DNA of 62,662 nt from Burkholderiaceae bacterium (GTDB taxonomy: Bacteria; Pseudomonadota; Gammaproteobacteria; Burkholderiales; Burkholderiaceae_B), in assembly GCA_044376975.1 (NCBI GenBank), contig JBILJY010000001.1, positions 1 through 62,662 of the forward strand, read 5' to 3'. Below, piece by piece: positions 1-62,662 of this stretch. Under the pieces are notes generated by a model. The model made no database searches and had not been told where the DNA came from. It saw nothing but the letters and a program-made list of their open reading frames with translations. The first letter of the stretch is position 1, and the number at the start of each line of letters is the position of its first letter. The translations under genes were made by a program, and so were the position numbers.

Positions 1-1099
1 GTGGTAAGCCCCAAATCGCTAAAACGCGCAAACCCATAATTCGACCACGGAACTTCGCGTCAGTCGAGCGCAGCATCACCGCAGCCAAGGGAGTCATACA
101 CATGCTTTGTGCAAACCCGGCACATAGCAAAATCACTGCGCCAGCAACAAACGATGTCAGTGGCGCAAAAACTAACAGCAATCCAAACCAGCAAACTGTG
201 GAGATAAACATCGCGCGAGCGGTACCAAGTGAAAACACATTGGTTCCTAGCACCAGCGAGCCCACCAACGCACCCACAGAAAAGCTGGCGCTCAACAAGC
301 CAAGCCCCGTCTGGTCTACCTCATAAATTGTCCGTGCGATGTAGGGCAACAATCCTAAGGAAAATGGAAAAGCCAAAAGGTTGATCAAAAAAGCGATGGC
401 GATCGGACCGAGCAACTCTGGCTTACCCCAGGCATAAACGAAAGCCTCCTTTAGGTCACGCACGGGAGCCATGGAAACTGGTTGACCTACGTGGGGAACC
501 CGGCCCGCCACACCTCGCGAAAAAATAAAACTAACAATGTAGAGAACAGTAATGACAACGTACGCGGGAACCAAGCCAAATTGTGCAAAAACACTCGCAC
601 CTGCAAGCGCGCCCGCAATGCGCGCCGAATCGGAGGTCATGCGCGATAGCCCCAGCGCTGCGGTCATTTGATCTGCTGGTTGCGTCTGACCAATCAAGGC
701 GTAACGCATCATCATGTCCGAGGGACGAACAACACCCACAATGGACGCCAACACAATCACCAACACCGGAGACAACAAATCAAATAGACCTAACAAGGCG
801 ATCAACAGTGCTAGGCAGCCATACAGCCCGCGCGTCAGCATAAACAGGCTTCGATAACCAAACCGATCGCCCGCGATTCCAAAAAATGGGCTGATCAAGG
901 ACCCACTGTATTGCAACGCCCCATACACAACTAGCATGAGCACAGAATTGGATTCCACAAGCACATACCAGCCCAGGACGAGGATCTCCATCTCGAAAGC
1001 CCAAGAGGCACAGAGGTCAGCCGGCCACTGGTAACGAAAGCTGCGCACCTGAAAAGGAATACGTGAAGACTGTACGATTTTGGAGATCGCTGCCAGCAT
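1..1099 (-). CDS. MFS transporter (3' end runs off window)
   Basis: Not in the ORF track because no stop lies in the window. Manual translation from ATG 1099: MLAAISKIVQ...WAFEMEILVLGWYV...GIAGDRFGYR (MFS motif A-like) ...FRGRIMGLRVLAIWGLP; both ends are in the same frame. Confidence 0.85.
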   Translation of the reverse strand, partial: MLAAISKIVQSSRIPFQVRSFRYQWPADLCASWAFEMEILVLGWYVLVESNSVLMLVVYGALQYSGSLISPFFGIAGDRFGYRSLFMLTRGLYGCLALLIALLGLFDLLSPVLVIVLASIVGVVRPSDMMMRYALIGQTQPADQMTAALGLSRMTSDSARIAGALAGASVFAQFGLVPAYVVITVLYIVSFIFSRGVAGRVPHVGQPVSMAPVRDLKEAFVYAWGKPELLGPIAIAFLINLLAFPFSLGLLPYIARTIYEVDQTGLGLLSASFSVGALVGSLVLGTNVFSLGTARAMFISTVCWFGLLLVFAPLTSFVAGAVILLCAGFAQSMCMTPLAAVMLRSTDAKFRGRIMGLRVLAIWGLP

Positions 1100-1186
1100 A
1101 GAATTTGTATAAATGAATTGGATAAGTTCGCAGCCCTCACTCTAACCGCAAAACACGATAAGATGCGCAGCAACAGGGAGACGGAA

Positions 1187-2095
1187 ATGAAGATATTAAT
1201 TCTTGGTGCGGGTGGAGTCGGCGGTTATTTTGGAGCTCGACTTATTCAAGCTGGGGCAGATGTTACTTACCTTCTGCGGGATGCACGTCATACAAAGATT
1301 CAAGCAGAGGGCCTCGCGATCGAAACCCCTAAAGAATCGTTTACAGTTAAGCCTAAGTCCGTCACACGAGAGCAGCTCAAGCCAGAGTATGACCTGATTA
1401 TTCTCGCGCCCAAGGCCTTTGATTTTGACGATGCACTCGAGTCCCTGAGCGGGGCAAGCAGTAAAGGTGTTTTACTACCCTTTCTAAATGGCATGAGCCA
1501 TATTCAGCGCTTAGACGAGAAGTTTGGTCGAGACCGCGTAATGGGCGGCGTAGCCCACATTGCGGCGACAATCGCCTCAAATGGTGCAGTGAAACAATTG
1601 ACAGAGTTGCATGCCCTAACGATCGGCCATCGCTCTGCCTCGCACGAGCCGCTCGCCCGAGAATTTTTTGCTCTGTGTGAGAAGGCTTCTTTCGACAAGT
1701 CGTACAGCGAGAATATCGAACAATCGCTTTGGGATAAGTGGGTCTTTCTTGCGACGCTGGCTGGCATGACAACGCTCTGCCGCGGCCATGTAGGAAAAAT
1801 TGCGGCTGCTCCGTGGGGCAAGGAAGTCATGACCGCTTTTTATGCAGAGCCCTGCGCGATTGCTCAAGCACACGGCTTTCCGACCAAAGCGACTGCCCAG
1901 CAAAAAGCTCTCGATATGCTGACTAAAGTGGGATCCAGCTTTGCGGCGTCTATGCTGCGCGATCTGGTGCAAGGCAACCAGACAGAACACGAACATATTC
2001 TGGGTGCAATGATCGAGCGCGGTGTTGAAAAGAACGTGCCGTGTATTCTTCTGAAGACAGCACATACACATATGGTGGCAGAGCAAACCAACTAG
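1187..2095 (+). CDS. panE: 2-dehydropantoate 2-reductase (PanE/ApbA family)
   Basis: MKILILGAGGVGG Rossmann start, LNG, WDKW, SMLRD..G..TE motifs; GGGAG RBS before ATG 1187. Confidence 0.85.
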   Translation: MKILILGAGGVGGYFGARLIQAGADVTYLLRDARHTKIQAEGLAIETPKESFTVKPKSVTREQLKPEYDLIILAPKAFDFDDALESLSGASSKGVLLPFLNGMSHIQRLDEKFGRDRVMGGVAHIAATIASNGAVKQLTELHALTIGHRSASHEPLAREFFALCEKASFDKSYSENIEQSLWDKWVFLATLAGMTTLCRGHVGKIAAAPWGKEVMTAFYAEPCAIAQAHGFPTKATAQQKALDMLTKVGSSFAASMLRDLVQGNQTEHEHILGAMIERGVEKNVPCILLKTAHTHMVAEQTN

Positions 2096-2108
2096 TGCGT
2101 GCGATGAC

Positions 2109-2726
2109 CTAGCGGGAAAGTGCCAGCCTGATGCCAAAACCAATGAGGCAAAGGCCGGCTACTTTTTCAAGTAAATAGCCCACTATAGGATTCGTGCGCA
2201 ACCGCTCCGCAAGGAAAAAGGTCAATAAGGTCGCACCCAATCCATATAAAAAAGTCAGCACAGCAATCGTGCCGGCCAAAAATCCGAATGTGATGAGCCC
2301 TCTGTGGTGGACAGGGTCCACAAACAAAGGAAAGAAAGCCATGTAAAACACAATGGCTTTGGGATTGAGCACCGTAATCAATAAGGCCTGACGCATATAG
2401 TGATAAGGCTTGATGTTCAAAATGGGTGCGGCGCCAGGCTTGGCGAGTAACATGCGCGCTCCCAACCATGCCAGATAAAGTGCGCCGATCCACTGCACAG
2501 CCTCAAAGGCAGCGGGATAGGCCATCAAGATCGCAGCGACTCCTGCTACGGCTAGCCACAACAAGACTTGATCGCCAAGGATCACACCCATTGTGGCGCC
2601 TAATCCACCAGAGATGCCGCCTTTACTCGTCGAAGTAACCAAGGCCAAATTACCCGGCCCGGGTATCAACAAAAATATTGTGAAGGCAACAACAAAAGCG
2701 CCGTAGTCAGTCACACCAAACAACAT
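2109..2726 (-). CDS. LysE/RhtB family amino-acid exporter (LeuE-like)
   Basis: IPGPGN, GALYLAWLG and LNPKAIVF motifs; about 6 TM segments. Confidence 0.9.
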   Translation of the reverse strand: MLFGVTDYGAFVVAFTIFLLIPGPGNLALVTSTSKGGISGGLGATMGVILGDQVLLWLAVAGVAAILMAYPAAFEAVQWIGALYLAWLGARMLLAKPGAAPILNIKPYHYMRQALLITVLNPKAIVFYMAFFPLFVDPVHHRGLITFGFLAGTIAVLTFLYGLGATLLTFFLAERLRTNPIVGYLLEKVAGLCLIGFGIRLALSR

Positions 2727-2740
2727 ATCCGCCTTAACGA

Positions 2741-3238
2741 TTAATGCTTGTGTGCCGCGTTTTGTTCGATTGCGGCAGGGTTATGGGTCGCTGGCTTGAT
2801 TTCAAAATTAACGTTTACTTCACCCGCTTTCTCAAAGCGCAACGTTACCGGAACAATCTCACCCGCCTTGAACGGTGCGTTCAACCCCATAAACATAATA
2901 TGAAAGCCGCCAGGTGCGAGCGTGGCACTCGCGCCTGCGGGTACGTCAATACCCTGCACTTGCCGCATCTTTGCTACGCCATTCTCGTTAATGATTGTGT
3001 GCAACTCGACACGTCCAACATTTGCCGTCGTCGCTGAAATCAAGCGATCCGTCTGGGTGCTTTTATTCTGAATCTGCACATAACCCGCACCATTTTTTTG
3101 GCCAGGAGCACTTGCGCGCACCCAAGGCGCCTCGAAAGCCAAGCCAGCATTTGACGTGTTTTGTGCCGCCGCCGAGCTAGCGAGCAAAACGCCGATCACG
3201 AGCGCGACAGAACTGAACAGCTTTTTCATTTTTATCAC
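2741..3238 (-). CDS. Copper chaperone PCu(A)C
   Basis: Signal peptide; PWVRA, ELH-x-M and PGGFHIMFMGL (H..M..H.M copper ligands). Confidence 0.9.
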   Translation of the reverse strand: MIKMKKLFSSVALVIGVLLASSAAAQNTSNAGLAFEAPWVRASAPGQKNGAGYVQIQNKSTQTDRLISATTANVGRVELHTIINENGVAKMRQVQGIDVPAGASATLAPGGFHIMFMGLNAPFKAGEIVPVTLRFEKAGEVNVNFEIKPATHNPAAIEQNAAHKH

Positions 3239-3327
3239 CTAAAAATTAGCTTCTTAAACTTTGATACCCCAAATTTTATCTGAAGACCAAGTAAACGCTC
3301 TAAACTGCACTGCAGGTAAAAAAAGCA

Positions 3328-4203
3328 ATGTCAGATAAAACTTCTCAATCAGGGACACGCAGCACTTTGCTTAATCAGGAAGCATCGGGGATTTACGCGC
3401 CCGCGCGCCTGATCCAGCCGATACCACGTCAACGTTATGGCTGGCGTGCGGCGATCATTGTCCTCGCACACCTTGCACTCTTGGCCGTGTTCCTGATGCG
3501 CCTTGACTTTTTGTCAGGAGGCGCCGTACCGTCAAAGTCCGAAACTCTCGACATCATCGTCGTCGATCTCTCGAGCGAGAGCGACACTACACCACCCGCA
3601 GAGCCGGTTGCAGAAGCTTCCATCACAAGCCCGCCTCCACCGACTTCCCTCACGCCTCCGACTGAATCGCAGCCCATTCAAGCGCCAGCCACTATTCCAG
3701 TTGAACCAGCCACCCAGCCAGCTGTGGAGGCACTCCTCGTGACACAAGAAGTGCCACGTACCACACCTGCCGAATCCCCTGTACGACCAGAGCCGCCTGC
3801 ACCCGCACCAAAGCCAGTCGCAACCGCAGTAAACAAAAACATTGCAGCCCCATCGTCTTCAGCAACCACCAGTGCGCCTCAGCAACCCGCTGCAGGCTTA
3901 AATAGAGATTCTGACTTTCAGACGACTCCACCAAAGTTAGATCCAGCGTATCTACACAACCCTGCCCCCAATTACCCACCTCTATCAAAGCGCAATAGAG
4001 AAAGCGGAACGGTGTTATTGCTTGTCAAGGTCGATCCAGAGGGTAAGGCCACCACTGTCACCTTACATAAGTCGAGCGGGTATGAGCGACTTGATCAAGC
4101 TGCCATACAAGCGGTCACTCGATGGCGATTTGTTCCCGGCATGCGGGGGCAAACCGCCATCAGCGCGACCGTGATCGTTCCGATCAGTTTTAAACAACCC
4201 TAA
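3328..4203 (+). CDS. tonB: TonB family energy transducer
   Basis: TM anchor with His (VLAHLAL), Pro-rich linker, C-terminal domain YP...GTV...SSG..RLD.AA..AV.RWRF.P. Confidence 0.88.
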   Translation: MSDKTSQSGTRSTLLNQEASGIYAPARLIQPIPRQRYGWRAAIIVLAHLALLAVFLMRLDFLSGGAVPSKSETLDIIVVDLSSESDTTPPAEPVAEASITSPPPPTSLTPPTESQPIQAPATIPVEPATQPAVEALLVTQEVPRTTPAESPVRPEPPAPAPKPVATAVNKNIAAPSSSATTSAPQQPAAGLNRDSDFQTTPPKLDPAYLHNPAPNYPPLSKRNRESGTVLLLVKVDPEGKATTVTLHKSSGYERLDQAAIQAVTRWRFVPGMRGQTAISATVIVPISFKQP

Positions 4204-4229
4204 CGATCAACAGACACGGAGGAAAAGTT

Positions 4230-5105
4230 TTACAGCGCGTTCAAGGGAATCTTGACGTAAGAGGTCCCGTTGGACTCAGGTGGCGGTAAGTGACCCGCAC
4301 GAATATTAATTTGCACTGCGGGCAGAATGAGCACGGGCATTTCTAGGGTTGCGTCACGCTTCGTCCTCATTTCAACGAATTGCTCTTGCGTCACACCGTC
4401 ATGTAAATGGATGTTCTTTGCTCGCTGCTCAGCCACGGTCGTTTCAAATTGAATAGGTCTGTTGTTTGGTGGATAGTCATGGCACATGAACAAACGCGTC
4501 TCTGGCGGCAGACTCAAAATCTTTCTGTTCGACGCGTAAAGCGCTCTGGCATCCCCACCAGGAAAGTCACAACGTGCCGAGCCTACATCAGGCATGAACA
4601 TCGTGTCACCCACAAATACTGCATCACCAAACTGGTAGGCCATGCAGGCAGGTGTGTGACCCGGAACAAACAAAGCACGACCAGTTAGGGAACCGACTTG
4701 GATTACCTCGTCCTCTGCAAACAGATGATCGAATTGCGAGCCGTCCTGCTTGAAGCTCGGTTCTAGATTAAAAATGCCTGCAAAGACTTTCTGTACCGCA
4801 GTAATTTTCGAGCCAATCGATATCTTTCCTCCTAACTTTTCTTTCAAGTAGGGTGCGGCAGACAAATGATCCGCATGCGCATGCGTCTCGAGAATCCATT
4901 CAACTTTTAGCTGATTCGCCCGCACAAACTCCACCACCTTGTCCGCAGAGAAGTGTTTAGTCCGACCAGACTTGGGGTCGTAATCCAGCACCGAATCAAT
5001 AATCGCGCAACTCGATCCCGGGGCGTCGTAGACGACATAGGTGACGGTCCAGGTCGCTGGATCGAAAATTCCATGAACGTTTGGCTTTTTTTCTGAGGCA
5101 GACAT
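4230..5105 (-). CDS. Persulfide dioxygenase (ETHE1/Pdo-like MBL-fold)
   Basis: ETHAHADH, PGHTPAC, FVGDT, ARCDF and MCHDY motifs; context with ArsR/YeeE/SulP. Confidence 0.88.
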   Translation of the reverse strand: MSASEKKPNVHGIFDPATWTVTYVVYDAPGSSCAIIDSVLDYDPKSGRTKHFSADKVVEFVRANQLKVEWILETHAHADHLSAAPYLKEKLGGKISIGSKITAVQKVFAGIFNLEPSFKQDGSQFDHLFAEDEVIQVGSLTGRALFVPGHTPACMAYQFGDAVFVGDTMFMPDVGSARCDFPGGDARALYASNRKILSLPPETRLFMCHDYPPNNRPIQFETTVAEQRAKNIHLHDGVTQEQFVEMRTKRDATLEMPVLILPAVQINIRAGHLPPPESNGTSYVKIPLNAL

Positions 5106-5136
5106 TTTTTCACTCCAACTATCAATAAGATGAATA

Positions 5137-5173
5137 TATTATATTTACAAATACATTATTAGTAAATATAATA
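5137..5173. promoter_or_regulatory. Perfect 12-bp inverted repeat, putative BigR/SqrR-type operator
   Basis: TATTATATTTAC-N13-GTAAATATAATA in the AT-rich divergent gap between pdo and the ArsR gene. Confidence 0.65.
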
Positions 5174-5209
5174 CTTACTTGATTATTATCAACAAAGCAG
5201 CCAATACAA

Positions 5210-5545
5210 ATGTCCACTTCAACCCCAACGCTTGAGCTAGAGGCAATGCAAGCCGCGGCCGATCAGGCCTGCCGCTTAATGAAGGTGCTCACCAATTCAG
5301 ATCGCTTAATGATCTTGTGTCAACTTACACAAGAAGAAAAGTGCGTGAGCGAATTGCAAGAGTTGCTCGGTATCGTGCAGCCCACCTTGTCTCAACAACT
5401 AACCGTTTTGCGCAACGAAAAGCTCGTCACCACACGTCGAGAAGGAAAAAATATCTACTATCGCTTCGCTAGTCCTCAGGCGTTTGCCGTAATCGAAGTG
5501 TTGTATTCCCAGTTTTGTAAAAAGACGAAGGCTAAAAAATCATGA
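5210..5545 (+). CDS. ArsR family persulfide-sensing repressor (BigR/SqrR-like)
   Basis: RLMILCQL, QPTLSQQL..LR and RREGK.IYY motifs; C-terminal FC gives the Cys pair typical of BigR/SqrR. Confidence 0.85.
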   Translation: MSTSTPTLELEAMQAAADQACRLMKVLTNSDRLMILCQLTQEEKCVSELQELLGIVQPTLSQQLTVLRNEKLVTTRREGKNIYYRFASPQAFAVIEVLYSQFCKKTKAKKS

Positions 5546-5979
5546 TGATCGATTGGACAAATTTTTCCCCTTGGAGCGCCATTTTTGGTGGTGTGTTGCT
5601 TGGCGTCGCCTCTGCACTTTTTATCCTCGCGAATGGCCGCATACTTGGTATCAGCGGCATTCTTGGTGGATTGCTTCCACCTAAATCAGGTGATACCGGT
5701 TGGCGATTAGCCTTCCTCGCCGGAATGTTCGTAGCACCTTGGGTATTTTTGCTACTCGCTCCAGCAGACCTCGTCTCGGTGCCTCGCATCGAGGCCAATA
5801 CGCTTACGACAGTGATTGCCGGCCTTCTAGTCGGCGTTGGTACGCGCTACGCGTCAGGTTGCACAAGCGGCCATGGCGTTTGCGGTCTCTCCCGCCTATC
5901 GCCACGCTCGTTAGTCGCAACAGTCAGTTTTATGGGTGCCGGCTTTGGCACCGTTCTCCTTGTTCGTCACTGGTTATAA
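5542..5979 (+). CDS. YeeE/YedE family sulfur transporter (small)
   Basis: GRILGISGI and [10 protein letters not shown] motifs. Confidence 0.9.
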
Positions 5980-5989
5980 AGGAAGCACG

Positions 5990-6403
5990 ATGCATCGACT
6001 CGTTGAGTTTCTTGTGGGACTGCTATTTGGTCTAGGTCTCATTCTTTCAGGCATGACTGATCCTGGAAAAGTCCTCGGCTTTCTGGACCTCTTTGGCGCC
6101 TGGGATCCATCCTTGGCGTTCGTCATGATGGGCGCAATCGCCGTGGGATTTTTTGCTTTTGCGATTGCCAAAAAACGCACCACGACGATCTTTGGTGGTG
6201 CCCTGCACTTACCGAAGGCGAGTCATATCGACAAGCGCTTGGTCATCGGCAGCACTGTTTTTGGTATCGGTTGGGGCTTAGCAGGCTTCTGCCCTGGTCC
6301 AGCACTTGTGTCAATGGCTTCGGGTCAAATACAAGCTTTGTGGTTCGTCTGTGCGATGGTAGCGGGCATGCTGGCGTTCGAGGCGCTCGAACGTAATCGA
6401 TGA
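5990..6403 (+). CDS. YeeE/YedE family partner (small)
   Basis: GLILSGM.DP.KV.GFLD..G.WDPSL and GFCPGP motifs; AAGGA RBS before ATG 5990. Confidence 0.9.
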   Translation: MHRLVEFLVGLLFGLGLILSGMTDPGKVLGFLDLFGAWDPSLAFVMMGAIAVGFFAFAIAKKRTTTIFGGALHLPKASHIDKRLVIGSTVFGIGWGLAGFCPGPALVSMASGQIQALWFVCAMVAGMLAFEALERNR

Positions 6404-8136
6404 GATTCCCACCCCCCCGACTGCCAATTTTTGACTGGGTCCCCACTTACGATCAGAAGACGTTCACCAGTGATCTACTTGCTGCGCTAATCGTCACCCT
6501 CATGCTGATCCCGCAAAGTCTCGCTTATGCGATGCTGGCGGGACTACCTCCAGAGGTGGGGCTTTACGCGAGCATCGCACCATTAGTCCTGTATATGTTT
6601 TTCGGGACTAGTCGAGTCCTCGCTGTCGGTCCGGTCGCGGTTATCTCCCTGATGACCGCAGCTGCCATCGGTGAACATGCAAGCGCAGGAACACACGCCT
6701 ACTGGCAGATCGCAATCACTCTCGCTTTTTTATCTGGCCTGATACTGCTGGCTTTGGGCTTGCTACGCCTTGGGTTTCTTGCAAACTTCTTAAGTCACTC
6801 GGTGGTATCCGGATTCATCACCGCTTCGGCATTGCTTATTGCCGCGAATCAATTCAAAACCGTCATGGGCGTACGCGTCGACGGGGACAATTTTTTTGTA
6901 CTCCTAAAGAATTTACTGGCACAGGCTACCCACACACATGCTTTAACATTTTTAGTTGGTATTGGGACACTAGGCTTCCTGTTTCTAACTCGGCATTACC
7001 TCAAGCCGAACCTGATCAGGCTCGGCGTACCACCAACAATCGCCGATATCGTGGGCAAAGCCTGCCCCGTCATCGCGATAGGCCTCACAACCGGCCTCAC
7101 CTGGGGGCTTTCTTGGGATCAGGCCGGCATCAAAGTAGTGGGCTTTGTGCCCCAGAGCCTGCCACCCGTTACGGCGCCGCTCTGGGATATCTCGCTTTGG
7201 AGCACTCTCTTTGTCCCGGCACTCCTGATTAGTATTGTGGGCTTCGTTGAATCAGTGTCGGTAGGCCAGACACTTGCCGCGCGTAAGCGCCAGCGTATCG
7301 AACCTAATCAAGAACTGGTGGCACTGGGTGCCTGCAACTTATCGGCGGCCTTCACCGGTGGATTCCCCGTTACCGGAGGTTTTGCGCGCTCGGTTGTGAA
7401 CGCAGATAGCGGCGCCCGTACCCCAGCAGCAGGCTTCATGACCGCTTTGGGCATCGCACTCACCTCGTTATTGCTCACACCCGTTCTTTTTTATTTGCCT
7501 CATGTCACTCTCGCAGCAACGATCATCATTGCAGTGCTATCGCTTGTCGATTTCAAGATATTTATACACACCTGGCACTTTGCCCGTTCCGACTTTTATG
7601 CCGCAGCAGCAACCCTACTCGGCACCCTTGGTTTTGGTGTGGAGGCAGGTCTTATTGTGGGTGTGCTGTTATCAATCGGACTCCACCTCTATAAAACGAG
7701 TGAACCACACATCGCAGAAGTCGGGCTTGTCCCTGGCACCGAGCATTTCAGAAATGTGACGCGCCACCATGTCATGACGAGTCCAATCGTACTTTGCCTT
7801 CGCATCGATGAAAGCCTCTATTTTGCCAACGCACGAAATATCGAAGATCGCCTGAATGCCGAGGTCGCAGGACGCACTGAGCTACAACATGTTGTGCTGC
7901 AGTGTTCGGCAGTAAACGACATAGATGCCAGCGCGTTAGAAAGCCTAGAGACTATCGAAAAACGCCTGAGAGATGCCGGTATCAAGCTGCACTTGTCCGA
8001 GGTGAAAGGTCCGGTCATGGATCGCCTAACAAAAACGCAGTTTCTAAAAAAGCTTAGCGGTCAGGTTTACCTCACAAACTATCGTGCGCTGCAGCAATTG
8101 GATCCCGACACTTTCGCGCGCGCCGCCGTGCTTTAA
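6400..8136 (+). CDS. sulP: SulP/SLC26 sulfate permease with STAS domain
   Basis: PQSLAYAMLAGLPP..GLY, NQEL.ALG, GGFARS.VN; STAS domain LYFAN...IDAS. Confidence 0.93.
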   Translation: MRFPPPRLPIFDWVPTYDQKTFTSDLLAALIVTLMLIPQSLAYAMLAGLPPEVGLYASIAPLVLYMFFGTSRVLAVGPVAVISLMTAAAIGEHASAGTHAYWQIAITLAFLSGLILLALGLLRLGFLANFLSHSVVSGFITASALLIAANQFKTVMGVRVDGDNFFVLLKNLLAQATHTHALTFLVGIGTLGFLFLTRHYLKPNLIRLGVPPTIADIVGKACPVIAIGLTTGLTWGLSWDQAGIKVVGFVPQSLPPVTAPLWDISLWSTLFVPALLISIVGFVESVSVGQTLAARKRQRIEPNQELVALGACNLSAAFTGGFPVTGGFARSVVNADSGARTPAAGFMTALGIALTSLLLTPVLFYLPHVTLAATIIIAVLSLVDFKIFIHTWHFARSDFYAAAATLLGTLGFGVEAGLIVGVLLSIGLHLYKTSEPHIAEVGLVPGTEHFRNVTRHHVMTSPIVLCLRIDESLYFANARNIEDRLNAEVAGRTELQHVVLQCSAVNDIDASALESLETIEKRLRDAGIKLHLSEVKGPVMDRLTKTQFLKKLSGQVYLTNYRALQQLDPDTFARAAVL

Positions 8137-8143
8137 TCCCCCC

Positions 8144-9352
8144 ATGGAAAACACACCGAAGCTGTTTAATAAAAACTTGGTGCTATTGATTTTGTGTCAA
8201 GGCATCTTTCTCGTCAACAACATCACCTTTGTAGCAATCAATGGTCTTGTCGGACTGAGTTTGAGCCGGGTCGCCTGGATGGCGACACTCCCTATCATGG
8301 GATATGTTGTGGGGGGCGCCCTATCGACCTCTATCGTTGCCCGAGCACAGCGGCGCTTCGGTCGGCAAAAGTCTTTCCAACTCGGACTTTTAGTAGCGAT
8401 CGTTTCGTCTTTGATTTGCGCGTATGCAGCCTATTCGAAAAATTTCTGGTTATTAGTATTTGGTACCTTTGTTGCAGGCTACTACAGCGCTAACGGTCAA
8501 CTCTACCGCTTCGCAGCTGCCGAGCTCACGGATGTCAGTCTTAGAGAGAAGGCAATTTCTTGGGTCTTAGCCGGCGGCATCATCGGCGCCGTCGTTGGCC
8601 CTAACTTGGCGAACTACACCAAAGATTCCTTTGACACGCCATTTTTAGGTGCGTATCTCATTCTGACTGTTGCGGGTTTTCTGGGCTTGCTCGTCATGCA
8701 CTTCATCGAGTTCCCAAAGATCTCAGCGGCAGAAAAAAAGGCAGCGGGGACTGGGCGTACGGCCTGGGAGTTACTCAAACAACCGGTCTTTCTTGTCGCC
8801 GCTGTGAGCTCCGCTCTCGGCTACGGCGTGATGAACCTGCTGATGGCCGCAACACCTCTTGCGATGAAGGTCTGTGGCCTGCCCTTCTCAGACGCTGCCT
8901 TTGTTCTTGAGTGGCATGTCATTGGGATGTTCGCACCGGGATTTTTTACAGGCTCTTTAATTAAAAAATATGGCACAGGCAAAATTATGTGGCTTGGCAT
9001 ATTTTTAAATTTTGTCTGCATTTTGATCGCACTGTCTGGCGTAGACGTGATGCACTTTATGTTGGCCTCCTTCATTCTCGGCGTCGGTTGGAACTTCCTC
9101 TTCACGAGCGCAACAAACCTCGCGATGACCGCCTACCGACCAGAAGAGAAGGATCGCGCTCAAGGCGTGATCAATTTCTTTGTCTTCACAACGATGGCGG
9201 TCACTTCGTTTAGCTCAGGCGCACTTGTGACAACATCAGGCTGGGACATCCTGAACCTTGGTTCATTGTTCCCGGTTGTTTTAATGGGTGTCGCACTTCT
9301 TTGGTTGCGTCATAAGGACGCGCAAGAAAAGAAACGGTCAGTACCGAACTAG
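8144..9352 (+). CDS. MFS transporter
   Basis: About 12 TM segments; YRFAAAE and WHVIGMFAPGFFTG; ATG 8144 follows the sulP stop. Confidence 0.85.
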   Translation: MENTPKLFNKNLVLLILCQGIFLVNNITFVAINGLVGLSLSRVAWMATLPIMGYVVGGALSTSIVARAQRRFGRQKSFQLGLLVAIVSSLICAYAAYSKNFWLLVFGTFVAGYYSANGQLYRFAAAELTDVSLREKAISWVLAGGIIGAVVGPNLANYTKDSFDTPFLGAYLILTVAGFLGLLVMHFIEFPKISAAEKKAAGTGRTAWELLKQPVFLVAAVSSALGYGVMNLLMAATPLAMKVCGLPFSDAAFVLEWHVIGMFAPGFFTGSLIKKYGTGKIMWLGIFLNFVCILIALSGVDVMHFMLASFILGVGWNFLFTSATNLAMTAYRPEEKDRAQGVINFFVFTTMAVTSFSSGALVTTSGWDILNLGSLFPVVLMGVALLWLRHKDAQEKKRSVPN

Positions 9353-9355
9353 TCT

Positions 9356-10360
9356 TTACCGGTTGCGCTGCGCTGCAAGCCCTGCGCCCAACAAAATGCA
9401 GAGGCTTGCAATCATGGAGCTAAACGCCAAGGTCGACATCCCTGTTAGACCTTGGCCAATCGAGCAGCCCAACCCTAAGGCACCGCCTACTCCCATCAAC
9501 ATGCCACCGAGCACGTAGCGTCTCATCTCGCGTGGTGTAGAAAACCCCTGAAGCTGTAATGTGCCCCGCAGAGCGGCAATCACAAACGAGCCGAGTAACA
9601 CGCCACAGATCACGGCTACCGGAAAACCGAAGCGCATACCCGTGGCAATCATTAGATACTGAATGGTCTCGCCAATCGGAGCGATAAACGTCAGTGATAC
9701 CAACGGTTTTGGCTCAAACTCGTCAGCGGCAAGCCAACCTGTTGCAATCCAACCGGCCACCACCAGCAAACCCACACCAAGACCACCGAAGAAGTCTTTC
9801 GCGCTGCGCACAATCATGCCGCGATAAAAAACAAACCAAGCTAAGGTCACGAGCAATAGACCAACAAGAAAACGGTTCGAAAGCGACGACCACTCATACA
9901 GTCCGCCCAGGGGAACGCTTGTTACCTGCGCCAGCATTGTTCTCAATGGACCCAACACTCCTGACAGTGTCGCGTAGGCCGATATCCCAAGGCAAAGCAA
10001 TACAACCAACGAGCGCAAATTACCTTGCGCCAACAGCACCACGGTACGCGCGCCGCAACCGTTTGCGAGCATCATGCCGTAGCCAAACATCGTCGCACCC
10101 AGAGGTAGAAGCAACCAAGAGAAGTTCGATGTGCGGTAGATAGCAGTCGAAAAATCAATCAGCTCAGTTATAGCCAGTAACTGTGTGCCGACTATCGCGA
10201 CAAGCATCGCCAAGGCAAACGATCTCGCCTTCAGCAGATTTTTAGATTCAACATAATCCTTTACCGCCCGATTCAAACAAAATCCTGTTGATTGGCCGAG
10301 CGCACCGAACGCGACACCAATCGCCAGGCCAGACCAAGCCAGTATTTCGTTCGGTGACAT
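9356..10360 (-). CDS. Full-length YeeE/YedE (SoxT/TsuA-like) sulfur transporter
   Basis: Three conserved Cys motifs: GFC, NGCG, GCSIGQG; start overlaps the fccB stop. Confidence 0.88.
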   Translation of the reverse strand: MSPNEILAWSGLAIGVAFGALGQSTGFCLNRAVKDYVESKNLLKARSFALAMLVAIVGTQLLAITELIDFSTAIYRTSNFSWLLLPLGATMFGYGMMLANGCGARTVVLLAQGNLRSLVVLLCLGISAYATLSGVLGPLRTMLAQVTSVPLGGLYEWSSLSNRFLVGLLLVTLAWFVFYRGMIVRSAKDFFGGLGVGLLVVAGWIATGWLAADEFEPKPLVSLTFIAPIGETIQYLMIATGMRFGFPVAVICGVLLGSFVIAALRGTLQLQGFSTPREMRRYVLGGMLMGVGGALGLGCSIGQGLTGMSTLAFSSMIASLCILLGAGLAAQRNR

Positions 10361-11661
10361 CAGGCACCACTCCCCCAGGTATCGCGTGCAATCGCGTTAT
10401 ACCAAGCCACACCGTGCAGTGCTTCTAGCTTGCGCACTGTATCGCTCGCCTCTCTTGGACTCACGCCACCAGAGCCCTTAACTTCGACGATTTTTCCATC
10501 CGCGACTTGGTACACCCCCGCAACCGAGATACCATAGTCCGGTGCAACCAGACTGTAGCAAGTGTTCGACCACGAGGCAGCGGCAGCAGGCTTACCAGCC
10601 AAGGCATTGACAATTGCCGCTGCGGCAACTTTACCTTGCGCGTTCGCACAAAAGCCGGACTTGGGCATGGGTGCAGCAATGGTTGCATCACCAACCACAT
10701 AAATATCTTTGACTTGCGTGGATTCAAAGGTGTCAGGCTTGACTGGTACCCAACCGCTCTTGTTGGAAACACCAGCACGTTCAGCAATCAAGCCTGCCTT
10801 TTGCGGCGGAATCACATTCAAGACTGCTGCCTTGTGGATCTTGCCGAAATCTGTTTCAACGGACAAGTTTTTAGCGTCAACACGAATTACATTGCCGTCC
10901 TTATTCGCTGGTACCCACTCAATCATGTCGCCATAAAAACGCTTCCAGCCATCAAGGAACAGACCTTGTTTTGAAAACGCATCTTTGGCATCGAGCACCA
11001 GAATCTTGGACTTCGGCTTTTGTGTTTTGAAATAATGCGCCACCATACTGATGCGCTCGTACGGTCCGGGTGGACAGCGGTAGGGATTAGCGGGGGCCAC
11101 CATCACAAACGTGCCACCGTCGGGCATCGCATCGAGCTGCTTTTTTAACAAGGTGGTTTGTGCACCCGCCTTCCACGCGTGTGGTGCTAATAAAGAAGCG
11201 GCTTCGTCGTACCCTTCAAGCTTATTCCACAGGAAGTCGATGCCGGGAGATAGCACCAGCTTGTCGTAGGCAAGCGTTTGACCACCAGCGAGCTTAAGCG
11301 TCTTCGCAGCCCCATCCGCACTTTGTGCGAAATCCTGGAGGACCTTCACACCCATACTGCGTAGCTCATCAAAGCTATGACCTTGCGCCTCAAAGGTTCG
11401 CAACCCACCCAAATACAGATTCGTAAACGGGCAGGTGTAAAACTTTTGCGCTGGCTCTACTAAGGTGACATCAATGAGAGGATTACGTTGTTTGATATAT
11501 TTTGCTGCGGTTGCGCCACCAAAGCCTCCACCGATGACGACGACGCGCCCTGCAGACTGCTGAGAAAAGACAGGAGCACTGATGGTCCAACCTGCAGCGA
11601 GTGCCGCCTGTCCTGCTGTGGCCAACCAACGTCGGCGAGAAAACTTAGGTACGGTGTTCAT
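10360..11661 (-). CDS. fccB: Flavocytochrome c sulfide dehydrogenase, flavoprotein subunit
   Basis: Tat signal SRRRWL, GGGFGG, TCPFTN, RCPPGPYER, PKSG, NTCYS. Confidence 0.93.
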   Translation of the reverse strand: MNTVPKFSRRRWLATAGQAALAAGWTISAPVFSQQSAGRVVVIGGGFGGATAAKYIKQRNPLIDVTLVEPAQKFYTCPFTNLYLGGLRTFEAQGHSFDELRSMGVKVLQDFAQSADGAAKTLKLAGGQTLAYDKLVLSPGIDFLWNKLEGYDEAASLLAPHAWKAGAQTTLLKKQLDAMPDGGTFVMVAPANPYRCPPGPYERISMVAHYFKTQKPKSKILVLDAKDAFSKQGLFLDGWKRFYGDMIEWVPANKDGNVIRVDAKNLSVETDFGKIHKAAVLNVIPPQKAGLIAERAGVSNKSGWVPVKPDTFESTQVKDIYVVGDATIAAPMPKSGFCANAQGKVAAAAIVNALAGKPAAAASWSNTCYSLVAPDYGISVAGVYQVADGKIVEVKGSGGVSPREASDTVRKLEALHGVAWYNAIARDTWGSGA

Positions 11662-12038
11662 TATTTTTTGACTCCTGCAGGCACGATGCCCTTAGCATCG
11701 AGCTTAGAAAAGTATGCCGCAAGCGCCGCGATTTCATCATCGCTGTAGCCCTTGGCAAGACGATTCATGATGGTGGTTCCAGCGGGAGCCTGATCAGACT
11801 TGTAGGCAAGCAATTGCGCTTTTAGAACCGCCTCAGGTTTACCGGCAATGACTGGGATACTTGTCGCTAGCTTAGGATCAGAGACGTGGCAGTTCAGGCA
11901 GGTACCCGCCAAAAGCGATACATCGAGCACCCCTTGCGCGCGCGCTCCATGCCAAGGCGCCGCAGCCATCAGCGCAGCGGACGCAAGACCGGCCAAGCAA
12001 ACTAAGTTATTTTTTAATAACGCGTGGAAAGAAAACAT
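11661..12038 (-). CDS. fccA: Monoheme cytochrome c subunit of FCSD (FccA-like)
   Basis: Signal peptide, single CLNCH, TIMNRLAKGY (axial Met); stop overlaps the fccB start. Confidence 0.85.
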   Translation of the reverse strand: MFSFHALLKNNLVCLAGLASAALMAAAPWHGARAQGVLDVSLLAGTCLNCHVSDPKLATSIPVIAGKPEAVLKAQLLAYKSDQAPAGTTIMNRLAKGYSDDEIAALAAYFSKLDAKGIVPAGVKK

Positions 12039-12154
12039 ATCCGCCTGTGGGCTCCAAAGACATCAAACTGAACAAGGTTAATAGCTCAGCATCATATCGA
12101 AGAAGCATTGAAGAACAAAAGACGGATTTATTTTTTTTATATTACGCAAGCTTA

Positions 12155-12817
12155 TTAAGAAGGAATCCAAGAGGCCTCTTTCGCGAGCCGCACCAGTCCT
12201 CGCCAAGTTTGGGTCTCTCGGCTGATTGCAGGCCAAAGTCTGAGTAACAACTCTGCCGTGGCAAAAGCATCAGAGGCCGCTTGATGACGAACTGCGCACT
12301 CAATATTGAAATGCGTTAACCAGTCATCTAAAGCCTTAGCGTGCGCATTACCGCCAAACATGCGTGCCAGTGGTGCGATATCAAGCCACTGAACGTTTAA
12401 AGCTTCTAAGTGATAGGAGCGGTAGGCGCGGCGAATCATCCCTGCATCAAAGGCCGCGTGATAAGCCAACAGAGGAGAGGTGCCCACCCAATGACGAAAG
12501 TTCTCTAGCGCGGCCGCAGGCGCCTCCCCTTGCGTTTGCGCCTCTGCCCCAATGTGGTGAATCAAAATATTGTCTTTTGCCGACGGCTGAGCCTGTCGTA
12601 ACACGACTTCGAAACTGTCGCCGATGACGACCTGCAACGCTTTAGTCTTCGGATCTTGGCGCAAGGCAACCGCTGCGATCGCTAACAGCCGATCGCTTGC
12701 GGGATTCAGACCTGTGGTCTCTACATCAACCATGATCCATCGATCGGACACAGAAGCGTCTCGATCCATAGAAATACCGAACAAGCTCTTGAGGGGACGC
12801 AGCAGGCTATCGCGCAT
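12155..12817 (-). CDS. DEDDh 3'-5' exonuclease-family protein (DUF294 partner)
   Basis: DVETTG, YHAAFD and HQAASDA motifs; overlaps the DUF294 gene. Confidence 0.85.
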   Translation of the reverse strand: MRDSLLRPLKSLFGISMDRDASVSDRWIMVDVETTGLNPASDRLLAIAAVALRQDPKTKALQVVIGDSFEVVLRQAQPSAKDNILIHHIGAEAQTQGEAPAAALENFRHWVGTSPLLAYHAAFDAGMIRRAYRSYHLEALNVQWLDIAPLARMFGGNAHAKALDDWLTHFNIECAVRHQAASDAFATAELLLRLWPAISRETQTWRGLVRLAKEASWIPS

Positions 12818-14687
12818 AGTCCAGCTCCAAGCGTTGTTGCAAAGAGCGAATTCTGGCCATCGACTCTTTCAAAATACTGCGATCAACCGCGTTCAGGCCA
12901 TCGATATCTAGAGCGTTTGGATTACTCTCGATCGCATCGCCATCAATTTGTATCGCCAAGCGCATGGTCTGCAAAAACTGAAATGCAGCGATCCAGGCAT
13001 CCGTTTCGGTTTGCGCCAAACCGAGGCCGCGTCCTATCGCGGCCAAGCGATCCTGCGTATTCAGTTCTTCGATACCCAAAGCTAAGGCATAGACGCGTGC
13101 CGTTTCAACGACAATCGCCGTGCCTTGTAGTTTTAAGTCGATAACCGATCTACCGCCTAATTTCTTTGTTTCTAACCCCCCCAACCAGTTAAGGGGCACC
13201 TGATTCACTAGCGCTGCATCGGCCAGTAGCTTGATAAAGCGCGGCGTACGTGCAGCTGTGGTTTTGACCTCGTCCCTCAGACCTTTGAGTAAATCGACAT
13301 TGCCCGCCAAGCCTCGACAGTCAAAAAATATACCGGCATTAAGTAGGTCCTCGGGATGACCATGTTCGATCCAGTGCATGAACCGTTTTTTCCACTCAGC
13401 GATGGTCAGACATAACGACGGGTTGCTGGCCATGATGTTGCCTTTGCAGAGCGGATAGCCGCAAGTATCCAGCGCTATATTCACCTCACGAGCAAAAGCC
13501 AAGTAACGATTTTTTTCCTCAGGAGCACCCGTCGGTTGATACATCAAGGCATTGTCTTGATCTGTCGCGATCGTTTGCTCGCTACGTCCCTCGGAACCAA
13601 GTGCAATCCAAACAAATAAATGCAGCTCCAGTCCATGCGACTTCGCAAGCAAGGTGATCAGACGCGCGGTCAACACATCATTTAGATGACTGACAAGAAA
13701 AGTCAGCTGCCTTGCGCTCACACCCTGCCCCAATAAATTGCGTGCAAATCTACGGATATTTGTCGCGCACTCCTTGAGCCCATCTACATCATCCGCCTGG
13801 CGGATCAGCGAACAGATCGTTCCCAGTGACTGCCGCTGTAAAGAAAACAAATCTCGTTCTGAAATCAAGCCCACGACACGCTCTCGCAGATCGACAATAG
13901 GCACGTGACGAATCTCATACCGCGACATTAGCACTGCTGCCGATTCGGCCGTGTGATCAACCGTGAGCGTCTTGACCCCCTTCGTCATGACTTCACTTAT
14001 TGGTGTGTCCAAACTAATGCCTGCCAACGTCACGCGTTCAAGCACGTCATACCGGGTGAGAATTCCCAACAGCGCACCACTGTCTGAAACGACCAACATC
14101 GATCCGATGCGCTTTTCATACATAACGGTCAAGGCTTCGCGCAGAGGTGTTTGCTCAAGCGTTGTCAAAGGCGCCCGACGAATTAAGTCGCCCAGACGAG
14201 TCTCTAACGACTGCTCTAGCAATGCTTTAGACGCAAAATTATTTCGCAGCGCCTGGCGTGACTGCTCTAACAACATCCACACGCGGTTATTAATGAAATC
14301 ACGAAAGGGTTTAGAGCGCCCGACAAGCGCCTGCATGGCAGCCGCGGGAAGCGTCAAACAAAAACAATCACCGGTTGCTGTGTAGGTTGCAGCAACAGGG
14401 CGGGCGGCCAAGCTCGCACTAACAGAAAACAGCTCTCCCGCCTCAAGCTCAAACGCAGCTTCGGTCAGACCCGGCGAGGTGCGTTTGCCAGAGACCCGGC
14501 CTTGCCGAATTAGATAAAGAAATGCGGGCGGACCATCTGCGGGCGAGAGGATGACCTCAGTGGGTGCGTAATAGACTTCACAAGACGACTCAATAAAAAA
14601 ATCCACCTCAGACGGTGCCATTTCTGAAAATGGCAAGCGCTGCATAATTTGTTGTCGTAGGTTTTGGATCAAACTCGAAGAAATCAT
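12807..14687 (-). CDS. cNMP-binding/CBS/DUF294 putative nucleotidyltransferase
   Basis: N-terminal cNMP-like domain, CBS pair, GSEGRSEQ..TDQDNAL nucleotidyltransferase motif, CKGNIMASNP, IDLK. Confidence 0.9.
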   Translation of the reverse strand: MISSSLIQNLRQQIMQRLPFSEMAPSEVDFFIESSCEVYYAPTEVILSPADGPPAFLYLIRQGRVSGKRTSPGLTEAAFELEAGELFSVSASLAARPVAATYTATGDCFCLTLPAAAMQALVGRSKPFRDFINNRVWMLLEQSRQALRNNFASKALLEQSLETRLGDLIRRAPLTTLEQTPLREALTVMYEKRIGSMLVVSDSGALLGILTRYDVLERVTLAGISLDTPISEVMTKGVKTLTVDHTAESAAVLMSRYEIRHVPIVDLRERVVGLISERDLFSLQRQSLGTICSLIRQADDVDGLKECATNIRRFARNLLGQGVSARQLTFLVSHLNDVLTARLITLLAKSHGLELHLFVWIALGSEGRSEQTIATDQDNALMYQPTGAPEEKNRYLAFAREVNIALDTCGYPLCKGNIMASNPSLCLTIAEWKKRFMHWIEHGHPEDLLNAGIFFDCRGLAGNVDLLKGLRDEVKTTAARTPRFIKLLADAALVNQVPLNWLGGLETKKLGGRSVIDLKLQGTAIVVETARVYALALGIEELNTQDRLAAIGRGLGLAQTETDAWIAAFQFLQTMRLAIQIDGDAIESNPNALDIDGLNAVDRSILKESMARIRSLQQRLELDYAR

Positions 14688-14753
14688 GGCACTTCTCCCG
14701 CAGACTAGAGTCCTTGCGTTGCTTCATCCCATTATGAACCTCAACATTGACTC

Positions 14754-14783
14754 TGGTAAGCCCTAGTATCGGGTTAACACTAG
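14754..14783. promoter_or_regulatory. Tandem GGGTWAACACTAG-like sites (putative TF site)
   Basis: TGGTAAGCCCTAG followed by GGGTTAACACTAG; a near-identical copy lies at 22389-22401. Confidence 0.45.
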
Positions 14784-14918
14784 TGTGAGATCGGTTGTGT
14801 TCTATCAGCCCAAGCAGTCTAATAGCGCGAGAGCAAACGACTTGCGACGTGTCATCTTAATGACCTCCAAGACAAGTTGTTGCGCCGCAGCATTCTATCC
14901 ATCCCACGGAGACACAAT

Positions 14919-16040
14919 ATGTCTGTCATTGCATCGCGCCGTAAATTTTTCTCGACTGCCGCAGCCGCAGGTACCGCAACAGCTCTAGGCGTGCCTATGG
15001 TTGCCAAGGCTCAAAATGCCCCCATTACTTTGCGCTTTCAGAGCACTTGGCCTGCAGTGGACATCTTCCACGAGTATGCCTTGGATTACGCAAAGAAAGT
15101 CAATGAAATGGCTGACGGCCAACTCAAGATTGACGTTCTGCCTGCGGGCGCTGTTGTTAAAGCCTTTGACCTGCTAGACGCCGTGTCAGCCGGAACGCTT
15201 GATGGCGGCCATGGCGTACTGGCTTACTGGTACGGCAAGAACACTGCTGTTGCTTTGTGGGGCTCGGGTCCTTCGTTCGGTATGGATGCGAACATGCTGT
15301 TGGCCTGGCACGAGTACGGTGGTGGCAAAGCTCTGCTCACAGAAATTCAAAAAGCAATGGGCGTCAACGTTGTGTCACTCGTTTACGGTCCAATGCCTAC
15401 TCAACCTTTCGGCTGGTTCAAGAAGCCCATCACAAAGGTTGAGGAGATGAAAGGCGTGAAGTTCCGCACGGTCGGACTCGCGATCGACATGTACACCGCG
15501 ATGGGTGCCGCTGTTAACGCGCTACCCGGCGGCGAAATCGTCCCCGCGTTGGACAAAGGCCTCTTGGACGGTGCAGAATTTAACAATGCCTCGTCTGATC
15601 TACTGCTAGGCTTTGCCGACGTATCCAAGGTCTGCATGCTACAGAGTTTCCACCAGAGCGCCGAGCAATTCGAGATTGTGTTCAACAAGGCGAAATACGA
15701 TGCTCTGCCCAAGCACCTCAAGAGTGTGTTGGCCGTTGCCTCGCAAGCCGCGAGCGCAGACATGTCGTGGAAAGCAATCGATCGTTACTCCACTGACTAC
15801 CTGAAGTTGCAAAAAGATCGTAGCGTCAAGTTCTACAAAACTCCTGACGCTATTCTCCAGCGCCAGCTGCAGATTTGGGACGAGATGATTGCAAAGCGTT
15901 CCGCTGAAAACCCATTGTTCAAAAAAGTACTGGACTCTCAGCGTGCGTTTGCCGAGCGAGCAGGCCGTTGGGCTGGCGACACAAACGTCAACTTCCGTAT
16001 GGCTTACAACCATTACTTTGCACCAAAGAAAGCAGGCTAA
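14919..16040 (+). CDS. dctP: TRAP substrate-binding protein, TakP-like, Tat-exported
   Basis: SRRKFF Tat motif, QSTWP, YWYGK, GWFKK, KFR, LPGGEI; GGAGA RBS. Confidence 0.9.
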   Translation: MSVIASRRKFFSTAAAAGTATALGVPMVAKAQNAPITLRFQSTWPAVDIFHEYALDYAKKVNEMADGQLKIDVLPAGAVVKAFDLLDAVSAGTLDGGHGVLAYWYGKNTAVALWGSGPSFGMDANMLLAWHEYGGGKALLTEIQKAMGVNVVSLVYGPMPTQPFGWFKKPITKVEEMKGVKFRTVGLAIDMYTAMGAAVNALPGGEIVPALDKGLLDGAEFNNASSDLLLGFADVSKVCMLQSFHQSAEQFEIVFNKAKYDALPKHLKSVLAVASQAASADMSWKAIDRYSTDYLKLQKDRSVKFYKTPDAILQRQLQIWDEMIAKRSAENPLFKKVLDSQRAFAERAGRWAGDTNVNFRMAYNHYFAPKKAG

Positions 16041-16059
16041 TCAGCTTGCTCTTGTAGCA

Positions 16060-16103
16060 AAAAATCGGGTGGCTACTGTAGATGAAGTAGCCACCCGATT
16101 TTT
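16060..16103 (+). terminator. Perfect 18-bp stem-loop (terminator or mRNA stabiliser) after the SBP gene
   Basis: AAAAATCGGGTGGCTACT-N8-AGTAGCCACCCGATTTTT. Confidence 0.8.
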
Positions 16104-16144
16104 ATAAGCGGTATGAACCGCTGTGTACCACTGTAGGTAAGATC

Positions 16145-16768
16145 ATGAACAAATGGCTCTGGCGCATCGACGCAACCTCAACCTTTGTCGGCAAGGCCTT
16201 TGCGTGGCTCATTGTCGCCCTGACGTTGCATGTATCGTGGGAGGTCTTCGCGCGTTACTTGTTTAATCGCCCCAGCGCCTGGGCCTTTGATCTGCAATTG
16301 ATGTATTACGGCATCATGTTCATGATGGCGGGTGCCTATACGCTTGCAAAAAATGGGCATGTTCGAGGCGATATTCTGTATGGTTTTCTGCCTCCCCGTG
16401 CGCAAGCTAGTCTGGACTTGGTGTTGTACATTTTATTTTTCATTCCTGGTGTGGCGGCCTTAGTTTGGGCGGGCTGGACTTACGCCGCAGAATCGATCGC
16501 CATCAGAGAGCACTCCTCGCTTATGGCGGATGGTCCGCCAATTTACCCCTTTAAAGCTTTCATCCCTATCGCTGGATTCTTTCTTCTGATCCAAGGCTTC
16601 GCTGAAATCGCTCGTTGCGGCATGTGCATTCGCTCAGGCGAGTGGCCCGAGCGCGAAGCCGACGTACAAGAGGTGGACGTCGAGAAACTAAAGGAAATGG
16701 TTCACGTCAAAGACGAGGATATTGCACAGGCAGACCGCTATGTTGTCGCGCAGGAGCAGCAAAAATGA
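16145..16768 (+). CDS. dctQ: TRAP small permease
   Basis: EVFARYLFN.P and HVRGDI motifs; 4 TM segments. Confidence 0.9.
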   Translation: MNKWLWRIDATSTFVGKAFAWLIVALTLHVSWEVFARYLFNRPSAWAFDLQLMYYGIMFMMAGAYTLAKNGHVRGDILYGFLPPRAQASLDLVLYILFFIPGVAALVWAGWTYAAESIAIREHSSLMADGPPIYPFKAFIPIAGFFLLIQGFAEIARCGMCIRSGEWPEREADVQEVDVEKLKEMVHVKDEDIAQADRYVVAQEQQK

Positions 16769-18678
16769 AATTACCCAAGGCAATATGGTTCGGTTTTGCA
16801 TGTATAGGCATCGTCATCGCGATGATCGCCTTCCTAACACCTTGGGGTGCGTTAAAGACAGGCCATATCGGTCTGATTATGCTTGCGCTAATCGTGGTGA
16901 TGATCATGCTTGGCTTTCCTACAGCGTTCACATTGATGGGCATGGGTGTCATCTTCACCTTCCTTGCCTACTTTATGCAGACACCAGACTTAGCAGGACG
17001 TGCGGTTGGACAAACGCTCAACCTCATGGTGCAGCGCACGTACGCGACAATGATGAACGACGCTTTAATCTCTATCCCTTTATTCGTTTTTATGGGCTAC
17101 TTGGTTGAACGTGCAAACCTGATTGAAAAGCTCTTTCAATCGCTGCACCTTGCCCTCGCAAGGCTACCGGGTTCACTTGCGATCGCGACGCTCGCTACCT
17201 GCGCCATTTTTGCTACCGCAACTGGCATCGTTGGGGCCGTGGTCACGCTGATGGGCTTGCTCGCCATGCCAGCAATGCTTAAGGCAGGCTACAGCGTGCG
17301 CCTTACCGCGGGCGTCATCACCGCAGGTGGTTGCTTAGGGATCCTGATTCCGCCTTCAGTGCTCTTGATTGTTTACGGTGCCACAACGGGAACGTCAGTT
17401 GTTCAACTCTACGCGGGCGCGCTTTTCCCAGGTATCGGCTTAGCCTTGCTCTATGCAATCTATGTGATGATTGTGGCAAAGATTTGGCCAGAAATGGCAC
17501 CACCACTTCCAGAGAAAGACCGCATTATCCCCTTGCCGGCTGGTTCAAAGTCGCTTCAAGCCCAAGGGTTCAAATTAGCAGCGCCTGGCTTGTTATCGAA
17601 CTTTTTCAAGAGTAAGCGCGATCCAGCTGTCTCGCGTCAATACATGAATCGCAACGTTGTTTTAGTCATGTTGCCGCTCCTCATTACCGTATTGCTCACA
17701 TTGATCATTTATCGGGTAGTGACAACACCAGAGGTGATATACGACATTCCCGCTGAGCTTAGCCTCTCGAACAACACGACGACAGACTCCGGAGGCGGGC
17801 TCGCTGAGCCACCATCAGAATCGGCCCCTGAGCCTCTGGGTTCAGCAAAACTTGCACCCGCAGCACCCGCTGCGCCAGCAGCGGATGCCGTCGCAAAGGA
17901 GCCTCCAAAACAGCTCGATCGTCTGAGTGCACCAAATGGCTTCTGGATATATGTTGCCATCGCCGCGTTAATTTTGACAATTTTTTACGTCACGCTTACC
18001 TGGGCCAGACTTGAGGTTTTTCGCTTGCTGGCCCAATCATTTTTCCCACTTGTGATTTTGATTGCGGCCGTTCTGGGATCAATTGGCTTTGGTCTCGCGA
18101 CGCCGAGCGAAGCTGCGGCGATGGGTGCCCTTGGCGGTGCGCTGCTGGCGCTAGCTTATCGACGGCTCACCTTCCCCGTCATCAAGGAGTCTGTGTTCCT
18201 TACCGCCAAGACGAGCGCGATGGTGTGTTGGCTGTTTGTCGGGTCATCGATTTTTTCCGCTGCCTTTGCGCTGCTCGGTGGCCAACAAGTCATTGAGAAG
18301 TGGGTGCTATCGCTCGGGCTAACCCCCGTCGAATTCATGCTGCTGGCACAGATCATCATTTTCTTGCTAGGCTGGCCTCTCGAGTGGACAGAGATCATCG
18401 TGATCTTCATGCCAATCTTTGTGCCGCTGCTCTCACAGTTTGGGATTGACCCCCTGTTCTTTGGGTTACTCGTGGCCTTGAACTTACAAACAGCCTTCCT
18501 ATCGCCCCCGGTCGCGATGGCTGCGTTCTATCTCAAAGGGGTTTCCCCTCCTCACGTCACGCTTAACCAGATTTTCATTGGCATGCTGCCGTTCATGGGC
18601 ATACAAATCCTTGCGATCTTCTTGCTCTACATGTTCCCAGCAATTGGGCTCTGGTTACCCAGCGTTCTCTACAAGTAG
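16765..18678 (+). CDS. dctM: TRAP large permease with internal insertion
   Basis: IPLFVFMG, GCLGILIPPS, TPSEAAA, AFLSPP; ATG 16765 overlaps the dctQ stop. Confidence 0.9.
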   Translation: MKLPKAIWFGFACIGIVIAMIAFLTPWGALKTGHIGLIMLALIVVMIMLGFPTAFTLMGMGVIFTFLAYFMQTPDLAGRAVGQTLNLMVQRTYATMMNDALISIPLFVFMGYLVERANLIEKLFQSLHLALARLPGSLAIATLATCAIFATATGIVGAVVTLMGLLAMPAMLKAGYSVRLTAGVITAGGCLGILIPPSVLLIVYGATTGTSVVQLYAGALFPGIGLALLYAIYVMIVAKIWPEMAPPLPEKDRIIPLPAGSKSLQAQGFKLAAPGLLSNFFKSKRDPAVSRQYMNRNVVLVMLPLLITVLLTLIIYRVVTTPEVIYDIPAELSLSNNTTTDSGGGLAEPPSESAPEPLGSAKLAPAAPAAPAADAVAKEPPKQLDRLSAPNGFWIYVAIAALILTIFYVTLTWARLEVFRLLAQSFFPLVILIAAVLGSIGFGLATPSEAAAMGALGGALLALAYRRLTFPVIKESVFLTAKTSAMVCWLFVGSSIFSAAFALLGGQQVIEKWVLSLGLTPVEFMLLAQIIIFLLGWPLEWTEIIVIFMPIFVPLLSQFGIDPLFFGLLVALNLQTAFLSPPVAMAAFYLKGVSPPHVTLNQIFIGMLPFMGIQILAIFLLYMFPAIGLWLPSVLYK

Positions 18679-18684
18679 CAACGT

Positions 18685-19482
18685 ATGCTCAAAACACTTG
18701 AAGTCGCTTATGGCCCCGGTACCGCTGTTGTTTGGCTTAACCGGGTAGAAAAGCAAAATGCCATCAATGCGCTCATGGCGAATGAGCTCATTGAGGTGTT
18801 CGAGGGATTAGCAGACGATCCGGACGTTAATGCGATCGTTCTCGCATCCAAAGCGACTGCCTTTTGTTCCGGTGTGGATTTGGAATGGTTGCATCACGCA
18901 TCGCAATCAGACGAAGCCCAACAACACGACGCGCTATCCTTAATTGAGCGTTTGCTCCAGACGGTCCACGCGTCTGCCAAGCCGGTTGTCGCCCGCGTCA
19001 ATGGCGAATGCGTCGGTCTTGGTGCGACGTTGGTCGCTTGCGCGGATGTTGCATTTGGGAGTCGCACTTCGACATTTTCGTATGCCGAAACAAGAATGGG
19101 GCTTGTTCCCACCTTATCAGCCCCTTACCTTATTCGGGCGATCGGTCAGCGCGCAGCGACGCGCTGGCTGCTTGCCGGGGAAACGTTCACCGCCTCTGAG
19201 GCGTGGCGCCAAGGTCTGTTACACGACGTATCCGAGGACTACGATTTAGACGGGAATGTGAATGCATTTCTTGGCTCGATGACACTTACGCAAGCACCTT
19301 GCGTTCAGCAAACGAAAAAAACGATCCAAAGTCTCGACATAGCAGAACAACAGTCCGCTGCGAAAGAGTTGCTCGTGCTGTCTTTGAGTGCGCAGCGTAG
19401 CGAGCCTGGTCTGGAAGGAATGGCAGCGTTCCTAGAGAAACGCTTACCATCCTGGGCTCCGCCGCGAGATATAGAGTCCTAG
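18685..19482 (+). CDS. Enoyl-CoA hydratase/isomerase (methylglutaconyl-CoA hydratase-like)
   Basis: LNR.EKQNA, FCSGVDL, ETRMGLVP and EGMAAFLEKR.P.W motifs. Confidence 0.8.
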   Translation: MLKTLEVAYGPGTAVVWLNRVEKQNAINALMANELIEVFEGLADDPDVNAIVLASKATAFCSGVDLEWLHHASQSDEAQQHDALSLIERLLQTVHASAKPVVARVNGECVGLGATLVACADVAFGSRTSTFSYAETRMGLVPTLSAPYLIRAIGQRAATRWLLAGETFTASEAWRQGLLHDVSEDYDLDGNVNAFLGSMTLTQAPCVQQTKKTIQSLDIAEQQSAAKELLVLSLSAQRSEPGLEGMAAFLEKRLPSWAPPRDIES

Positions 19483-19493
19483 AGTCCTAGAGT
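19472..19493. repeat. 8-bp tandem repeat (TAGAGTCC x2.75) at a convergent stop junction
   Basis: tagagtcc tagagtcc tagagt; contains both genes' stop codons. Confidence 0.7.
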
Positions 19494-20788
19494 TTCATAT
19501 GGTTGGGCAGGAACGTTGCAAGTTCCGGCACAAAGTATAAGAATAGAACTGCCCCGACCATCAATAAGAACAAGGGAAATGACACGCGCGCGATGTACGG
19601 AAGTTCGCGTCCAGTCATACCCGACAAGACAAACAAATTGAATCCGACTGGCGGAGTGACTTGAGCCATCTCAACCACAAAAACAATAAAAATCCCGAAC
19701 CAAATCAAGTCAATCCCTGCTGCTGTCACTGTTGGAAGCAGCACGCCCATCGTCAGCACGACCATCGAAATACCATCTAGAAAACACCCTAAGATGATAA
19801 AGAAAACCATCAAGACCAAGATCAGCCCAAACTGAGACAAGCCAAGAGTTCCAATCCACTCGGCTAAGGCACGCGGCAAGCCAATGTATCCCATAGATAG
19901 CGTTAAAAACTGAGCACCCGCAAGAATCAAGGCAATCATGCAATACAGACGTGTTGCACCCAGCAACGAGCCTTTGAATGTTTCCCAAGTCAAAGACCCT
20001 TGGGCGACAGAAACGATAAGCGATCCGAGGACGCCGATGGCAGCCGCCTCGGTTGCGGTCGCTACTCCGCTGTAAATGGACCCAAGCACTGCGGTAATCA
20101 GTAACAAGACTGGAATCAAGTGTCTTGATTGATACAGTTTCTGCTTGAATGACATCTCTGCATCAGCTACAGGAACCTGATCTGGGTGGCGTACCGCCCA
20201 AAAAACGATATAGCCCATGAATAACAGCGCCAAAAATATGCCCGGCAACACCCCTGCAATGAAGAGCTTCGCGATGGATACCTCTGCTGCCACACCGTAC
20301 ACAATCATGATGATCGACGGCGGAATAAGCAAGCCAAGCGTACCCGCACCTGCGAGCGTACCAATCACCATATCGTCCGGGTATCCGCGGCGCTTGAGCT
20401 CCGGCAGCGTCATCTTGCCGATCGTGGCACAGGTTGCGGCAGACGAACCAGAGACTGCAGCAAAGATCGCACAGCCGATGACGTTTGTATGCAGCAAGCG
20501 TCCAGGTAATTTATTTAGCCAGGGCGCCAAGCCTTTAAACAAATCTTGCGAGAGACGAGTACGAAACAGAATCTCGCCCATCCATAAGAAGAGAGGCAGC
20601 GCGGTGAGGGTCCAGCTCGAGGATGCCCCCCAGATTGTGATGGCCATCGCATCGCCTGCGGGTCTGGAGGAGAACAGCTCCATTCCAATCCAAGCAGTCC
20701 CCGCTAACGTCAGACCAACCCAAACTCCACCTGCTAAGAACCCGAAGAGCGAGACAATAAGCAGCGTCACAATAAGAATGTCATTCAT
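19487..20788 (-). CDS. dctM: TRAP large permease
   Basis: ALPLFLWMG, SGSSAAT, GTLGLLIPPS, VTPPVGFNL; start MNDIL overlaps dctQ. Confidence 0.92.
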   Translation of the reverse strand: MNDILIVTLLIVSLFGFLAGGVWVGLTLAGTAWIGMELFSSRPAGDAMAITIWGASSSWTLTALPLFLWMGEILFRTRLSQDLFKGLAPWLNKLPGRLLHTNVIGCAIFAAVSGSSAATCATIGKMTLPELKRRGYPDDMVIGTLAGAGTLGLLIPPSIIMIVYGVAAEVSIAKLFIAGVLPGIFLALLFMGYIVFWAVRHPDQVPVADAEMSFKQKLYQSRHLIPVLLLITAVLGSIYSGVATATEAAAIGVLGSLIVSVAQGSLTWETFKGSLLGATRLYCMIALILAGAQFLTLSMGYIGLPRALAEWIGTLGLSQFGLILVLMVFFIILGCFLDGISMVVLTMGVLLPTVTAAGIDLIWFGIFIVFVVEMAQVTPPVGFNLFVLSGMTGRELPYIARVSFPLFLLMVGAVLFLYFVPELATFLPNHMKL

Positions 20789-21290
20789 GGCGTTGTTGCT
20801 CCTCGGCATCCATGCCGGATTCTTCGCCACGTATGCGGCCAACGAATAAATCAATGAAGGCAATCAGCAGCAAGATCGTGCCAACAGCCATCCCCAACTG
20901 AGGAATCCAGAGAGGCGTTGCATCATTGCTCGTAGAAATATCGTTAAAGGTGTACGAATCAATCACTAACTTGGTGCTAAAGACCGCGAGTGAAACTGCA
21001 ATCGCAACCCCTACCGCTAGCGCAGCAATGTCCAAACGCCGCTTGCCCGCGGGTGCGAGAGCGTTCAGAATAAGTGTGACGCGGATGTGCTCACCATGGC
21101 GCAAGGTCGAAGCCAGCGCCAAGAAGCCAGCCGACGCCATGAAATATCCTGCGTAGGCATCCAGTCCCGACACATGGAACTCGAGCTGACGGCTCAGGAT
21201 ACTAGTCAGCACGGCAAGTAAAACACCCACCATACAAACCGCCGCCAAAAATTCGGCGGCGGAGTACATCCCATTTAGAAGCTTACGCAT
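20781..21290 (-). CDS. dctQ: TRAP small permease
   Basis: HIRVTL and PLWIPQ motifs; 4 TM segments. Confidence 0.9.
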   Translation of the reverse strand: MRKLLNGMYSAAEFLAAVCMVGVLLAVLTSILSRQLEFHVSGLDAYAGYFMASAGFLALASTLRHGEHIRVTLILNALAPAGKRRLDIAALAVGVAIAVSLAVFSTKLVIDSYTFNDISTSNDATPLWIPQLGMAVGTILLLIAFIDLFVGRIRGEESGMDAEEQQRHE

Positions 21291-21293
21291 TAT

Positions 21294-22265
21294 TTACTTT
21301 TTGAGAGCGTCAATGATAGCCTGGCCATCTTTGCCCGCTTTCTTCAAGTAGTCTGCGAGCATTTTCTGACCAATCTCGTTCAAACCTTTGGTCAACTCGG
21401 CGGAAGGCTGAATCACCTGGCCACCGTTTTTAGTCCAAGCAGCCAAATACTCATTGGTCTTTGCTTCTGAGGTCTTCCAACCGCGCTCTTCGGCTTTTGC
21501 AGCTTCGGCCAACAAGGCTTTACGTGTGGCTTCATCCAAGGCATCGAAGGCCTTCTTGTTCATGATGACCGCGTTCTTGGGAATCCAAGCTTGGTTGTCA
21601 TAAAACTTCTTGATGTACTCGTAAGTCTTGGTGTCAACGCCGGTTGCGCTCGATGAAATCATCGAGTCCATCACGCCTGTTGCCATAGCTTGTGAAACTT
21701 CAGCCGCTTGAATCGTCACGGGTTGCGCACCAACGAGCTCAGCAATTTTGGCAGTCGCTGGGCTGTATGAGCGCCACTTCAAACCCTTCATGTCCGCAAC
21801 ACTCTTGAGGTCACGGTTAGAGAAGATGCCCTGTGGTGGCCATGGCACTGCAAACAACAGCATCATGCCCTGTGAAGCCAGTTTCTTTTCAAGGTAAGGC
21901 TTTTGAATGGCAGCAAGCTTCTTAGCGCCTGCATAGCTGCTTACCAAGAAAGGTACGCCATCAAGCTCATAAATCGGATCTTCGTTGGCAAAGTTAACGA
22001 GCAGAATCTCACCGAGTTGTGCCTGATTGCCTTGCACAGCGCGCTTGATCTCAGGCGCTTTGAAGAGCGAAGCGTTCGGGTGAACCGTAATATTGAGCTT
22101 GCCACCTGTCGCTTTTGCGACGTCTTTGGAGAACTCGACTAAGTTTTCAGTGTGGAAGATCGAGGGTGAGTAGGCCGTGGGCAAGTCCCACTTCGTCTGG
22201 CTTTGAGCCGAAAAGCCAACAGTTGCCAATAAACTTGCAACAACGACCGATAAGGTTTTACGCAT
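21294..22265 (-). CDS. dctP: TRAP substrate-binding protein
   Basis: Sec signal, WDLPTAY, PWPPQG, KGLKWR. Confidence 0.9.
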   Translation of the reverse strand: MRKTLSVVVASLLATVGFSAQSQTKWDLPTAYSPSIFHTENLVEFSKDVAKATGGKLNITVHPNASLFKAPEIKRAVQGNQAQLGEILLVNFANEDPIYELDGVPFLVSSYAGAKKLAAIQKPYLEKKLASQGMMLLFAVPWPPQGIFSNRDLKSVADMKGLKWRSYSPATAKIAELVGAQPVTIQAAEVSQAMATGVMDSMISSSATGVDTKTYEYIKKFYDNQAWIPKNAVIMNKKAFDALDEATRKALLAEAAKAEERGWKTSEAKTNEYLAAWTKNGGQVIQPSAELTKGLNEIGQKMLADYLKKAGKDGQAIIDALKK

Positions 22266-22388
22266 GAGGAGATCCTTGAGCGAGAAAATGGATACCTAGC
22301 AAGCTAGGCCTTCTTTAAAAGTCTTCTGACTTGGTTCGTGAGTGTAGGCGCACATGCCATTCATCACAACACGCCAGCCCTGAATTAA

Positions 22389-22401
22389 GGGTAAACACTA
22401 G
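22389..22401. promoter_or_regulatory. GGGTAAACACTAG motif (putative TF site)
   Basis: 12/13 identical to 14771-14783; lies in the divergent dctP/qor gap. Confidence 0.45.
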
Positions 22402-22483
22402 ATTACCCGTTTTTTGACTGCTACGTACTAGAGTCTGTAGTATCCAATTTTTATTCTTTGCAACACACAAAGGAATTCGGGAT

Positions 22484-23488
22484 ATGTCTTCGCCGTTCGC
22501 CGTATACGTCACCTCAATCGGCGGTCCAGAGGTGCTTAAACCTCAAAATATTCCTATGCCCGTGCCTAAACCAACCGAGGTTGTAATTGCGCACACGGCT
22601 GTCGCGGTCAATTTTGTCGATATCTATTTACGTGCTGGACAACCTCACTCGCATAATCCCACTCCGCCCTTTATTCCGGGCGTGAGTGCCGTTGGACGCA
22701 TCGCTGCGATTGGCTCAGAGATCAAGGATCTAACCGTCGGGCAAAAAGCAACCTACACAAATGCCGGGGTAGGCAGCTATTGCACACACGTGGCGCTTCC
22801 CGCCGAACGTGTCATCCCCGTTCCAGAATCGCTGGACGATGTGCGAGTCGCTGCAGGCCTTGTGCGTGCCCTCACCTCGCAATATTTGCTCAAGCAAATG
22901 CGTGACCTCAAGCCTGGGACGCGCGTTTTAGTGCACGCTGCTGCGGGTGGCGTTGGTCAAATTCTCGTGCAATGGGCCAAGCGCCTCGGGCTAATCGTGA
23001 TTGCGACCGCAGGCAGCGAAGCGAAAGTTCGCACCGCACTTGAACTCGATGCAGACGAGGCAATTAACTACCGCACCCACGACTTTGTGACCGAAGTCCA
23101 TCGCATCACAAGCGGGAAAGGCGTGAGTGTCGTCTTCGACTCCGTCGGTAAAGACACTTTCGAAGGGTCGCTCAAATGCCTTGAGCCCAAGGGCCTTGTC
23201 GTCAACTACGGCACAGCTTCTGGACAAGTCGAAGGGTTCGCCCTGCAGGATCTCCACAGCAAATCTCTTTGGGTATGCCGCCCAACACTGCGCACCTATG
23301 TGGCAGATCGTGAGAACATGCTGGCGATGAGCAAAGAGGCGTTTGAGATTCTTGGAGATCCAACCATACGTCTCGACATTGAGAAGCTTTTACCACTTAG
23401 CCAAGCAAGCGAGTCACATCGCCTCTTGGAAAGCCGAACCACACAGGGTGCCATTGTTTTGATCCCTGATGATTTATTTAAAAGTTAA
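22484..23488 (+). CDS. Zeta-crystallin-like NADPH:quinone oxidoreductase
   Basis: GGPEVL, VNFVDIY.RAG, HAAAGGVG, FDSVG, YGTASG. Confidence 0.88.
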   Translation: MSSPFAVYVTSIGGPEVLKPQNIPMPVPKPTEVVIAHTAVAVNFVDIYLRAGQPHSHNPTPPFIPGVSAVGRIAAIGSEIKDLTVGQKATYTNAGVGSYCTHVALPAERVIPVPESLDDVRVAAGLVRALTSQYLLKQMRDLKPGTRVLVHAAAGGVGQILVQWAKRLGLIVIATAGSEAKVRTALELDADEAINYRTHDFVTEVHRITSGKGVSVVFDSVGKDTFEGSLKCLEPKGLVVNYGTASGQVEGFALQDLHSKSLWVCRPTLRTYVADRENMLAMSKEAFEILGDPTIRLDIEKLLPLSQASESHRLLESRTTQGAIVLIPDDLFKS

Positions 23489-23504
23489 CACCTAGGAGAC
23501 TCAC

Positions 23505-24470
23505 ATGCGCTTGATAAAAACAATGTTGGCTGCAGCAATCACCCTTTCCGCGATCGGTACCGCCGCTCACGCAGAGTACCCAGACAAGCCGATCAAAATG
23601 TTGGTTGGCTACGCCCCGGGTGGCGCGGCAGACAAACTTATTCGCCCGATTACGGACCGTCTGTCGAAGATACTTAAGCAGCCTTTCGTCATCGACTACA
23701 AACCGGGTGCAGGTGCGTCAGTTGCTGCAGATCTAACAGCCAAAGCACCAGCCGATGGCTACACACTACACATTACAGACTCGGGGCCAATGACGATCTT
23801 GCCACATATGCGCAAGCTCGGCTATGACCCTCTCAAGAGCTTTACGCCAATCTCCATGGTGGGTGGTGGTGGGGTCGTGGTGGTCGTTCTTCCCACCTCA
23901 AAAGCAACTGACATCAAGACGCTGGTAGAGCTGGCCAAAAAAGATCCCAAGAACTGGAGCTACGGCACCTCGGGCATTGGTGGCGTCGGTCACTTGGCCG
24001 GGGAACAGTTCAAAGCTGCGGCGAAGTTAGATATTGCGCACATCCCCTACAAGGGCGGCAACCCTGCGCTCGCTGAGCTACTTGGTGGCCATGTACCGGT
24101 CCTCTTCTCTTCTCTTGGTGCTGCAGCGACCCAGATTCAGTCGGGCAAACTGCGCGCGCTTGCTGACACCTCAAGTAAGCGTAGCTCCATGTTCCCAGAT
24201 GTCCCAACAATGGCCGAATCAGGCTTTCCTGGCTTTGATGCAACAATATGGTTTGGTATTGTTGGGCCAGCCGGACTTCCCAAAGAAGTGATGAATAAGC
24301 TTGTACCTGCGCTTGCCTCCATCATGAAAGATCCTGAAGTCATTGCGGCGATCAAACGTGAAGGCTATGAGCCTATGCCCTTTACACCGCAACAAACAGC
24401 GGATCGCATCAAGTCTGACTTTGCACTTTGGGGCAAGACCGTCACAGCCTCCAACATTAAAGCGGACTAA
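23505..24470 (+). CDS. Bug/TctC tripartite tricarboxylate transporter binding protein
   Basis: YPDKPI..VGYAPGG..D, KPGAG, PADGYT, HIPYKG. Confidence 0.92.
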   Translation: MRLIKTMLAAAITLSAIGTAAHAEYPDKPIKMLVGYAPGGAADKLIRPITDRLSKILKQPFVIDYKPGAGASVAADLTAKAPADGYTLHITDSGPMTILPHMRKLGYDPLKSFTPISMVGGGGVVVVVLPTSKATDIKTLVELAKKDPKNWSYGTSGIGGVGHLAGEQFKAAAKLDIAHIPYKGGNPALAELLGGHVPVLFSSLGAAATQIQSGKLRALADTSSKRSSMFPDVPTMAESGFPGFDATIWFGIVGPAGLPKEVMNKLVPALASIMKDPEVIAAIKREGYEPMPFTPQQTADRIKSDFALWGKTVTASNIKAD

Positions 24471-24472
24471 AC

Positions 24473-25495
24473 ATGGCATTACCCTCAACACTGCTGACAA
24501 ATCTACCCGAGCAGATTCCGCTTGATCAGGAACGTCCTTTTCAAACGACCAGAATCCGCAGTCCTATCGCAGGCCCTAAACTCATTGTCACGGCTGCAGT
24601 GCATGGCAACGAGACGTGCGGGACCTTTGCGATCGAGAGATTGGTCAAGCAGTTTGAGTTGGGCGAGCTCAAGCTTCTGAAGGGATTTGTGACCTTTGTT
24701 CCGGTCACAAATCCTAAAGCCTATCGACTCAAGCGGCGTGCTGGCGATCGAAACCTGAATCGTCGCCTGATGCCGACCGATACGCCCGTGCAATACGAAG
24801 ACCATATTGCCAACTGGCTCTGTCCATTGCTCGCAGAGCACGATGGTCTACTCGATCTCCACTCTTTTCAGAGCGGTGATACGGCCTTCGCACTCTTTGG
24901 CCCGTCTAACAATACCCAAGCACTCGAGCCTTTTGCGCAGGCACAGATCGAAGAAGATCTCATTACTCGGCTCGGTTGCAAGCGCTTTGTTTATGGCTGG
25001 CTAAGCACCTATGCCAAGGGAATCGAGCGACGCGCAGCCGAAGTCAAAGCGGGACGCTTCAACGCCCAAGATGTCGATATTGATGCGCGTTACGGCATCG
25101 GTACCACGGAGTATATGCGTTCCGTGGGCGGCTGGTCGCTGACGTTAGAGTGCAGCCAACACGATGATGTGGGTGGACGGGAAGTTGCCTACCAAGCGAT
25201 TGTGAACACTCTGACCCACTTAGGCATGCTCGCGGGAACACCACCAGCTGCCGCAAAAGAGTTTGAAGTACTCGGGCTTTATGACGTATTTGATCGCTTC
25301 GATATGAACGATCAGTTTGCCAAGTCATGGAAGAGTTTTGATCCGATCAAACAAGGCGAATGCATTGGCACACGCGCCGACGGCACTCGCCTCGTTGCGG
25401 AGCGTGACTGCTTTATTGTGTTTCCGAATATGAAATCGCAGCCTGGCCAGGAATGGTTTTACCTCGCACATGCAGGCGGCCGACTCGGGCGCTAA
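24473..25495 (+). CDS. Succinylglutamate desuccinylase/aspartoacylase (M14) family
   Basis: HGNE, NLNR, DLHS and TLEC motifs. Confidence 0.85.
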   Translation: MALPSTLLTNLPEQIPLDQERPFQTTRIRSPIAGPKLIVTAAVHGNETCGTFAIERLVKQFELGELKLLKGFVTFVPVTNPKAYRLKRRAGDRNLNRRLMPTDTPVQYEDHIANWLCPLLAEHDGLLDLHSFQSGDTAFALFGPSNNTQALEPFAQAQIEEDLITRLGCKRFVYGWLSTYAKGIERRAAEVKAGRFNAQDVDIDARYGIGTTEYMRSVGGWSLTLECSQHDDVGGREVAYQAIVNTLTHLGMLAGTPPAAAKEFEVLGLYDVFDRFDMNDQFAKSWKSFDPIKQGECIGTRADGTRLVAERDCFIVFPNMKSQPGQEWFYLAHAGGRLGR

Positions 25496-25498
25496 GTG

Positions 25499-25735
25499 CT
25501 AATAAACACTCACATTTCTTGCGATAAAGTACACGGCTGTCACTAAGGCCGATGCCCCGCCAAGGAGCTTCCATGTCATGCCATGAAGCTCCTTATGCAA
25601 CTCTTTATACAAGTCGGCCTTAAGGGCATTTAAATCAGATTTGGTGGCAAAGATATCTAGCCGGGTTTCAATCCGAGCTAAGCGGTCACGCGTGTCAATT
25701 TCGAATTTTTCAAAGCGAGCAAGTCTTTCCTGCAT
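25499..25735 (-). CDS. Small coiled-coil protein with C-terminal TM (DUF1640/CCDC90-like)
   Basis: Heptad repeats, FATKSDL motif, hydrophobic C-terminus; GGAAG upstream of MQER. Confidence 0.6.
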   Translation of the reverse strand: MQERLARFEKFEIDTRDRLARIETRLDIFATKSDLNALKADLYKELHKELHGMTWKLLGGASALVTAVYFIARNVSVY

Positions 25736-25793
25736 GGGAACTTCCACTTTTTCTAAAAGAAAAATTATCCATTGGTGCTGACTGCTAAGCAAA

Positions 25794-27086
25794 CTAATTT
25801 TTGCAACAGTGTGTAACCAACCATTGCGTTAAGACTGTCGTCGCCAAAAGAAAGTCGTCGATCGACATTTCCTCATCTGGGTGATGACTACCATTTGGAT
25901 TGCGGATAAACAAGAACCCAAAAGGAATGCCTGCCGCATAAAAGGCGGCGGAGTCGTGCGAAGCGGGACTCGGCAAGTCGGGAACTGTTAGTCCTAGCTC
26001 CAAAGCACAAGCGCGCAGCTGCGCGGTAATGGTCGGATCTGCTGGTGCCACGCCTGCAGAGGCTTGGGGGCCGAGATCGATTTTGACACGGCGCGTTGCC
26101 GACACCACTTCTACGAGTTCCAAAAACTTTGTTTTCAGTTCAGCCAAGTCTGCAGTGTCGTACGCGCGCACATCAAGGCTTAAGCCAAACTCCCCAGGCA
26201 CGATTGTCAATCCGTGACGCGCGCTGTTGGTCTGAAACTCACCAATGGTGCAGGCCATCAAACGCCCTGCCTGCTCCCATTCCGCCCAGATCTTATCGAG
26301 GCCTAGCGCGATATCTGCCCCAGCAAGTACGGCATCATGGCGGTAGCGACGCCCGAGCCCAACATGACCGTACTCCCCAGTAATCTTGATTTTGGGGTAA
26401 CGGAAGTTTCCTGGCACACCCGAACCAATCGCAATGGCATGCCCGTCTATCGCCAGACTGGGCGCTTGCTCAATGTGTACCTCCATAAAGGCTCTCACGT
26501 TCTGTGGCGTGAGGTACGCCTGGCCTTGAGCAACCGCATCCGGATCGCCGCCCGCCTCAAGCAAATGCTCGGCGAGGGTTCGGCCTGTATCGATGCGCTT
26601 AGTCTGCAACGCGCTCTCCTGCAAAGATCCCAGAGCACCTCGGCTGCCAATATAGGAGACTTGAAACCAGATACTTTCTTCGGCACGCACGCCCATCACA
26701 ACAATATCGCACTGTGGTTGCAACCCAGCCTCTTTAAGCGCTTCGATCGCAATCAAGCCAGCCACTACCCCTGCCGCGCCATCATAATTTCCGCCTGCAG
26801 CCACCGAGTCTAAATGAGAGCCAATCACAAGAGCAGGAGCCGAACGATCTACCCCGGGCAACACCATATAGGTATTACGCATGTGGTCGTGTCGAACCTC
26901 AAGGCCAAGTGCTGCGGCATACTTTGCCACGAGGTCGTGCGCAAACTGCTCACCCGGCCCGTACGTATCGCGGGTCACGCCTCCACGCTTGGTGTCGACG
27001 CTGCCCTCACGTAACTGATCGAAAAGCCACTGCGCTTCCGGATAGAGGCTCATCACAAGAGAGTCGACCTTCAGGCCAGCGTTCAT
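25794..27086 (-). CDS. M20 Zn amidohydrolase, N-carbamoyl-L-amino acid/allantoate amidohydrolase family
   Basis: GSHLDSV, YDG..G, AEES, EVHIEQ, HD, GSH.PDE motifs. Confidence 0.88.
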   Translation of the reverse strand: MNAGLKVDSLVMSLYPEAQWLFDQLREGSVDTKRGGVTRDTYGPGEQFAHDLVAKYAAALGLEVRHDHMRNTYMVLPGVDRSAPALVIGSHLDSVAAGGNYDGAAGVVAGLIAIEALKEAGLQPQCDIVVMGVRAEESIWFQVSYIGSRGALGSLQESALQTKRIDTGRTLAEHLLEAGGDPDAVAQGQAYLTPQNVRAFMEVHIEQAPSLAIDGHAIAIGSGVPGNFRYPKIKITGEYGHVGLGRRYRHDAVLAGADIALGLDKIWAEWEQAGRLMACTIGEFQTNSARHGLTIVPGEFGLSLDVRAYDTADLAELKTKFLELVEVVSATRRVKIDLGPQASAGVAPADPTITAQLRACALELGLTVPDLPSPASHDSAAFYAAGIPFGFLFIRNPNGSHHPDEEMSIDDFLLATTVLTQWLVTHCCKN

Positions 27087-27147
27087 ACAAAGGAATCCTA
27101 TGGCTATCTAGCTGTTAGCAACACAACGACGATTAAAAATTGTATAG

Positions 27148-28461
27148 ATGATATTAGTGTTTAATGATACCGAATACTTTTTATTGCGACACGTCCTTTT
27201 GAATATCATCGCTTTGTTCGTCATTGGGTTAGGGGCTTCGATTGCCCCACTAGATTTCTCTGTGAACGTCGCCTTTCCTGCGATCTCAGAGGCCTTCTCC
27301 CTTCCCACACAAAGCATTCTCTGGATTCCCTTTTCTTACGTCCTGACATACGGCGTCCTCGTCATCGGATTTGGTGCGTTGGGCGATCGGCTAGGACATC
27401 TGCGCGTGTTTAGGGCTGGCCTTGTACTCGCAATTATTGCGCTAACACTTTGCGCCTTGGCTCCCACCTACCCTTGGCTGATCGCCGCACGTGTGTTGCA
27501 AGGTGTGGCAATGGCCCTAACCTTGTCCTGCGCGCCCGCCATTGTCACCTTTCTCTACGACGAGACACAACGTACCCGAGCATTATCTCTGTACGGAAGT
27601 ATGACGGCGATAGCAAGCGTGGCGGCGCCACTGATCGGGGGCCTGATGGTCGCCTGGATGGACTGGCCAGGCGTTTACTGGTTTAGAGTCCCGATCGCGA
27701 TTATTGCGCTTGCCTTTTTGCCCTTGCTAGCACCAAGACTCAAGGCTAACGCGCTCAACCGCGAGATGTCTACCGCACAAACGAAACCTTCGACGTTGAG
27801 ACTCTTATTTCACACAAGCCGTGAAGACAAACGCTTCCTTTGGATAAACATCGTGAGCGCCGTCTTGCAACTATCGACCTTTGCAATCCCTTTATTAGTT
27901 CCCTACTACCTTTCCACGGTCGCAGCCTGGCCAGCCGAACGCATTGGAATGGTCTTAGGCTGTTGGGCGAGCGGCACACTGCTTGGCTCTATGCTCACAG
28001 GGCTTGCTGCTAAACGCTGGCCATCCCACTTGATTGCCTATGGAGCGGCTTGGCTATGCACCAGCGGCTTAATTTGCGTCATGCTGTGGTCTGATGTTCC
28101 AAACTGGGGGCTCATTTTCTTTTCAATGATCCTTCAGGGCTTAGGCTTGGGGCTATTTCAAGTGGCCTACGCAGACTGGATTGTTGCGTGTCTTCCTCGC
28201 CAAGCACGTGGCGTTGCGGGGGGCATCACTGTGTTTACGCGCACGGTGGGTGTGGTCACCGGAGCAATCTTTTGGCTTTGGGTACTACAACTGGCAGAGC
28301 CCTCTTCTTACATCGAAGCATTGACAACCCAGCAAGTCTTCATCAGCGGCTTTAAAAATGTATTTTTGTGCGCCGCTAGCTTAATCGCAGGCTGCTTGAT
28401 ATTTACAACACTGCGTACAAATTTGTGGCAGCGCATGCCACAAGGGAATCGTGATTTCTGA
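27148..28461 (+). CDS. MFS transporter (drug:H+ antiporter-like N-half)
   Basis: LD.SVNVAFP, GALGDRLG, ARVLQG; start uncertain. Confidence 0.82.
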   Translation: MILVFNDTEYFLLRHVLLNIIALFVIGLGASIAPLDFSVNVAFPAISEAFSLPTQSILWIPFSYVLTYGVLVIGFGALGDRLGHLRVFRAGLVLAIIALTLCALAPTYPWLIAARVLQGVAMALTLSCAPAIVTFLYDETQRTRALSLYGSMTAIASVAAPLIGGLMVAWMDWPGVYWFRVPIAIIALAFLPLLAPRLKANALNREMSTAQTKPSTLRLLFHTSREDKRFLWINIVSAVLQLSTFAIPLLVPYYLSTVAAWPAERIGMVLGCWASGTLLGSMLTGLAAKRWPSHLIAYGAAWLCTSGLICVMLWSDVPNWGLIFFSMILQGLGLGLFQVAYADWIVACLPRQARGVAGGITVFTRTVGVVTGAIFWLWVLQLAEPSSYIEALTTQQVFISGFKNVFLCAASLIAGCLIFTTLRTNLWQRMPQGNRDF

Positions 28462-28501
28462 TCAGCACCTCTTATCGAGATGCTGATTCAGACTTCGAAA
28501 A

Positions 28502-29548
28502 CTAAGCACCTGCCTTAAAGAACTTATTCCAATACTCGAGAACCTGCGTTTTTTCAGAGACCAAAGACTTAGAATCGTAAGGCAGTACACGCTTGATTTC
28601 GCTATCGCTAAAACTGACTCGCGCCTTAACATCGGCCGGCAAGTCTGCATTGCGAACTGTCGGCGCATAACCCATCGCTTTAGCGAATTCAACCTGCCCT
28701 TTCGGATCCATCATTGCGTTCAAAAATTTCCACGCACCTGGCTTGTTGCGCGAGTTCTTAGGCACCGCACCTTCAAACGTCACGGCAACAGCCCCCTCTT
28801 TGGGGACCACAAAACCCAGAGGTAGACCAGCATCCTGCCACTGTAATGCACGCGCCTTCCACATGCAGGTCATCCAAATCTCACCCGACTTAAGCGCGGC
28901 CGCAACCGCTTCGTTTGAGGGGAAGACCTTAGGGTCATTCTTCTTGATGTTTACCAACATATCCATCCCAGCTTTGAATGTCGACATATTGCCGCTATTC
29001 GCTAAGCCTACGAACAGCGTATTGGCCACATGCAAAATATCCGAAAAGCCAACACGACCGCGATACTTCGGGTCAGTCGCTGCAGCAAACGAGTCCGGAG
29101 GTGTCGGAATTTTTTCCTTGTTGTAGACCAACACCATCGCACTAAAGATATGGGGGATCGAGTATGGTGTGCGGAACTGCTCGTACGTATTCGCAAAATT
29201 AGGCGTGTTAGCTACACTGACGGACTCAAACGGATCGACCAGTGACAGGTCGTACATGTCAACGTCTTGCAACAAGGCAACATCCATCGAACCGCGACGA
29301 GACTTTGTTTCTGCACGAATTTTTGTCGCACGTGCCACCGCATTGCCCGTGTCAAACACGATCGGCGCACCAGCCAGGGGATTCACAATCTTCTGAAGCA
29401 GGTTTTGATAGTCTCCACCCCACGTACCGACAATAACGTTTGCATCTTGGGCAAAGGCCTCGCGCCCAAAGATCGGCAGTGCAGAAGCCAACAGCAGTCC
29501 GGAGGACGATTTTAAAAACGTACGTCGTTTAAAGGTCGTTGCTTGCAT
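28502..29548 (-). CDS. ABC substrate-binding protein, PotD/polyamine-like, Tat-exported
   Basis: KRRTFL Tat motif, GTWGG, PKEG, AWKFLN; AGGAG RBS before MQATT. Confidence 0.85.
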   Translation of the reverse strand: MQATTFKRRTFLKSSSGLLLASALPIFGREAFAQDANVIVGTWGGDYQNLLQKIVNPLAGAPIVFDTGNAVARATKIRAETKSRRGSMDVALLQDVDMYDLSLVDPFESVSVANTPNFANTYEQFRTPYSIPHIFSAMVLVYNKEKIPTPPDSFAAATDPKYRGRVGFSDILHVANTLFVGLANSGNMSTFKAGMDMLVNIKKNDPKVFPSNEAVAAALKSGEIWMTCMWKARALQWQDAGLPLGFVVPKEGAVAVTFEGAVPKNSRNKPGAWKFLNAMMDPKGQVEFAKAMGYAPTVRNADLPADVKARVSFSDSEIKRVLPYDSKSLVSEKTQVLEYWNKFFKAGA

Positions 29549-30602
29549 AAAAACTCCTTGAAGACAAAGAAATTTGACTGGAATGGCCCAACTGCGATGA
29601 TGCCACACCGGTCATCGGATACAGCTTAACCGCTGACTGCGCAAAATGCTCGGAAATTTCGGTGGCACTGAGATCGCGGGTAATGACGATAATCACATCA
29701 GGACGATTTTTTTGCGTCAACATTCGCCGTGGCATGCCGTAGGTGGTACCTACCCCCTGAATGAGAATCGGCTCTTCGCAGTCCGTTACCGTCACCAGCG
29801 CTTTAACACGCAAGAGCTTTTCGCCCGCCAGACCTGCGAGATCATCCAACCACCAGGACAAGTTTTCCCAGGAGATGCCAGGGGCTGCCTCCCCGCGCAG
29901 CACATGTATGCGGTGGTGCTCAAACCCTGAGCCTGAATAGCTCAAATTAGCCGCAGCTGCGTCAGCAATGGATGTGTTTTCGTTGGCCGGGGCGAATGCT
30001 GCATCAACTAATACAGCCCGCTCACGTCCAAACAAGATTTCGGCCAGAGGATTGATTCCCTGTGCTTGTCGCACGCGCTCCGCGAGTATCGCATCATCGA
30101 CTAGATCAATTTTTGTGAGCACAATTTTTTGTGCGGCTGCGAGTTGAGCGGCCGCATCCTCAAACTGCTCGGTACGCAGCCCGCCCGATTGCGCATCAAG
30201 CGTAGAGATTACCGAGACGCGTAACCCACGACCCGACAGTTCCGGGTCTGCCAAAGACGCCAGAATGGGGCCCGGTCGAGACAAGCCGCTGGTCTCCAGG
30301 ATGACACGGCGCAGCGCAGGAGCACCCACTGGGCGGGGCGCATCTAGCAAATCCGCGACTGTTGTCACCAGACTGCTACGCAAGGAACAACAAACGCAGC
30401 CGTTGGCAAGCATGCGTAAATCCAGCGCTTCCTGATCTTCGGCGACCAAAACACCATCAATGCCAATCTCACCCGCTTCATTGACAATGACAGCGGTGTC
30501 ACGCAGCTGCGTTTGACGCAAAAATTCTGACAGCAGTGTAGTCTTTCCGCTGCCTAGAAAGCCACACAGAACAACGAGCTCAACGGGCTGGTGGTCTGTC
30601 AT
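29529..30602 (-). CDS. COG0523/CobW-family GTPase metallochaperone
   Basis: GFLGSGKTT, NEAG, GCVCC, ETSGL, TKID, LLRVK; no His-rich insert. Confidence 0.92.
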   Translation of the reverse strand: MTDHQPVELVVLCGFLGSGKTTLLSEFLRQTQLRDTAVIVNEAGEIGIDGVLVAEDQEALDLRMLANGCVCCSLRSSLVTTVADLLDAPRPVGAPALRRVILETSGLSRPGPILASLADPELSGRGLRVSVISTLDAQSGGLRTEQFEDAAAQLAAAQKIVLTKIDLVDDAILAERVRQAQGINPLAEILFGRERAVLVDAAFAPANENTSIADAAAANLSYSGSGFEHHRIHVLRGEAAPGISWENLSWWLDDLAGLAGEKLLRVKALVTVTDCEEPILIQGVGTTYGMPRRMLTQKNRPDVIIVITRDLSATEISEHFAQSAVKLYPMTGVASSQLGHSSQISLSSRSFYASNDL

Positions 30603-32190
30603 CTTCGCTACCCACCCAGCTCTGATTCACGATATCCCGCACTTCAGCTAACAATTGCTCGGTGTCGTACACCACACCAGCGCGGATCGTATAACGCAAC
30701 GAACGCTTCCATTCTGCCTTCGATGTTTCGTCATTCAGGCGTATGGCACCGGTGCCATACATGAGTTTGAAATCTTCCAAAGGATTCAGATCATGGATAA
30801 GCAAATCGGCACGTTTACCCACATCGATCGAACCAGTATCGTCTTCTAGGCCCAGTAGCTCGGCACCAAGCGATGTTGCGGCACGCAACACTTCAAGAGG
30901 ATGGAAGCCAGCTTCTTGAAGTAACTCCAGCTCACGGATTAGTCCAAAACCATAGATTTGATAGATAAAGCCTGAATCGCTACCTGCGCAGACACGTCCA
31001 CCAAGGTTCTTATATTCGTTTACAAACTGCATCCACAACTGATAGTTCTGCTTCCACTCGACTTCATTCGTAGTGCTCCAGCGATACCAGTACGCACCAT
31101 GGCCACCGCGCTGGGGCTGGAAGTACTTCCAGATTGTTTTAACGGTGTAATCGCCGTGCCAGTCAGCCCGGCGTGCGCGCATGAGGTCTCGATTCGCGTC
31201 ATAGATATTGAAAGTCGGCACGAACGTATGACCAACTTCGAGAAACTGCTCAAGAACGTCATTCCACTTTCTACTGCCGGGCTGAGCAGCCTGCATAAAC
31301 ATCTGACCGGACACAGAGAACCGGAAATATTCATCACCGTAGTTATAGTCCGCCGGGAAATTCTGAACAGTCCGGTTTTCAAAGAGTGCCTCTGGAATGC
31401 CGTAATAATGCTCGGAACTCGTCAGCCCCCATTTTGCGGAACTTAATGCATTTACACGGGTGACGGCCATCTGCGCATGGTGGCAACCACTGCGTAGCCC
31501 CTGTTTACCAGCCTCATCAAGTGCCGCCTGCATGATGGTGGGCGGCGCACCAAAGAACTTGATGCCATCAGCACCTCGCGCTTTCACCCGCTTGACCCAG
31601 TCACGTGCTTGTTCAGGGGTAAATATCGTCTTAATACGCTCATTCACTGCAGGAAAATAAGCATGCAAAATCATACGCGGCGCCGCGATTTGGTTCGCCT
31701 CTGCGGCATCGCGCTGTTGCAGCATGTAGTTCAAGCCATTCATCGAGCCCATCTCGCGCACGGTTGTCACGCCGTGCGCGAGCCACAGCTTATACACATA
31801 GTCTGCCGTCGGCACCTCACCACTCATCGCGTGCCAAGGCGTACCCACGTGTGCATGGCAATCAATCAAGCCAGGTGTGACAAACTTTCCGTGACAATCG
31901 ATTTCATGATCGCCCGCGGCGGGACGATTACCGGGGTTGATCGGCTTGAGTGGCGTACCTACGTTCTTTAGTTCGGTGATTCGACCATTTTCAACAACGA
32001 TATCAACCGGACCAGATGGGGGGGCGCCCGTACCATCAATGACAGTCGCTCCACGTAATACGAGCCGCTTAAAAGGGCCGACACCACTCGTTCGTCCTGA
32101 CGCAGGTACGGCTGGATGCATGCCCTTAGGCTCAAACATCAAACGAGGCTCTTCCCCGGCCAAAACATCCACAGCTTTAATATCTGCCAT
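30580..32190 (-). CDS. Amidohydrolase superfamily protein
   Basis: PGLIDCHAH, GVTTVRE, GIKF, HH, EH, AGSD; GGAG RBS before MADIK. Confidence 0.87.
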   Translation of the reverse strand: MADIKAVDVLAGEEPRLMFEPKGMHPAVPASGRTSGVGPFKRLVLRGATVIDGTGAPPSGPVDIVVENGRITELKNVGTPLKPINPGNRPAAGDHEIDCHGKFVTPGLIDCHAHVGTPWHAMSGEVPTADYVYKLWLAHGVTTVREMGSMNGLNYMLQQRDAAEANQIAAPRMILHAYFPAVNERIKTIFTPEQARDWVKRVKARGADGIKFFGAPPTIMQAALDEAGKQGLRSGCHHAQMAVTRVNALSSAKWGLTSSEHYYGIPEALFENRTVQNFPADYNYGDEYFRFSVSGQMFMQAAQPGSRKWNDVLEQFLEVGHTFVPTFNIYDANRDLMRARRADWHGDYTVKTIWKYFQPQRGGHGAYWYRWSTTNEVEWKQNYQLWMQFVNEYKNLGGRVCAGSDSGFIYQIYGFGLIRELELLQEAGFHPLEVLRAATSLGAELLGLEDDTGSIDVGKRADLLIHDLNPLEDFKLMYGTGAIRLNDETSKAEWKRSLRYTIRAGVVYDTEQLLAEVRDIVNQSWVGSEDDRPPAR

Positions 32191-32225
32191 CACGACTCCA
32201 CATGCAGTAAAAAACGATCCGCGTC

Positions 32226-33476
32226 CTAAAGACGGTTCACATACACAACACCTTCTTTCATGACCAACGGAATGTGGTCCCCCTGCCCCAGCAGACAAGA
32301 CACGTCGCGCAACGGATCACCCTCAACAATTAGGACATCCGCCAAGGCGCCAGGCGTCAAGCGTCCAAGTTTGCCCGTCATATTCAATACTTCCGCGGCA
32401 GTGGTCGTGGCGCTGCGTAACACCTCAGCGATCGGCAGGACCTCAGCACGAATCCGGAACTCTTCGCTCTGCAGCCTGTGGGATGGACCCAACAAATCAC
32501 TTCCAAAACCCATCTTGACGCCCGCGTTGCGGTAGATCTCAAGCGAAGCAAGACCCGCTGTGCGAACCTCGTCAATTTTTGCAACGCTATCGGCCGGCAA
32601 TCCGTATTGTGCACCCTCTTTGGCGAGCGCTTCGAAGGTAATCAAGGTGGGAACGACGTAGGCGTTGTGTTCTTGCATGAGCTTTGCAGTCGCCTGGTCG
32701 ACTAAGTTGCCATGTTCGATCGTGCGTACGCCTAAGCGAACCGCGCGCGCGATGGCTTCAGGCGTGTAGGAATGTGCCATGACATAGGTTTGACGCGCTT
32801 TAGCTTCGTGCACGATTGCGGCGATCTCCTCGTCGGAGTACCCCCAAGAGGCGATAGGATCCGTGGGCGATGCAACGCCACCTGACGCCATAATTTTGAT
32901 CTGATCTGCACCCATCTGAAACTCTTGGCGGACTGCTTCCCGCAAAGCGTCAACACCATCCACAACTCGCCCGATATCACCCGCGCGAAAGCAACAACCG
33001 CAAAAACTCATCGGACGCAAATGGTCTGATCGAGGCCGAGGGTCGCCATGTCCACCCGTCTGGCTTAGTGCACGGCCCGCAATGAAGAGCCGCGGCCCAT
33101 CGATCGTCCCCTCATTGATTGCGCACTTAAGTCCCCAGCCAGCACCAGCGGCATCGCGTACGGTGGTGAACCCGCGCTGCAGCATGCCCTTGATAATGGG
33201 TACCGAGCGCATCATCACCAGAGCATCCGGCAATGCGCCCTGAGTACTCAAATTTAGCTGAGTCGCCGTCACATGCACATGCAAATCAATTAAGCCAGGC
33301 ATGATTGTCTTGCCAGCCACATCAATCACCCGAGCCGTTTTGCTACTCAGCGGCTTATCCGATACCTCTTTGATCAACCCATTTTCAATCAAGATATCGT
33401 GAGGCCCTAGCAGTGCATCATGCAGCGGATCGAGCAAATTTCCATTTTTGAAGAGGACAGTTTCTTGCATAGACAC
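32226..33476 (-). CDS. Binuclear amidohydrolase (prolidase/carboxypeptidase-like subgroup)
   Basis: PGLIDLHVH, GFTTVRDA, QTGGHGD, IKIMASGG, MAH, IEHG, GSD. Confidence 0.9.
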   Translation of the reverse strand: MSMQETVLFKNGNLLDPLHDALLGPHDILIENGLIKEVSDKPLSSKTARVIDVAGKTIMPGLIDLHVHVTATQLNLSTQGALPDALVMMRSVPIIKGMLQRGFTTVRDAAGAGWGLKCAINEGTIDGPRLFIAGRALSQTGGHGDPRPRSDHLRPMSFCGCCFRAGDIGRVVDGVDALREAVRQEFQMGADQIKIMASGGVASPTDPIASWGYSDEEIAAIVHEAKARQTYVMAHSYTPEAIARAVRLGVRTIEHGNLVDQATAKLMQEHNAYVVPTLITFEALAKEGAQYGLPADSVAKIDEVRTAGLASLEIYRNAGVKMGFGSDLLGPSHRLQSEEFRIRAEVLPIAEVLRSATTTAAEVLNMTGKLGRLTPGALADVLIVEGDPLRDVSCLLGQGDHIPLVMKEGVVYVNRL

Positions 33477-33500
33477 CTCAAAATTTCGTTAAGCAGTAAC

Positions 33501-34382
33501 TTACGACGCCATTGTTCTGACATACCTGCGATGGATCAACCAATTTGCACTCAACGCAATCAGCATGGTGGCAATCACCAGAATAAGTGCCATGCTCGAC
33601 CCAAAGGTCCAGTTAGACGCTTTGGCTATTTGGCCGTACAAAGAAGGCGCCATCATTGTGATTCCGCTCCCGCCAAGCAAAACAGGCGTAGCGTAAGCAT
33701 TCATGCACAAAATAAATACCAGCATCGTTCCCGCGGCCACACCGGGAGCTGCGATTGGCAGCACAACGCGCCAAAAGGTCGTAAACATGTTGGCGCCGAG
33801 ATTCTGTGCTGCCTCTTCTACAGCGAAATCGATTCCCTCCAATACACTCTGGAGCGTCAGGATCATGAAGGGCAATACAACGGCTGTGGTGCCAATTACC
33901 ACTGCCAGGGGTGTGTACAGCAACTTAATCGGTTGCGCGATCACACCGAGCCAGACCAGCAAGGCATTGACTGCGCCGGCATTACCAAGCACCACCATCC
34001 ACCCCGCGGCTCGGACAACGTTGCCGACCATCAGGGGAAAGACCAGCAGGATAATTAACAGGCTCTTGTGCCGAGACTGTGTCTTAGCCAAAAAATACGC
34101 AACGGGAAAACCAAACAGAAGCGCAAGCAAGGTGCAGGTCGCAGCGACTTTTAGCGTGTCAAAAAACACGCCACGGTAATACGAATCACTAAAAAATTTT
34201 ACGTAGTTTTCAAAGGTAAAACCTTCGCGCATGATATGCACGGGATCGTGAAAGTTAAAGCTATAACGAAACATCAAGACGATGGGCACCATGATGATGC
34301 AAAACACCACCAAAGAGGACGGGAAGGCCAAACAGGCGCCGAGTCGCGCTTGGCGAGCGTCGCCTCGGGATACCGCGCTCAC
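33501..34382 (-). CDS. ABC permease (PotB-like)
   Basis: EEAAQNLGA EAA motif; 6 TM segments. Confidence 0.9.
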   Translation of the reverse strand: MSAVSRGDARQARLGACLAFPSSLVVFCIIMVPIVLMFRYSFNFHDPVHIMREGFTFENYVKFFSDSYYRGVFFDTLKVAATCTLLALLFGFPVAYFLAKTQSRHKSLLIILLVFPLMVGNVVRAAGWMVVLGNAGAVNALLVWLGVIAQPIKLLYTPLAVVIGTTAVVLPFMILTLQSVLEGIDFAVEEAAQNLGANMFTTFWRVVLPIAAPGVAAGTMLVFILCMNAYATPVLLGGSGITMMAPSLYGQIAKASNWTFGSSMALILVIATMLIALSANWLIHRRYVRTMAS

Positions 34383-35446
34383 GCGTCTCCCTCCTCATTA
34401 AAGACCACGCAGTCGGACGCCTTGAAGTTCATGACCAACCCTCGTCCGGTCGTGAATGCATCAGCGGGAGACACTGTTGCCGTATTGGGCACTTGGCACG
34501 AAAGGCGTTGCTGATTCGGACCGGCCAATACCACGTCGACGAAGGATCCTAAATATGCCGATGACTGTACCGTGACAGGTATATTGTTTCCGCTTGTGGC
34601 GACAGCCACCAATTCAACCCGCTCTGGTCGCACACCCACTCGCTTAGTGCTCTGAGTCACAGCATCCACGTTGAGTAGCAATCCGTCTGTAGTCTTAAAC
34701 TGACCCGGCCCCACACACGTGCCGGCAAAAAAGTTCATTTTTCCAAGAAACTCGGCAACGAAAAAATTCTCAGGTTGCTCATATAGAACATCCGGGCGAC
34801 CGACTTGCTGGACTTTGCCGTCATGCATGATCGCCATTCGATCCGATATTGCGAGAGCCTCTTCCTGATCGTGAGTGACGAAGATGGTCGTCAAACCCAA
34901 CCGTTGCTGCAACGCACGGATTTCCTCTCGCACCTCAAGTCGTAGCTTTGCATCCAAATTAGACAATGGCTCGTCTAGAAGAAACACTTTAGGCTCAATC
35001 GCTAGCGCACGCGCAATAGCCACCCGCTGTTGCTGTCCACCCGAGAGCTGACGCGGGTAACGATCTTTGTACTCAGTCATACGGACCATATCAAGGGCCA
35101 ACTCAATGCGACGATCTCGCTCATGGGCCGAGACCTTCCGCATTTCAAGTCCAAACGAAACGTTTTGCGCAACGGTCATGTGCGGAAAGAGTGCGTAGCG
35201 TTGAAACACCATCCCCGTATTGCGTTGATGAACAGGCAATGCAGTGACATCCGTGCCACCAATCAAAATTCGGCCTGCGGTCGGGTCAATGAATCCCGCA
35301 ATCATGCGCAGCGTCGTCGTCTTTCCACAACCGCTCGGCCCTAAGAATGACACTAGTTCGCCATCCGCAATTTCGAGAGAAAAATCTGAGACGGCGACGG
35401 ATTGCCCAAACTGCTTTTTAAGATGAATAAGAGAAACATTAGCCAT
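34379..35446 (-). CDS. ABC ATP-binding protein (PotA-like)
   Basis: GPSGCGKTT, LSGGQQQR, LLDEP, VTHDQEEA. Confidence 0.93.
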   Translation of the reverse strand: MANVSLIHLKKQFGQSVAVSDFSLEIADGELVSFLGPSGCGKTTTLRMIAGFIDPTAGRILIGGTDVTALPVHQRNTGMVFQRYALFPHMTVAQNVSFGLEMRKVSAHERDRRIELALDMVRMTEYKDRYPRQLSGGQQQRVAIARALAIEPKVFLLDEPLSNLDAKLRLEVREEIRALQQRLGLTTIFVTHDQEEALAISDRMAIMHDGKVQQVGRPDVLYEQPENFFVAEFLGKMNFFAGTCVGPGQFKTTDGLLLNVDAVTQSTKRVGVRPERVELVAVATSGNNIPVTVQSSAYLGSFVDVVLAGPNQQRLSCQVPNTATVSPADAFTTGRGLVMNFKASDCVVFNEEGDA

Positions 35447-35452
35447 ATGAGA

Positions 35453-36283
35453 TCACACCACTTGACTGAGTTTGACGAAACGGTCAGTCACCAACATGAT
35501 GATACCGAGCAAAAGGATTTGAACCGACGATACCGCTGCAATAGTCGGGTCCAGATTGAATTCGAGATATTGCATGATCGCAATAGGTAGGGTGGTGCTC
35601 CCAGGTCCAACAAGGGACAGCGAGACCTCGAGATTTTCGAACGAAACGATAAAACTAAACAATGCAGCAGCCACGATCGCTGGGCGTAGCATTGGCAGAG
35701 TGATGCGCCAGAAAGCCACACGTCCGTTCGCACCCAAATTGCGAGCGGCCTCCTCTATCGAGGGATCTAAGCCGTGCATGCTTGCAGAAACAAGCCGCAC
35801 AGTCCAGGGAATAGTCAGACAAATATGTGCCAGCACCAACCCACCCAGAGTGCCTACGATATCGCGATCTAAAAAGTTTTCCGTCCTTAAATAAAACAAA
35901 TAAATCGCTATTCCAGCAACAATTCCAGGCATCAATAACGGCGACAACAAAAGGGTATTCACATATTTTGCGCCTCTGAAACGATATCGAATCAAGCCTA
36001 GCGCGGCTACAACGCCGATCGAAACGCCAATCAGTGCCGAAACAATCGCTAACTGCAAACTGAAAATAAACCCATTAACAAAAGACTGATTGTCCCAGGC
36101 ATTCTTGTACCAGGACAACGTATACCCCGAGGGTGGAAAATAAAGAATCGAATCCTTGAAAAAGCTTAGCCAGATCACAAAGACCAAGGGACACAGCATG
36201 ATTGCGTAAACCAAGAATACAAATACCCGCAAAAACCATTTGCCGAGGTGAAAACGTCTAATTGGAGCGATGCTTGCTAACAC
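35453..36283 (-). CDS. ABC permease (PotC-like)
   Basis: FPPSG.TL.WY, EEAARNLGA, TLP motifs. Confidence 0.9.
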   Translation of the reverse strand: MLASIAPIRRFHLGKWFLRVFVFLVYAIMLCPLVFVIWLSFFKDSILYFPPSGYTLSWYKNAWDNQSFVNGFIFSLQLAIVSALIGVSIGVVAALGLIRYRFRGAKYVNTLLLSPLLMPGIVAGIAIYLFYLRTENFLDRDIVGTLGGLVLAHICLTIPWTVRLVSASMHGLDPSIEEAARNLGANGRVAFWRITLPMLRPAIVAAALFSFIVSFENLEVSLSLVGPGSTTLPIAIMQYLEFNLDPTIAAVSSVQILLLGIIMLVTDRFVKLSQVV

Positions 36284-36418
36284 TTAAATACACTCTTAAT
36301 AACTAATTCAATGGATGCTAGGGGTTAAGTGCACTTTACATTACCGGTATTTACCCTGAGCTTAAACCAGAATTTACCTAGTCGGGTTCGATTTGACATC
36401 AGAGTCTAGAAAAGAGAG

Positions 36419-36447
36419 TTGACATGACCCGACCCTCGCGATACTTT
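36419..36447 (+). promoter_or_regulatory. Sigma70-like promoter of cbiM
   Basis: TTGACA-N17-TACTTT. Confidence 0.65.
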
Positions 36448-36499
36448 ATAGTTGTTAACTTGCAACCTCTTGTTTCAACTTCTTTTGGGTGTCCGCATC

Positions 36500-37177
36500 A
36501 TGCATATCGAGCCAGGCGTAGTAGACGGCGCAAAAATACTTCTGAGCATCGGTACGGCTAGCGTGGCGTTTGCGCTCACCGCTAAGGCTGCCATTGACAT
36601 GCTTCGGTCTGATGGCTTTTCCGCACTCGTGACGCGCTCGTTCATTGCGACCTTTTTGGTGTTTTGCTCTTTTGAAGTGCTGTGGCACCATCCGGTCGGG
36701 GTCTCGGAAGTACACCTGATTATGGGAAGCACACTATTTCTTTTGTTTGGTGCAGCACCAACCGCGCTTGGTCTCGCACTTGGTTTGCTCATACAAGGTG
36801 TATTTTTTGCTCCGACTGACTTACCACAGCTCGGCATGAATCTGACCTCCTTGCTGCTTCCGCTATTTGCGATGGGCGCCATTGCAAAGCGTCTCATCGC
36901 ACCGTCCACACCTTATGTCGATCTGACGTATCGCCAAACCCTCAAACTGTCGCTCGTGTTTCAAGGTGGAGTCGTCGCCTGGGTGGTCTTCTGGTCGGTT
37001 TACGGTCAAGGTTTGGCTAGCGCAAACTGGGAAGGGATCGCTTCTTTTGCCGCCGCCTATAGCGTCATCCTTTTACTTGAGCCGCTGCTGAACCTCGGAG
37101 CCTTGGCGTTAGCTAAACGTGCATCAGTTAGCCAGCAGACGACACTCTTCTCACCGAGCCTGAGTAGTGGTCATTGA
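36500..37177 (+). CDS. cbiM: CbiM/NikM-type ECF S-component (Co/Ni uptake)
   Basis: N-terminal MHIEPG metal-binding start, SEVHL, LLIQG..FA motifs. Confidence 0.82.
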   Translation: MHIEPGVVDGAKILLSIGTASVAFALTAKAAIDMLRSDGFSALVTRSFIATFLVFCSFEVLWHHPVGVSEVHLIMGSTLFLLFGAAPTALGLALGLLIQGVFFAPTDLPQLGMNLTSLLLPLFAMGAIAKRLIAPSTPYVDLTYRQTLKLSLVFQGGVVAWVVFWSVYGQGLASANWEGIASFAAAYSVILLLEPLLNLGALALAKRASVSQQTTLFSPSLSSGH

Positions 37178-37181
37178 GAGT

Positions 37182-38486
37182 TTAGGCGCTTGCGGCACTG
37201 ACTCGCTCCGGCGCAAAGCGTAAGGTGAACGTACTTCCTTTCCCTAGCGTACTCACAATTTGTAACTGGGCATGATGCCTACTTGCAATGTGCTTGACGA
37301 TGGCAAGCCCAAGGCCAGTCCCACCCGTGTCGCGTGAGCGGCTACCATCGACCCGATAAAATCTCTCGGTCAAGCGTGCGATGTGCGCTGCATCAATGCC
37401 TGGTCCGGTATCAGTAACGGCGAACTCACCGTAACCGTCTTCTGCCACCGACCACTTCACTTGAATAGACCCGCCTTCCGGGGTGTAGCGAATCGCATTC
37501 GATATGAGATTACTAAAAGCAGACTGCAACTCACGCTGCTCTCCCATCAACGCATGCGCTGACTCTACTGAAAAATCAATACGATGTTTACCTTTAGACA
37601 GCGCCTCGGCGTCTGAGCGTAATGCGCCCATTTCCGCCATCACGCTAAAAGGAGTAGAGGGTGCCACCTTAGAATTTGCCTCAAGCTTGGCAAGCGTCAA
37701 TAAATCTTCAACAAGATTTTTCATTCGACGAGATTGTGTCATCATCAAATCTAAATATCGACTTTGCTGATCTGGAGCCAATTCGATCGATTGCATAGTT
37801 TCCAAAAAACCAATCAAAACCGTAAGCGGCGTGCGTATCTCGTGCGAGACGTTTGCTACAAAGTCTCGACGCATTGCTTCCGTACGCTGCAGTTCGGTAA
37901 TGTCTTGCGCTAACAACAAGGACTGGTCATCTGCAAACGGGAAAATCTGCACCACTACTGTAAGACTTGCCGCGACACCCAAGCGTTCAATCACAATGGG
38001 ATTATCAAAATCTCCGGCATTCAGATAACCCACAAACTCCGGATTACGCACAAGATGCGCGATGCTCTGATTTGCATCCCTTTTAAAATCTAAACCAAAA
38101 AAGCGCTCGGCACTGGCATTACACCATTCAACTTGGTTCTTCTCATCAAGCATGATGACACCGTTTGGCGATGCCTGAAACCCTTGAATGAACCGATCGT
38201 GTTGTTGTTCGATGGCATGGATACGTGCTTGCAGTTCTGTCAACATGCGCTGCCGCTGCGTCAACACCTCGCCCCACAGACCGACGGAGAGTAGCGATGA
38301 AGCATCGGCGGTCGCAGTGTTTTTCTGCAACCATTGTAAGTTGTAGTAGGAATACAGTAAGGGGATAATCAGCGGCACAACACCTAAGAGGTAAGCACCC
38401 CACACACCCACCACTTCGTACCCCAGTATCGCTAATGCGAGTGAGGTAAGCACGATTAGAATGAAACGCCCTGCGGCTGCCGACAT
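37182..38486 (-). CDS. phoR: Phosphate regulon sensor kinase
   Basis: PAS domain, RRDFVANVSHEIRTPLT, NAIRYTP, RLTERFYRVD, GGTGLGL. Confidence 0.95.
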   Translation of the reverse strand: MSAAAGRFILIVLTSLALAILGYEVVGVWGAYLLGVVPLIIPLLYSYYNLQWLQKNTATADASSLLSVGLWGEVLTQRQRMLTELQARIHAIEQQHDRFIQGFQASPNGVIMLDEKNQVEWCNASAERFFGLDFKRDANQSIAHLVRNPEFVGYLNAGDFDNPIVIERLGVAASLTVVVQIFPFADDQSLLLAQDITELQRTEAMRRDFVANVSHEIRTPLTVLIGFLETMQSIELAPDQQSRYLDLMMTQSRRMKNLVEDLLTLAKLEANSKVAPSTPFSVMAEMGALRSDAEALSKGKHRIDFSVESAHALMGEQRELQSAFSNLISNAIRYTPEGGSIQVKWSVAEDGYGEFAVTDTGPGIDAAHIARLTERFYRVDGSRSRDTGGTGLGLAIVKHIASRHHAQLQIVSTLGKGSTFTLRFAPERVSAASA

Positions 38487-38513
38487 CAATCAAAAAGCTC
38501 CGAGCGACTGTAT

Positions 38514-39248
38514 CTAAGACTTGTCACCGTCCGTATTTGGGCTCGGTGTTCTCGTGGCACGATAACCGACTCCTCGCACGGTTTCAATGTAGGCATCACA
38601 TTTCGCGACGGCGAGCGCGACTCTTAACCTGCGAATGTGCACATCGACAGTTCGCTCTTCGATGAATACCTCATTGCCCCACACCTGATCTAACAGTTGA
38701 GCCCGGGAATGCACCCGCTCTGGAGCGCTCATTAAGAACTGTAGCAAGCGAAACTCGGTCGGCCCAACCACGATTTCTCGACGGGTGGCATTGGGCCACT
38801 CGGCTGTGACACGATGTGTGACCGGGTCTAACCGCATCGCGCCAAGTACCATCAATTCATCTTGGGACGGCGCCCGACTATGGCGACGCAGAAGCGCCTT
38901 GACGCGCGCCATGAGCTCCTTCGTTGAGAAGGGCTTTGTCATGTAGTCATCCGCTCCGGAATCCAGACCCAGCACCTTGTCTGCCTCCTCGCTCTTTGCG
39001 GTGAGCATCAAAATAGGGACCATTGCCGTAGCTTCATTGGCTCGCAACTCTTTCGCAAACTGAACGCCTGACTTTCCAGGAAGCATCCAATCAAGAATGA
39101 TTAGATCTGGCATGGTCTGACGTATCAACTGAGTCGCCTCATCGGCCTGGAAAGCGCGATCGACAACATACGCGCCGTGAAGTAGATTGATCGCAATCAG
39201 TTCAGATATTGAGGGCTCGTCTTCAACAATCAGAATACGCTGACTCAT
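38514..39248 (-). CDS. phoB: Phosphate regulon response regulator
   Basis: LDWMLPG.SG, GPTEFRLL, EERTVDVHIRRLR, TVRG.GY. Confidence 0.95.
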   Translation of the reverse strand: MSQRILIVEDEPSISELIAINLLHGAYVVDRAFQADEATQLIRQTMPDLIILDWMLPGKSGVQFAKELRANEATAMVPILMLTAKSEEADKVLGLDSGADDYMTKPFSTKELMARVKALLRRHSRAPSQDELMVLGAMRLDPVTHRVTAEWPNATRREIVVGPTEFRLLQFLMSAPERVHSRAQLLDQVWGNEVFIEERTVDVHIRRLRVALAVAKCDAYIETVRGVGYRATRTPSPNTDGDKS

Positions 39249-39258
39249 GATCCAATCC

Positions 39259-39969
39259 CTATTCCGTCGCGCGTTGCATTAACTCTTTCTTGGGAGTGTG
39301 CCTGAGATCATCACCACCCACGACATAAATAACGAACTCCGCAATGTTCTTTGCATGATCACCAATGCGCTCGACAGACTTCGCGATGGTTAGAATATCC
39401 AAGCCAGTCGCAATGGTGTGCGGATCTTCAGCAAGATAGGACGTCAGCTTGCGCACAAAGGCACGAAACTCTTCGTCAATCTGTTTATCATCCAGAACGA
39501 TCGCGGCAGCTGCCGCAGCGTCTTGCCTTGCAAAGGCATCTAGGCTTTGACGCAGTTGTTTAAGGGCCATTTGTCCCGAGATGATTATCTCTGCAACGTT
39601 GATATTGTTCTCAACACCTTTGCGGATAATCTTTCTCGTGCGTTTCGCAACCTTCTCCGCTTCGTCGCCTGCGCGCTCAAGGTTTGTATTGGCTTTAGAG
39701 ATGGCCATGATCAGGCGCAGATCGCGTGCAGTGGGCTGCCGCTTTGCAATAATCTCAGTGCAGCCCGAGTCAATTTCGATCTCTTTTGCATTGACGATTT
39801 TTTCTCGAGCAATCACCGCCTCGCAGCGCTCTAGATCCATTTCGGTAAACGCAGCCATCGCCTCTTGCGTCTGCGACTCTACGAGCCCACCCATTTCAAG
39901 CAAGCTACTGCAAAGCGCGTTCAACTCAAGGTCGAACTGCGACGAGATGTGTTTATCAGGCATATTCAT
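39259..39969 (-). CDS. phoU: Phosphate signalling protein PhoU
   Basis: KHISSQFD, QPTARDLR, LER.GD, ERIGDHAKNIAE. Confidence 0.95.
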   Translation of the reverse strand: MNMPDKHISSQFDLELNALCSSLLEMGGLVESQTQEAMAAFTEMDLERCEAVIAREKIVNAKEIEIDSGCTEIIAKRQPTARDLRLIMAISKANTNLERAGDEAEKVAKRTRKIIRKGVENNINVAEIIISGQMALKQLRQSLDAFARQDAAAAAAIVLDDKQIDEEFRAFVRKLTSYLAEDPHTIATGLDILTIAKSVERIGDHAKNIAEFVIYVVGGDDLRHTPKKELMQRATE

Positions 39970-40042
39970 TCCTATAGACCGGCTAGATCGGTAGACAATA
40001 GAACATCATATCTACACTAAGACGCCACCTTAACTAGCAAAT

Positions 40043-40060
40043 ATTTCATTTTGATTACGA
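40043..40060 (-). promoter_or_regulatory. Weak PHO box upstream of phoU
   Basis: TCGTAAT-CAAA-ATGAAAT, then 10 nt, then TAAGGT. Confidence 0.4.
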
Positions 40061-40090
40061 CCCCACCAGGCACGGCGGGGCCGATCCTCT

Positions 40091-42325
40091 CTACAGCCCG
40101 ATTAAACCACCATCGTCCCGAGTGATGATGATGGTCGCGGATCGCGGACGGCCCGGCTTTCCATAGCCCATATTCCCCGGCCAACTGCTTTCCAGTTTAA
40201 ACCCCTCCGCGGCTCCTAGTGCAGGCGTTTTCTCACCGGGATGTTGAATATTTACAAATAACGTCTTGCCGTCTGGAGTCTCTGTGACTCCGGTCACCTC
40301 GGCTCCCTTGGGCGCTACCAAAAACCTCTTCAAGCGCCCCTCGCCGAGAATCGCACCTACAAAGGTCTCCTGAGTCCCTGTTTGCTCGACACCAGCGATT
40401 ATGATTTTATTCTCGATGGTGCGCTTACCTCCGTCCCCGACTTTACCGGGAATGGCAGCGAGCATCATGCAATTCGTCTCATCCGTCATCGCACCATCAT
40501 CGGTTTGGATCCAGCAAATTCCAGTTGCCTTGCTGAACCAAAGGCCGTCGGGCGAGGAAAAATCATTCGCGGCAGTCAACCCGGATAGGTTCGCGGGTCC
40601 GGCATCGTCTTCCGCGCCGAACAGAAAGATATCCCAAGCGAAGTTGGCAGCAGTGGATAGCCCACCGTCTTCGCGAAAACGAATGATGTGACCATTGGGA
40701 TTACCCATTGACTTACGGCCATCCGGATCCGCGTAACTGCGTGGATTAACAGCATTGACTTTCGCCGGTGTGCGATGTGTCACGTTATTATTTGTTAGGG
40801 CAAAATATATTTCGCCGTTCACGTGATTCACAGCGCCCCACTCGGGGCGATCCATTGGCGTGGCGCCCACCGCATCAGCAGCCAAACGGGCGTTGACCCA
40901 CACGTCCGCCTGATTAGCGAAACGATAGGTTGCGAAATTTGCGATCGCTGGATTTTTAAACGACAGTTCCAACCAGCGCCCTGTGCCATCGGAATCAAAT
41001 CTCGCGACATACAGAGCGCCCTCGTTTAAGTATTTGTCACCGGCTGCTAACCCTCCACCAATATCCTTCGGATCCCAAAGTTCCTTACTGACGAACTTGT
41101 AAATATATTCGTTGACTGAATCGCAACCCATATAGAAAGCCAAAGGCTTGCCTGCCACCGGAATGCCGCAAACAGCAGCTTCGTGGGCGAAGCGCCCCAT
41201 CGTGACGCGTTTGACCGGCGTAGAGCGGGGGTTGAGTGGATCAATTTCTACGTTGTAGCCAAAGGTATAAGCTTCATTGCGAAAATCGCCCGTTGGCTCA
41301 GCTGCCAAGACGGCAAGATTCCATCGTGAAAAACGGTTGTCAGAGCTCGACACGGTATGCCAACCTTGGCTAGAAGCCCGAGGTGCCTTTGGATCCAAAG
41401 GTGCTGATGCAACGCCGTAGCGCTTAAGCGAAGCTACGTGATTGACGTCGCCAGGGTTCGCACCAGGAGCGATCTGAAAATACCGTGCCCAGTTTTCCTC
41501 ACATGCCAAGTAAGTCCCCCAGGGGGTCATCCCGTGTCCGCAATTGTTGAGTGTGCCCCGCGAGGTCGCACCGGTGGCATCAAAGGCCGTGCGCATCATT
41601 TTTTGGATATTAGCTAGATGGTCGCGGGGGCCCGCAATCCGCATAGGCGTCTCTGGCGTGATACGGCGATTCAATGCCGAGTCAATTTTGTAAGAAAACC
41701 CTTTGCCGGTCTGCTGCAATTCAACCACTGACACGCCATGCAAGTTAATTTCTTTCAACACCTCAAGCGCAGGACGTACGCCTAAGTCCCAAAAACCAAA
41801 CTGATCAAACTTTTTGCGAGACTGCCCATTTGAAGTCTGTCCCTCGGGGTGCAGGAAATGAGAGTCCGCCGAACTCTCGTGATTGACGCAAAGCACTGCT
41901 TTAGACGTCGCGGTCGTTGAATAACGTCCAGCCTCGTCGATGTAGTAGAGTTCCATCCCGTCATGATGATCACCGATGCGATGAGACCAGTCGTCCTTTT
42001 CCAAGCCAGCGTTTGTGTACGCGGGAACGGTAGTGTCAATCGGATCACCTGCCGCATGCAGAATAGTAAAGCTATAACCAGGAGGTAGCACCACCTGGTC
42101 AAACACACTTTTTGCAACTGACGGAAAGGTAAGAGAGGATGGTAGCGCTTGGGAAACGGTCCTGGAAGCATGCGCTAGACCAGGCAACGCAGCAAGCGTC
42201 GCCAAACCGAGTCCACCCTTAATGATATTTCGGCGACCACGATTTTGTACCGCCGAGAACAACACGTCCTGAAAACTCGTATTGCCGGAAAGATTTACAT
42301 TTTGCTCATCTGAATCATGTGACAT
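40091..42325 (-). CDS. phoX: PhoX alkaline phosphatase (Tat-exported)
   Basis: RRNIIKG Tat-like motif, HHDGM, NHE, NNC..G.TPWGTYL.CEEN, GRFAHE, MDRPE, PDG, QTD, NIQHPG. Confidence 0.95.
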   Translation of the reverse strand: MSHDSDEQNVNLSGNTSFQDVLFSAVQNRGRRNIIKGGLGLATLAALPGLAHASRTVSQALPSSLTFPSVAKSVFDQVVLPPGYSFTILHAAGDPIDTTVPAYTNAGLEKDDWSHRIGDHHDGMELYYIDEAGRYSTTATSKAVLCVNHESSADSHFLHPEGQTSNGQSRKKFDQFGFWDLGVRPALEVLKEINLHGVSVVELQQTGKGFSYKIDSALNRRITPETPMRIAGPRDHLANIQKMMRTAFDATGATSRGTLNNCGHGMTPWGTYLACEENWARYFQIAPGANPGDVNHVASLKRYGVASAPLDPKAPRASSQGWHTVSSSDNRFSRWNLAVLAAEPTGDFRNEAYTFGYNVEIDPLNPRSTPVKRVTMGRFAHEAAVCGIPVAGKPLAFYMGCDSVNEYIYKFVSKELWDPKDIGGGLAAGDKYLNEGALYVARFDSDGTGRWLELSFKNPAIANFATYRFANQADVWVNARLAADAVGATPMDRPEWGAVNHVNGEIYFALTNNNVTHRTPAKVNAVNPRSYADPDGRKSMGNPNGHIIRFREDGGLSTAANFAWDIFLFGAEDDAGPANLSGLTAANDFSSPDGLWFSKATGICWIQTDDGAMTDETNCMMLAAIPGKVGDGGKRTIENKIIIAGVEQTGTQETFVGAILGEGRLKRFLVAPKGAEVTGVTETPDGKTLFVNIQHPGEKTPALGAAEGFKLESSWPGNMGYGKPGRPRSATIIITRDDGGLIGL

Positions 42326-42364
42326 GGCAGCTCCCTTTTGAAGCCACGATTGCATCAAAATCAA

Positions 42365-42382
42365 ATGACAACTCAATGACAA
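42365..42382 (-). promoter_or_regulatory. PHO box of phoX
   Basis: TTGTCAT-TGAG-TTGTCAT, then 10 nt, then TGCAAT. Confidence 0.8.
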
Positions 42383-42407
42383 ATACAACCACAACATACC
42401 AGGATAT

Positions 42408-42436
42408 GAATCACAAATATTTCATCAAATCGTCAC
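42408..42436 (+). promoter_or_regulatory. PHO box (3 half-sites) of the olsB-like gene
   Basis: GAATCAC-AAAT-ATTTCAT-CAAA-TCGTCAC. Confidence 0.55.
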
Positions 42437-42489
42437 TTTTTTGAAATATCTGTTTCGCACAATACTGAGCATCTCAGGAGACTGTCTAG

Positions 42490-43269
42490 ATGCTTGAACT
42501 TGTACACAACGCCCCAAGTTTTATCAATCCTCCGAGCACGTCAACAACCAACAGTGGCTTAGTGGTCGGCCTCGCTCAAACCACTCAAGAACTAGACCTC
42601 ATCCAACGATTACGTTACGACACTTTTAAAAGCGAGTATGGCGCTGAATTCAACCCCAATACTCCCGGATTAGACAGCGATGCATTTGATCGCTGGTGCG
42701 AGCACTTGATGGTAAGAGATCTGGAAACAGATGAAGTCGTCGGAACCTACCGCGTGCTCACTCCACAAAATGCGTCACGGGCCGGTGGTTACTATTCCGA
42801 ATCCGAATTTGATCTCTCTGGCCTAGGTGATCTCCGCCTCGAGCTTGTCGAGTTTGGACGAGCTTGCATACACGAATCCTACAGGCAAGGCGGAGCGCTC
42901 ATGATGCTATGGTCCGGCTTAGCTGAAATTTTAAAGAGAGGGAATCATCAATATGTGTTTGGTTGCGCGAGTGTGAGCTTGCGCGATGACGGCGTAACAG
43001 CTGCAAAAGTCTGGCGTGATGTACGTCAAGCAGTCCTACAACCCGACGCTCTGCGCGTCACGCCGCACAACCGCTACCCCGTTGAACGTCTCGACAGCTC
43101 CCTTCCTGCCAAAGCGCCAGCCTTGCTGGCCGGCTACCAAAGGTTAGGTGCGCAGATCTGTGGCCAGCCAGCCTGGGATCCAGATTTCAATACAGCAGAC
43201 TTTCCTATGCTCTTATCTATCGCCAACATGGGCGCCAGGTACCGGCGTCATTTTGGCTTCGAAAAATAA
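42490..43269 (+). CDS. olsB: OlsB-like N-acyl amino acid synthase (ornithine-lipid N-acyltransferase)
   Basis: QRLRY..F, D.D.FD..C.HL, VGTYR, YSESEF, E.GR.C, GCAS, L.GY.RLGA..CG.PA.DPDF. Confidence 0.8.
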   Translation: MLELVHNAPSFINPPSTSTTNSGLVVGLAQTTQELDLIQRLRYDTFKSEYGAEFNPNTPGLDSDAFDRWCEHLMVRDLETDEVVGTYRVLTPQNASRAGGYYSESEFDLSGLGDLRLELVEFGRACIHESYRQGGALMMLWSGLAEILKRGNHQYVFGCASVSLRDDGVTAAKVWRDVRQAVLQPDALRVTPHNRYPVERLDSSLPAKAPALLAGYQRLGAQICGQPAWDPDFNTADFPMLLSIANMGARYRRHFGFEK

Positions 43270-43285
43270 CCTTAGGCAAACAGAC

Positions 43286-44587
43286 TCACAAAGACCGCCC
43301 GTGCCCTGAGTCGCCAATCTGTTGATGCAGATTAGGGTTCTGGTTGTGATTCAAATTATTCCATCGAATAATTAGCGCCATAAGTGCTGCAACCATTACG
43401 CCGAATGCGACGATGATGACGTTAATCGGTATCGCTAACCAGAGCATGACTGTATAAAGAGACACCATCGCCAGAATGTTAAGTTGCTCGTTAAAATTCT
43501 GGACAGCAATTGAGTGCCCCGCCGACAGCAATACGTGCCCTCGATGCTGCAATAACGCGTTCATCGGCACTACAAAGTAACCAGATAGTCCGCCAATCAA
43601 CAGCAATAAGGAATACACAGACCAGGTCGACTGCACAAGAGGCATCGCCAGTACGACTAACCCCATGCAAACACCAACCGGAAGCACCGAGAGAGCTCGC
43701 TGAATAGTGACCTTGGAGGCTGCAATCGCACCGAATATAGTGCCAAGTGCTGCAACACCCATCAAAATGCTCGCTTGATCTAGGCGGTAGTTAAGCTGAA
43801 CCCGTCCCCATTCAATCACCACGAGTTGCAATGTCGCGCCGGCTCCCCAAAATAGCGTTGTGACCGCCAACGATATCTGCCCGAGCTTGTCACGCCACAA
43901 CACCGATACGTACCTAAAAAAAACACGGTTTAAGGTAATAAGGTTGTTTGACTGCCGAGGATAGCGCACGCCCGTATCGGGAATGCGAAAATTCAACCAC
44001 GCAGCGATTGCATAGAGAAAAGCGATCACAACAATTGCGGCCTCTGCTGGCGTTGTGGCAAGCGCCCCAATGGCTGGCTGTAAAAGGAGCCAGGAAGCAA
44101 CTGTGGGCGATATCAATAGACCACCTAATACGGCTCCAAGAATGATGGAGAGGACCGTCATTCCTTCTATCCAACTGTTACCTTTGACAAGGTCTTCCGG
44201 CGCAAGCATCTCAGTAATAATGCCGTACTTCGCCGGCGAGTATGCCGCTGCACCGACCCCGACAATTGCAAAAGCGGCACAGACTAAAGCGATCTGACCC
44301 TCGCCACTTAAGTTGAATGCACTATGAAAATACATCAGGACACAACCACACACTTTGAGCGAGTTTGTCCACAACATGACTCGTCCCTTGGGATAGGTGT
44401 CTGCAAATGCACCGACGTAGGCGGCCAAAACAACATAGCCGACAGCGACCCACCACTTCATAATAGATGCCATCCAGTCTGGGCCTGAAAGCTGTTGGAT
44501 AAGTGCAATCGCGGCAATGAAAAGCGCATTATCCGCAAGGGCAGAAAACGTCTGCGCTCCGATCACGTAATAAAAGCCGCGGGTCAT
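43286..44587 (-). CDS. lplT: Lysophospholipid transporter LplT (MFS)
   Basis: SALADNAL, GAFAD..PKG.VM, AYSPAKYGI.TE, TTLFWG.G, VPMNALLQ.RG, SIAVQN. Confidence 0.9.
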   Translation of the reverse strand: MTRGFYYVIGAQTFSALADNALFIAAIALIQQLSGPDWMASIMKWWVAVGYVVLAAYVGAFADTYPKGRVMLWTNSLKVCGCVLMYFHSAFNLSGEGQIALVCAAFAIVGVGAAAYSPAKYGIITEMLAPEDLVKGNSWIEGMTVLSIILGAVLGGLLISPTVASWLLLQPAIGALATTPAEAAIVVIAFLYAIAAWLNFRIPDTGVRYPRQSNNLITLNRVFFRYVSVLWRDKLGQISLAVTTLFWGAGATLQLVVIEWGRVQLNYRLDQASILMGVAALGTIFGAIAASKVTIQRALSVLPVGVCMGLVVLAMPLVQSTWSVYSLLLLIGGLSGYFVVPMNALLQHRGHVLLSAGHSIAVQNFNEQLNILAMVSLYTVMLWLAIPINVIIVAFGVMVAALMALIIRWNNLNHNQNPNLHQQIGDSGHGRSL

Positions 44588-45519
44588 CCGTGCACTCCCT
44601 TGGAGGAGCTTGTATCGTTGTGGTGAGACACATCATCTCGAGGCATGCGCATTAACGGCTGCCCCATGCGTAAACGTACACCAGTCGCAATCCCAGGGCT
44701 TAGCGAGAAACCCCTTGGCGCAAACACGATAATCGTTGAGCCGTGCTCAAACCAGCCGAGCTCCTCTCCCTTCTCGAACCTATGCTCACACAGCATTGTC
44801 GTCTCGCCCTGATAGCTCGCACCGAAGATCGCATCGAGCGCATGCAAACGAATACTCGCCACCAGAATCGCCGCGACGGGAACGAGTGCGACGGCATACC
44901 CCCCGGCTCCGACGTTCATAGAAAGCATGGCTCGCTCATTTTTACAAAAGAGCTTCTCTACACGTTTAAGTGCGATCGGATTAACGTTCCAGGTGTCCCC
45001 TGACATATACAACACTTTGCGCAACACGCCATCGTACGGCGCATGAAAGCGGTGATACATGGCAGAGGTCAATCTCAAGGTCACATAGCATCCGTCCTGC
45101 CACGCACTAACGTCTTCCGATCGACCAAGGAGCTCTTCTATCGCGTAAGGAAATCCCTTCGCTTGAAAGACCTGACCATCAACCACTTGACCGCATTCCC
45201 CGACAATCGCATCACAGGGACTGACAAATACCTCAGGGTTACTGTCAATCACTCGGGCACCTTCTCGAAGCTCTCTGGTAAAGCATTCATGAAGGCTATC
45301 GAACTGTTGCTTTTTTGCATCGGACAAATCCAAGTCGGTAAACACCCGCCAGACCGAGATCGACAGCCTCGAGACCCACCGATTGCGTAGCTTGCTGAAC
45401 CAGCCCATAAAGTGAGTGACTGCTTTACGCGGAATGCGGTTTGTCAGAAGAAAGTTGATATCCTCGTTCAAGACAATGTTTCTAACTTGTTTACTAAAAG
45501 TCATCATTTGGTCATCCAA
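44584..45519 (-). CDS. psd: Phosphatidylserine decarboxylase family (pyruvoyl proenzyme)
   Basis: FTR.L, SPCD, FQAKG, YHRFHAP, NER, F.HGST cleavage motif; start uncertain (45519/45507/45504); ATGA overlap with lplT. Confidence 0.88.
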   Translation of the reverse strand: MDDQMMTFSKQVRNIVLNEDINFLLTNRIPRKAVTHFMGWFSKLRNRWVSRLSISVWRVFTDLDLSDAKKQQFDSLHECFTRELREGARVIDSNPEVFVSPCDAIVGECGQVVDGQVFQAKGFPYAIEELLGRSEDVSAWQDGCYVTLRLTSAMYHRFHAPYDGVLRKVLYMSGDTWNVNPIALKRVEKLFCKNERAMLSMNVGAGGYAVALVPVAAILVASIRLHALDAIFGASYQGETTMLCEHRFEKGEELGWFEHGSTIIVFAPRGFSLSPGIATGVRLRMGQPLMRMPRDDVSHHNDTSSSKGVHG

Positions 45520-45526
45520 TTTTCAT
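45498..45526 (+). promoter_or_regulatory. PHO-box-like 11-bp repeat array upstream of the aminotransferase, overlapping the psd start
   Basis: AAGTCAT-CATT-TGGTCAT-CCAA-TTTTCAT. Confidence 0.55.
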
Positions 45527-45553
45527 AAAAAGGAGCTTTTACGGTGAGGCTCC

Positions 45554-47233
45554 ATGAACGAACATCCCTTAGATACATTACAAATTGCGCAGTACGTTGC
45601 CGTACTCCTCGCGATCTGGGTGATCGCCAACAAAGTTTGGCAACGACTTCAACTGTCTCTTGCTAAATCTCCCTCTCTTGGAGGGCATCTGCGATGGGCG
45701 AAGCGAATCACTAGCCTTATTCCCGGCTACTCCTACGACCGAAACAAATGGCTCGCCTGCGATGACGCGCCACCCGAAGTCGCAGCGCGTCGCTCGGCTG
45801 CGCTGATGGAGCTCAGCAACAACCTCAAAAACCATTCGCCTCATACGCTCGCGCACACCAGACAAGTCAAGCCGATGATCTCGGACCTTCAGTTGATCAG
45901 CCAGTACCGCGTTCCGTTTCAGTTTCGATCTTTTCTCCAAGAGCATGTCGCATTGGGTAGCTTTTGGAGCGAGAGTCAAGGCGTGCATCTGACTGATCTT
46001 GACGGCAACACCTTCATCGACGTCACTGGATCCTATGGTGTCAACCTTTTCGGTCAAGATTTTTACAAGTCGTGCATCGAAGAGGGTATTGCAATGGTGA
46101 GGGACCTGGGGCCCGTGCTGGGCTCGTATCATCCGTGCGTACTCGACAACGTAGAGCGTCTGTGCAAAATAGCCGATAAGGACGAAGTATCCTTTCACAT
46201 GTCTGGAACCGAAGCCGTCATGCAGGCCGTGCGCGTCGCCCGCTACAGCACCGGAAAAAACAAACTGGTGCGCTTTACGTCTGCGTACCACGGTTGGTGG
46301 GATGATGTTCAACCCGGACCTGGCAACCCGATGCCACCCTCGCCCCACACCCTGACACTTCGAGAGATGCATGCCAACACCTTGCGAGTACTGCGCAACA
46401 GAAAGGATATCGCCTGCGTGCTGGTGAATCCGATCCAGGCGATGCATCCGAATCAGAGTGCACCCACTGATTCGACTTTGCTGAGTGGTAGCCGCCGCGC
46501 CCACTTTGACCGAGTCGCCTATACAACATGGCTTCACGAGTTGCGAAGCGTATGCACCGCGCGTGGAATTGTGCTGATTCTGGACGAGGTGTTTCTTGGC
46601 TTTAGGCTTGCACACGGAGGTGCGCAAGAGTACTTCGATATAAAAGCAGACCTTGTGACCTACGGTAAGACGCTGGGAGGGGGCCTTCCGATTGGCGTCG
46701 TGTGTGGTTCGCATGCACTGATGAAGCGATACAAAGAGGCGAAACCTGCAGACCTTTGTTTTGCTCGAGGCACATTCAACGCAAACCCCTACGTGATGGG
46801 AGCGATGAATGCTTTTCTCCATCGCATCGAAACCGAGCCCGTGCGTAAGTTGTATGAACGTTTGGATGACACATGGAGCGCGAGGGCGATCCAACTCAAC
46901 ACGCAACTTTCTGAAGCGAATCTGCCCGTTCGGGTCGAAGCGATGTCTACTGTGTGGACCGTTCTCTATGGCTGCCCGAGTCGATATAACTGGATGCTCC
47001 AGTTTTACCTCAGACAAGAAGGCATTGCATTGAGCTGGGTCGGCACAGGAAGAATGATTTTTAGTTTGAACTTTAGCGATGCTGATTTTGACTCTTTCGC
47101 CACGCGCTTTGTACGGGCTGCTCAGAAAATGCATAAAGACGCTTGGTGGTGGACGCCAGATGGTCAAACAAATCAAACCATCCAGCGTCAACTATTGAGG
47201 GAACTGATTACACACAGATTCTCACCGAACTAA
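45554..47233 (+). CDS. Class-III PLP aminotransferase (GSA-aminomutase-like) with N-terminal membrane anchor
   Basis: DLDGN, SGTEA, YHGW, DEV..GFR, YGKTLGGG.PIG, GTFNANP; N-terminal extension of about 120 aa with a hydrophobic helix. Confidence 0.85.
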   Translation: MNEHPLDTLQIAQYVAVLLAIWVIANKVWQRLQLSLAKSPSLGGHLRWAKRITSLIPGYSYDRNKWLACDDAPPEVAARRSAALMELSNNLKNHSPHTLAHTRQVKPMISDLQLISQYRVPFQFRSFLQEHVALGSFWSESQGVHLTDLDGNTFIDVTGSYGVNLFGQDFYKSCIEEGIAMVRDLGPVLGSYHPCVLDNVERLCKIADKDEVSFHMSGTEAVMQAVRVARYSTGKNKLVRFTSAYHGWWDDVQPGPGNPMPPSPHTLTLREMHANTLRVLRNRKDIACVLVNPIQAMHPNQSAPTDSTLLSGSRRAHFDRVAYTTWLHELRSVCTARGIVLILDEVFLGFRLAHGGAQEYFDIKADLVTYGKTLGGGLPIGVVCGSHALMKRYKEAKPADLCFARGTFNANPYVMGAMNAFLHRIETEPVRKLYERLDDTWSARAIQLNTQLSEANLPVRVEAMSTVWTVLYGCPSRYNWMLQFYLRQEGIALSWVGTGRMIFSLNFSDADFDSFATRFVRAAQKMHKDAWWWTPDGQTNQTIQRQLLRELITHRFSPN

Positions 47234-47237
47234 TGAG

Positions 47238-47849
47238 TTACTTAGATTGCTGTATGTGGGGCATCGGGTCAATCAGTTCGCCACGCAAAAGATATATCGG
47301 CGAGCGGTAATACAGCTTGATGTCATGGAACGGGTCCGTAATGATCTTGATTGCCCAGGCGAAAGCGGCTTGGGCACTATCAATGATGCACAACTGTCCC
47401 ACACGAAATAGTAGACCGGCCAGTCCGAGCATCAGCCAAGACATACCGACAAGCCGCAAAAATGTATCTTCATAAGCCTCGGGCACCATCCAAGTCACAT
47501 ACTGCGGTGCAACGTACGCGACGACCGGAATCAGCGCCCAAATAGCAAGCAACACAATCTTGCGGTGCAAGTTGTAACCAACCTTAATCTCTTCCTTATG
47601 CTCATGCGTCGCTTGGTTTACATGGTCGTAACCCTTGGGTTCAAAGAAGAAGTGCCCAGACTGTCGTGTCGTCATCGCGATCAGCCATGCAACAAAGGAG
47701 GCAGCGACCGGATTGATAAACAACAGCACATAGGAGACCAGAAACGAAATCGCACTAATAAAGTGAAGACTTTGATTGATGCGACTGTGATGGTAGTAGC
47801 GATGATCATCCCATCTCTGTACGCTTAACGTTTTCAGAAGCTCTTTCAT
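47238..47849 (-). CDS. Membrane protein, Mpo1/DUF962-like His-motif protein
   Basis: YYHH..INQ.LH and RQ.GHFFFE motifs; about 5 hydrophobic segments; AAGGA RBS before MKELL. Confidence 0.65.
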   Translation of the reverse strand: MKELLKTLSVQRWDDHRYYHHSRINQSLHFISAISFLVSYVLLFINPVAASFVAWLIAMTTRQSGHFFFEPKGYDHVNQATHEHKEEIKVGYNLHRKIVLLAIWALIPVVAYVAPQYVTWMVPEAYEDTFLRLVGMSWLMLGLAGLLFRVGQLCIIDSAQAAFAWAIKIITDPFHDIKLYYRSPIYLLRGELIDPMPHIQQSK

Positions 47850-47918
47850 CTTTGATCCTTTGTTCAAAATTGTTTGATCCGAGTCATTGATCTAATGAGC
47901 GGATTATTTCAGATGAAG

Positions 47919-47947
47919 GTAACGGAATGATGAATATTGTGTGACAG
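47919..47947 (-). promoter_or_regulatory. PHO box (3 half-sites) of the Mpo1-like gene
   Basis: CTGTCAC-ACAA-TATTCAT-CATT-CCGTTAC, then 10 nt, then AATAAT. Confidence 0.7.
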
Positions 47948-47981
47948 TGATATTAAGTTTTCATGTCAAAAGAAGCGTGTC

Positions 47982-48015
47982 TTGTCATCGAATCGTTATA
48001 TTGAATCAGTACAGT
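47982..48015 (+). promoter_or_regulatory. PHO box and -10 of GT4-plcP
   Basis: TTGTCAT-CGAA-TCGTTAT, then 10 nt, then TACAGT. Confidence 0.7.
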
Positions 48016-48043
48016 GCGTACATCCTGTCTAAATAGGTCGGCA

Positions 48044-49240
48044 ATGAAAGAGCCGCTATCGATAGAAGTAGAGCGCATTGTTCCAGACAAGCCCAGCCTA
48101 CGAATGGCTGTGGTGACAGAGACGTACCCTCCAGATATCAACGGGGTTGCACACACTATTTCGATTGTCGTGACGGGACTACGTGAGCGCGGGCATGAGA
48201 TCACGCTCATTCGTCCACGTCGCCACGAAGAGCCCGTACATAGCGCGATGCCCGATGAACTGCTCGTGCGGGGCGCCCCAATCCCGATGTACAAGCAGCT
48301 CAGAATGGGTCTCCCCGCCTTAGGCAGCTTACGTAAACTCTGGACGACGAACCGTCCTGATCTTGTACATATCGCAACGCAAGGGCCACTCGGATGGTCC
48401 GCCGCTCGCGCGGCACACAAGCTTGGTATCCCTGTCAGTTCGGATTTCAGAACAAATTTTCACGCTTACAGCCAGCTTTATGGATTGGGCTGGCTAAAGA
48501 GCACCATCGTGTCCTATCTGCGAAAATTCCATAACGCTGCCCGTTGCACAATGGTACCCACGCAACGCTTGAAGGACGAGTTAGTCATTGGTGGTTTTGA
48601 ACGACTCATTGTGGTGCCACGAGGCGTCGACACAGAAAAGTTTTCGCCTGATCACCGAAATAACAAGTTACGCGCAACATGGGGCGCCAGCCCCAAAACG
48701 ACCGTTTTACTCTCAGTTGGTCGCCTTGCGGTTGAGAAGAATCTTAGCCTTGTAATCAACACCTATACCCGCCTCATACACGAAGGCGCTGAGGCAAAAC
48801 TAGTCTTCGTGGGCGATGGTCCAGAAGCAAGCGCACTGCAACGACTATGCCCAGATGCAATCTTCGCGGGCACGCGACGTGACCAGGAACTAGCGGAGCA
48901 CTATGCGAGCGCTGATTTGTTTGTGTTTCCGAGCTTGACGGAGACCTTCGGTAACGTCACGCTCGAAGCAATGGCTAGCGGTCTTTGCGTGGTGGCCTAC
49001 GATCATGCCGCAGCCGGCCAACTCATCGTCTCAGACAAGAATGGAATCCTTCTACCACCCAATGACGAGGAGGGATTTATCGCTGCGACCCAAGCGATCA
49101 CAGACGATGCGACCCATCGTGAGCAGATGCGTTTACAAGCGAGACAGACGGCGCTGAACAACAGCTGGAACATTATCCTGTCTCGCACCGAGGAAATTTT
49201 TCGATCATTAGTAGCGCTCAACAACTCCAAACAATCCTAG
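48044..49240 (+). CDS. GT4 glycosyltransferase (Agt-like glycolipid synthase)
   Basis: TETYPP.INGVA, HIAT.GPLG, RGVD, VGRLA.EKN, ETFGNV.LEAMASG. Confidence 0.85.
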   Translation: MKEPLSIEVERIVPDKPSLRMAVVTETYPPDINGVAHTISIVVTGLRERGHEITLIRPRRHEEPVHSAMPDELLVRGAPIPMYKQLRMGLPALGSLRKLWTTNRPDLVHIATQGPLGWSAARAAHKLGIPVSSDFRTNFHAYSQLYGLGWLKSTIVSYLRKFHNAARCTMVPTQRLKDELVIGGFERLIVVPRGVDTEKFSPDHRNNKLRATWGASPKTTVLLSVGRLAVEKNLSLVINTYTRLIHEGAEAKLVFVGDGPEASALQRLCPDAIFAGTRRDQELAEHYASADLFVFPSLTETFGNVTLEAMASGLCVVAYDHAAAGQLIVSDKNGILLPPNDEEGFIAATQAITDDATHREQMRLQARQTALNNSWNIILSRTEEIFRSLVALNNSKQS

Positions 49241-49262
49241 TCGTTTCAGGAAACCGATTCCT

Positions 49263-50084
49263 ATGGCCCCTCCCGAATACTTCATCCCAGAGCAGCGCCC
49301 TGAGAAATATCGCGCGATATGGATCTCGGATATTCATCTTGGTACGCCCGGCTGCAAGGCGGAGTATCTCTTAGATTTCTTAAGATGGAATGAATCGGAA
49401 CAACTTTACTTAGTCGGTGACATTATTGACGGTTGGCAGTTAAAAAAAGGGTGGTACTGGCGTCAAAGCCACAACGATGTTGTACAAAAAATACTCCGCA
49501 AGTCTAGGAAAGGAACGCGTGTTACCTACATCGCTGGGAATCATGACGAGGTGCTTCGTCAGTTCCTTGGGATGGCCTTTGGTGATATCGAGATTCTGGA
49601 TGAAGCAACGCACGAACTGTTAGATGGACGTCGCCTCTGGATCACACACGGAGACCTCTTTGACGGGATCATCCAGCACGCTAAATGGTTGGCTTATTTA
49701 GGAGACTCTCTCTACTCCTTCATTCTTAGGCTAAACAATTCTTTTAACCATGCGCGTCACAAGCTTGGGCTTTCTTACTGGTCACTATCCCAATACCTTA
49801 AGCATAAAGTCAAGAACGCAGTCTCGTTTATTACAGAGTTCGAGACAGTCTTAACGGACGAAGCCAGACGACGCGGCTACGACGGGGTGCTTTGCGGGCA
49901 TATCCATCGGCCCGAGATACGCGAAATAAATGGAATCCTATATTGCAATGACGGGGATTGGGTTGAGAGCCTCTCGGCCATAGTAGAGACCTACACCGGC
50001 GAACTAAGAGTCATTCATTGGCCCTATCGCGGCGCAGCGCAAGAGTCGGAATCGCCCGATCCAATCGTTGCTGTTCAGCGATGA
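49263..50084 (+). CDS. plcP: PlcP-type phospholipase C (LpxH-like metallophosphoesterase)
   Basis: SDIHLG, GDIIDGW, GNHD, HGD.FD, WSLS, CGHIH, NDGDWVES; adjacent GT4 and PHO box. Confidence 0.8.
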   Translation: MAPPEYFIPEQRPEKYRAIWISDIHLGTPGCKAEYLLDFLRWNESEQLYLVGDIIDGWQLKKGWYWRQSHNDVVQKILRKSRKGTRVTYIAGNHDEVLRQFLGMAFGDIEILDEATHELLDGRRLWITHGDLFDGIIQHAKWLAYLGDSLYSFILRLNNSFNHARHKLGLSYWSLSQYLKHKVKNAVSFITEFETVLTDEARRRGYDGVLCGHIHRPEIREINGILYCNDGDWVESLSAIVETYTGELRVIHWPYRGAAQESESPDPIVAVQR

Positions 50085-50101
50085 GAAAAATTTATTTCAG
50101 G

Positions 50102-50135
50102 GATTCATTGACTTGTAACAATCGGCATTTACAGT
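50102..50135 (+). promoter_or_regulatory. PHO box and -10 of the phn operon
   Basis: GATTCAT-TGAC-TTGTAAC, then 10 nt, then TACAGT (same geometry and -10 as the GT4 promoter). Confidence 0.6.
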
Positions 50136-50142
50136 TCGTGGC

Positions 50143-51033
50143 ATGAATCCATCCGGCATAACGCGATCACTGTCTGCAAGCCCAATGATTGTTGCAGAGA
50201 ATGTTTCTAAAACATTTCCTGCACTCGCGCACGGGCAGCAAAGTCACTTCAAAGCTCTCGATAGGATTTCATTCTCGATTGCTGCGGGGGAATGCGTCGC
50301 GCTTCTGGGCGCATCTGGCTCCGGAAAATCTACGCTGATTCGAATGATGTGCGGCTTAGCCCGAATGGATTCGGGTAGCGGTCACATTGCAATCGGCTCA
50401 AAGCTTGCGCTTCAAGGCGATCGATTTAGTGACGAGATCGCTCAAACGCGCAAGATAACTGGAGTGATTTTCCAGCAGTTCAATCTTGTCGGTCAACTCG
50501 ACGTGTTAACCAACGTATTGGTTGGTTGCCTACACACAAAAACCACCTTGGATGTGTTGTTCCGTCGATTTACAGAAGCTGAACGTGTCAAGGCGCTTGA
50601 ATGTCTCGACATGGTGGGACTAGGTCCACAAGCCTATCAGCGCGCCTCAACACTCTCGGGCGGACAGCAACAGCGAGTCGCCGTAGCCAGAGCACTGCTC
50701 AAGGGGGCGAAAGTCCTTTTAGCGGATGAGCCCGTCGCATCACTTGATCCAGAGTCGGCACGAAAAGTCATGGATGTACTTTTTGGACTGACAAAAGAAC
50801 TGGGTATGACGCTTGTGGTGAGTTTGCATCAAATTTCAATTGCTCGAACCTACTGCCAAAGAGCCCTCGGGATGAGTCGTGGACGACTTGTGTATGACGG
50901 ACCCATTACAGATCTCACGGAACAACGCCTGAATCAGCTGTACGGGGCTGATGCTCAAGAACTTTTGATGAGCGAGCCCTCAGCTGAACAGCATATCAAC
51001 GAAATTACAAGCAATTCCCTTGTCAACGCTTAA
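50143..51033 (+). CDS. phnC: Phosphonate ABC transporter ATPase
   Basis: GASGSGKST, FQQFNLV, LSGGQQQR, ADEPVASLDP, SLHQ. Confidence 0.93.
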   Translation: MNPSGITRSLSASPMIVAENVSKTFPALAHGQQSHFKALDRISFSIAAGECVALLGASGSGKSTLIRMMCGLARMDSGSGHIAIGSKLALQGDRFSDEIAQTRKITGVIFQQFNLVGQLDVLTNVLVGCLHTKTTLDVLFRRFTEAERVKALECLDMVGLGPQAYQRASTLSGGQQQRVAVARALLKGAKVLLADEPVASLDPESARKVMDVLFGLTKELGMTLVVSLHQISIARTYCQRALGMSRGRLVYDGPITDLTEQRLNQLYGADAQELLMSEPSAEQHINEITSNSLVNA

Positions 51034-51054
51034 ATTATTTAACTGGAGAATTAC

Positions 51055-52002
51055 ATGAAGCTTAAACACTTGGTGCTGGGCGCTTGCCTAGCCGTCAGCA
51101 GTGCAATTGCCTTCGCGCAAGAGGTGTCATTCGGCATTATCGCAACAGACTCAGCCTCTGCACAACGCGAAAAATGGGAACCATTCTTCAAAGATATGGA
51201 GAAGAAGACCGGCCTGAAGATCAAGTCCTTCTACGCAACAGACTACGCCGGCGTGATTGAAGCGATGCGCTTCAATAAGGTCCAAGTTGCTTGGTACGGC
51301 AATAAAGCTGCAATGGAAGCGGTAGATCGTGCAAATGGTGAAATCTTCGCGCAGTTGATGTACGCCGACGGAAGCTTTGGTTACGAGGCACTTTTAATTA
51401 CACACAAAGACTCGCCCTACAAAACCCTAGACGATGTGTTTAAGAATCCGAAGGCTGTGAATTTTGGTATCGGTGATCCAAACTCGACATCAGGCTTCTT
51501 AGTGCCGACCTACTACGTGTTTGCAGCTCGCAAAGTCGATCCACGTGCCATCTTTAAAACTGTCCGTAACGGCAGCCATGGCAACAACATTCAAGCGGTC
51601 CTTGCCAAGCAACTCGACGTTGCTACAAACAACACAGAAGATATGGGTCGCTTACAGGCTACCCGTCCTGACTTGTACAATCAGCTGCGTATCATCTGGA
51701 AAAGCCCTTTGATTCCTAGCGATCCGTTTGTATGGCGCAAAGATCTGGATCCCGCCATCAAGGAAAAGATTCGTACGTTCGTTTTGAACTATGCCAAGAC
51801 AGACGAAGCGGAAAAACTGATCTTGAAGAACATCTATAACTATGGTGGCTTCCGCGCTTCAACAAACGACCAGCTCAAGCCAATTCGCCAACTCGAACTG
51901 TTCAAAGATCGTGTGAAATTTGAAACGGCACAGGGTCTCAGTGACGCCGAGCGTGCAGCAAAGCTTGCTGAAATTGATCAGGCGCTCGCAAAGCTTAACT
52001 AA
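51055..52002 (+). CDS. phnD: Phosphonate ABC substrate-binding protein
   Basis: [41 protein letters not shown]. Confidence 0.93.
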
Positions 52003-52814
52003 TGGCCTCGACATACCAAATGGACGCGCTCGAACGTATTCGAGCGCACGCTCAGTCTAGTCGCCGTGGCCCAATGTATTATGCCGGCTGGGTCATTGCA
52101 ATCGTTGTTGCAGGCTGGGCGTGGCAGGGGGCAGAAATTCGCCCCCTGGATTTGGTAAAGCATTCGGGAAACATCGTCACGCTTGGACGTGACTTTTTCC
52201 CGCCGAATTTCATGGATTGGCGCATCTATATCAAAGAGATGATTGTGACAATCCACATTGCACTGTGGGGGACGCTTTTAGCGATTGCTGCATCTATCCC
52301 GCTTGGATTTTTGTGCGCCTCCAACGTCGTCAGCCCTGTTATCTATCAACCGACCCGCAGACTGATGGATGCGTTGCGAGCTGTCAATGAGATGGTGTTT
52401 GCCCTCCTCTTTATCGTGGCGGTTGGGCTAGGTCCCTTTGCAGGCGTCCTTGCACTTTTTGTCCACACGACTGGCACGCTCACCAAGCTGTTTTCTGAAG
52501 CGGTTGAAGCCATTGATCCACGACCTGTTGAAGGAATCCGGGCCGCAGGAGGCTCTCGCTTAGCAGAGATCGTATTTGGCATCGTTCCCCAGGTCTTGCC
52601 AATGTGGATTTCCTTCTGTCTTTATCGCTTCGAGTCCAATGTGCGTTCAGCCTCGGTGGTCGGTATGGTTGGTGCAGGCGGCATTGGCGTCATTCTGTAT
52701 GAAGTTATTCGAAGTTTTCAATACGCGCAAACTTGTGCTGTCTTATTGATTCTGATCGCCTCGGTCACTGTTATCGATGTCATCTCGGCGTATCTTCGCA
52801 AACAGGTCACTTGA
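52002..52814 (+). CDS. phnE: Phosphonate ABC permease
   Basis: [37 protein letters not shown]. Confidence 0.93.
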
Positions 52815-53899
52815 TGCTAACCAAACCAGAGATCATCATCTCCACTGGGGCACGACATAAGTTGCCTCAACTCGTAAAGCAACATCCTGTCGTTGCGTTG
52901 ATTTATCATCACGCTTCTGAGACGCTAGTCGATGAGCTACAAACTCTTCTTGGACCAAACCTCTTGAAGGTTATCCGTTGTCCCGACGGACTGCCGACCG
53001 TCGAGCTTGCGGATAGCCTGAGACGAGATTTTTGGGACATACACACTAGACGCGACTTACCGATCATCGTTGCAATCGGCGGAGGCAGTACACTCGATCT
53101 GGCCAAATCACTTCGGCTGAATATACCCCACCCAGCCTCTATCACCTCGGTTCTAGATCGCAAAATCGAAGTCGGTGAATTCGAAAGCTGCTCGATGATC
53201 CTGATGCCAACTACGGCAGGCACGGGCAGTGAGGTCTCCTCAACCGCCACCATATGGGATATCGAGAACAGAACCAAGCACTCTCTTTTTGGTCCTGCCG
53301 TCGTGGCCGACTGGGCAGTCATTGACCCAGAACTTGCCTTGACCTCACCCTGGCTAGTGACGCGAGACAGCGGCATTGATGCTCTATCTCATGCACTTGA
53401 AACGATTTGGAATCGTAACCGTGTACCAAAGGCATTCGCCTACGCGATGTCTGCGGCGCAACAGATCGTAAAAGTATTGCCGCAGATTATGGAAAACCCC
53501 GAGGATCTTTCGTATCGCTTCGATATGGCTAGCGCAGCACTCTGGGCAGGTCAGGCGATGGCGCTAACTGAAACCGCCCTCGTTCACGCGCTTTCGTACG
53601 ATGATACGACTGGGCTCGGGTTGTCGCACGGACAAGCATGCGGCCGCTGGTTGCCCAAGGTCTACCAACTAGCCAGTCAGAGCTCCGAAGAGATGGAGAT
53701 CTTCTTACGCGCGGCAATGCAACCTATGATTTCTGATGAGTACCAATTAGCGGCTTGGGTCAATGCTCTTGGCTGCCCGACCGTCTCTCTCGATGATCAC
53801 AGCATCGAAACCGAACGCCGCATTGCCTGCGCTTTACACACAAAGCGTGGTCGTAACTTCATTGAATTATCCCCACAACATGCACTCCAAAAAGTATGA
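52814..53899 (+). CDS. Iron-containing alcohol dehydrogenase, phosphonoacetaldehyde reductase-like
   Basis: GGGS.LD, PTTAGTGSE, DALSHALE, HALSY, HG.AC; TGATG coupling to phnE. Confidence 0.82.
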   Translation: MLTKPEIIISTGARHKLPQLVKQHPVVALIYHHASETLVDELQTLLGPNLLKVIRCPDGLPTVELADSLRRDFWDIHTRRDLPIIVAIGGGSTLDLAKSLRLNIPHPASITSVLDRKIEVGEFESCSMILMPTTAGTGSEVSSTATIWDIENRTKHSLFGPAVVADWAVIDPELALTSPWLVTRDSGIDALSHALETIWNRNRVPKAFAYAMSAAQQIVKVLPQIMENPEDLSYRFDMASAALWAGQAMALTETALVHALSYDDTTGLGLSHGQACGRWLPKVYQLASQSSEEMEIFLRAAMQPMISDEYQLAAWVNALGCPTVSLDDHSIETERRIACALHTKRGRNFIELSPQHALQKV

Positions 53900-55010
53900 T
53901 CTGGTCGTTGTTGGCGCAGGAATCGTCGGTCTGGCGCACGCTTGGATGGCCGCCAAGTCCGGCCTAAGCGTTGTGGTCCTGGACAAGGATCCGCGCTGTG
54001 TAGGCGCCTCCATCCGAAACTTTGGCTTCATCACAGTGACAGGTCAACGAGACGGCGACACTTGGCGTCGCGCAAGACGCTCGCGCGATTTATGGCAAGA
54101 ACTTTCACGCGCGGCAGCGATCCCGATTTGCCATCACGGGCTTACCCTTGTGGCGCAACGGCCAGAGGCCTTAGCCGTGCTAGAAGCCTTCAAAGACACA
54201 CAAATGGGCGAAGAGTGTTCGTTGCTCACACAAGACATGTTGGCAAAAACATGCGGCGCTGTGCGCACCGAGTCCTGTGTAGGGGGCATGTACAGCCCAC
54301 ACGAACTTCGCGTCGAGTCACGCGATGCCATTCCCCAAATTGCCGCTTGGCTTGCGAAAACGCACAATGTTGAGTTTTTGTATAACTGCGAAGTCCTAGA
54401 TTTTGCATTGCCGCACATTCAAACGTCGTCAGGCACTCTCCAGGCCCAACGCATCGCCCTCTGTCCGGGCACTGAAGTCAATGGCGTTGCAAAACGCTAT
54501 CTTCAAGACTATCAACTAACCTTAACGCAGTTACAAATGCTCCGAGTCAAGCCTCCGGCAAACTTCAAGCTTAGCTCCGCTGTCATGAGCGACTTGAGCT
54601 TTGTGCGTTATGCCGGGTACACAGGGCTTGACTGTCATCAGGAATTATTGCAGCGACTTGAGAAAGAGACACCTGATTCACTGGCAGCGGGTATCCATCT
54701 GATCGTCGTTCAAAGCGAAGACGGCAGCCTTGTCGTAGGCGACTCACATCATCCTGCCAACCTATTCGAACCCTATGCAATCGAATCGGTGGATGACTTA
54801 ATTTTGAAGCACCTTGAAGAAGCGCTCTTACTCACCAACTACGACGTCACGCATCGCTGGACCGGTCGCTATCCTGTTGGAGCCGGCGATCAAGATGCGC
54901 TAATCCTGGCACCACACGCTGATGTCCGCGTCGTAAGTGTCACAAGTGGGACCGGCGCTAGCACTTCCTTTGCACTGGCCGAAGAAGTTATGCAATCCTG
55001 GGGAATCTAA
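53880..55010 (+). CDS. TIGR03364-type FAD-dependent oxidoreductase (DAO family, phosphonate-associated)
   Basis: VGAGIVGLAHA, GASIRNFG, E.RVE.R.A, GIHLIV.Q..DG.LV.GDSH, W.G.Y. Confidence 0.85.
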   Translation: MHSKKYDLVVVGAGIVGLAHAWMAAKSGLSVVVLDKDPRCVGASIRNFGFITVTGQRDGDTWRRARRSRDLWQELSRAAAIPICHHGLTLVAQRPEALAVLEAFKDTQMGEECSLLTQDMLAKTCGAVRTESCVGGMYSPHELRVESRDAIPQIAAWLAKTHNVEFLYNCEVLDFALPHIQTSSGTLQAQRIALCPGTEVNGVAKRYLQDYQLTLTQLQMLRVKPPANFKLSSAVMSDLSFVRYAGYTGLDCHQELLQRLEKETPDSLAAGIHLIVVQSEDGSLVVGDSHHPANLFEPYAIESVDDLILKHLEEALLLTNYDVTHRWTGRYPVGAGDQDALILAPHADVRVVSVTSGTGASTSFALAEEVMQSWGI

Positions 55011-55017
55011 CGTGCTG

Positions 55018-55830
55018 ATGTTTGACGAGGGCAGTAACTCAATTCGAGCAGTCGTATTTGACTGGGCAGGCACCATCTTTGACTTTGGTAGTCACGCACC
55101 GATGGGTGCTTTTGTTAAATTATTTGAGCAGGAAGGCATTCGCATCTCGATTGATGACGCCCGCGGTCCGATGGGTATGCCAAAGTGGGATCATATTCAC
55201 ACCCTTGGCCAACTGGAGCATATTCAGGCGCAATGGCTAGCTAAATTCGGGCGTCTGTTTTCTGAACGCGACACTGACCGCTTGTACGATATTTTTACAC
55301 CCATGAACGCCGCATCGGTCGTAGAACATGCAGCGCTCATTCCGGGCTTCTTGGAACTAGCTTCTGACTTGCGTGCAACAGGGATCAAAATCGGCACGAC
55401 GACTGGCTACAACCGCCAGATTATGAACGTGGTGCTTCCTCTCGTGAAAGCCCAAGGCTTTGTTCCCGATAATCTAGTTTGCGCCGATGATCTCCCGACG
55501 TCGCGCCCAACTCCGATGGGGATGTACAAGTGCTTTTTAGATCTTGATGTGTGGCCAAGCAGGTCGGTTGTGAAAGTAGATGACACGGTACCTGGCCTGC
55601 TTGAGGGTTATCACAGTGACTGCTGGACAGTGGGCGTCATTGCAAGCGGCAATGAAGCCGGTCTCACCCATTCTCAATGGAAGAGTCTCTCAGAGGCTGA
55701 AAAGGTAACCTTAAGGGAGCGCGTGGCGAAACGCCTAGCAGCTGGGCATCCAGATTTCCTGATCGATACCGTGGCTGACTTACCCCAGACCTTGCAGAAA
55801 ATTCAACAACTGCTGAATCAGAGAAAATGA
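55018..55830 (+). CDS. phnX: Phosphonoacetaldehyde hydrolase
   Basis: FDWAGT..DFGS.AP, MG.PKWDHI (Schiff-base Lys), TTGY, RP.P, KVDDT. Confidence 0.93.
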   Translation: MFDEGSNSIRAVVFDWAGTIFDFGSHAPMGAFVKLFEQEGIRISIDDARGPMGMPKWDHIHTLGQLEHIQAQWLAKFGRLFSERDTDRLYDIFTPMNAASVVEHAALIPGFLELASDLRATGIKIGTTTGYNRQIMNVVLPLVKAQGFVPDNLVCADDLPTSRPTPMGMYKCFLDLDVWPSRSVVKVDDTVPGLLEGYHSDCWTVGVIASGNEAGLTHSQWKSLSEAEKVTLRERVAKRLAAGHPDFLIDTVADLPQTLQKIQQLLNQRK

Positions 55831-56396
55831 AGATTCACTCCATTGAAGATATCGAGCAATTATTTCTTGATGCAGGTCACGTTGCTTACGCTGGCGAGGG
55901 AATCAATCAACTCGAACACGCGCTGCAGTGCGGTCAACTCGCAGAGCAAGCAGGCGCTAGCGCCTCGCTGATTACGGCAGCCTTCCTACATGACATCGGA
56001 CACATGCTTAACCCCAAAGGCGATACACCTTCGGCACGAGGCATCGATGATCAACATCAGTTCATCGCGAGCCATCAGCTAAAGTCGCTATTCCAACAGG
56101 ATGTTGTTGCTCCCGTGCACCTTCACGTGCTGGGTAAACGTGCCCTCTGTGCAATCGAAGTCGAGTACTACGGCTCACTATCCCCAGACTCCAAGCGCAG
56201 CATGGCTCTTCAGGGCGGCCCTCTGAGCGCCCGTGAGCTCGAGAAATTTTTAGCTATGCCTTATGCTGAAGATGCCATGGCACTGAGGCGCTGGGATGAT
56301 CTTGCCAAAACACCTAATCGTCAAACTCCCGCCCTAGATCACTTCTTACAGATCGCAAGATCTGTTTGCGTTACGCCATCTGGCTTGAATCAATAA
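55827..56396 (+). CDS. phnZ: PhnZ-like HD-domain diiron oxygenase
   Basis: Y.GE.I.QLEHALQ, LHDIGH, H, LHV, LS.DS..S..LQGG, LR.WDD.AK. Confidence 0.78.
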   Translation: MKIHSIEDIEQLFLDAGHVAYAGEGINQLEHALQCGQLAEQAGASASLITAAFLHDIGHMLNPKGDTPSARGIDDQHQFIASHQLKSLFQQDVVAPVHLHVLGKRALCAIEVEYYGSLSPDSKRSMALQGGPLSARELEKFLAMPYAEDAMALRRWDDLAKTPNRQTPALDHFLQIARSVCVTPSGLNQ

Positions 56397-57501
56397 TTTT
56401 TTCAAGCGCAGTCACTACCTCAAACACTGCTCGATTCTGCACACGGCCCACCGCTTCTTGAAACACCGGCAGCTTAGCTAAGAGCTCTTGGGTCGCACCC
56501 TTTATCTCACGCACTTGCGAGACCACGATCCCAAACTGATTCTCACGTATCCAGGTTGCGTTATAACGCTCTTGAGGCATGGTTAAAGCGTTTCTGAAGG
56601 TCAAGACTGGCAAACCCATGTGAACGGCCTCGCTCAAGCTACCTGGACCAGGCTTACCGATCAGGAAGTCGCTCAGGCGCATGACCTGAGCCATATCGCT
56701 TGTAAAACCTAATACGACATGTTTGACCGAAGGCGTCAGTGCTTCTATTTTTTTCGCTAAGAGAGCATTGTGGCCGCAAACCAAAATGAGTTGTGTCTCC
56801 GAAAGATCTTTCGCGATACGCAACATCTGAATCGAGCCATTGCCACCGAACATCACCAGACCGATCGGCTTCGTCGAATCCAGACCAAGCCGTGCGCACT
56901 CTTGAGCGCGATCCAACTTAGCGGTTTGATAAAAACCCGGGCGCAAAATCATGCCCGAGGTTTGGGTGAGCTGATGACTTTGGTATCCAGCCGCCCTAGC
57001 CTGCGTCATTGCGCGGGCTGATCCGCAAATTAAATGTTGCTCTTGCCCTGCCTCTATCCAGAAATGGGGAGGATGATCAGCAATATCTGTCATCACGGTC
57101 ACATAGGGCACGGTCGGACACTCTTGATAAAGAGCATCCCACATCACTTTATTGAAATTCGGCACTAGCGACACCACCATATCGGGCCGTGTCGCTCTCC
57201 AGTGCTGCTGTAACTTTCGCTTCAGCTTTGCGTGACTCAAGCGAATAAGCGCCTGCAAAACCTTGAGTTCTGTTGCCAAGCCAAGCGTCCAGCCCTTCTT
57301 CAGTCTCAAGTTGTAGAGGTCTTCCGGTGCAAAGCCCGTTAGTTTTTGAAAATAACGTTCTGTGTCAATCACCTCAAAGAGATTGACAAGACTGACCTCC
57401 CAATCAGAATGCTCGGTCGCAATGACTTCTTCAAGTGCAAGTGCAGCGGCACGATGGCCGCCACCCGCATTGAAGTAAATAAGTTGGATTTTTTTTTGCA
57501 T
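56371..57501 (-). CDS. GT28 MGDG-synthase-like diacylglycerol glycosyltransferase
   Basis: GGGHRAAA, VMTD, FGG.G, VCG.N, KPGPGS..EA, QE.YN. Confidence 0.85.
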   Translation of the reverse strand: MQKKIQLIYFNAGGGHRAAALALEEVIATEHSDWEVSLVNLFEVIDTERYFQKLTGFAPEDLYNLRLKKGWTLGLATELKVLQALIRLSHAKLKRKLQQHWRATRPDMVVSLVPNFNKVMWDALYQECPTVPYVTVMTDIADHPPHFWIEAGQEQHLICGSARAMTQARAAGYQSHQLTQTSGMILRPGFYQTAKLDRAQECARLGLDSTKPIGLVMFGGNGSIQMLRIAKDLSETQLILVCGHNALLAKKIEALTPSVKHVVLGFTSDMAQVMRLSDFLIGKPGPGSLSEAVHMGLPVLTFRNALTMPQERYNATWIRENQFGIVVSQVREIKGATQELLAKLPVFQEAVGRVQNRAVFEVVTALEKIIDSSQMA

Positions 57502-57525
57502 GTCCCAATAGCATGCGACCGCTAC

Positions 57526-57543
57526 ATGTCAAACGTATGACAA
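57526..57543 (-). promoter_or_regulatory. PHO box of the GT28 gene
   Basis: TTGTCAT-ACGT-TTGACAT, then 10 nt, then CATGCT. Confidence 0.72.
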
Positions 57544-57544
57544 A

Positions 57545-58525
57545 TTAATCCGGCTTAATCCCGTTTTCCTTGATCACCTTCGCCCAGCGATTCATCTCAG
57601 CAACCGTCCATTTCTGAAGTTCCTGCGGGCTGCTCAGTTTGAGGTCGATACCCAAGGTCCCGGTCAACTGCTTGTTCACAGCAGGGTCTCTGGCAATTTT
57701 CGCCATTTCCGCATTGAGCTTGTCAATGATTGGTTGAGGCGTGCCTGCAGGTGCAAAAACTGCCCACCAAGCTACAGCGGAGAAGCCAGGAAAGCCTTGC
57801 TCTGCCATTGTGGGCACATCAGGCATCGAAGTCGAACGCGTCTCACCGGTTACGGCAAGCGCGCGCATCTTTCCGCCTTTGATGTGATTGGCAAGCACAG
57901 CGACCGAGCCGATACCCGACTCAACTTGGCCACCCAAAATATCAGCAGACATCGGACCACCCCCTTTGTAAGGGATGTGAATTACTTTGAAGTTACCCGC
58001 CTTTTGAACCAACGTCATGGTGAGGTGACCCAAACTACCGCTACCGACGGACCCATAACTTAAGGAGTCCGGCTTGGCTTTCGCAGCAGCGACAAACTCA
58101 CTGAAGTTTTTGTAGGGTTTGTTTGCCGCCGTTCCTAACGCCATTGGCGCTGTGCCCACCAACATGACCGGCGACAAGTCCTTCAATGTGTCAAACGTCA
58201 TCTTAGGCAGCAGTGAGGGATTCACTGCATGGGTGTCAAACACAAACACAAAGGTATAGCCGTCAGGCGCCGCCTTGGCGACATAGCCCGTTCCGATAGA
58301 GCCTGACGCACCTGTACGATTTTCAACAATGAACTGCTGACCGAGCGCATCCGACAATTTGGCTGCAAATAACCTCGCCAAAGGATCCACGGAACCACCG
58401 GGTGGGAAGGGTGACACGAAAGTGACAGGCTTGGTGGGCCATTGCTGCGCCAACGTGATGCCCGGCGCTGCGACGCACAATAAAGCAAGGGCCAAAGCCA
58501 CCTGCTTGAAGTGTTTCTGAATCAT
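57545..58525 (-). CDS. Bug/TctC binding protein
   Basis: WPTKPV..VSPFPPGG..D, ENRTGA.G, PDGYT, HIPYKG; GGAGG RBS. Confidence 0.92.
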   Translation of the reverse strand: MIQKHFKQVALALALLCVAAPGITLAQQWPTKPVTFVSPFPPGGSVDPLARLFAAKLSDALGQQFIVENRTGASGSIGTGYVAKAAPDGYTFVFVFDTHAVNPSLLPKMTFDTLKDLSPVMLVGTAPMALGTAANKPYKNFSEFVAAAKAKPDSLSYGSVGSGSLGHLTMTLVQKAGNFKVIHIPYKGGGPMSADILGGQVESGIGSVAVLANHIKGGKMRALAVTGETRSTSMPDVPTMAEQGFPGFSAVAWWAVFAPAGTPQPIIDKLNAEMAKIARDPAVNKQLTGTLGIDLKLSSPQELQKWTVAEMNRWAKVIKENGIKPD

Positions 58526-58625
58526 ATTCAAACCTCCACGATGTATCTGAGTGCTTAAGCACAATAGAGTGGTAAGTTTATACCCAGATAAGTAAAACTC
58601 AGAAATATTTCCTTAGGAGATAACC

Positions 58626-59900
58626 ATGAAATTCGACAAGACAGCCCTTTTTAGTGCGCTTACCCTCTGCGCGAGCGTGGTCTGCGCGCAACCAGCGCCG
58701 ACGCCATTGCCTCTGGCTGCACCTGAGTCTCAAGGTTTCTCTGCAGAGGGCGTTAAACGTATTCACGCTTTTTTTGCCGAAGAGGTTGCCAATAACCGTA
58801 TGCCTGGAGCGGTTTTAGCGGTGACCAAAAATGGCAAATTGGTTATTTACGAAGCCTACGGCTATCGCAACAAGGCCACGAATACACCAATGACAACCGA
58901 CACCATCTTCCAATTGGCATCGATGACCAAGGTGATGACTGCCGTCAGTGCGATGACGTTTTACGAAGAAGGCAAACTGCCCTTGACAATGCCCATTTCA
59001 AATTGGTTTCCTCAATTCAAGGAACAAAAACTAGGAAAGCTCGGTGCCGACGGAACATTTTCAACGATGGCAAATAAGACGCCCATCAGCGTCCAAGATT
59101 TAATGCGTCACACAAGTGGACTGACTTACGGTGGACGAGGTGCAACCCCGATACATAAAGAATATCCGGCCGGCTCTGTCGTTTCTGCCGTGCAATACGA
59201 TGGCAAAGCCTTGCTCGATAAGCTCGCCGCCGCTCCACTCCTGTATGAGCCTGGCACAACTTGGGACTACGGTTTTGGGCTTGACGTGCTTGGACTGCTC
59301 CAAGAAAAAATGGCTAACAAGCGCCTGGAAGAAATCATGCGTGAGCGTATCTGGAGCAAAGTGGGCATGAAGGACACGGGCTTTTCGATGTCAGCTAAAG
59401 ACGCGTCACGCTTTGCCCACCCCCTTGCAGTCGACCCGTTAACCAACAAACCACAATCCATACAATTACTGACGACCCCCATCAAGTACGACTGCGGTGG
59501 TGGTTGCGCGTACGGCACTGCCGGGGACTACATTCGTTTCGGTCAGATGCTGCTTAACGGTGGTTCGATTGATGGCAAGCGTGTGCTGGGTCCGCAAACT
59601 GTCGCACTGATGACCGCTGATCACCTCGGCACTCAAATCAAGAATCGCGTAGCCGTCACCGAGGCGTCCCGCGCAGAATACGGTTTTGGCTTGAGTGTCG
59701 CTGTCCGTAAGTACCGCGGCGTTTCCGCCATCAATGGAAACGTCGGCGATTACACCTGGAACGGTGCCTATGGCACGATGTATTTCGCAGATCCAAAAGA
59801 AAATATGGTTGTTGTCATGATGGCGGCCACTCCTGGGGATTTGCGTAAGCAGTACCGCGAACGCGTCAACGCCTTGATTTACGCCGCGTTGGAAAAATAG
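58626..59900 (+). CDS. Exported serine hydrolase (beta-lactamase/esterase family)
   Basis: Signal peptide, ASMTK (SxxK), L.RHTSG, PG..W.Y, W.G.YGT. Confidence 0.88.
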   Translation: MKFDKTALFSALTLCASVVCAQPAPTPLPLAAPESQGFSAEGVKRIHAFFAEEVANNRMPGAVLAVTKNGKLVIYEAYGYRNKATNTPMTTDTIFQLASMTKVMTAVSAMTFYEEGKLPLTMPISNWFPQFKEQKLGKLGADGTFSTMANKTPISVQDLMRHTSGLTYGGRGATPIHKEYPAGSVVSAVQYDGKALLDKLAAAPLLYEPGTTWDYGFGLDVLGLLQEKMANKRLEEIMRERIWSKVGMKDTGFSMSAKDASRFAHPLAVDPLTNKPQSIQLLTTPIKYDCGGGCAYGTAGDYIRFGQMLLNGGSIDGKRVLGPQTVALMTADHLGTQIKNRVAVTEASRAEYGFGLSVAVRKYRGVSAINGNVGDYTWNGAYGTMYFADPKENMVVVMMAATPGDLRKQYRERVNALIYAALEK

Positions 59901-59999
59901 TACATAAAAACAATTACTTAAGACAAAGTCGGTCGATATGCAATAAACTGTGCAATTATTTTTTTTCACATTTATCGCTGTCGTACCGACATCTATCCC

Positions 60000-61133
60000 A
60001 TGCACACAACAACAATTCGATTCGCTGGCCTTTCTAAATTTGTCTGCGCAGCTGCATTGATAACAAGTTTTCAGGTTAGCGGCCAAACGCAAAGCACTGC
60101 AACGACACCGGCAACCAGCGGTCTCTTGACAGCCGCACAATACGACGATGTCGCGACGCTGCTCATCGGAAAAACACCAGCAAGTGGCTTGCCCGCCTCT
60201 GTTAGCCAAAGCCAAAAATGGGCCACGTACACGCAGACCGTTGAAACGAACTGGGCGGAGTACACAGAAAAAATTGGCACCCCGATGGTGGAGTGGGCAA
60301 AAACCGAAGTTCCCGCGGTGAGTGAAACCGTGTTCTACCCTTTTTCGGGGCCGGACTTCACGACAGCCTACCGCATCTACCCGAATGCAAAGCGATACAT
60401 CATGATCGCCATGCAAAATGCAGAAAGACCGCTCAACCTCGGCTCGACCAATACGCAATTGACGGATCAAGCGCTGGATATTCTTATTTCGGCGTGGCAA
60501 CTTTATGGAACCCACGGCTTCTTCGTTACCGAGTATCTTGAGCGGTACTACTATGCAACCCAAGGACGCGTAGGCTCTAGTACATTCATTACAATTTTCA
60601 TGAAGTTGCAAGGGTTTGAACTTGATCGGATCGTTCCTATCAAGGTGAACTCAGAAGGCGATGTCGAGGAGATTCCCGCTGAAACACGGAATTGGCCCTC
60701 TGTTCGAATTTACGCAACAAAAGCGGGCAAGCCCATCGTGGTGGACTACCTGAAGATGGATTTATCCAACCCTGGGTTGCAAGCCTCGCCAGAGAATTTG
60801 AAGTTCGTTCAATTAGCGTCTGCGAATCCCACGCTATTTAAAGCGGCCTCACACCTTCCGCAAAATGCGAATTTCAATATGATTGCCAGAGAAATTTTGA
60901 CGAAGGCACCGCTCGTCGTACAGGATGAAACCGCCCTGAACTACTCGGCGCTGATTAAGTCATTTGATGTAGCGCTGTACGGTAAGTTTGTGATTGCCCA
61001 CCACGCCTTCCAAAGCTACCACACAGATTTAGCGCTTGCGTTTACTCAACGGTCTGACATCAAACCACTGAACTACCGCTTTGGCTATTACAAAGATGGA
61101 AACTACGTGGTGCTGATCGCGCGTCGTAAGTAA
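60000..61133 (+). CDS. Exported hypothetical protein (YPFSGPD motif)
   Basis: 377-aa ORF with signal-like N-terminus; YPFSGPDF, DLSN, KAASHL, VQDET, FGY motifs. Confidence 0.75.
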   Translation: MHTTTIRFAGLSKFVCAAALITSFQVSGQTQSTATTPATSGLLTAAQYDDVATLLIGKTPASGLPASVSQSQKWATYTQTVETNWAEYTEKIGTPMVEWAKTEVPAVSETVFYPFSGPDFTTAYRIYPNAKRYIMIAMQNAERPLNLGSTNTQLTDQALDILISAWQLYGTHGFFVTEYLERYYYATQGRVGSSTFITIFMKLQGFELDRIVPIKVNSEGDVEEIPAETRNWPSVRIYATKAGKPIVVDYLKMDLSNPGLQASPENLKFVQLASANPTLFKAASHLPQNANFNMIAREILTKAPLVVQDETALNYSALIKSFDVALYGKFVIAHHAFQSYHTDLALAFTQRSDIKPLNYRFGYYKDGNYVVLIARRK

Positions 61134-61189
61134 CAAAAAAAATGATGGCTGGCTTGGGGGTGAGGTTAGGCTCACTCGACTAAAAAAAG

Positions 61190-61936
61190 TTACCTAGCCG
61201 GTTCATCCAAAAAACCGCCCGAGCGCAAGGTAACAACTAGCGTATCTCGCCATCCCCAATCCCCTTGCGGCTGAATGGGGGTGGTTTCATGAATGACTCG
61301 GGCGTCATCTAGCAACAGCAAAGACCAAGGCTCGCTCAAGGTAAACCGTTGTCCTACTGGGCTGCTCACATCAAAAACTCTTGTCTCACCGCCCTTGATA
61401 TCGTGGCGACCAATCAAGAATACTGCCACCAAGTCGACACCATCACGGTGCGCGCCCTCTGGGGTGGGCCGACCAATGCCATCGGTCGTATCGATGCGAA
61501 ACGGATGGGCTTCGACATACCACTTCTGCTCACCTCGCAAACCCGAGGCGACTCGCCCTAAAAAGGAGAGCAAGTGTGACCAGGCCATCGTCTGAGTCAT
61601 GGCTACCTCGAGCGGCTCAAACCATCGAAGCATCCCACCATGAAGCGCATTGTAAGAAAGCGGCTGCCAATGCGCACGGTTCGCGTGCTGTGTAACATTG
61701 TCACCGAGCACTATAAAGCTGCCATGGCGACGACGACGGTATCGACCGCCATCTTTCAAATACTGATCGGGAGGTAGATCGTTCCAGAAGCTGTTCAGGC
61801 GTTCTAACGCAGAGAGCTCCACGCCACACAAGCCGCTCACGGCGCGAGGGTCAAGAACAGCAAAGCCCTGCTCTTTTAACTTGAGGTGCAAGTCGGCGGC
61901 TGCTGTCAGTGGTGGTGCGAGCTGCGATGAAGTCAT
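61190..61936 (-). CDS. 2OG-Fe(II) dioxygenase family (Oxy_2-like)
   Basis: D.YL.DGG.YR.RR, YN..HGG..R.F, PEG.HRDG, H.TT, RD.LV. Confidence 0.85.
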   Translation of the reverse strand: MTSSQLAPPLTAAADLHLKLKEQGFAVLDPRAVSGLCGVELSALERLNSFWNDLPPDQYLKDGGRYRRRRHGSFIVLGDNVTQHANRAHWQPLSYNALHGGMLRWFEPLEVAMTQTMAWSHLLSFLGRVASGLRGEQKWYVEAHPFRIDTTDGIGRPTPEGAHRDGVDLVAVFLIGRHDIKGGETRVFDVSSPVGQRFTLSEPWSLLLLDDARVIHETTPIQPQGDWGWRDTLVVTLRSGGFLDEPAR

Positions 61937-62205
61937 CTGTTTCCTAAACGTGCGGCGTGCCGGTATTCGTGCACCATCGACGCCGGCTTCAGGGCGATGT
62001 GTTTGGTGTGTCGACCCGAGACACGTTCACGCCAAAGTCGAAAAGACGAGCGCTTAAGCTCGCGACGCATCAACTTTATCACCTCGGCCTCATTTAGGCC
62101 GAACTGGGTCGCAATCGCCTCAAAAGGCGTGCGATCTTCCCACGCCATCTCGATAACTCTGGAAATGTGGCTCGATGTATTCAAAATGTGGGGCTTCTCG
62201 CTCAA
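61933..62205 (-). CDS. TIGR03643/DUF2805 family protein
   Basis: RVIEMAWEDRTPFEAI..QFGL.E..VI.LMR..LK.SSF.LWR.RV.GR; TTG start at 62205 with GAGG RBS (the track's longer N-terminus is likely spurious). Confidence 0.82.
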   Translation of the reverse strand: MSEKPHILNTSSHISRVIEMAWEDRTPFEAIATQFGLNEAEVIKLMRRELKRSSFRLWRERVSGRHTKHIALKPASMVHEYRHAARLGNR

Positions 62206-62611
62206 TTCGTACCTCGCTTTGCCATTCAGGTATTTTCTCGGCCAACAAGTCGGCAAAGCGTTGTGATTTAAAGAATACGATACGCTCGTGCTCGTATTGC
62301 TGCTCGAGCCAACCTGTAAAATCCTCTCTTGAGCCACTATGCCGAAGCGGCGCGGGAGCGACATAGAACACAGACACGACATCCCAGACCGAGAGCCGTG
62401 CAGGGGCACCAGCGAAAGAGTGACCACCCAGCGGTCCGCGGCGAGAAGCGACTAGACCATGCGTACGAAGCACTTTGAGTAAATTCTCGACGTAGGAAAC
62501 CGACAAGCTGAGCCGCCTCGCAAGCTCCTGCGTCGTTAAGGTCGAGGCTTTTGGTAGCTTAGCCAAAGAAACAACCAAATTTAATGCGTGTTTTGCTTCG
62601 TTTGCGCTCAT
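62120..62611 (-). CDS. Rrf2 family transcriptional regulator (Cys-free)
   Basis: ELA..L.LS.SY.E.LL..L...GLV.S.RG..GG wHTH; no cysteines. Confidence 0.78.
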   Translation of the reverse strand: MSANEAKHALNLVVSLAKLPKASTLTTQELARRLSLSVSYVENLLKVLRTHGLVASRRGPLGGHSFAGAPARLSVWDVVSVFYVAPAPLRHSGSREDFTGWLEQQYEHERIVFFKSQRFADLLAEKIPEWQSEVRIEREAPHFEYIEPHFQSYRDGVGRSHAF

Positions 62612-62662
62612 GGCATCACTCTTTTTGAGTAGGATAAAACAGTTATGAGACTGAATTATCTA

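Follow-up and report, generated by a model that had tools for sequence, protein, structure and literature searches.

A widespread bacterial gene trio beside PlcP-like and GT4 genes: a candidate route to a phosphorus-free aminolipid resembling unmethylated DGCC

The closest described setting for the locus reported here is PlcP–Agt lipid remodelling in SAR11, Phaeobacter, Agrobacterium, P. aeruginosa (Agt1/Agt2) and Methylosinus, which, in the available portions of the published accounts, ends at MGDG or GADG (PMC4796936, PMC8528852, PMC9239053, PMC3972451); P-starved Erythrobacter NAP1 gains DGTS, MGDG and GADG according to the available text of one of them (PMC4796936). BtaA/BtaB and OlsB/OlsA likewise yield N-containing P-free lipids under P limitation (DGTS and ornithine lipid, respectively), by SAM or acyl-ACP transfer and without a PLP transaminase, Psd or Mpo1-like protein. 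The bacterial PS–PE–PC route employs Psd together with PmtA or PEMT. As regards the lipids themselves, DGCC of diatoms, haptophytes and dinoflagellates is, in the accessible parts of the literature, a P-free substitute for PC in which a carboxylated acetal takes the place of the phosphodiester (PMC5835749, PMC10362313, PMC10685587, PMC5516115), the carboxylate sitting on the acetal carbon (PMC10362313). The same partial sources name no pathway or gene for its synthesis (PMC10362313, PMC10685587), which has been called conspicuously unknown, and report it only from marine eukaryotes (PMC10685587), while its occurrence in bacteria has been called unprecedented (PMC7242380).

The analysed window, a stretch of 62,662 nt from contig JBILJY010000001.1 (GCA_044376975.1) of a Burkholderiaceae bacterium, carries at 43286..47947 a module with three genes that we regard as its core: psd2, AT3 and an Mpo1-like gene (Table 1). 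As in PlcP–Agt systems, in which Ugd is often nearby, a PlcP-like gene and a GT4 gene adjoin behind Pho boxes (48014-50084); the core trio, however, lies outside that route. Although this setting is familiar, none of the lipid routes described so far combines a class III transaminase with an Mpo1-like protein and a Psd, and we found no description of the module in the open-access literature. All ORFs that the initial annotation had placed in the lplT-psd/aminotransferase/Mpo1-like region were recovered, including the coupling of psd to lplT (both on the minus strand, overlapping by 4 bases), and the stated lack of heme genes nearby was borne out among the 31 ORFs scanned between 29.5 and 62.4 kb. 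A 537-aa ORF on the opposite strand (45578-47191) was taken for a shadow of AT3 and disregarded. Locus neighbours include phoX, phnCDE, phnX and phnZ, and phoBR, phoX and olsB lie near the PlcP-like and GT4 pair; btaA-like genes and olsB are likewise occasional neighbours.

Table 1. Coordinates of the features discussed, in the numbering of the window
Feature	Position	Strand	Basis and remarks
OlsB-like N-acyltransferase	42490-43269	+	PF13444; OlsB models under cut-off (140 of 350); separate P-free lipid route; 25/80 loci
LplT lysophospholipid transporter	43286-44587	-	NF008397, 535 bits (cut-off 297); accessory
psd2, second, specialised phosphatidylserine decarboxylase paralogue	44584-45519 (likely start 45507)	-	PF02666, 188 bits; core gene
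Pho-box-like triplet before the aminotransferase gene	45498-45526	+	Score reached by 0/500 shuffles; genome rank 3
AT3, membrane-anchored class III PLP aminotransferase, 559 aa	45554-47233	+	PF00202; MycA-AMT/GSAM fold; core gene
Mpo1-like (DUF962) helical membrane protein	47238-47867 (likely start 47849)	-	PF06127, 21.6 bits, under cut-off; core gene
Pho-box-like triplet facing the Mpo1-like gene	47919-47947	-	Score reached by 2/500 shuffles; genome rank 7
GT4 glycosyltransferase, putatively Agt-type	48014-49240	+	GT4 Pfams; lipid-GT4 NCBIfam models under cut-off
PlcP-like phospholipase C (frees DAG)	49263-50084	+	Metallophosphoesterase Pfams; named from context, without a dedicated model match

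Pho-box-like arrays had been claimed upstream of both the aminotransferase and the Mpo1-like gene, and a scan with a hand-set matrix, in which all positions of the 2.63-Mb genome were ranked and 500 shuffles scored, located a triplet before each, the first half-site of the former (at 45498) overlapping the start codons of psd2. The same matrix found no box upstream of phoU. Boxes scoring at least 23 precede AT3 in 79 of 102 homologous loci, compared with none of 102 in-gene controls, and GT4 in 32 of 56 loci, with none in the controls; upstream of the Mpo1-like gene, a box is present in 43 of 91 homologous regions and 8 of 91 controls. The trio is predicted to be under PhoB control.

The three genes are inherited together almost without exception. 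Among 401 Burkholderiales genomes, a sample not chosen by neighbourhood, searches detected AT3 in 46, the Mpo1-like gene in 47 and psd2 in 45; the Mpo1-like gene occurs in 45 of the 46 AT3 genomes, and psd2 in all 46 (44 by search and two with a divergent psd2 beside AT3), which bears out the co-occurrence proposed for these genes. The GT28 gene that had been named alongside them was present in only 2 of 80 loci, a lower bound because the 10-kb flank barely reaches the GT28 position, and LplT, which had been counted as part of the unit, in 48 of 80, in varying orientation and with a paralogue (65%) on contig C151; both were therefore rejected as core parts.

In other lineages, AT3 is fused to the Mpo1-like protein (120 of 120 of the matches listed), and methyltransferase–Mpo fusions exist as well. 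A PmtA-type gene stands beside mpo in all 13 alphaproteobacterial loci, and PEMT in 39 of the 65 fused loci whose downstream sequence is long enough. The module has thus acquired phospholipid N-methyltransferases of two unrelated kinds, which makes it likely that its product carries a free amine. No psd was found within the 80 fused loci, 24 of which extend for at least 3 kb to either side. Bradyrhizobium pmtX2 may belong to such a cluster; the available text of its description assigns PmtX2 to the R. sphaeroides PmtA type and reports no expression of PmtX2-4 under standard conditions (PMC3972451).

AT3 was initially described as a HemL-like PLP enzyme with an N-terminal transmembrane segment and a long extension, and each element was found: the Aminotran_3 domain begins at residue 136 (118.8 bits), hydropathy peaks at 1.75 at residues 6-24, with a helix at 8-37 in the structure model, and the N-terminal extension of about 135 residues is helical. 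HemL is soluble and about 430 aa long. The hemL model (TIGR00713) gives AT3 167 bits against a cut-off of 527, which places it outside that family, and a true HemL (532.5 bits) is encoded on contig C210, so that the initial proposal withstands the refuting condition that the enzyme be the sole HemL. No exception to K372, D344, T407, R119 and R500 occurs among the 105 split and 120 fused homologues, so that the Schiff-base Lys and the PLP-binding Asp and Thr of class III enzymes (K372, D344 and T407) are present in all 225. The closest solved sequence is the aminotransferase of mycosubtilin synthase, MycA AMT (PDB 6KFM/6KFU; E 1e-67, compared with 4e-45 for HemL), which also ranks first in a Foldseek search with the predicted structure. 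MycA AMT and HemL/GSAM share with AT3 the class III fold and the PLP lysine motif, and MycA AMT also has an Arg at the position of R500; identity is nevertheless only 27%, and AT3 differs in being stand-alone or Mpo-fused, in its membrane helix and extension, and in having no carrier protein or PKS nearby. More broadly, its nearest solved relatives are β-keto-acyl/β-amino-acid transaminases and sugar-type aminotransferases (MycA AMT, β-transaminases, PctV and a C-6′ aminotransferase). R405 is present in all 105 psd2-linked copies and replaced by V/I in all 120 fused copies among the matches listed, a pattern that amounts to a single contrast between two clades: genomes G439 and G602, expected to lack psd2, carry a divergent psd2 and keep R405, and so provide no second contrast.

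All 24 genomes considered hold Psd2 on top of another Psd, one of the second copies being a fragment, and Psd2 forms a clade of its own (99/97); in the source genome, the housekeeping Psd is encoded separately, on contig C112. As in the Psd of the PS–PE–PC route, the D-H-S triad and the G-S self-cleavage site are intact, with D103, H156, G260, S261 and T262 kept in 97 of 97 sequences, whereas the Tyr137 and Ser166 of E. coli-type housekeeping enzymes, retained in 30 of 30 long-type housekeeping Psds, are replaced by R149 and N178 in 97 of 97; a Met occupies the position of E. coli D142. In the available text of the structural report, the side chains of E. coli Y137 and S166 contact the lipid phosphate (PMC7952604), and the swap suggests that the Psd2 pocket may bind a carboxylate where ordinary Psd binds phosphate, although Arg replaces Y137 in 15% of the family and can also bind phosphate. 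A lipid whose phosphodiester is replaced by a carboxylated acetal, as in DGCC, has the shape that such a pocket would suggest. Psd2 further departs from the PS–PE–PC route in sitting under Pho boxes, with a transaminase and an Mpo1-like protein adjacent instead of a PS synthase.

The third core protein had been introduced as an Mpo1-like membrane protein with a His motif. A helical membrane protein with invariant His it is, but the Mpo1 label is weak, because its PF06127 match (residues 21-76, E 2e-4) falls short of the gathering score of 24. Yeast Mpo1 is an Fe2+ dioxygenase acting catabolically in the α-oxidation of 2-hydroxy fatty acids, and the likeness to it consists of this match together with invariant His, Asn and Glu; the bacterial protein is, however, longer and has its own invariant D178/D182 segment. 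The 94 stand-alone copies share D21, H22, H26, N31, H35, H72, E76, D178 and D182 with the 120 fused ones. Its Atlas neighbours either bear the name DUF962 or have the family assigned in 16% of their members; a fold search with the structure model (pLDDT 88.7) gave nothing clear (best Z 4.0), and a PDB sequence search gave no match. From its conserved residues, we predict a metal-dependent oxidase or oxygenase, and the invariant His/Asp/Glu are compatible with Fe2+- and O2-dependent C–C cleavage.

Taken together, co-inheritance, the fusions, the recruited N-methyltransferases and the changed Psd pocket support the core of the initial proposal, namely that oxidation, transamination and decarboxylation yield an amine-bearing P-free lipid, with the GT28 partner falling away. 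Our preferred reading, to which we give slightly less than an even chance, is that the trio is a PhoB-controlled, P-free copy of the PS–PE–PC route, converting a GT4 glycolipid into DAG-O-CH(COO-)-O-CH2CH2-NH3+, that is, unmethylated DGCC. PlcP would free DAG and GT4 would make glucuronosyl-DAG, as is known for PlcP–Agt. The Mpo1-like protein would then open the sugar ring by oxidation and shorten it, so that C1 persists as an acetal, C2 becomes its carboxylate and the C5–C4 arm carries a keto acid; this is the weakest step, and we know of no precedent for one 200-residue protein performing several such oxidations. AT3 would transaminate the keto acid to a serine-type head, which Psd2 would decarboxylate with a carboxylate bound at the phosphate position. 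Lineages with a methyltransferase, which is PmtA-type in Alphaproteobacteria and PEMT-type in the fused clade, would go on to methylate the amine and obtain DGCC, while the source genome, which has none, would end with the PE analogue. For the fused clade, with no psd2 nearby and no Arg405 in AT3, the predicted substrate of amination is an aldehyde from which that carboxyl is already gone.

The opening of the ring is where the foremost alternative parts from this scheme: the Mpo1-like protein may oxidise a single ring carbon (e.g. C4) and AT3 aminate it, giving amino-uronosyl DAG or, after loss of C6, amino-pentosyl DAG, which the methyltransferases would quaternise. Such chemistry would resemble that of ArnA/ArnB transferred to a lipid, would need one oxidation only, agrees with the solved relatives of AT3 (4-keto-glucuronate being a β-keto acid) and fits the fused clade without psd nearby. 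Pyruvoyl-dependent Psd chemistry, however, requires an α-amino acid, and a closed ring has none to present, yet all 46 AT3 genomes of the Burkholderiales sample also carry psd2, whose catalytic residues are preserved; we therefore consider this version unlikely, if a serious contender.

The supply of substrate divides the preferred reading from a further possibility. A GT4-family gene is found in 70 of 80 split loci, which upholds the GT4 half of the proposed GT28/GT4 glycolipid partnership; in 50 of 80 fused loci, a gene of the same GT4 type immediately precedes the fused gene, and in Mariprofundus-type loci GT4 is itself fused to another domain within a one-strand cluster. For PlcP-like genes, the counts are 47 of 80 (split loci) and 27 of 80 (fused loci). 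We infer from this neighbourhood that GT4 supplies the substrate, making glucuronosyl- or glucosyl-DAG; Ugd is encoded in 26 of 105 split loci and in all five congeners, although the source genome (95.6% complete) has no true Ugd (best match 25%). On the other hand, the GT4 subfamilies beside the trio differ between loci, a btaA-like gene lies near some of them, and the trio has no adjacent GT4 in five alphaproteobacterial loci and in genomes G439, G602, G778 and G600. These observations would suit a glycosyltransferase that is a co-regulated neighbour only, the trio making another P-free amine lipid, such as a serine or homoserine ether of DAG decarboxylated by Psd2, or one with a DGTA-like head. 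Given that G439, G602 and G600 hold a plcP–GT4 pair elsewhere (G778 has no GT4 or PlcP match), that GT4 so often adjoins or is fused within the clusters, and that it is hard to see how a class III transaminase would form an ether, we regard this possibility as improbable.

Much less probable still is the second initial proposal, in which AT3 acts as a phospho-lyase freeing phosphate from PlcP-released head groups or PE, the unit serving phosphate recovery or lipid breakdown. The Pho boxes and the phoX and phn neighbours would accord with it, as would the facts that class III enzymes include ethanolamine-phosphate phospho-lyase and that yeast Mpo1 is catabolic; but it leaves unexplained the two independently recruited N-methyltransferases, the methyltransferase–Mpo fusions, the membrane anchor and a second Psd with replaced phosphate contacts, and none of the 36 solved sequences matching AT3 at E <= 1e-20 is a phospho-lyase, the nearest structures being transaminases. 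That AT3 and Psd2 are just additional copies of HemL and PS decarboxylase without a joint pathway, as the database names (glutamate-1-semialdehyde aminomutase and (archae)phosphatidylserine decarboxylase) imply, is hardly credible in view of the hemL scores of AT3 and of the separate HemL, the near-perfect co-occurrence and the fusion with the Mpo1-like gene.

A bolder extension of the preferred reading is that the module is the missing DGCC pathway, operating in bacteria from lakes, soils and vents (with DGCC or its unmethylated form as product), and that diatoms use the same genes; we hold this tentatively, as somewhat less probable than the preferred reading itself. In the available literature, DGCC is not established in bacteria, and the module is known here from its genes, points that stand against the preferred reading together with the lipids reported for P-starved Erythrobacter NAP1, should that strain carry the module. 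Thalassiosira pseudonana makes DGCC and lacks btaA/btaB. According to the available part of a supplement (PMC3315573, file 3), its consecutive gene models 6818 (unannotated), 6819 (Psd) and 6820 (GT4) rise 5.3-, 4.6- and 325-fold under P limitation and are the only three of 32 neighbouring rows significantly induced, the adjoining 6817 (phospholipid methyltransferase) remaining at 1.06-fold (PMC3315573). The likeness of this block to the module is one of annotation and of P induction; no aminotransferase is annotated within 6817-6820, and the T. pseudonana proteome file contained no peptide of 6818-6820 and no AT3 motif.

Among planktonic lipids, DGCC is a major one, and it serves as a marker of eukaryotes and of P stress. 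If the DGCC reading is true, DGCC-type lipids would no longer be algal markers, cleavage of a sugar ring on a lipid would be new chemistry, and four named genes would make DGCC synthesis testable in E. coli; if only the broader reading is, an undescribed and widespread P-free aminolipid remains. The module occurs in about a tenth of the sampled Burkholderiales genomes and also in Bradyrhizobium, Methylobacterium, Sphingomonadaceae, Mariprofundus, Binatia and Methylomirabilota records; cultured carriers include Zwartia hollandica, Bradyrhizobium diazoefficiens and strains of Hydrogenophaga and Polynucleobacter. Atlas clusters of its proteins are 92-100% bacterial, and the top matches listed by word-based searches are bacterial or unnamed. 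A profile search for eukaryotic homologues gave 833 matches, of which the 150 listed are unnamed and mostly fragments, and viral contigs gave none. From three metatranscriptome runs, assembled contigs match parts of AT3 and mpo, which speaks to the presence of the sequences and neither to their transcription nor to its P dependence.

The Pho island of the window comprises phoR-phoB-phoU, phoX, olsB-like, lplT, psd, AT3 (a membrane-anchored class III aminotransferase), Mpo1-like, GT4, plcP-like, phnCDE, phosphonate enzyme and GT28 genes, and ORF and family checks bore out the gene anatomy that the initial annotation had given for 43286..47947. The source genome (2.63 Mb, 95.6% complete) has Zwartia hollandica as its closest named relative by the gene under study (94%).

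Features of the window and of related loci
Feature	Location	Strand	Remark
Pho-box-like triplet	42382	-	genome rank 2
psd2, second Psd paralogue	44584-45519	-	
Pho-box-like triplet	45498	+	genome rank 3
AT3	45554-47233	+	
Antisense ORF over AT3	45578-47191	-	537 aa
mpo, Mpo1-like (DUF962)	47238-47867	-	
Pho-box-like triplet	47947	-	genome rank 7
GT4	48014-49240	+	
plcP-like	49263-50084	+	
phnCDE and phosphonate enzymes	50143-56396		phnCDE, then PsrA-like Fe-ADH, HpnW-like FAD oxidoreductase, phosphonatase PhnX, PhnZ-like HD oxygenase (family searches)
GT28/MGDG-synthase-like	56371-57501	-	own Pho-box-like array
Pho-box-like triplet	57543	-	genome rank 15
377-aa protein	60000-61133	+	signal-like N-terminus
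Decayed module (G612)	L262:5738-8854		psd2 and GT4 intact
~890-aa GT4 fusion	L134:2719-5385		
~890-aa GT4 fusion	L127:3674-6355		
arnB-arnC-arnA-like block (G439)	L260:13521-17001		from N-terminal sequence
btaA-like (DUF3419)	L034:7704-8957		
DUF3047 protein	L196:10352-11026		downstream of fused gene

In the 80 best GTDB loci with separate AT3 and mpo genes (split loci), psd is present in 76 and mpo in 73, every locus without one of them having a gap at or near a contig end; a GT4-family gene occurs in 70, lplT in 48, plcP in 47, olsB in 25 and GT28 in 2. Irrespective of neighbourhood, separate searches of one sample of 401 Burkholderiales genomes, the window's included, found AT3 in 46, mpo in 47 and psd2 in 45. 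The psd2 search was positive in 44 of the 46 AT3 genomes, and the remaining two (G439 and G602) have a copy 40-44% identical adjoining AT3; mpo accompanies AT3 in 45, the single miss lying at a contig end. Matches outside these 46 genomes were confined to a fragment in G448 and the decayed module of G612, where AT3 and mpo are shortened by internal deletion. Judged from these distributions, with carriers spread over 24 of 169 genera and related genomes not independent, psd2, AT3 and mpo form an inherited unit, and the co-occurrence expected in the initial annotation holds for these three genes and was rarely seen for GT28 within the 10-kb flanks. GT28 adjoins psd2 in one retrieved locus (L116) and lies near a fused gene in another (L140).

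Loci of Bradyrhizobium, Methylobacterium and Sphingomonadaceae share the window's order psd2(-) AT3(+) mpo(-), and all 13 of them carry a PmtA-type methyltransferase gene beside mpo. In five of six loci of family f43, labelled Mariprofundus after one cluster, AT3, an 890-aa GT4 fusion, psd2 and mpo share one strand. Such fusions combine a C-terminal GT4 with an N-terminal half that has no Pfam match and bears a D-x-H-C-H motif, which we take to be PHP-like; the protein may stand in for PlcP. A stand-alone PHP gene was seen upstream of GT4 in five fused loci. A search for longer forms found two kinds of fusion, methyltransferase-Mpo and AT3-Mpo. The AT3-Mpo family is large: all 120 matches listed are fused (726-769 aa), and the taxa named among them include Binatia and Methylomirabilota. 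Across 80 metagenome loci of this fusion, a window-type GT4 occurs in 50, plcP in 27 and psd in none; 65 of them extend far enough downstream to show a PEMT-family gene, and 39 of these have one. Two unrelated phospholipid N-methyltransferase families, PmtA-type and PEMT, have thus joined the module, which suggests that its product lipid carries a free amine. Of the 80 loci, 11 have a DUF3047 protein gene downstream of the fusion.

AT3 and psd2 are, by sequence comparison, not housekeeping copies. The possibility that AT3 is the sole HemL falls away, as contig C210 of the same genome encodes a HemL scoring 532.5 bits, above the model's cut-off, versus only 165 for AT3. Another Psd is encoded on C112, and all 24 other AT3-positive genomes of a 401-genome phylum sample have at least two Psd matches, one match being a fragment.

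Psd2 forms its own clade (support 99/97) in a tree that joins 25 psd2 rows, roughly one in four, to 31 other sequences; it retains D90 and H144 as well as the G-S site. At the positions of E. coli Y137 and S166, all 97 Psd2 sequences have Arg and Asn; in a sample of 151 genomes, the 30 long-type Psds that scored best have Tyr and Ser. PMC7952604 states that these two side chains of E. coli Psd bind the lipid phosphate and that 15% of family members have Arg at position 137.

The predicted AT3 model is confident (pLDDT 87), and the AMT domain of MycA is nearest by profile and by structure. All 105 split copies and all 120 fused ones share K372, D344, T407, R119 and R500. R405, adjoining the PLP-phosphate Thr, is invariant in psd2-linked copies and kept in 24 additional split rows, and is V or I in every fused copy; this loop presumably binds the PLP phosphate. 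The pattern, a single contrast between clades, would fit an extra substrate carboxylate, later removed by Psd2. The Mpo1-like protein is modelled as a helical membrane bundle in which certain His, Asp, Glu and Asn residues are invariant; sequence and fold searches found no solved relative.

Pho-box-like arrays were scanned with hand-set weights on the consensus CTGTCAT-N4-CTGTCAT, as quoted in a passage of PMC8528852, and those that the initial annotation had noted at AT3 and mpo reappeared among the genome's best. Omitting loci with too little flank or below 45% identity, scores of at least 23 occur upstream of 79 of 102 AT3 homologues (versus 0 in-gene controls), a count inflated by overlap of the first half-site with the psd2 start codon, of 43 of 91 mpo homologues (versus 8) and of 32 of 56 GT4 homologues (versus 0). 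We infer that PhoB controls the module.

The module is real, widespread, Pho-linked, undescribed and devoted to a lipid head-group; a search of the open-access literature, subscription journals lying outside its scope, found no description of it. Its product is very probably a P-free amine lipid. Pyruvoyl decarboxylases require an alpha-amino acid, transaminases supply one by aminating a keto acid, and methyltransferases complete the amine; the module's decarboxylase, transaminase and methyltransferase follow the logic of the PS, PE, PC route. Phosphate is probably not the linker. A DGCC-type head is a reasonable candidate, at slightly less than even chances. DGCC has just this kind of linker, DAG and choline being joined by an acetal that bears a carboxylate (PMC10362313). 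Starting from glucuronosyl-DAG, C1 would become the acetal and C2 the carboxylate, with the ring oxygen retained; C5-C4 would become the ethanolamine carbons, C3 would be removed by Psd2, and C6 would be lost after C4 oxidation. The weak point is that several oxidations are assigned to the Mpo1-like protein. In the window's 95.6% complete genome we found no Pmt-like gene (best match 33-34%, partial), so that the route would there stop at the PE analogue. A true Ugd was not found there either; a Ugd of the sought type occurs in each of 5 congeners and, among 40 chosen carriers, in 32. Excerpts of PMC10685587 and PMC7242380 describe DGCC as marine and eukaryotic, which counts against a DGCC head, and PMC7242380 also records, in the part consulted, tentative DGCCs, short and near-saturated, in a dark aquifer.

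That the module is also the algal DGCC route is less likely than not. Published papers state DGCC synthesis to be unknown, and for Thalassiosira pseudonana PC is reported to be replaced by DGCC and btaA/btaB to be absent (PMC5516115, PMC3315573). In PMC3315573 supplement file 3, P limitation induces the unannotated 6818 5.3-fold (FDR 2e-8), the phosphatidylserine decarboxylase 6819 4.6-fold (FDR 2e-8) and the PIG-A/sulfolipid-synthase GT4 6820 325-fold (rank 6 among about 9,570 rows; taken as an SQDG gene by the authors); of 32 rows whose gene ids lie close together, these three alone are so induced, and 6817, annotated as a phospholipid methyltransferase, stands at 1.06-fold. A diatom Psd that is induced while phospholipid synthesis ceases, and that has a GT4 and a methyltransferase as neighbours, would mirror the bacterial set, the comparison being made by annotation and induction only. 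Against this link, the adjacency of 6817-6820 is deduced from consecutive model numbers, and 6818-6820 peptides were not found in PMC3315573 supplement file 5. No aminotransferase annotation occurs in the 6817-6820 block, which likewise counts against it. The 6817 peptides in that supplement file 5 look fibrillin-like to us; 6817 may thus be two genes joined in one model, and the flat tag count need not be that of the methyltransferase.

Further btaA-like genes lie near the module in L037, L268, L269 and L213; the module and DGTS synthesis can therefore occur together. The arn-like block lies 4 kb from the trio. The block starting with phnCDE appears, from its families, to be for phosphonate uptake and breakdown, without an obvious PhnW. 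The 377-aa protein, with zero Pfam or NCBIfam matches, has a 35% paralogue on C217; in 5 of the 80 loci it is found close to the module. The antisense ORF, with comparable open frames in 95 loci, is most probably a shadow of AT3, which is conserved.
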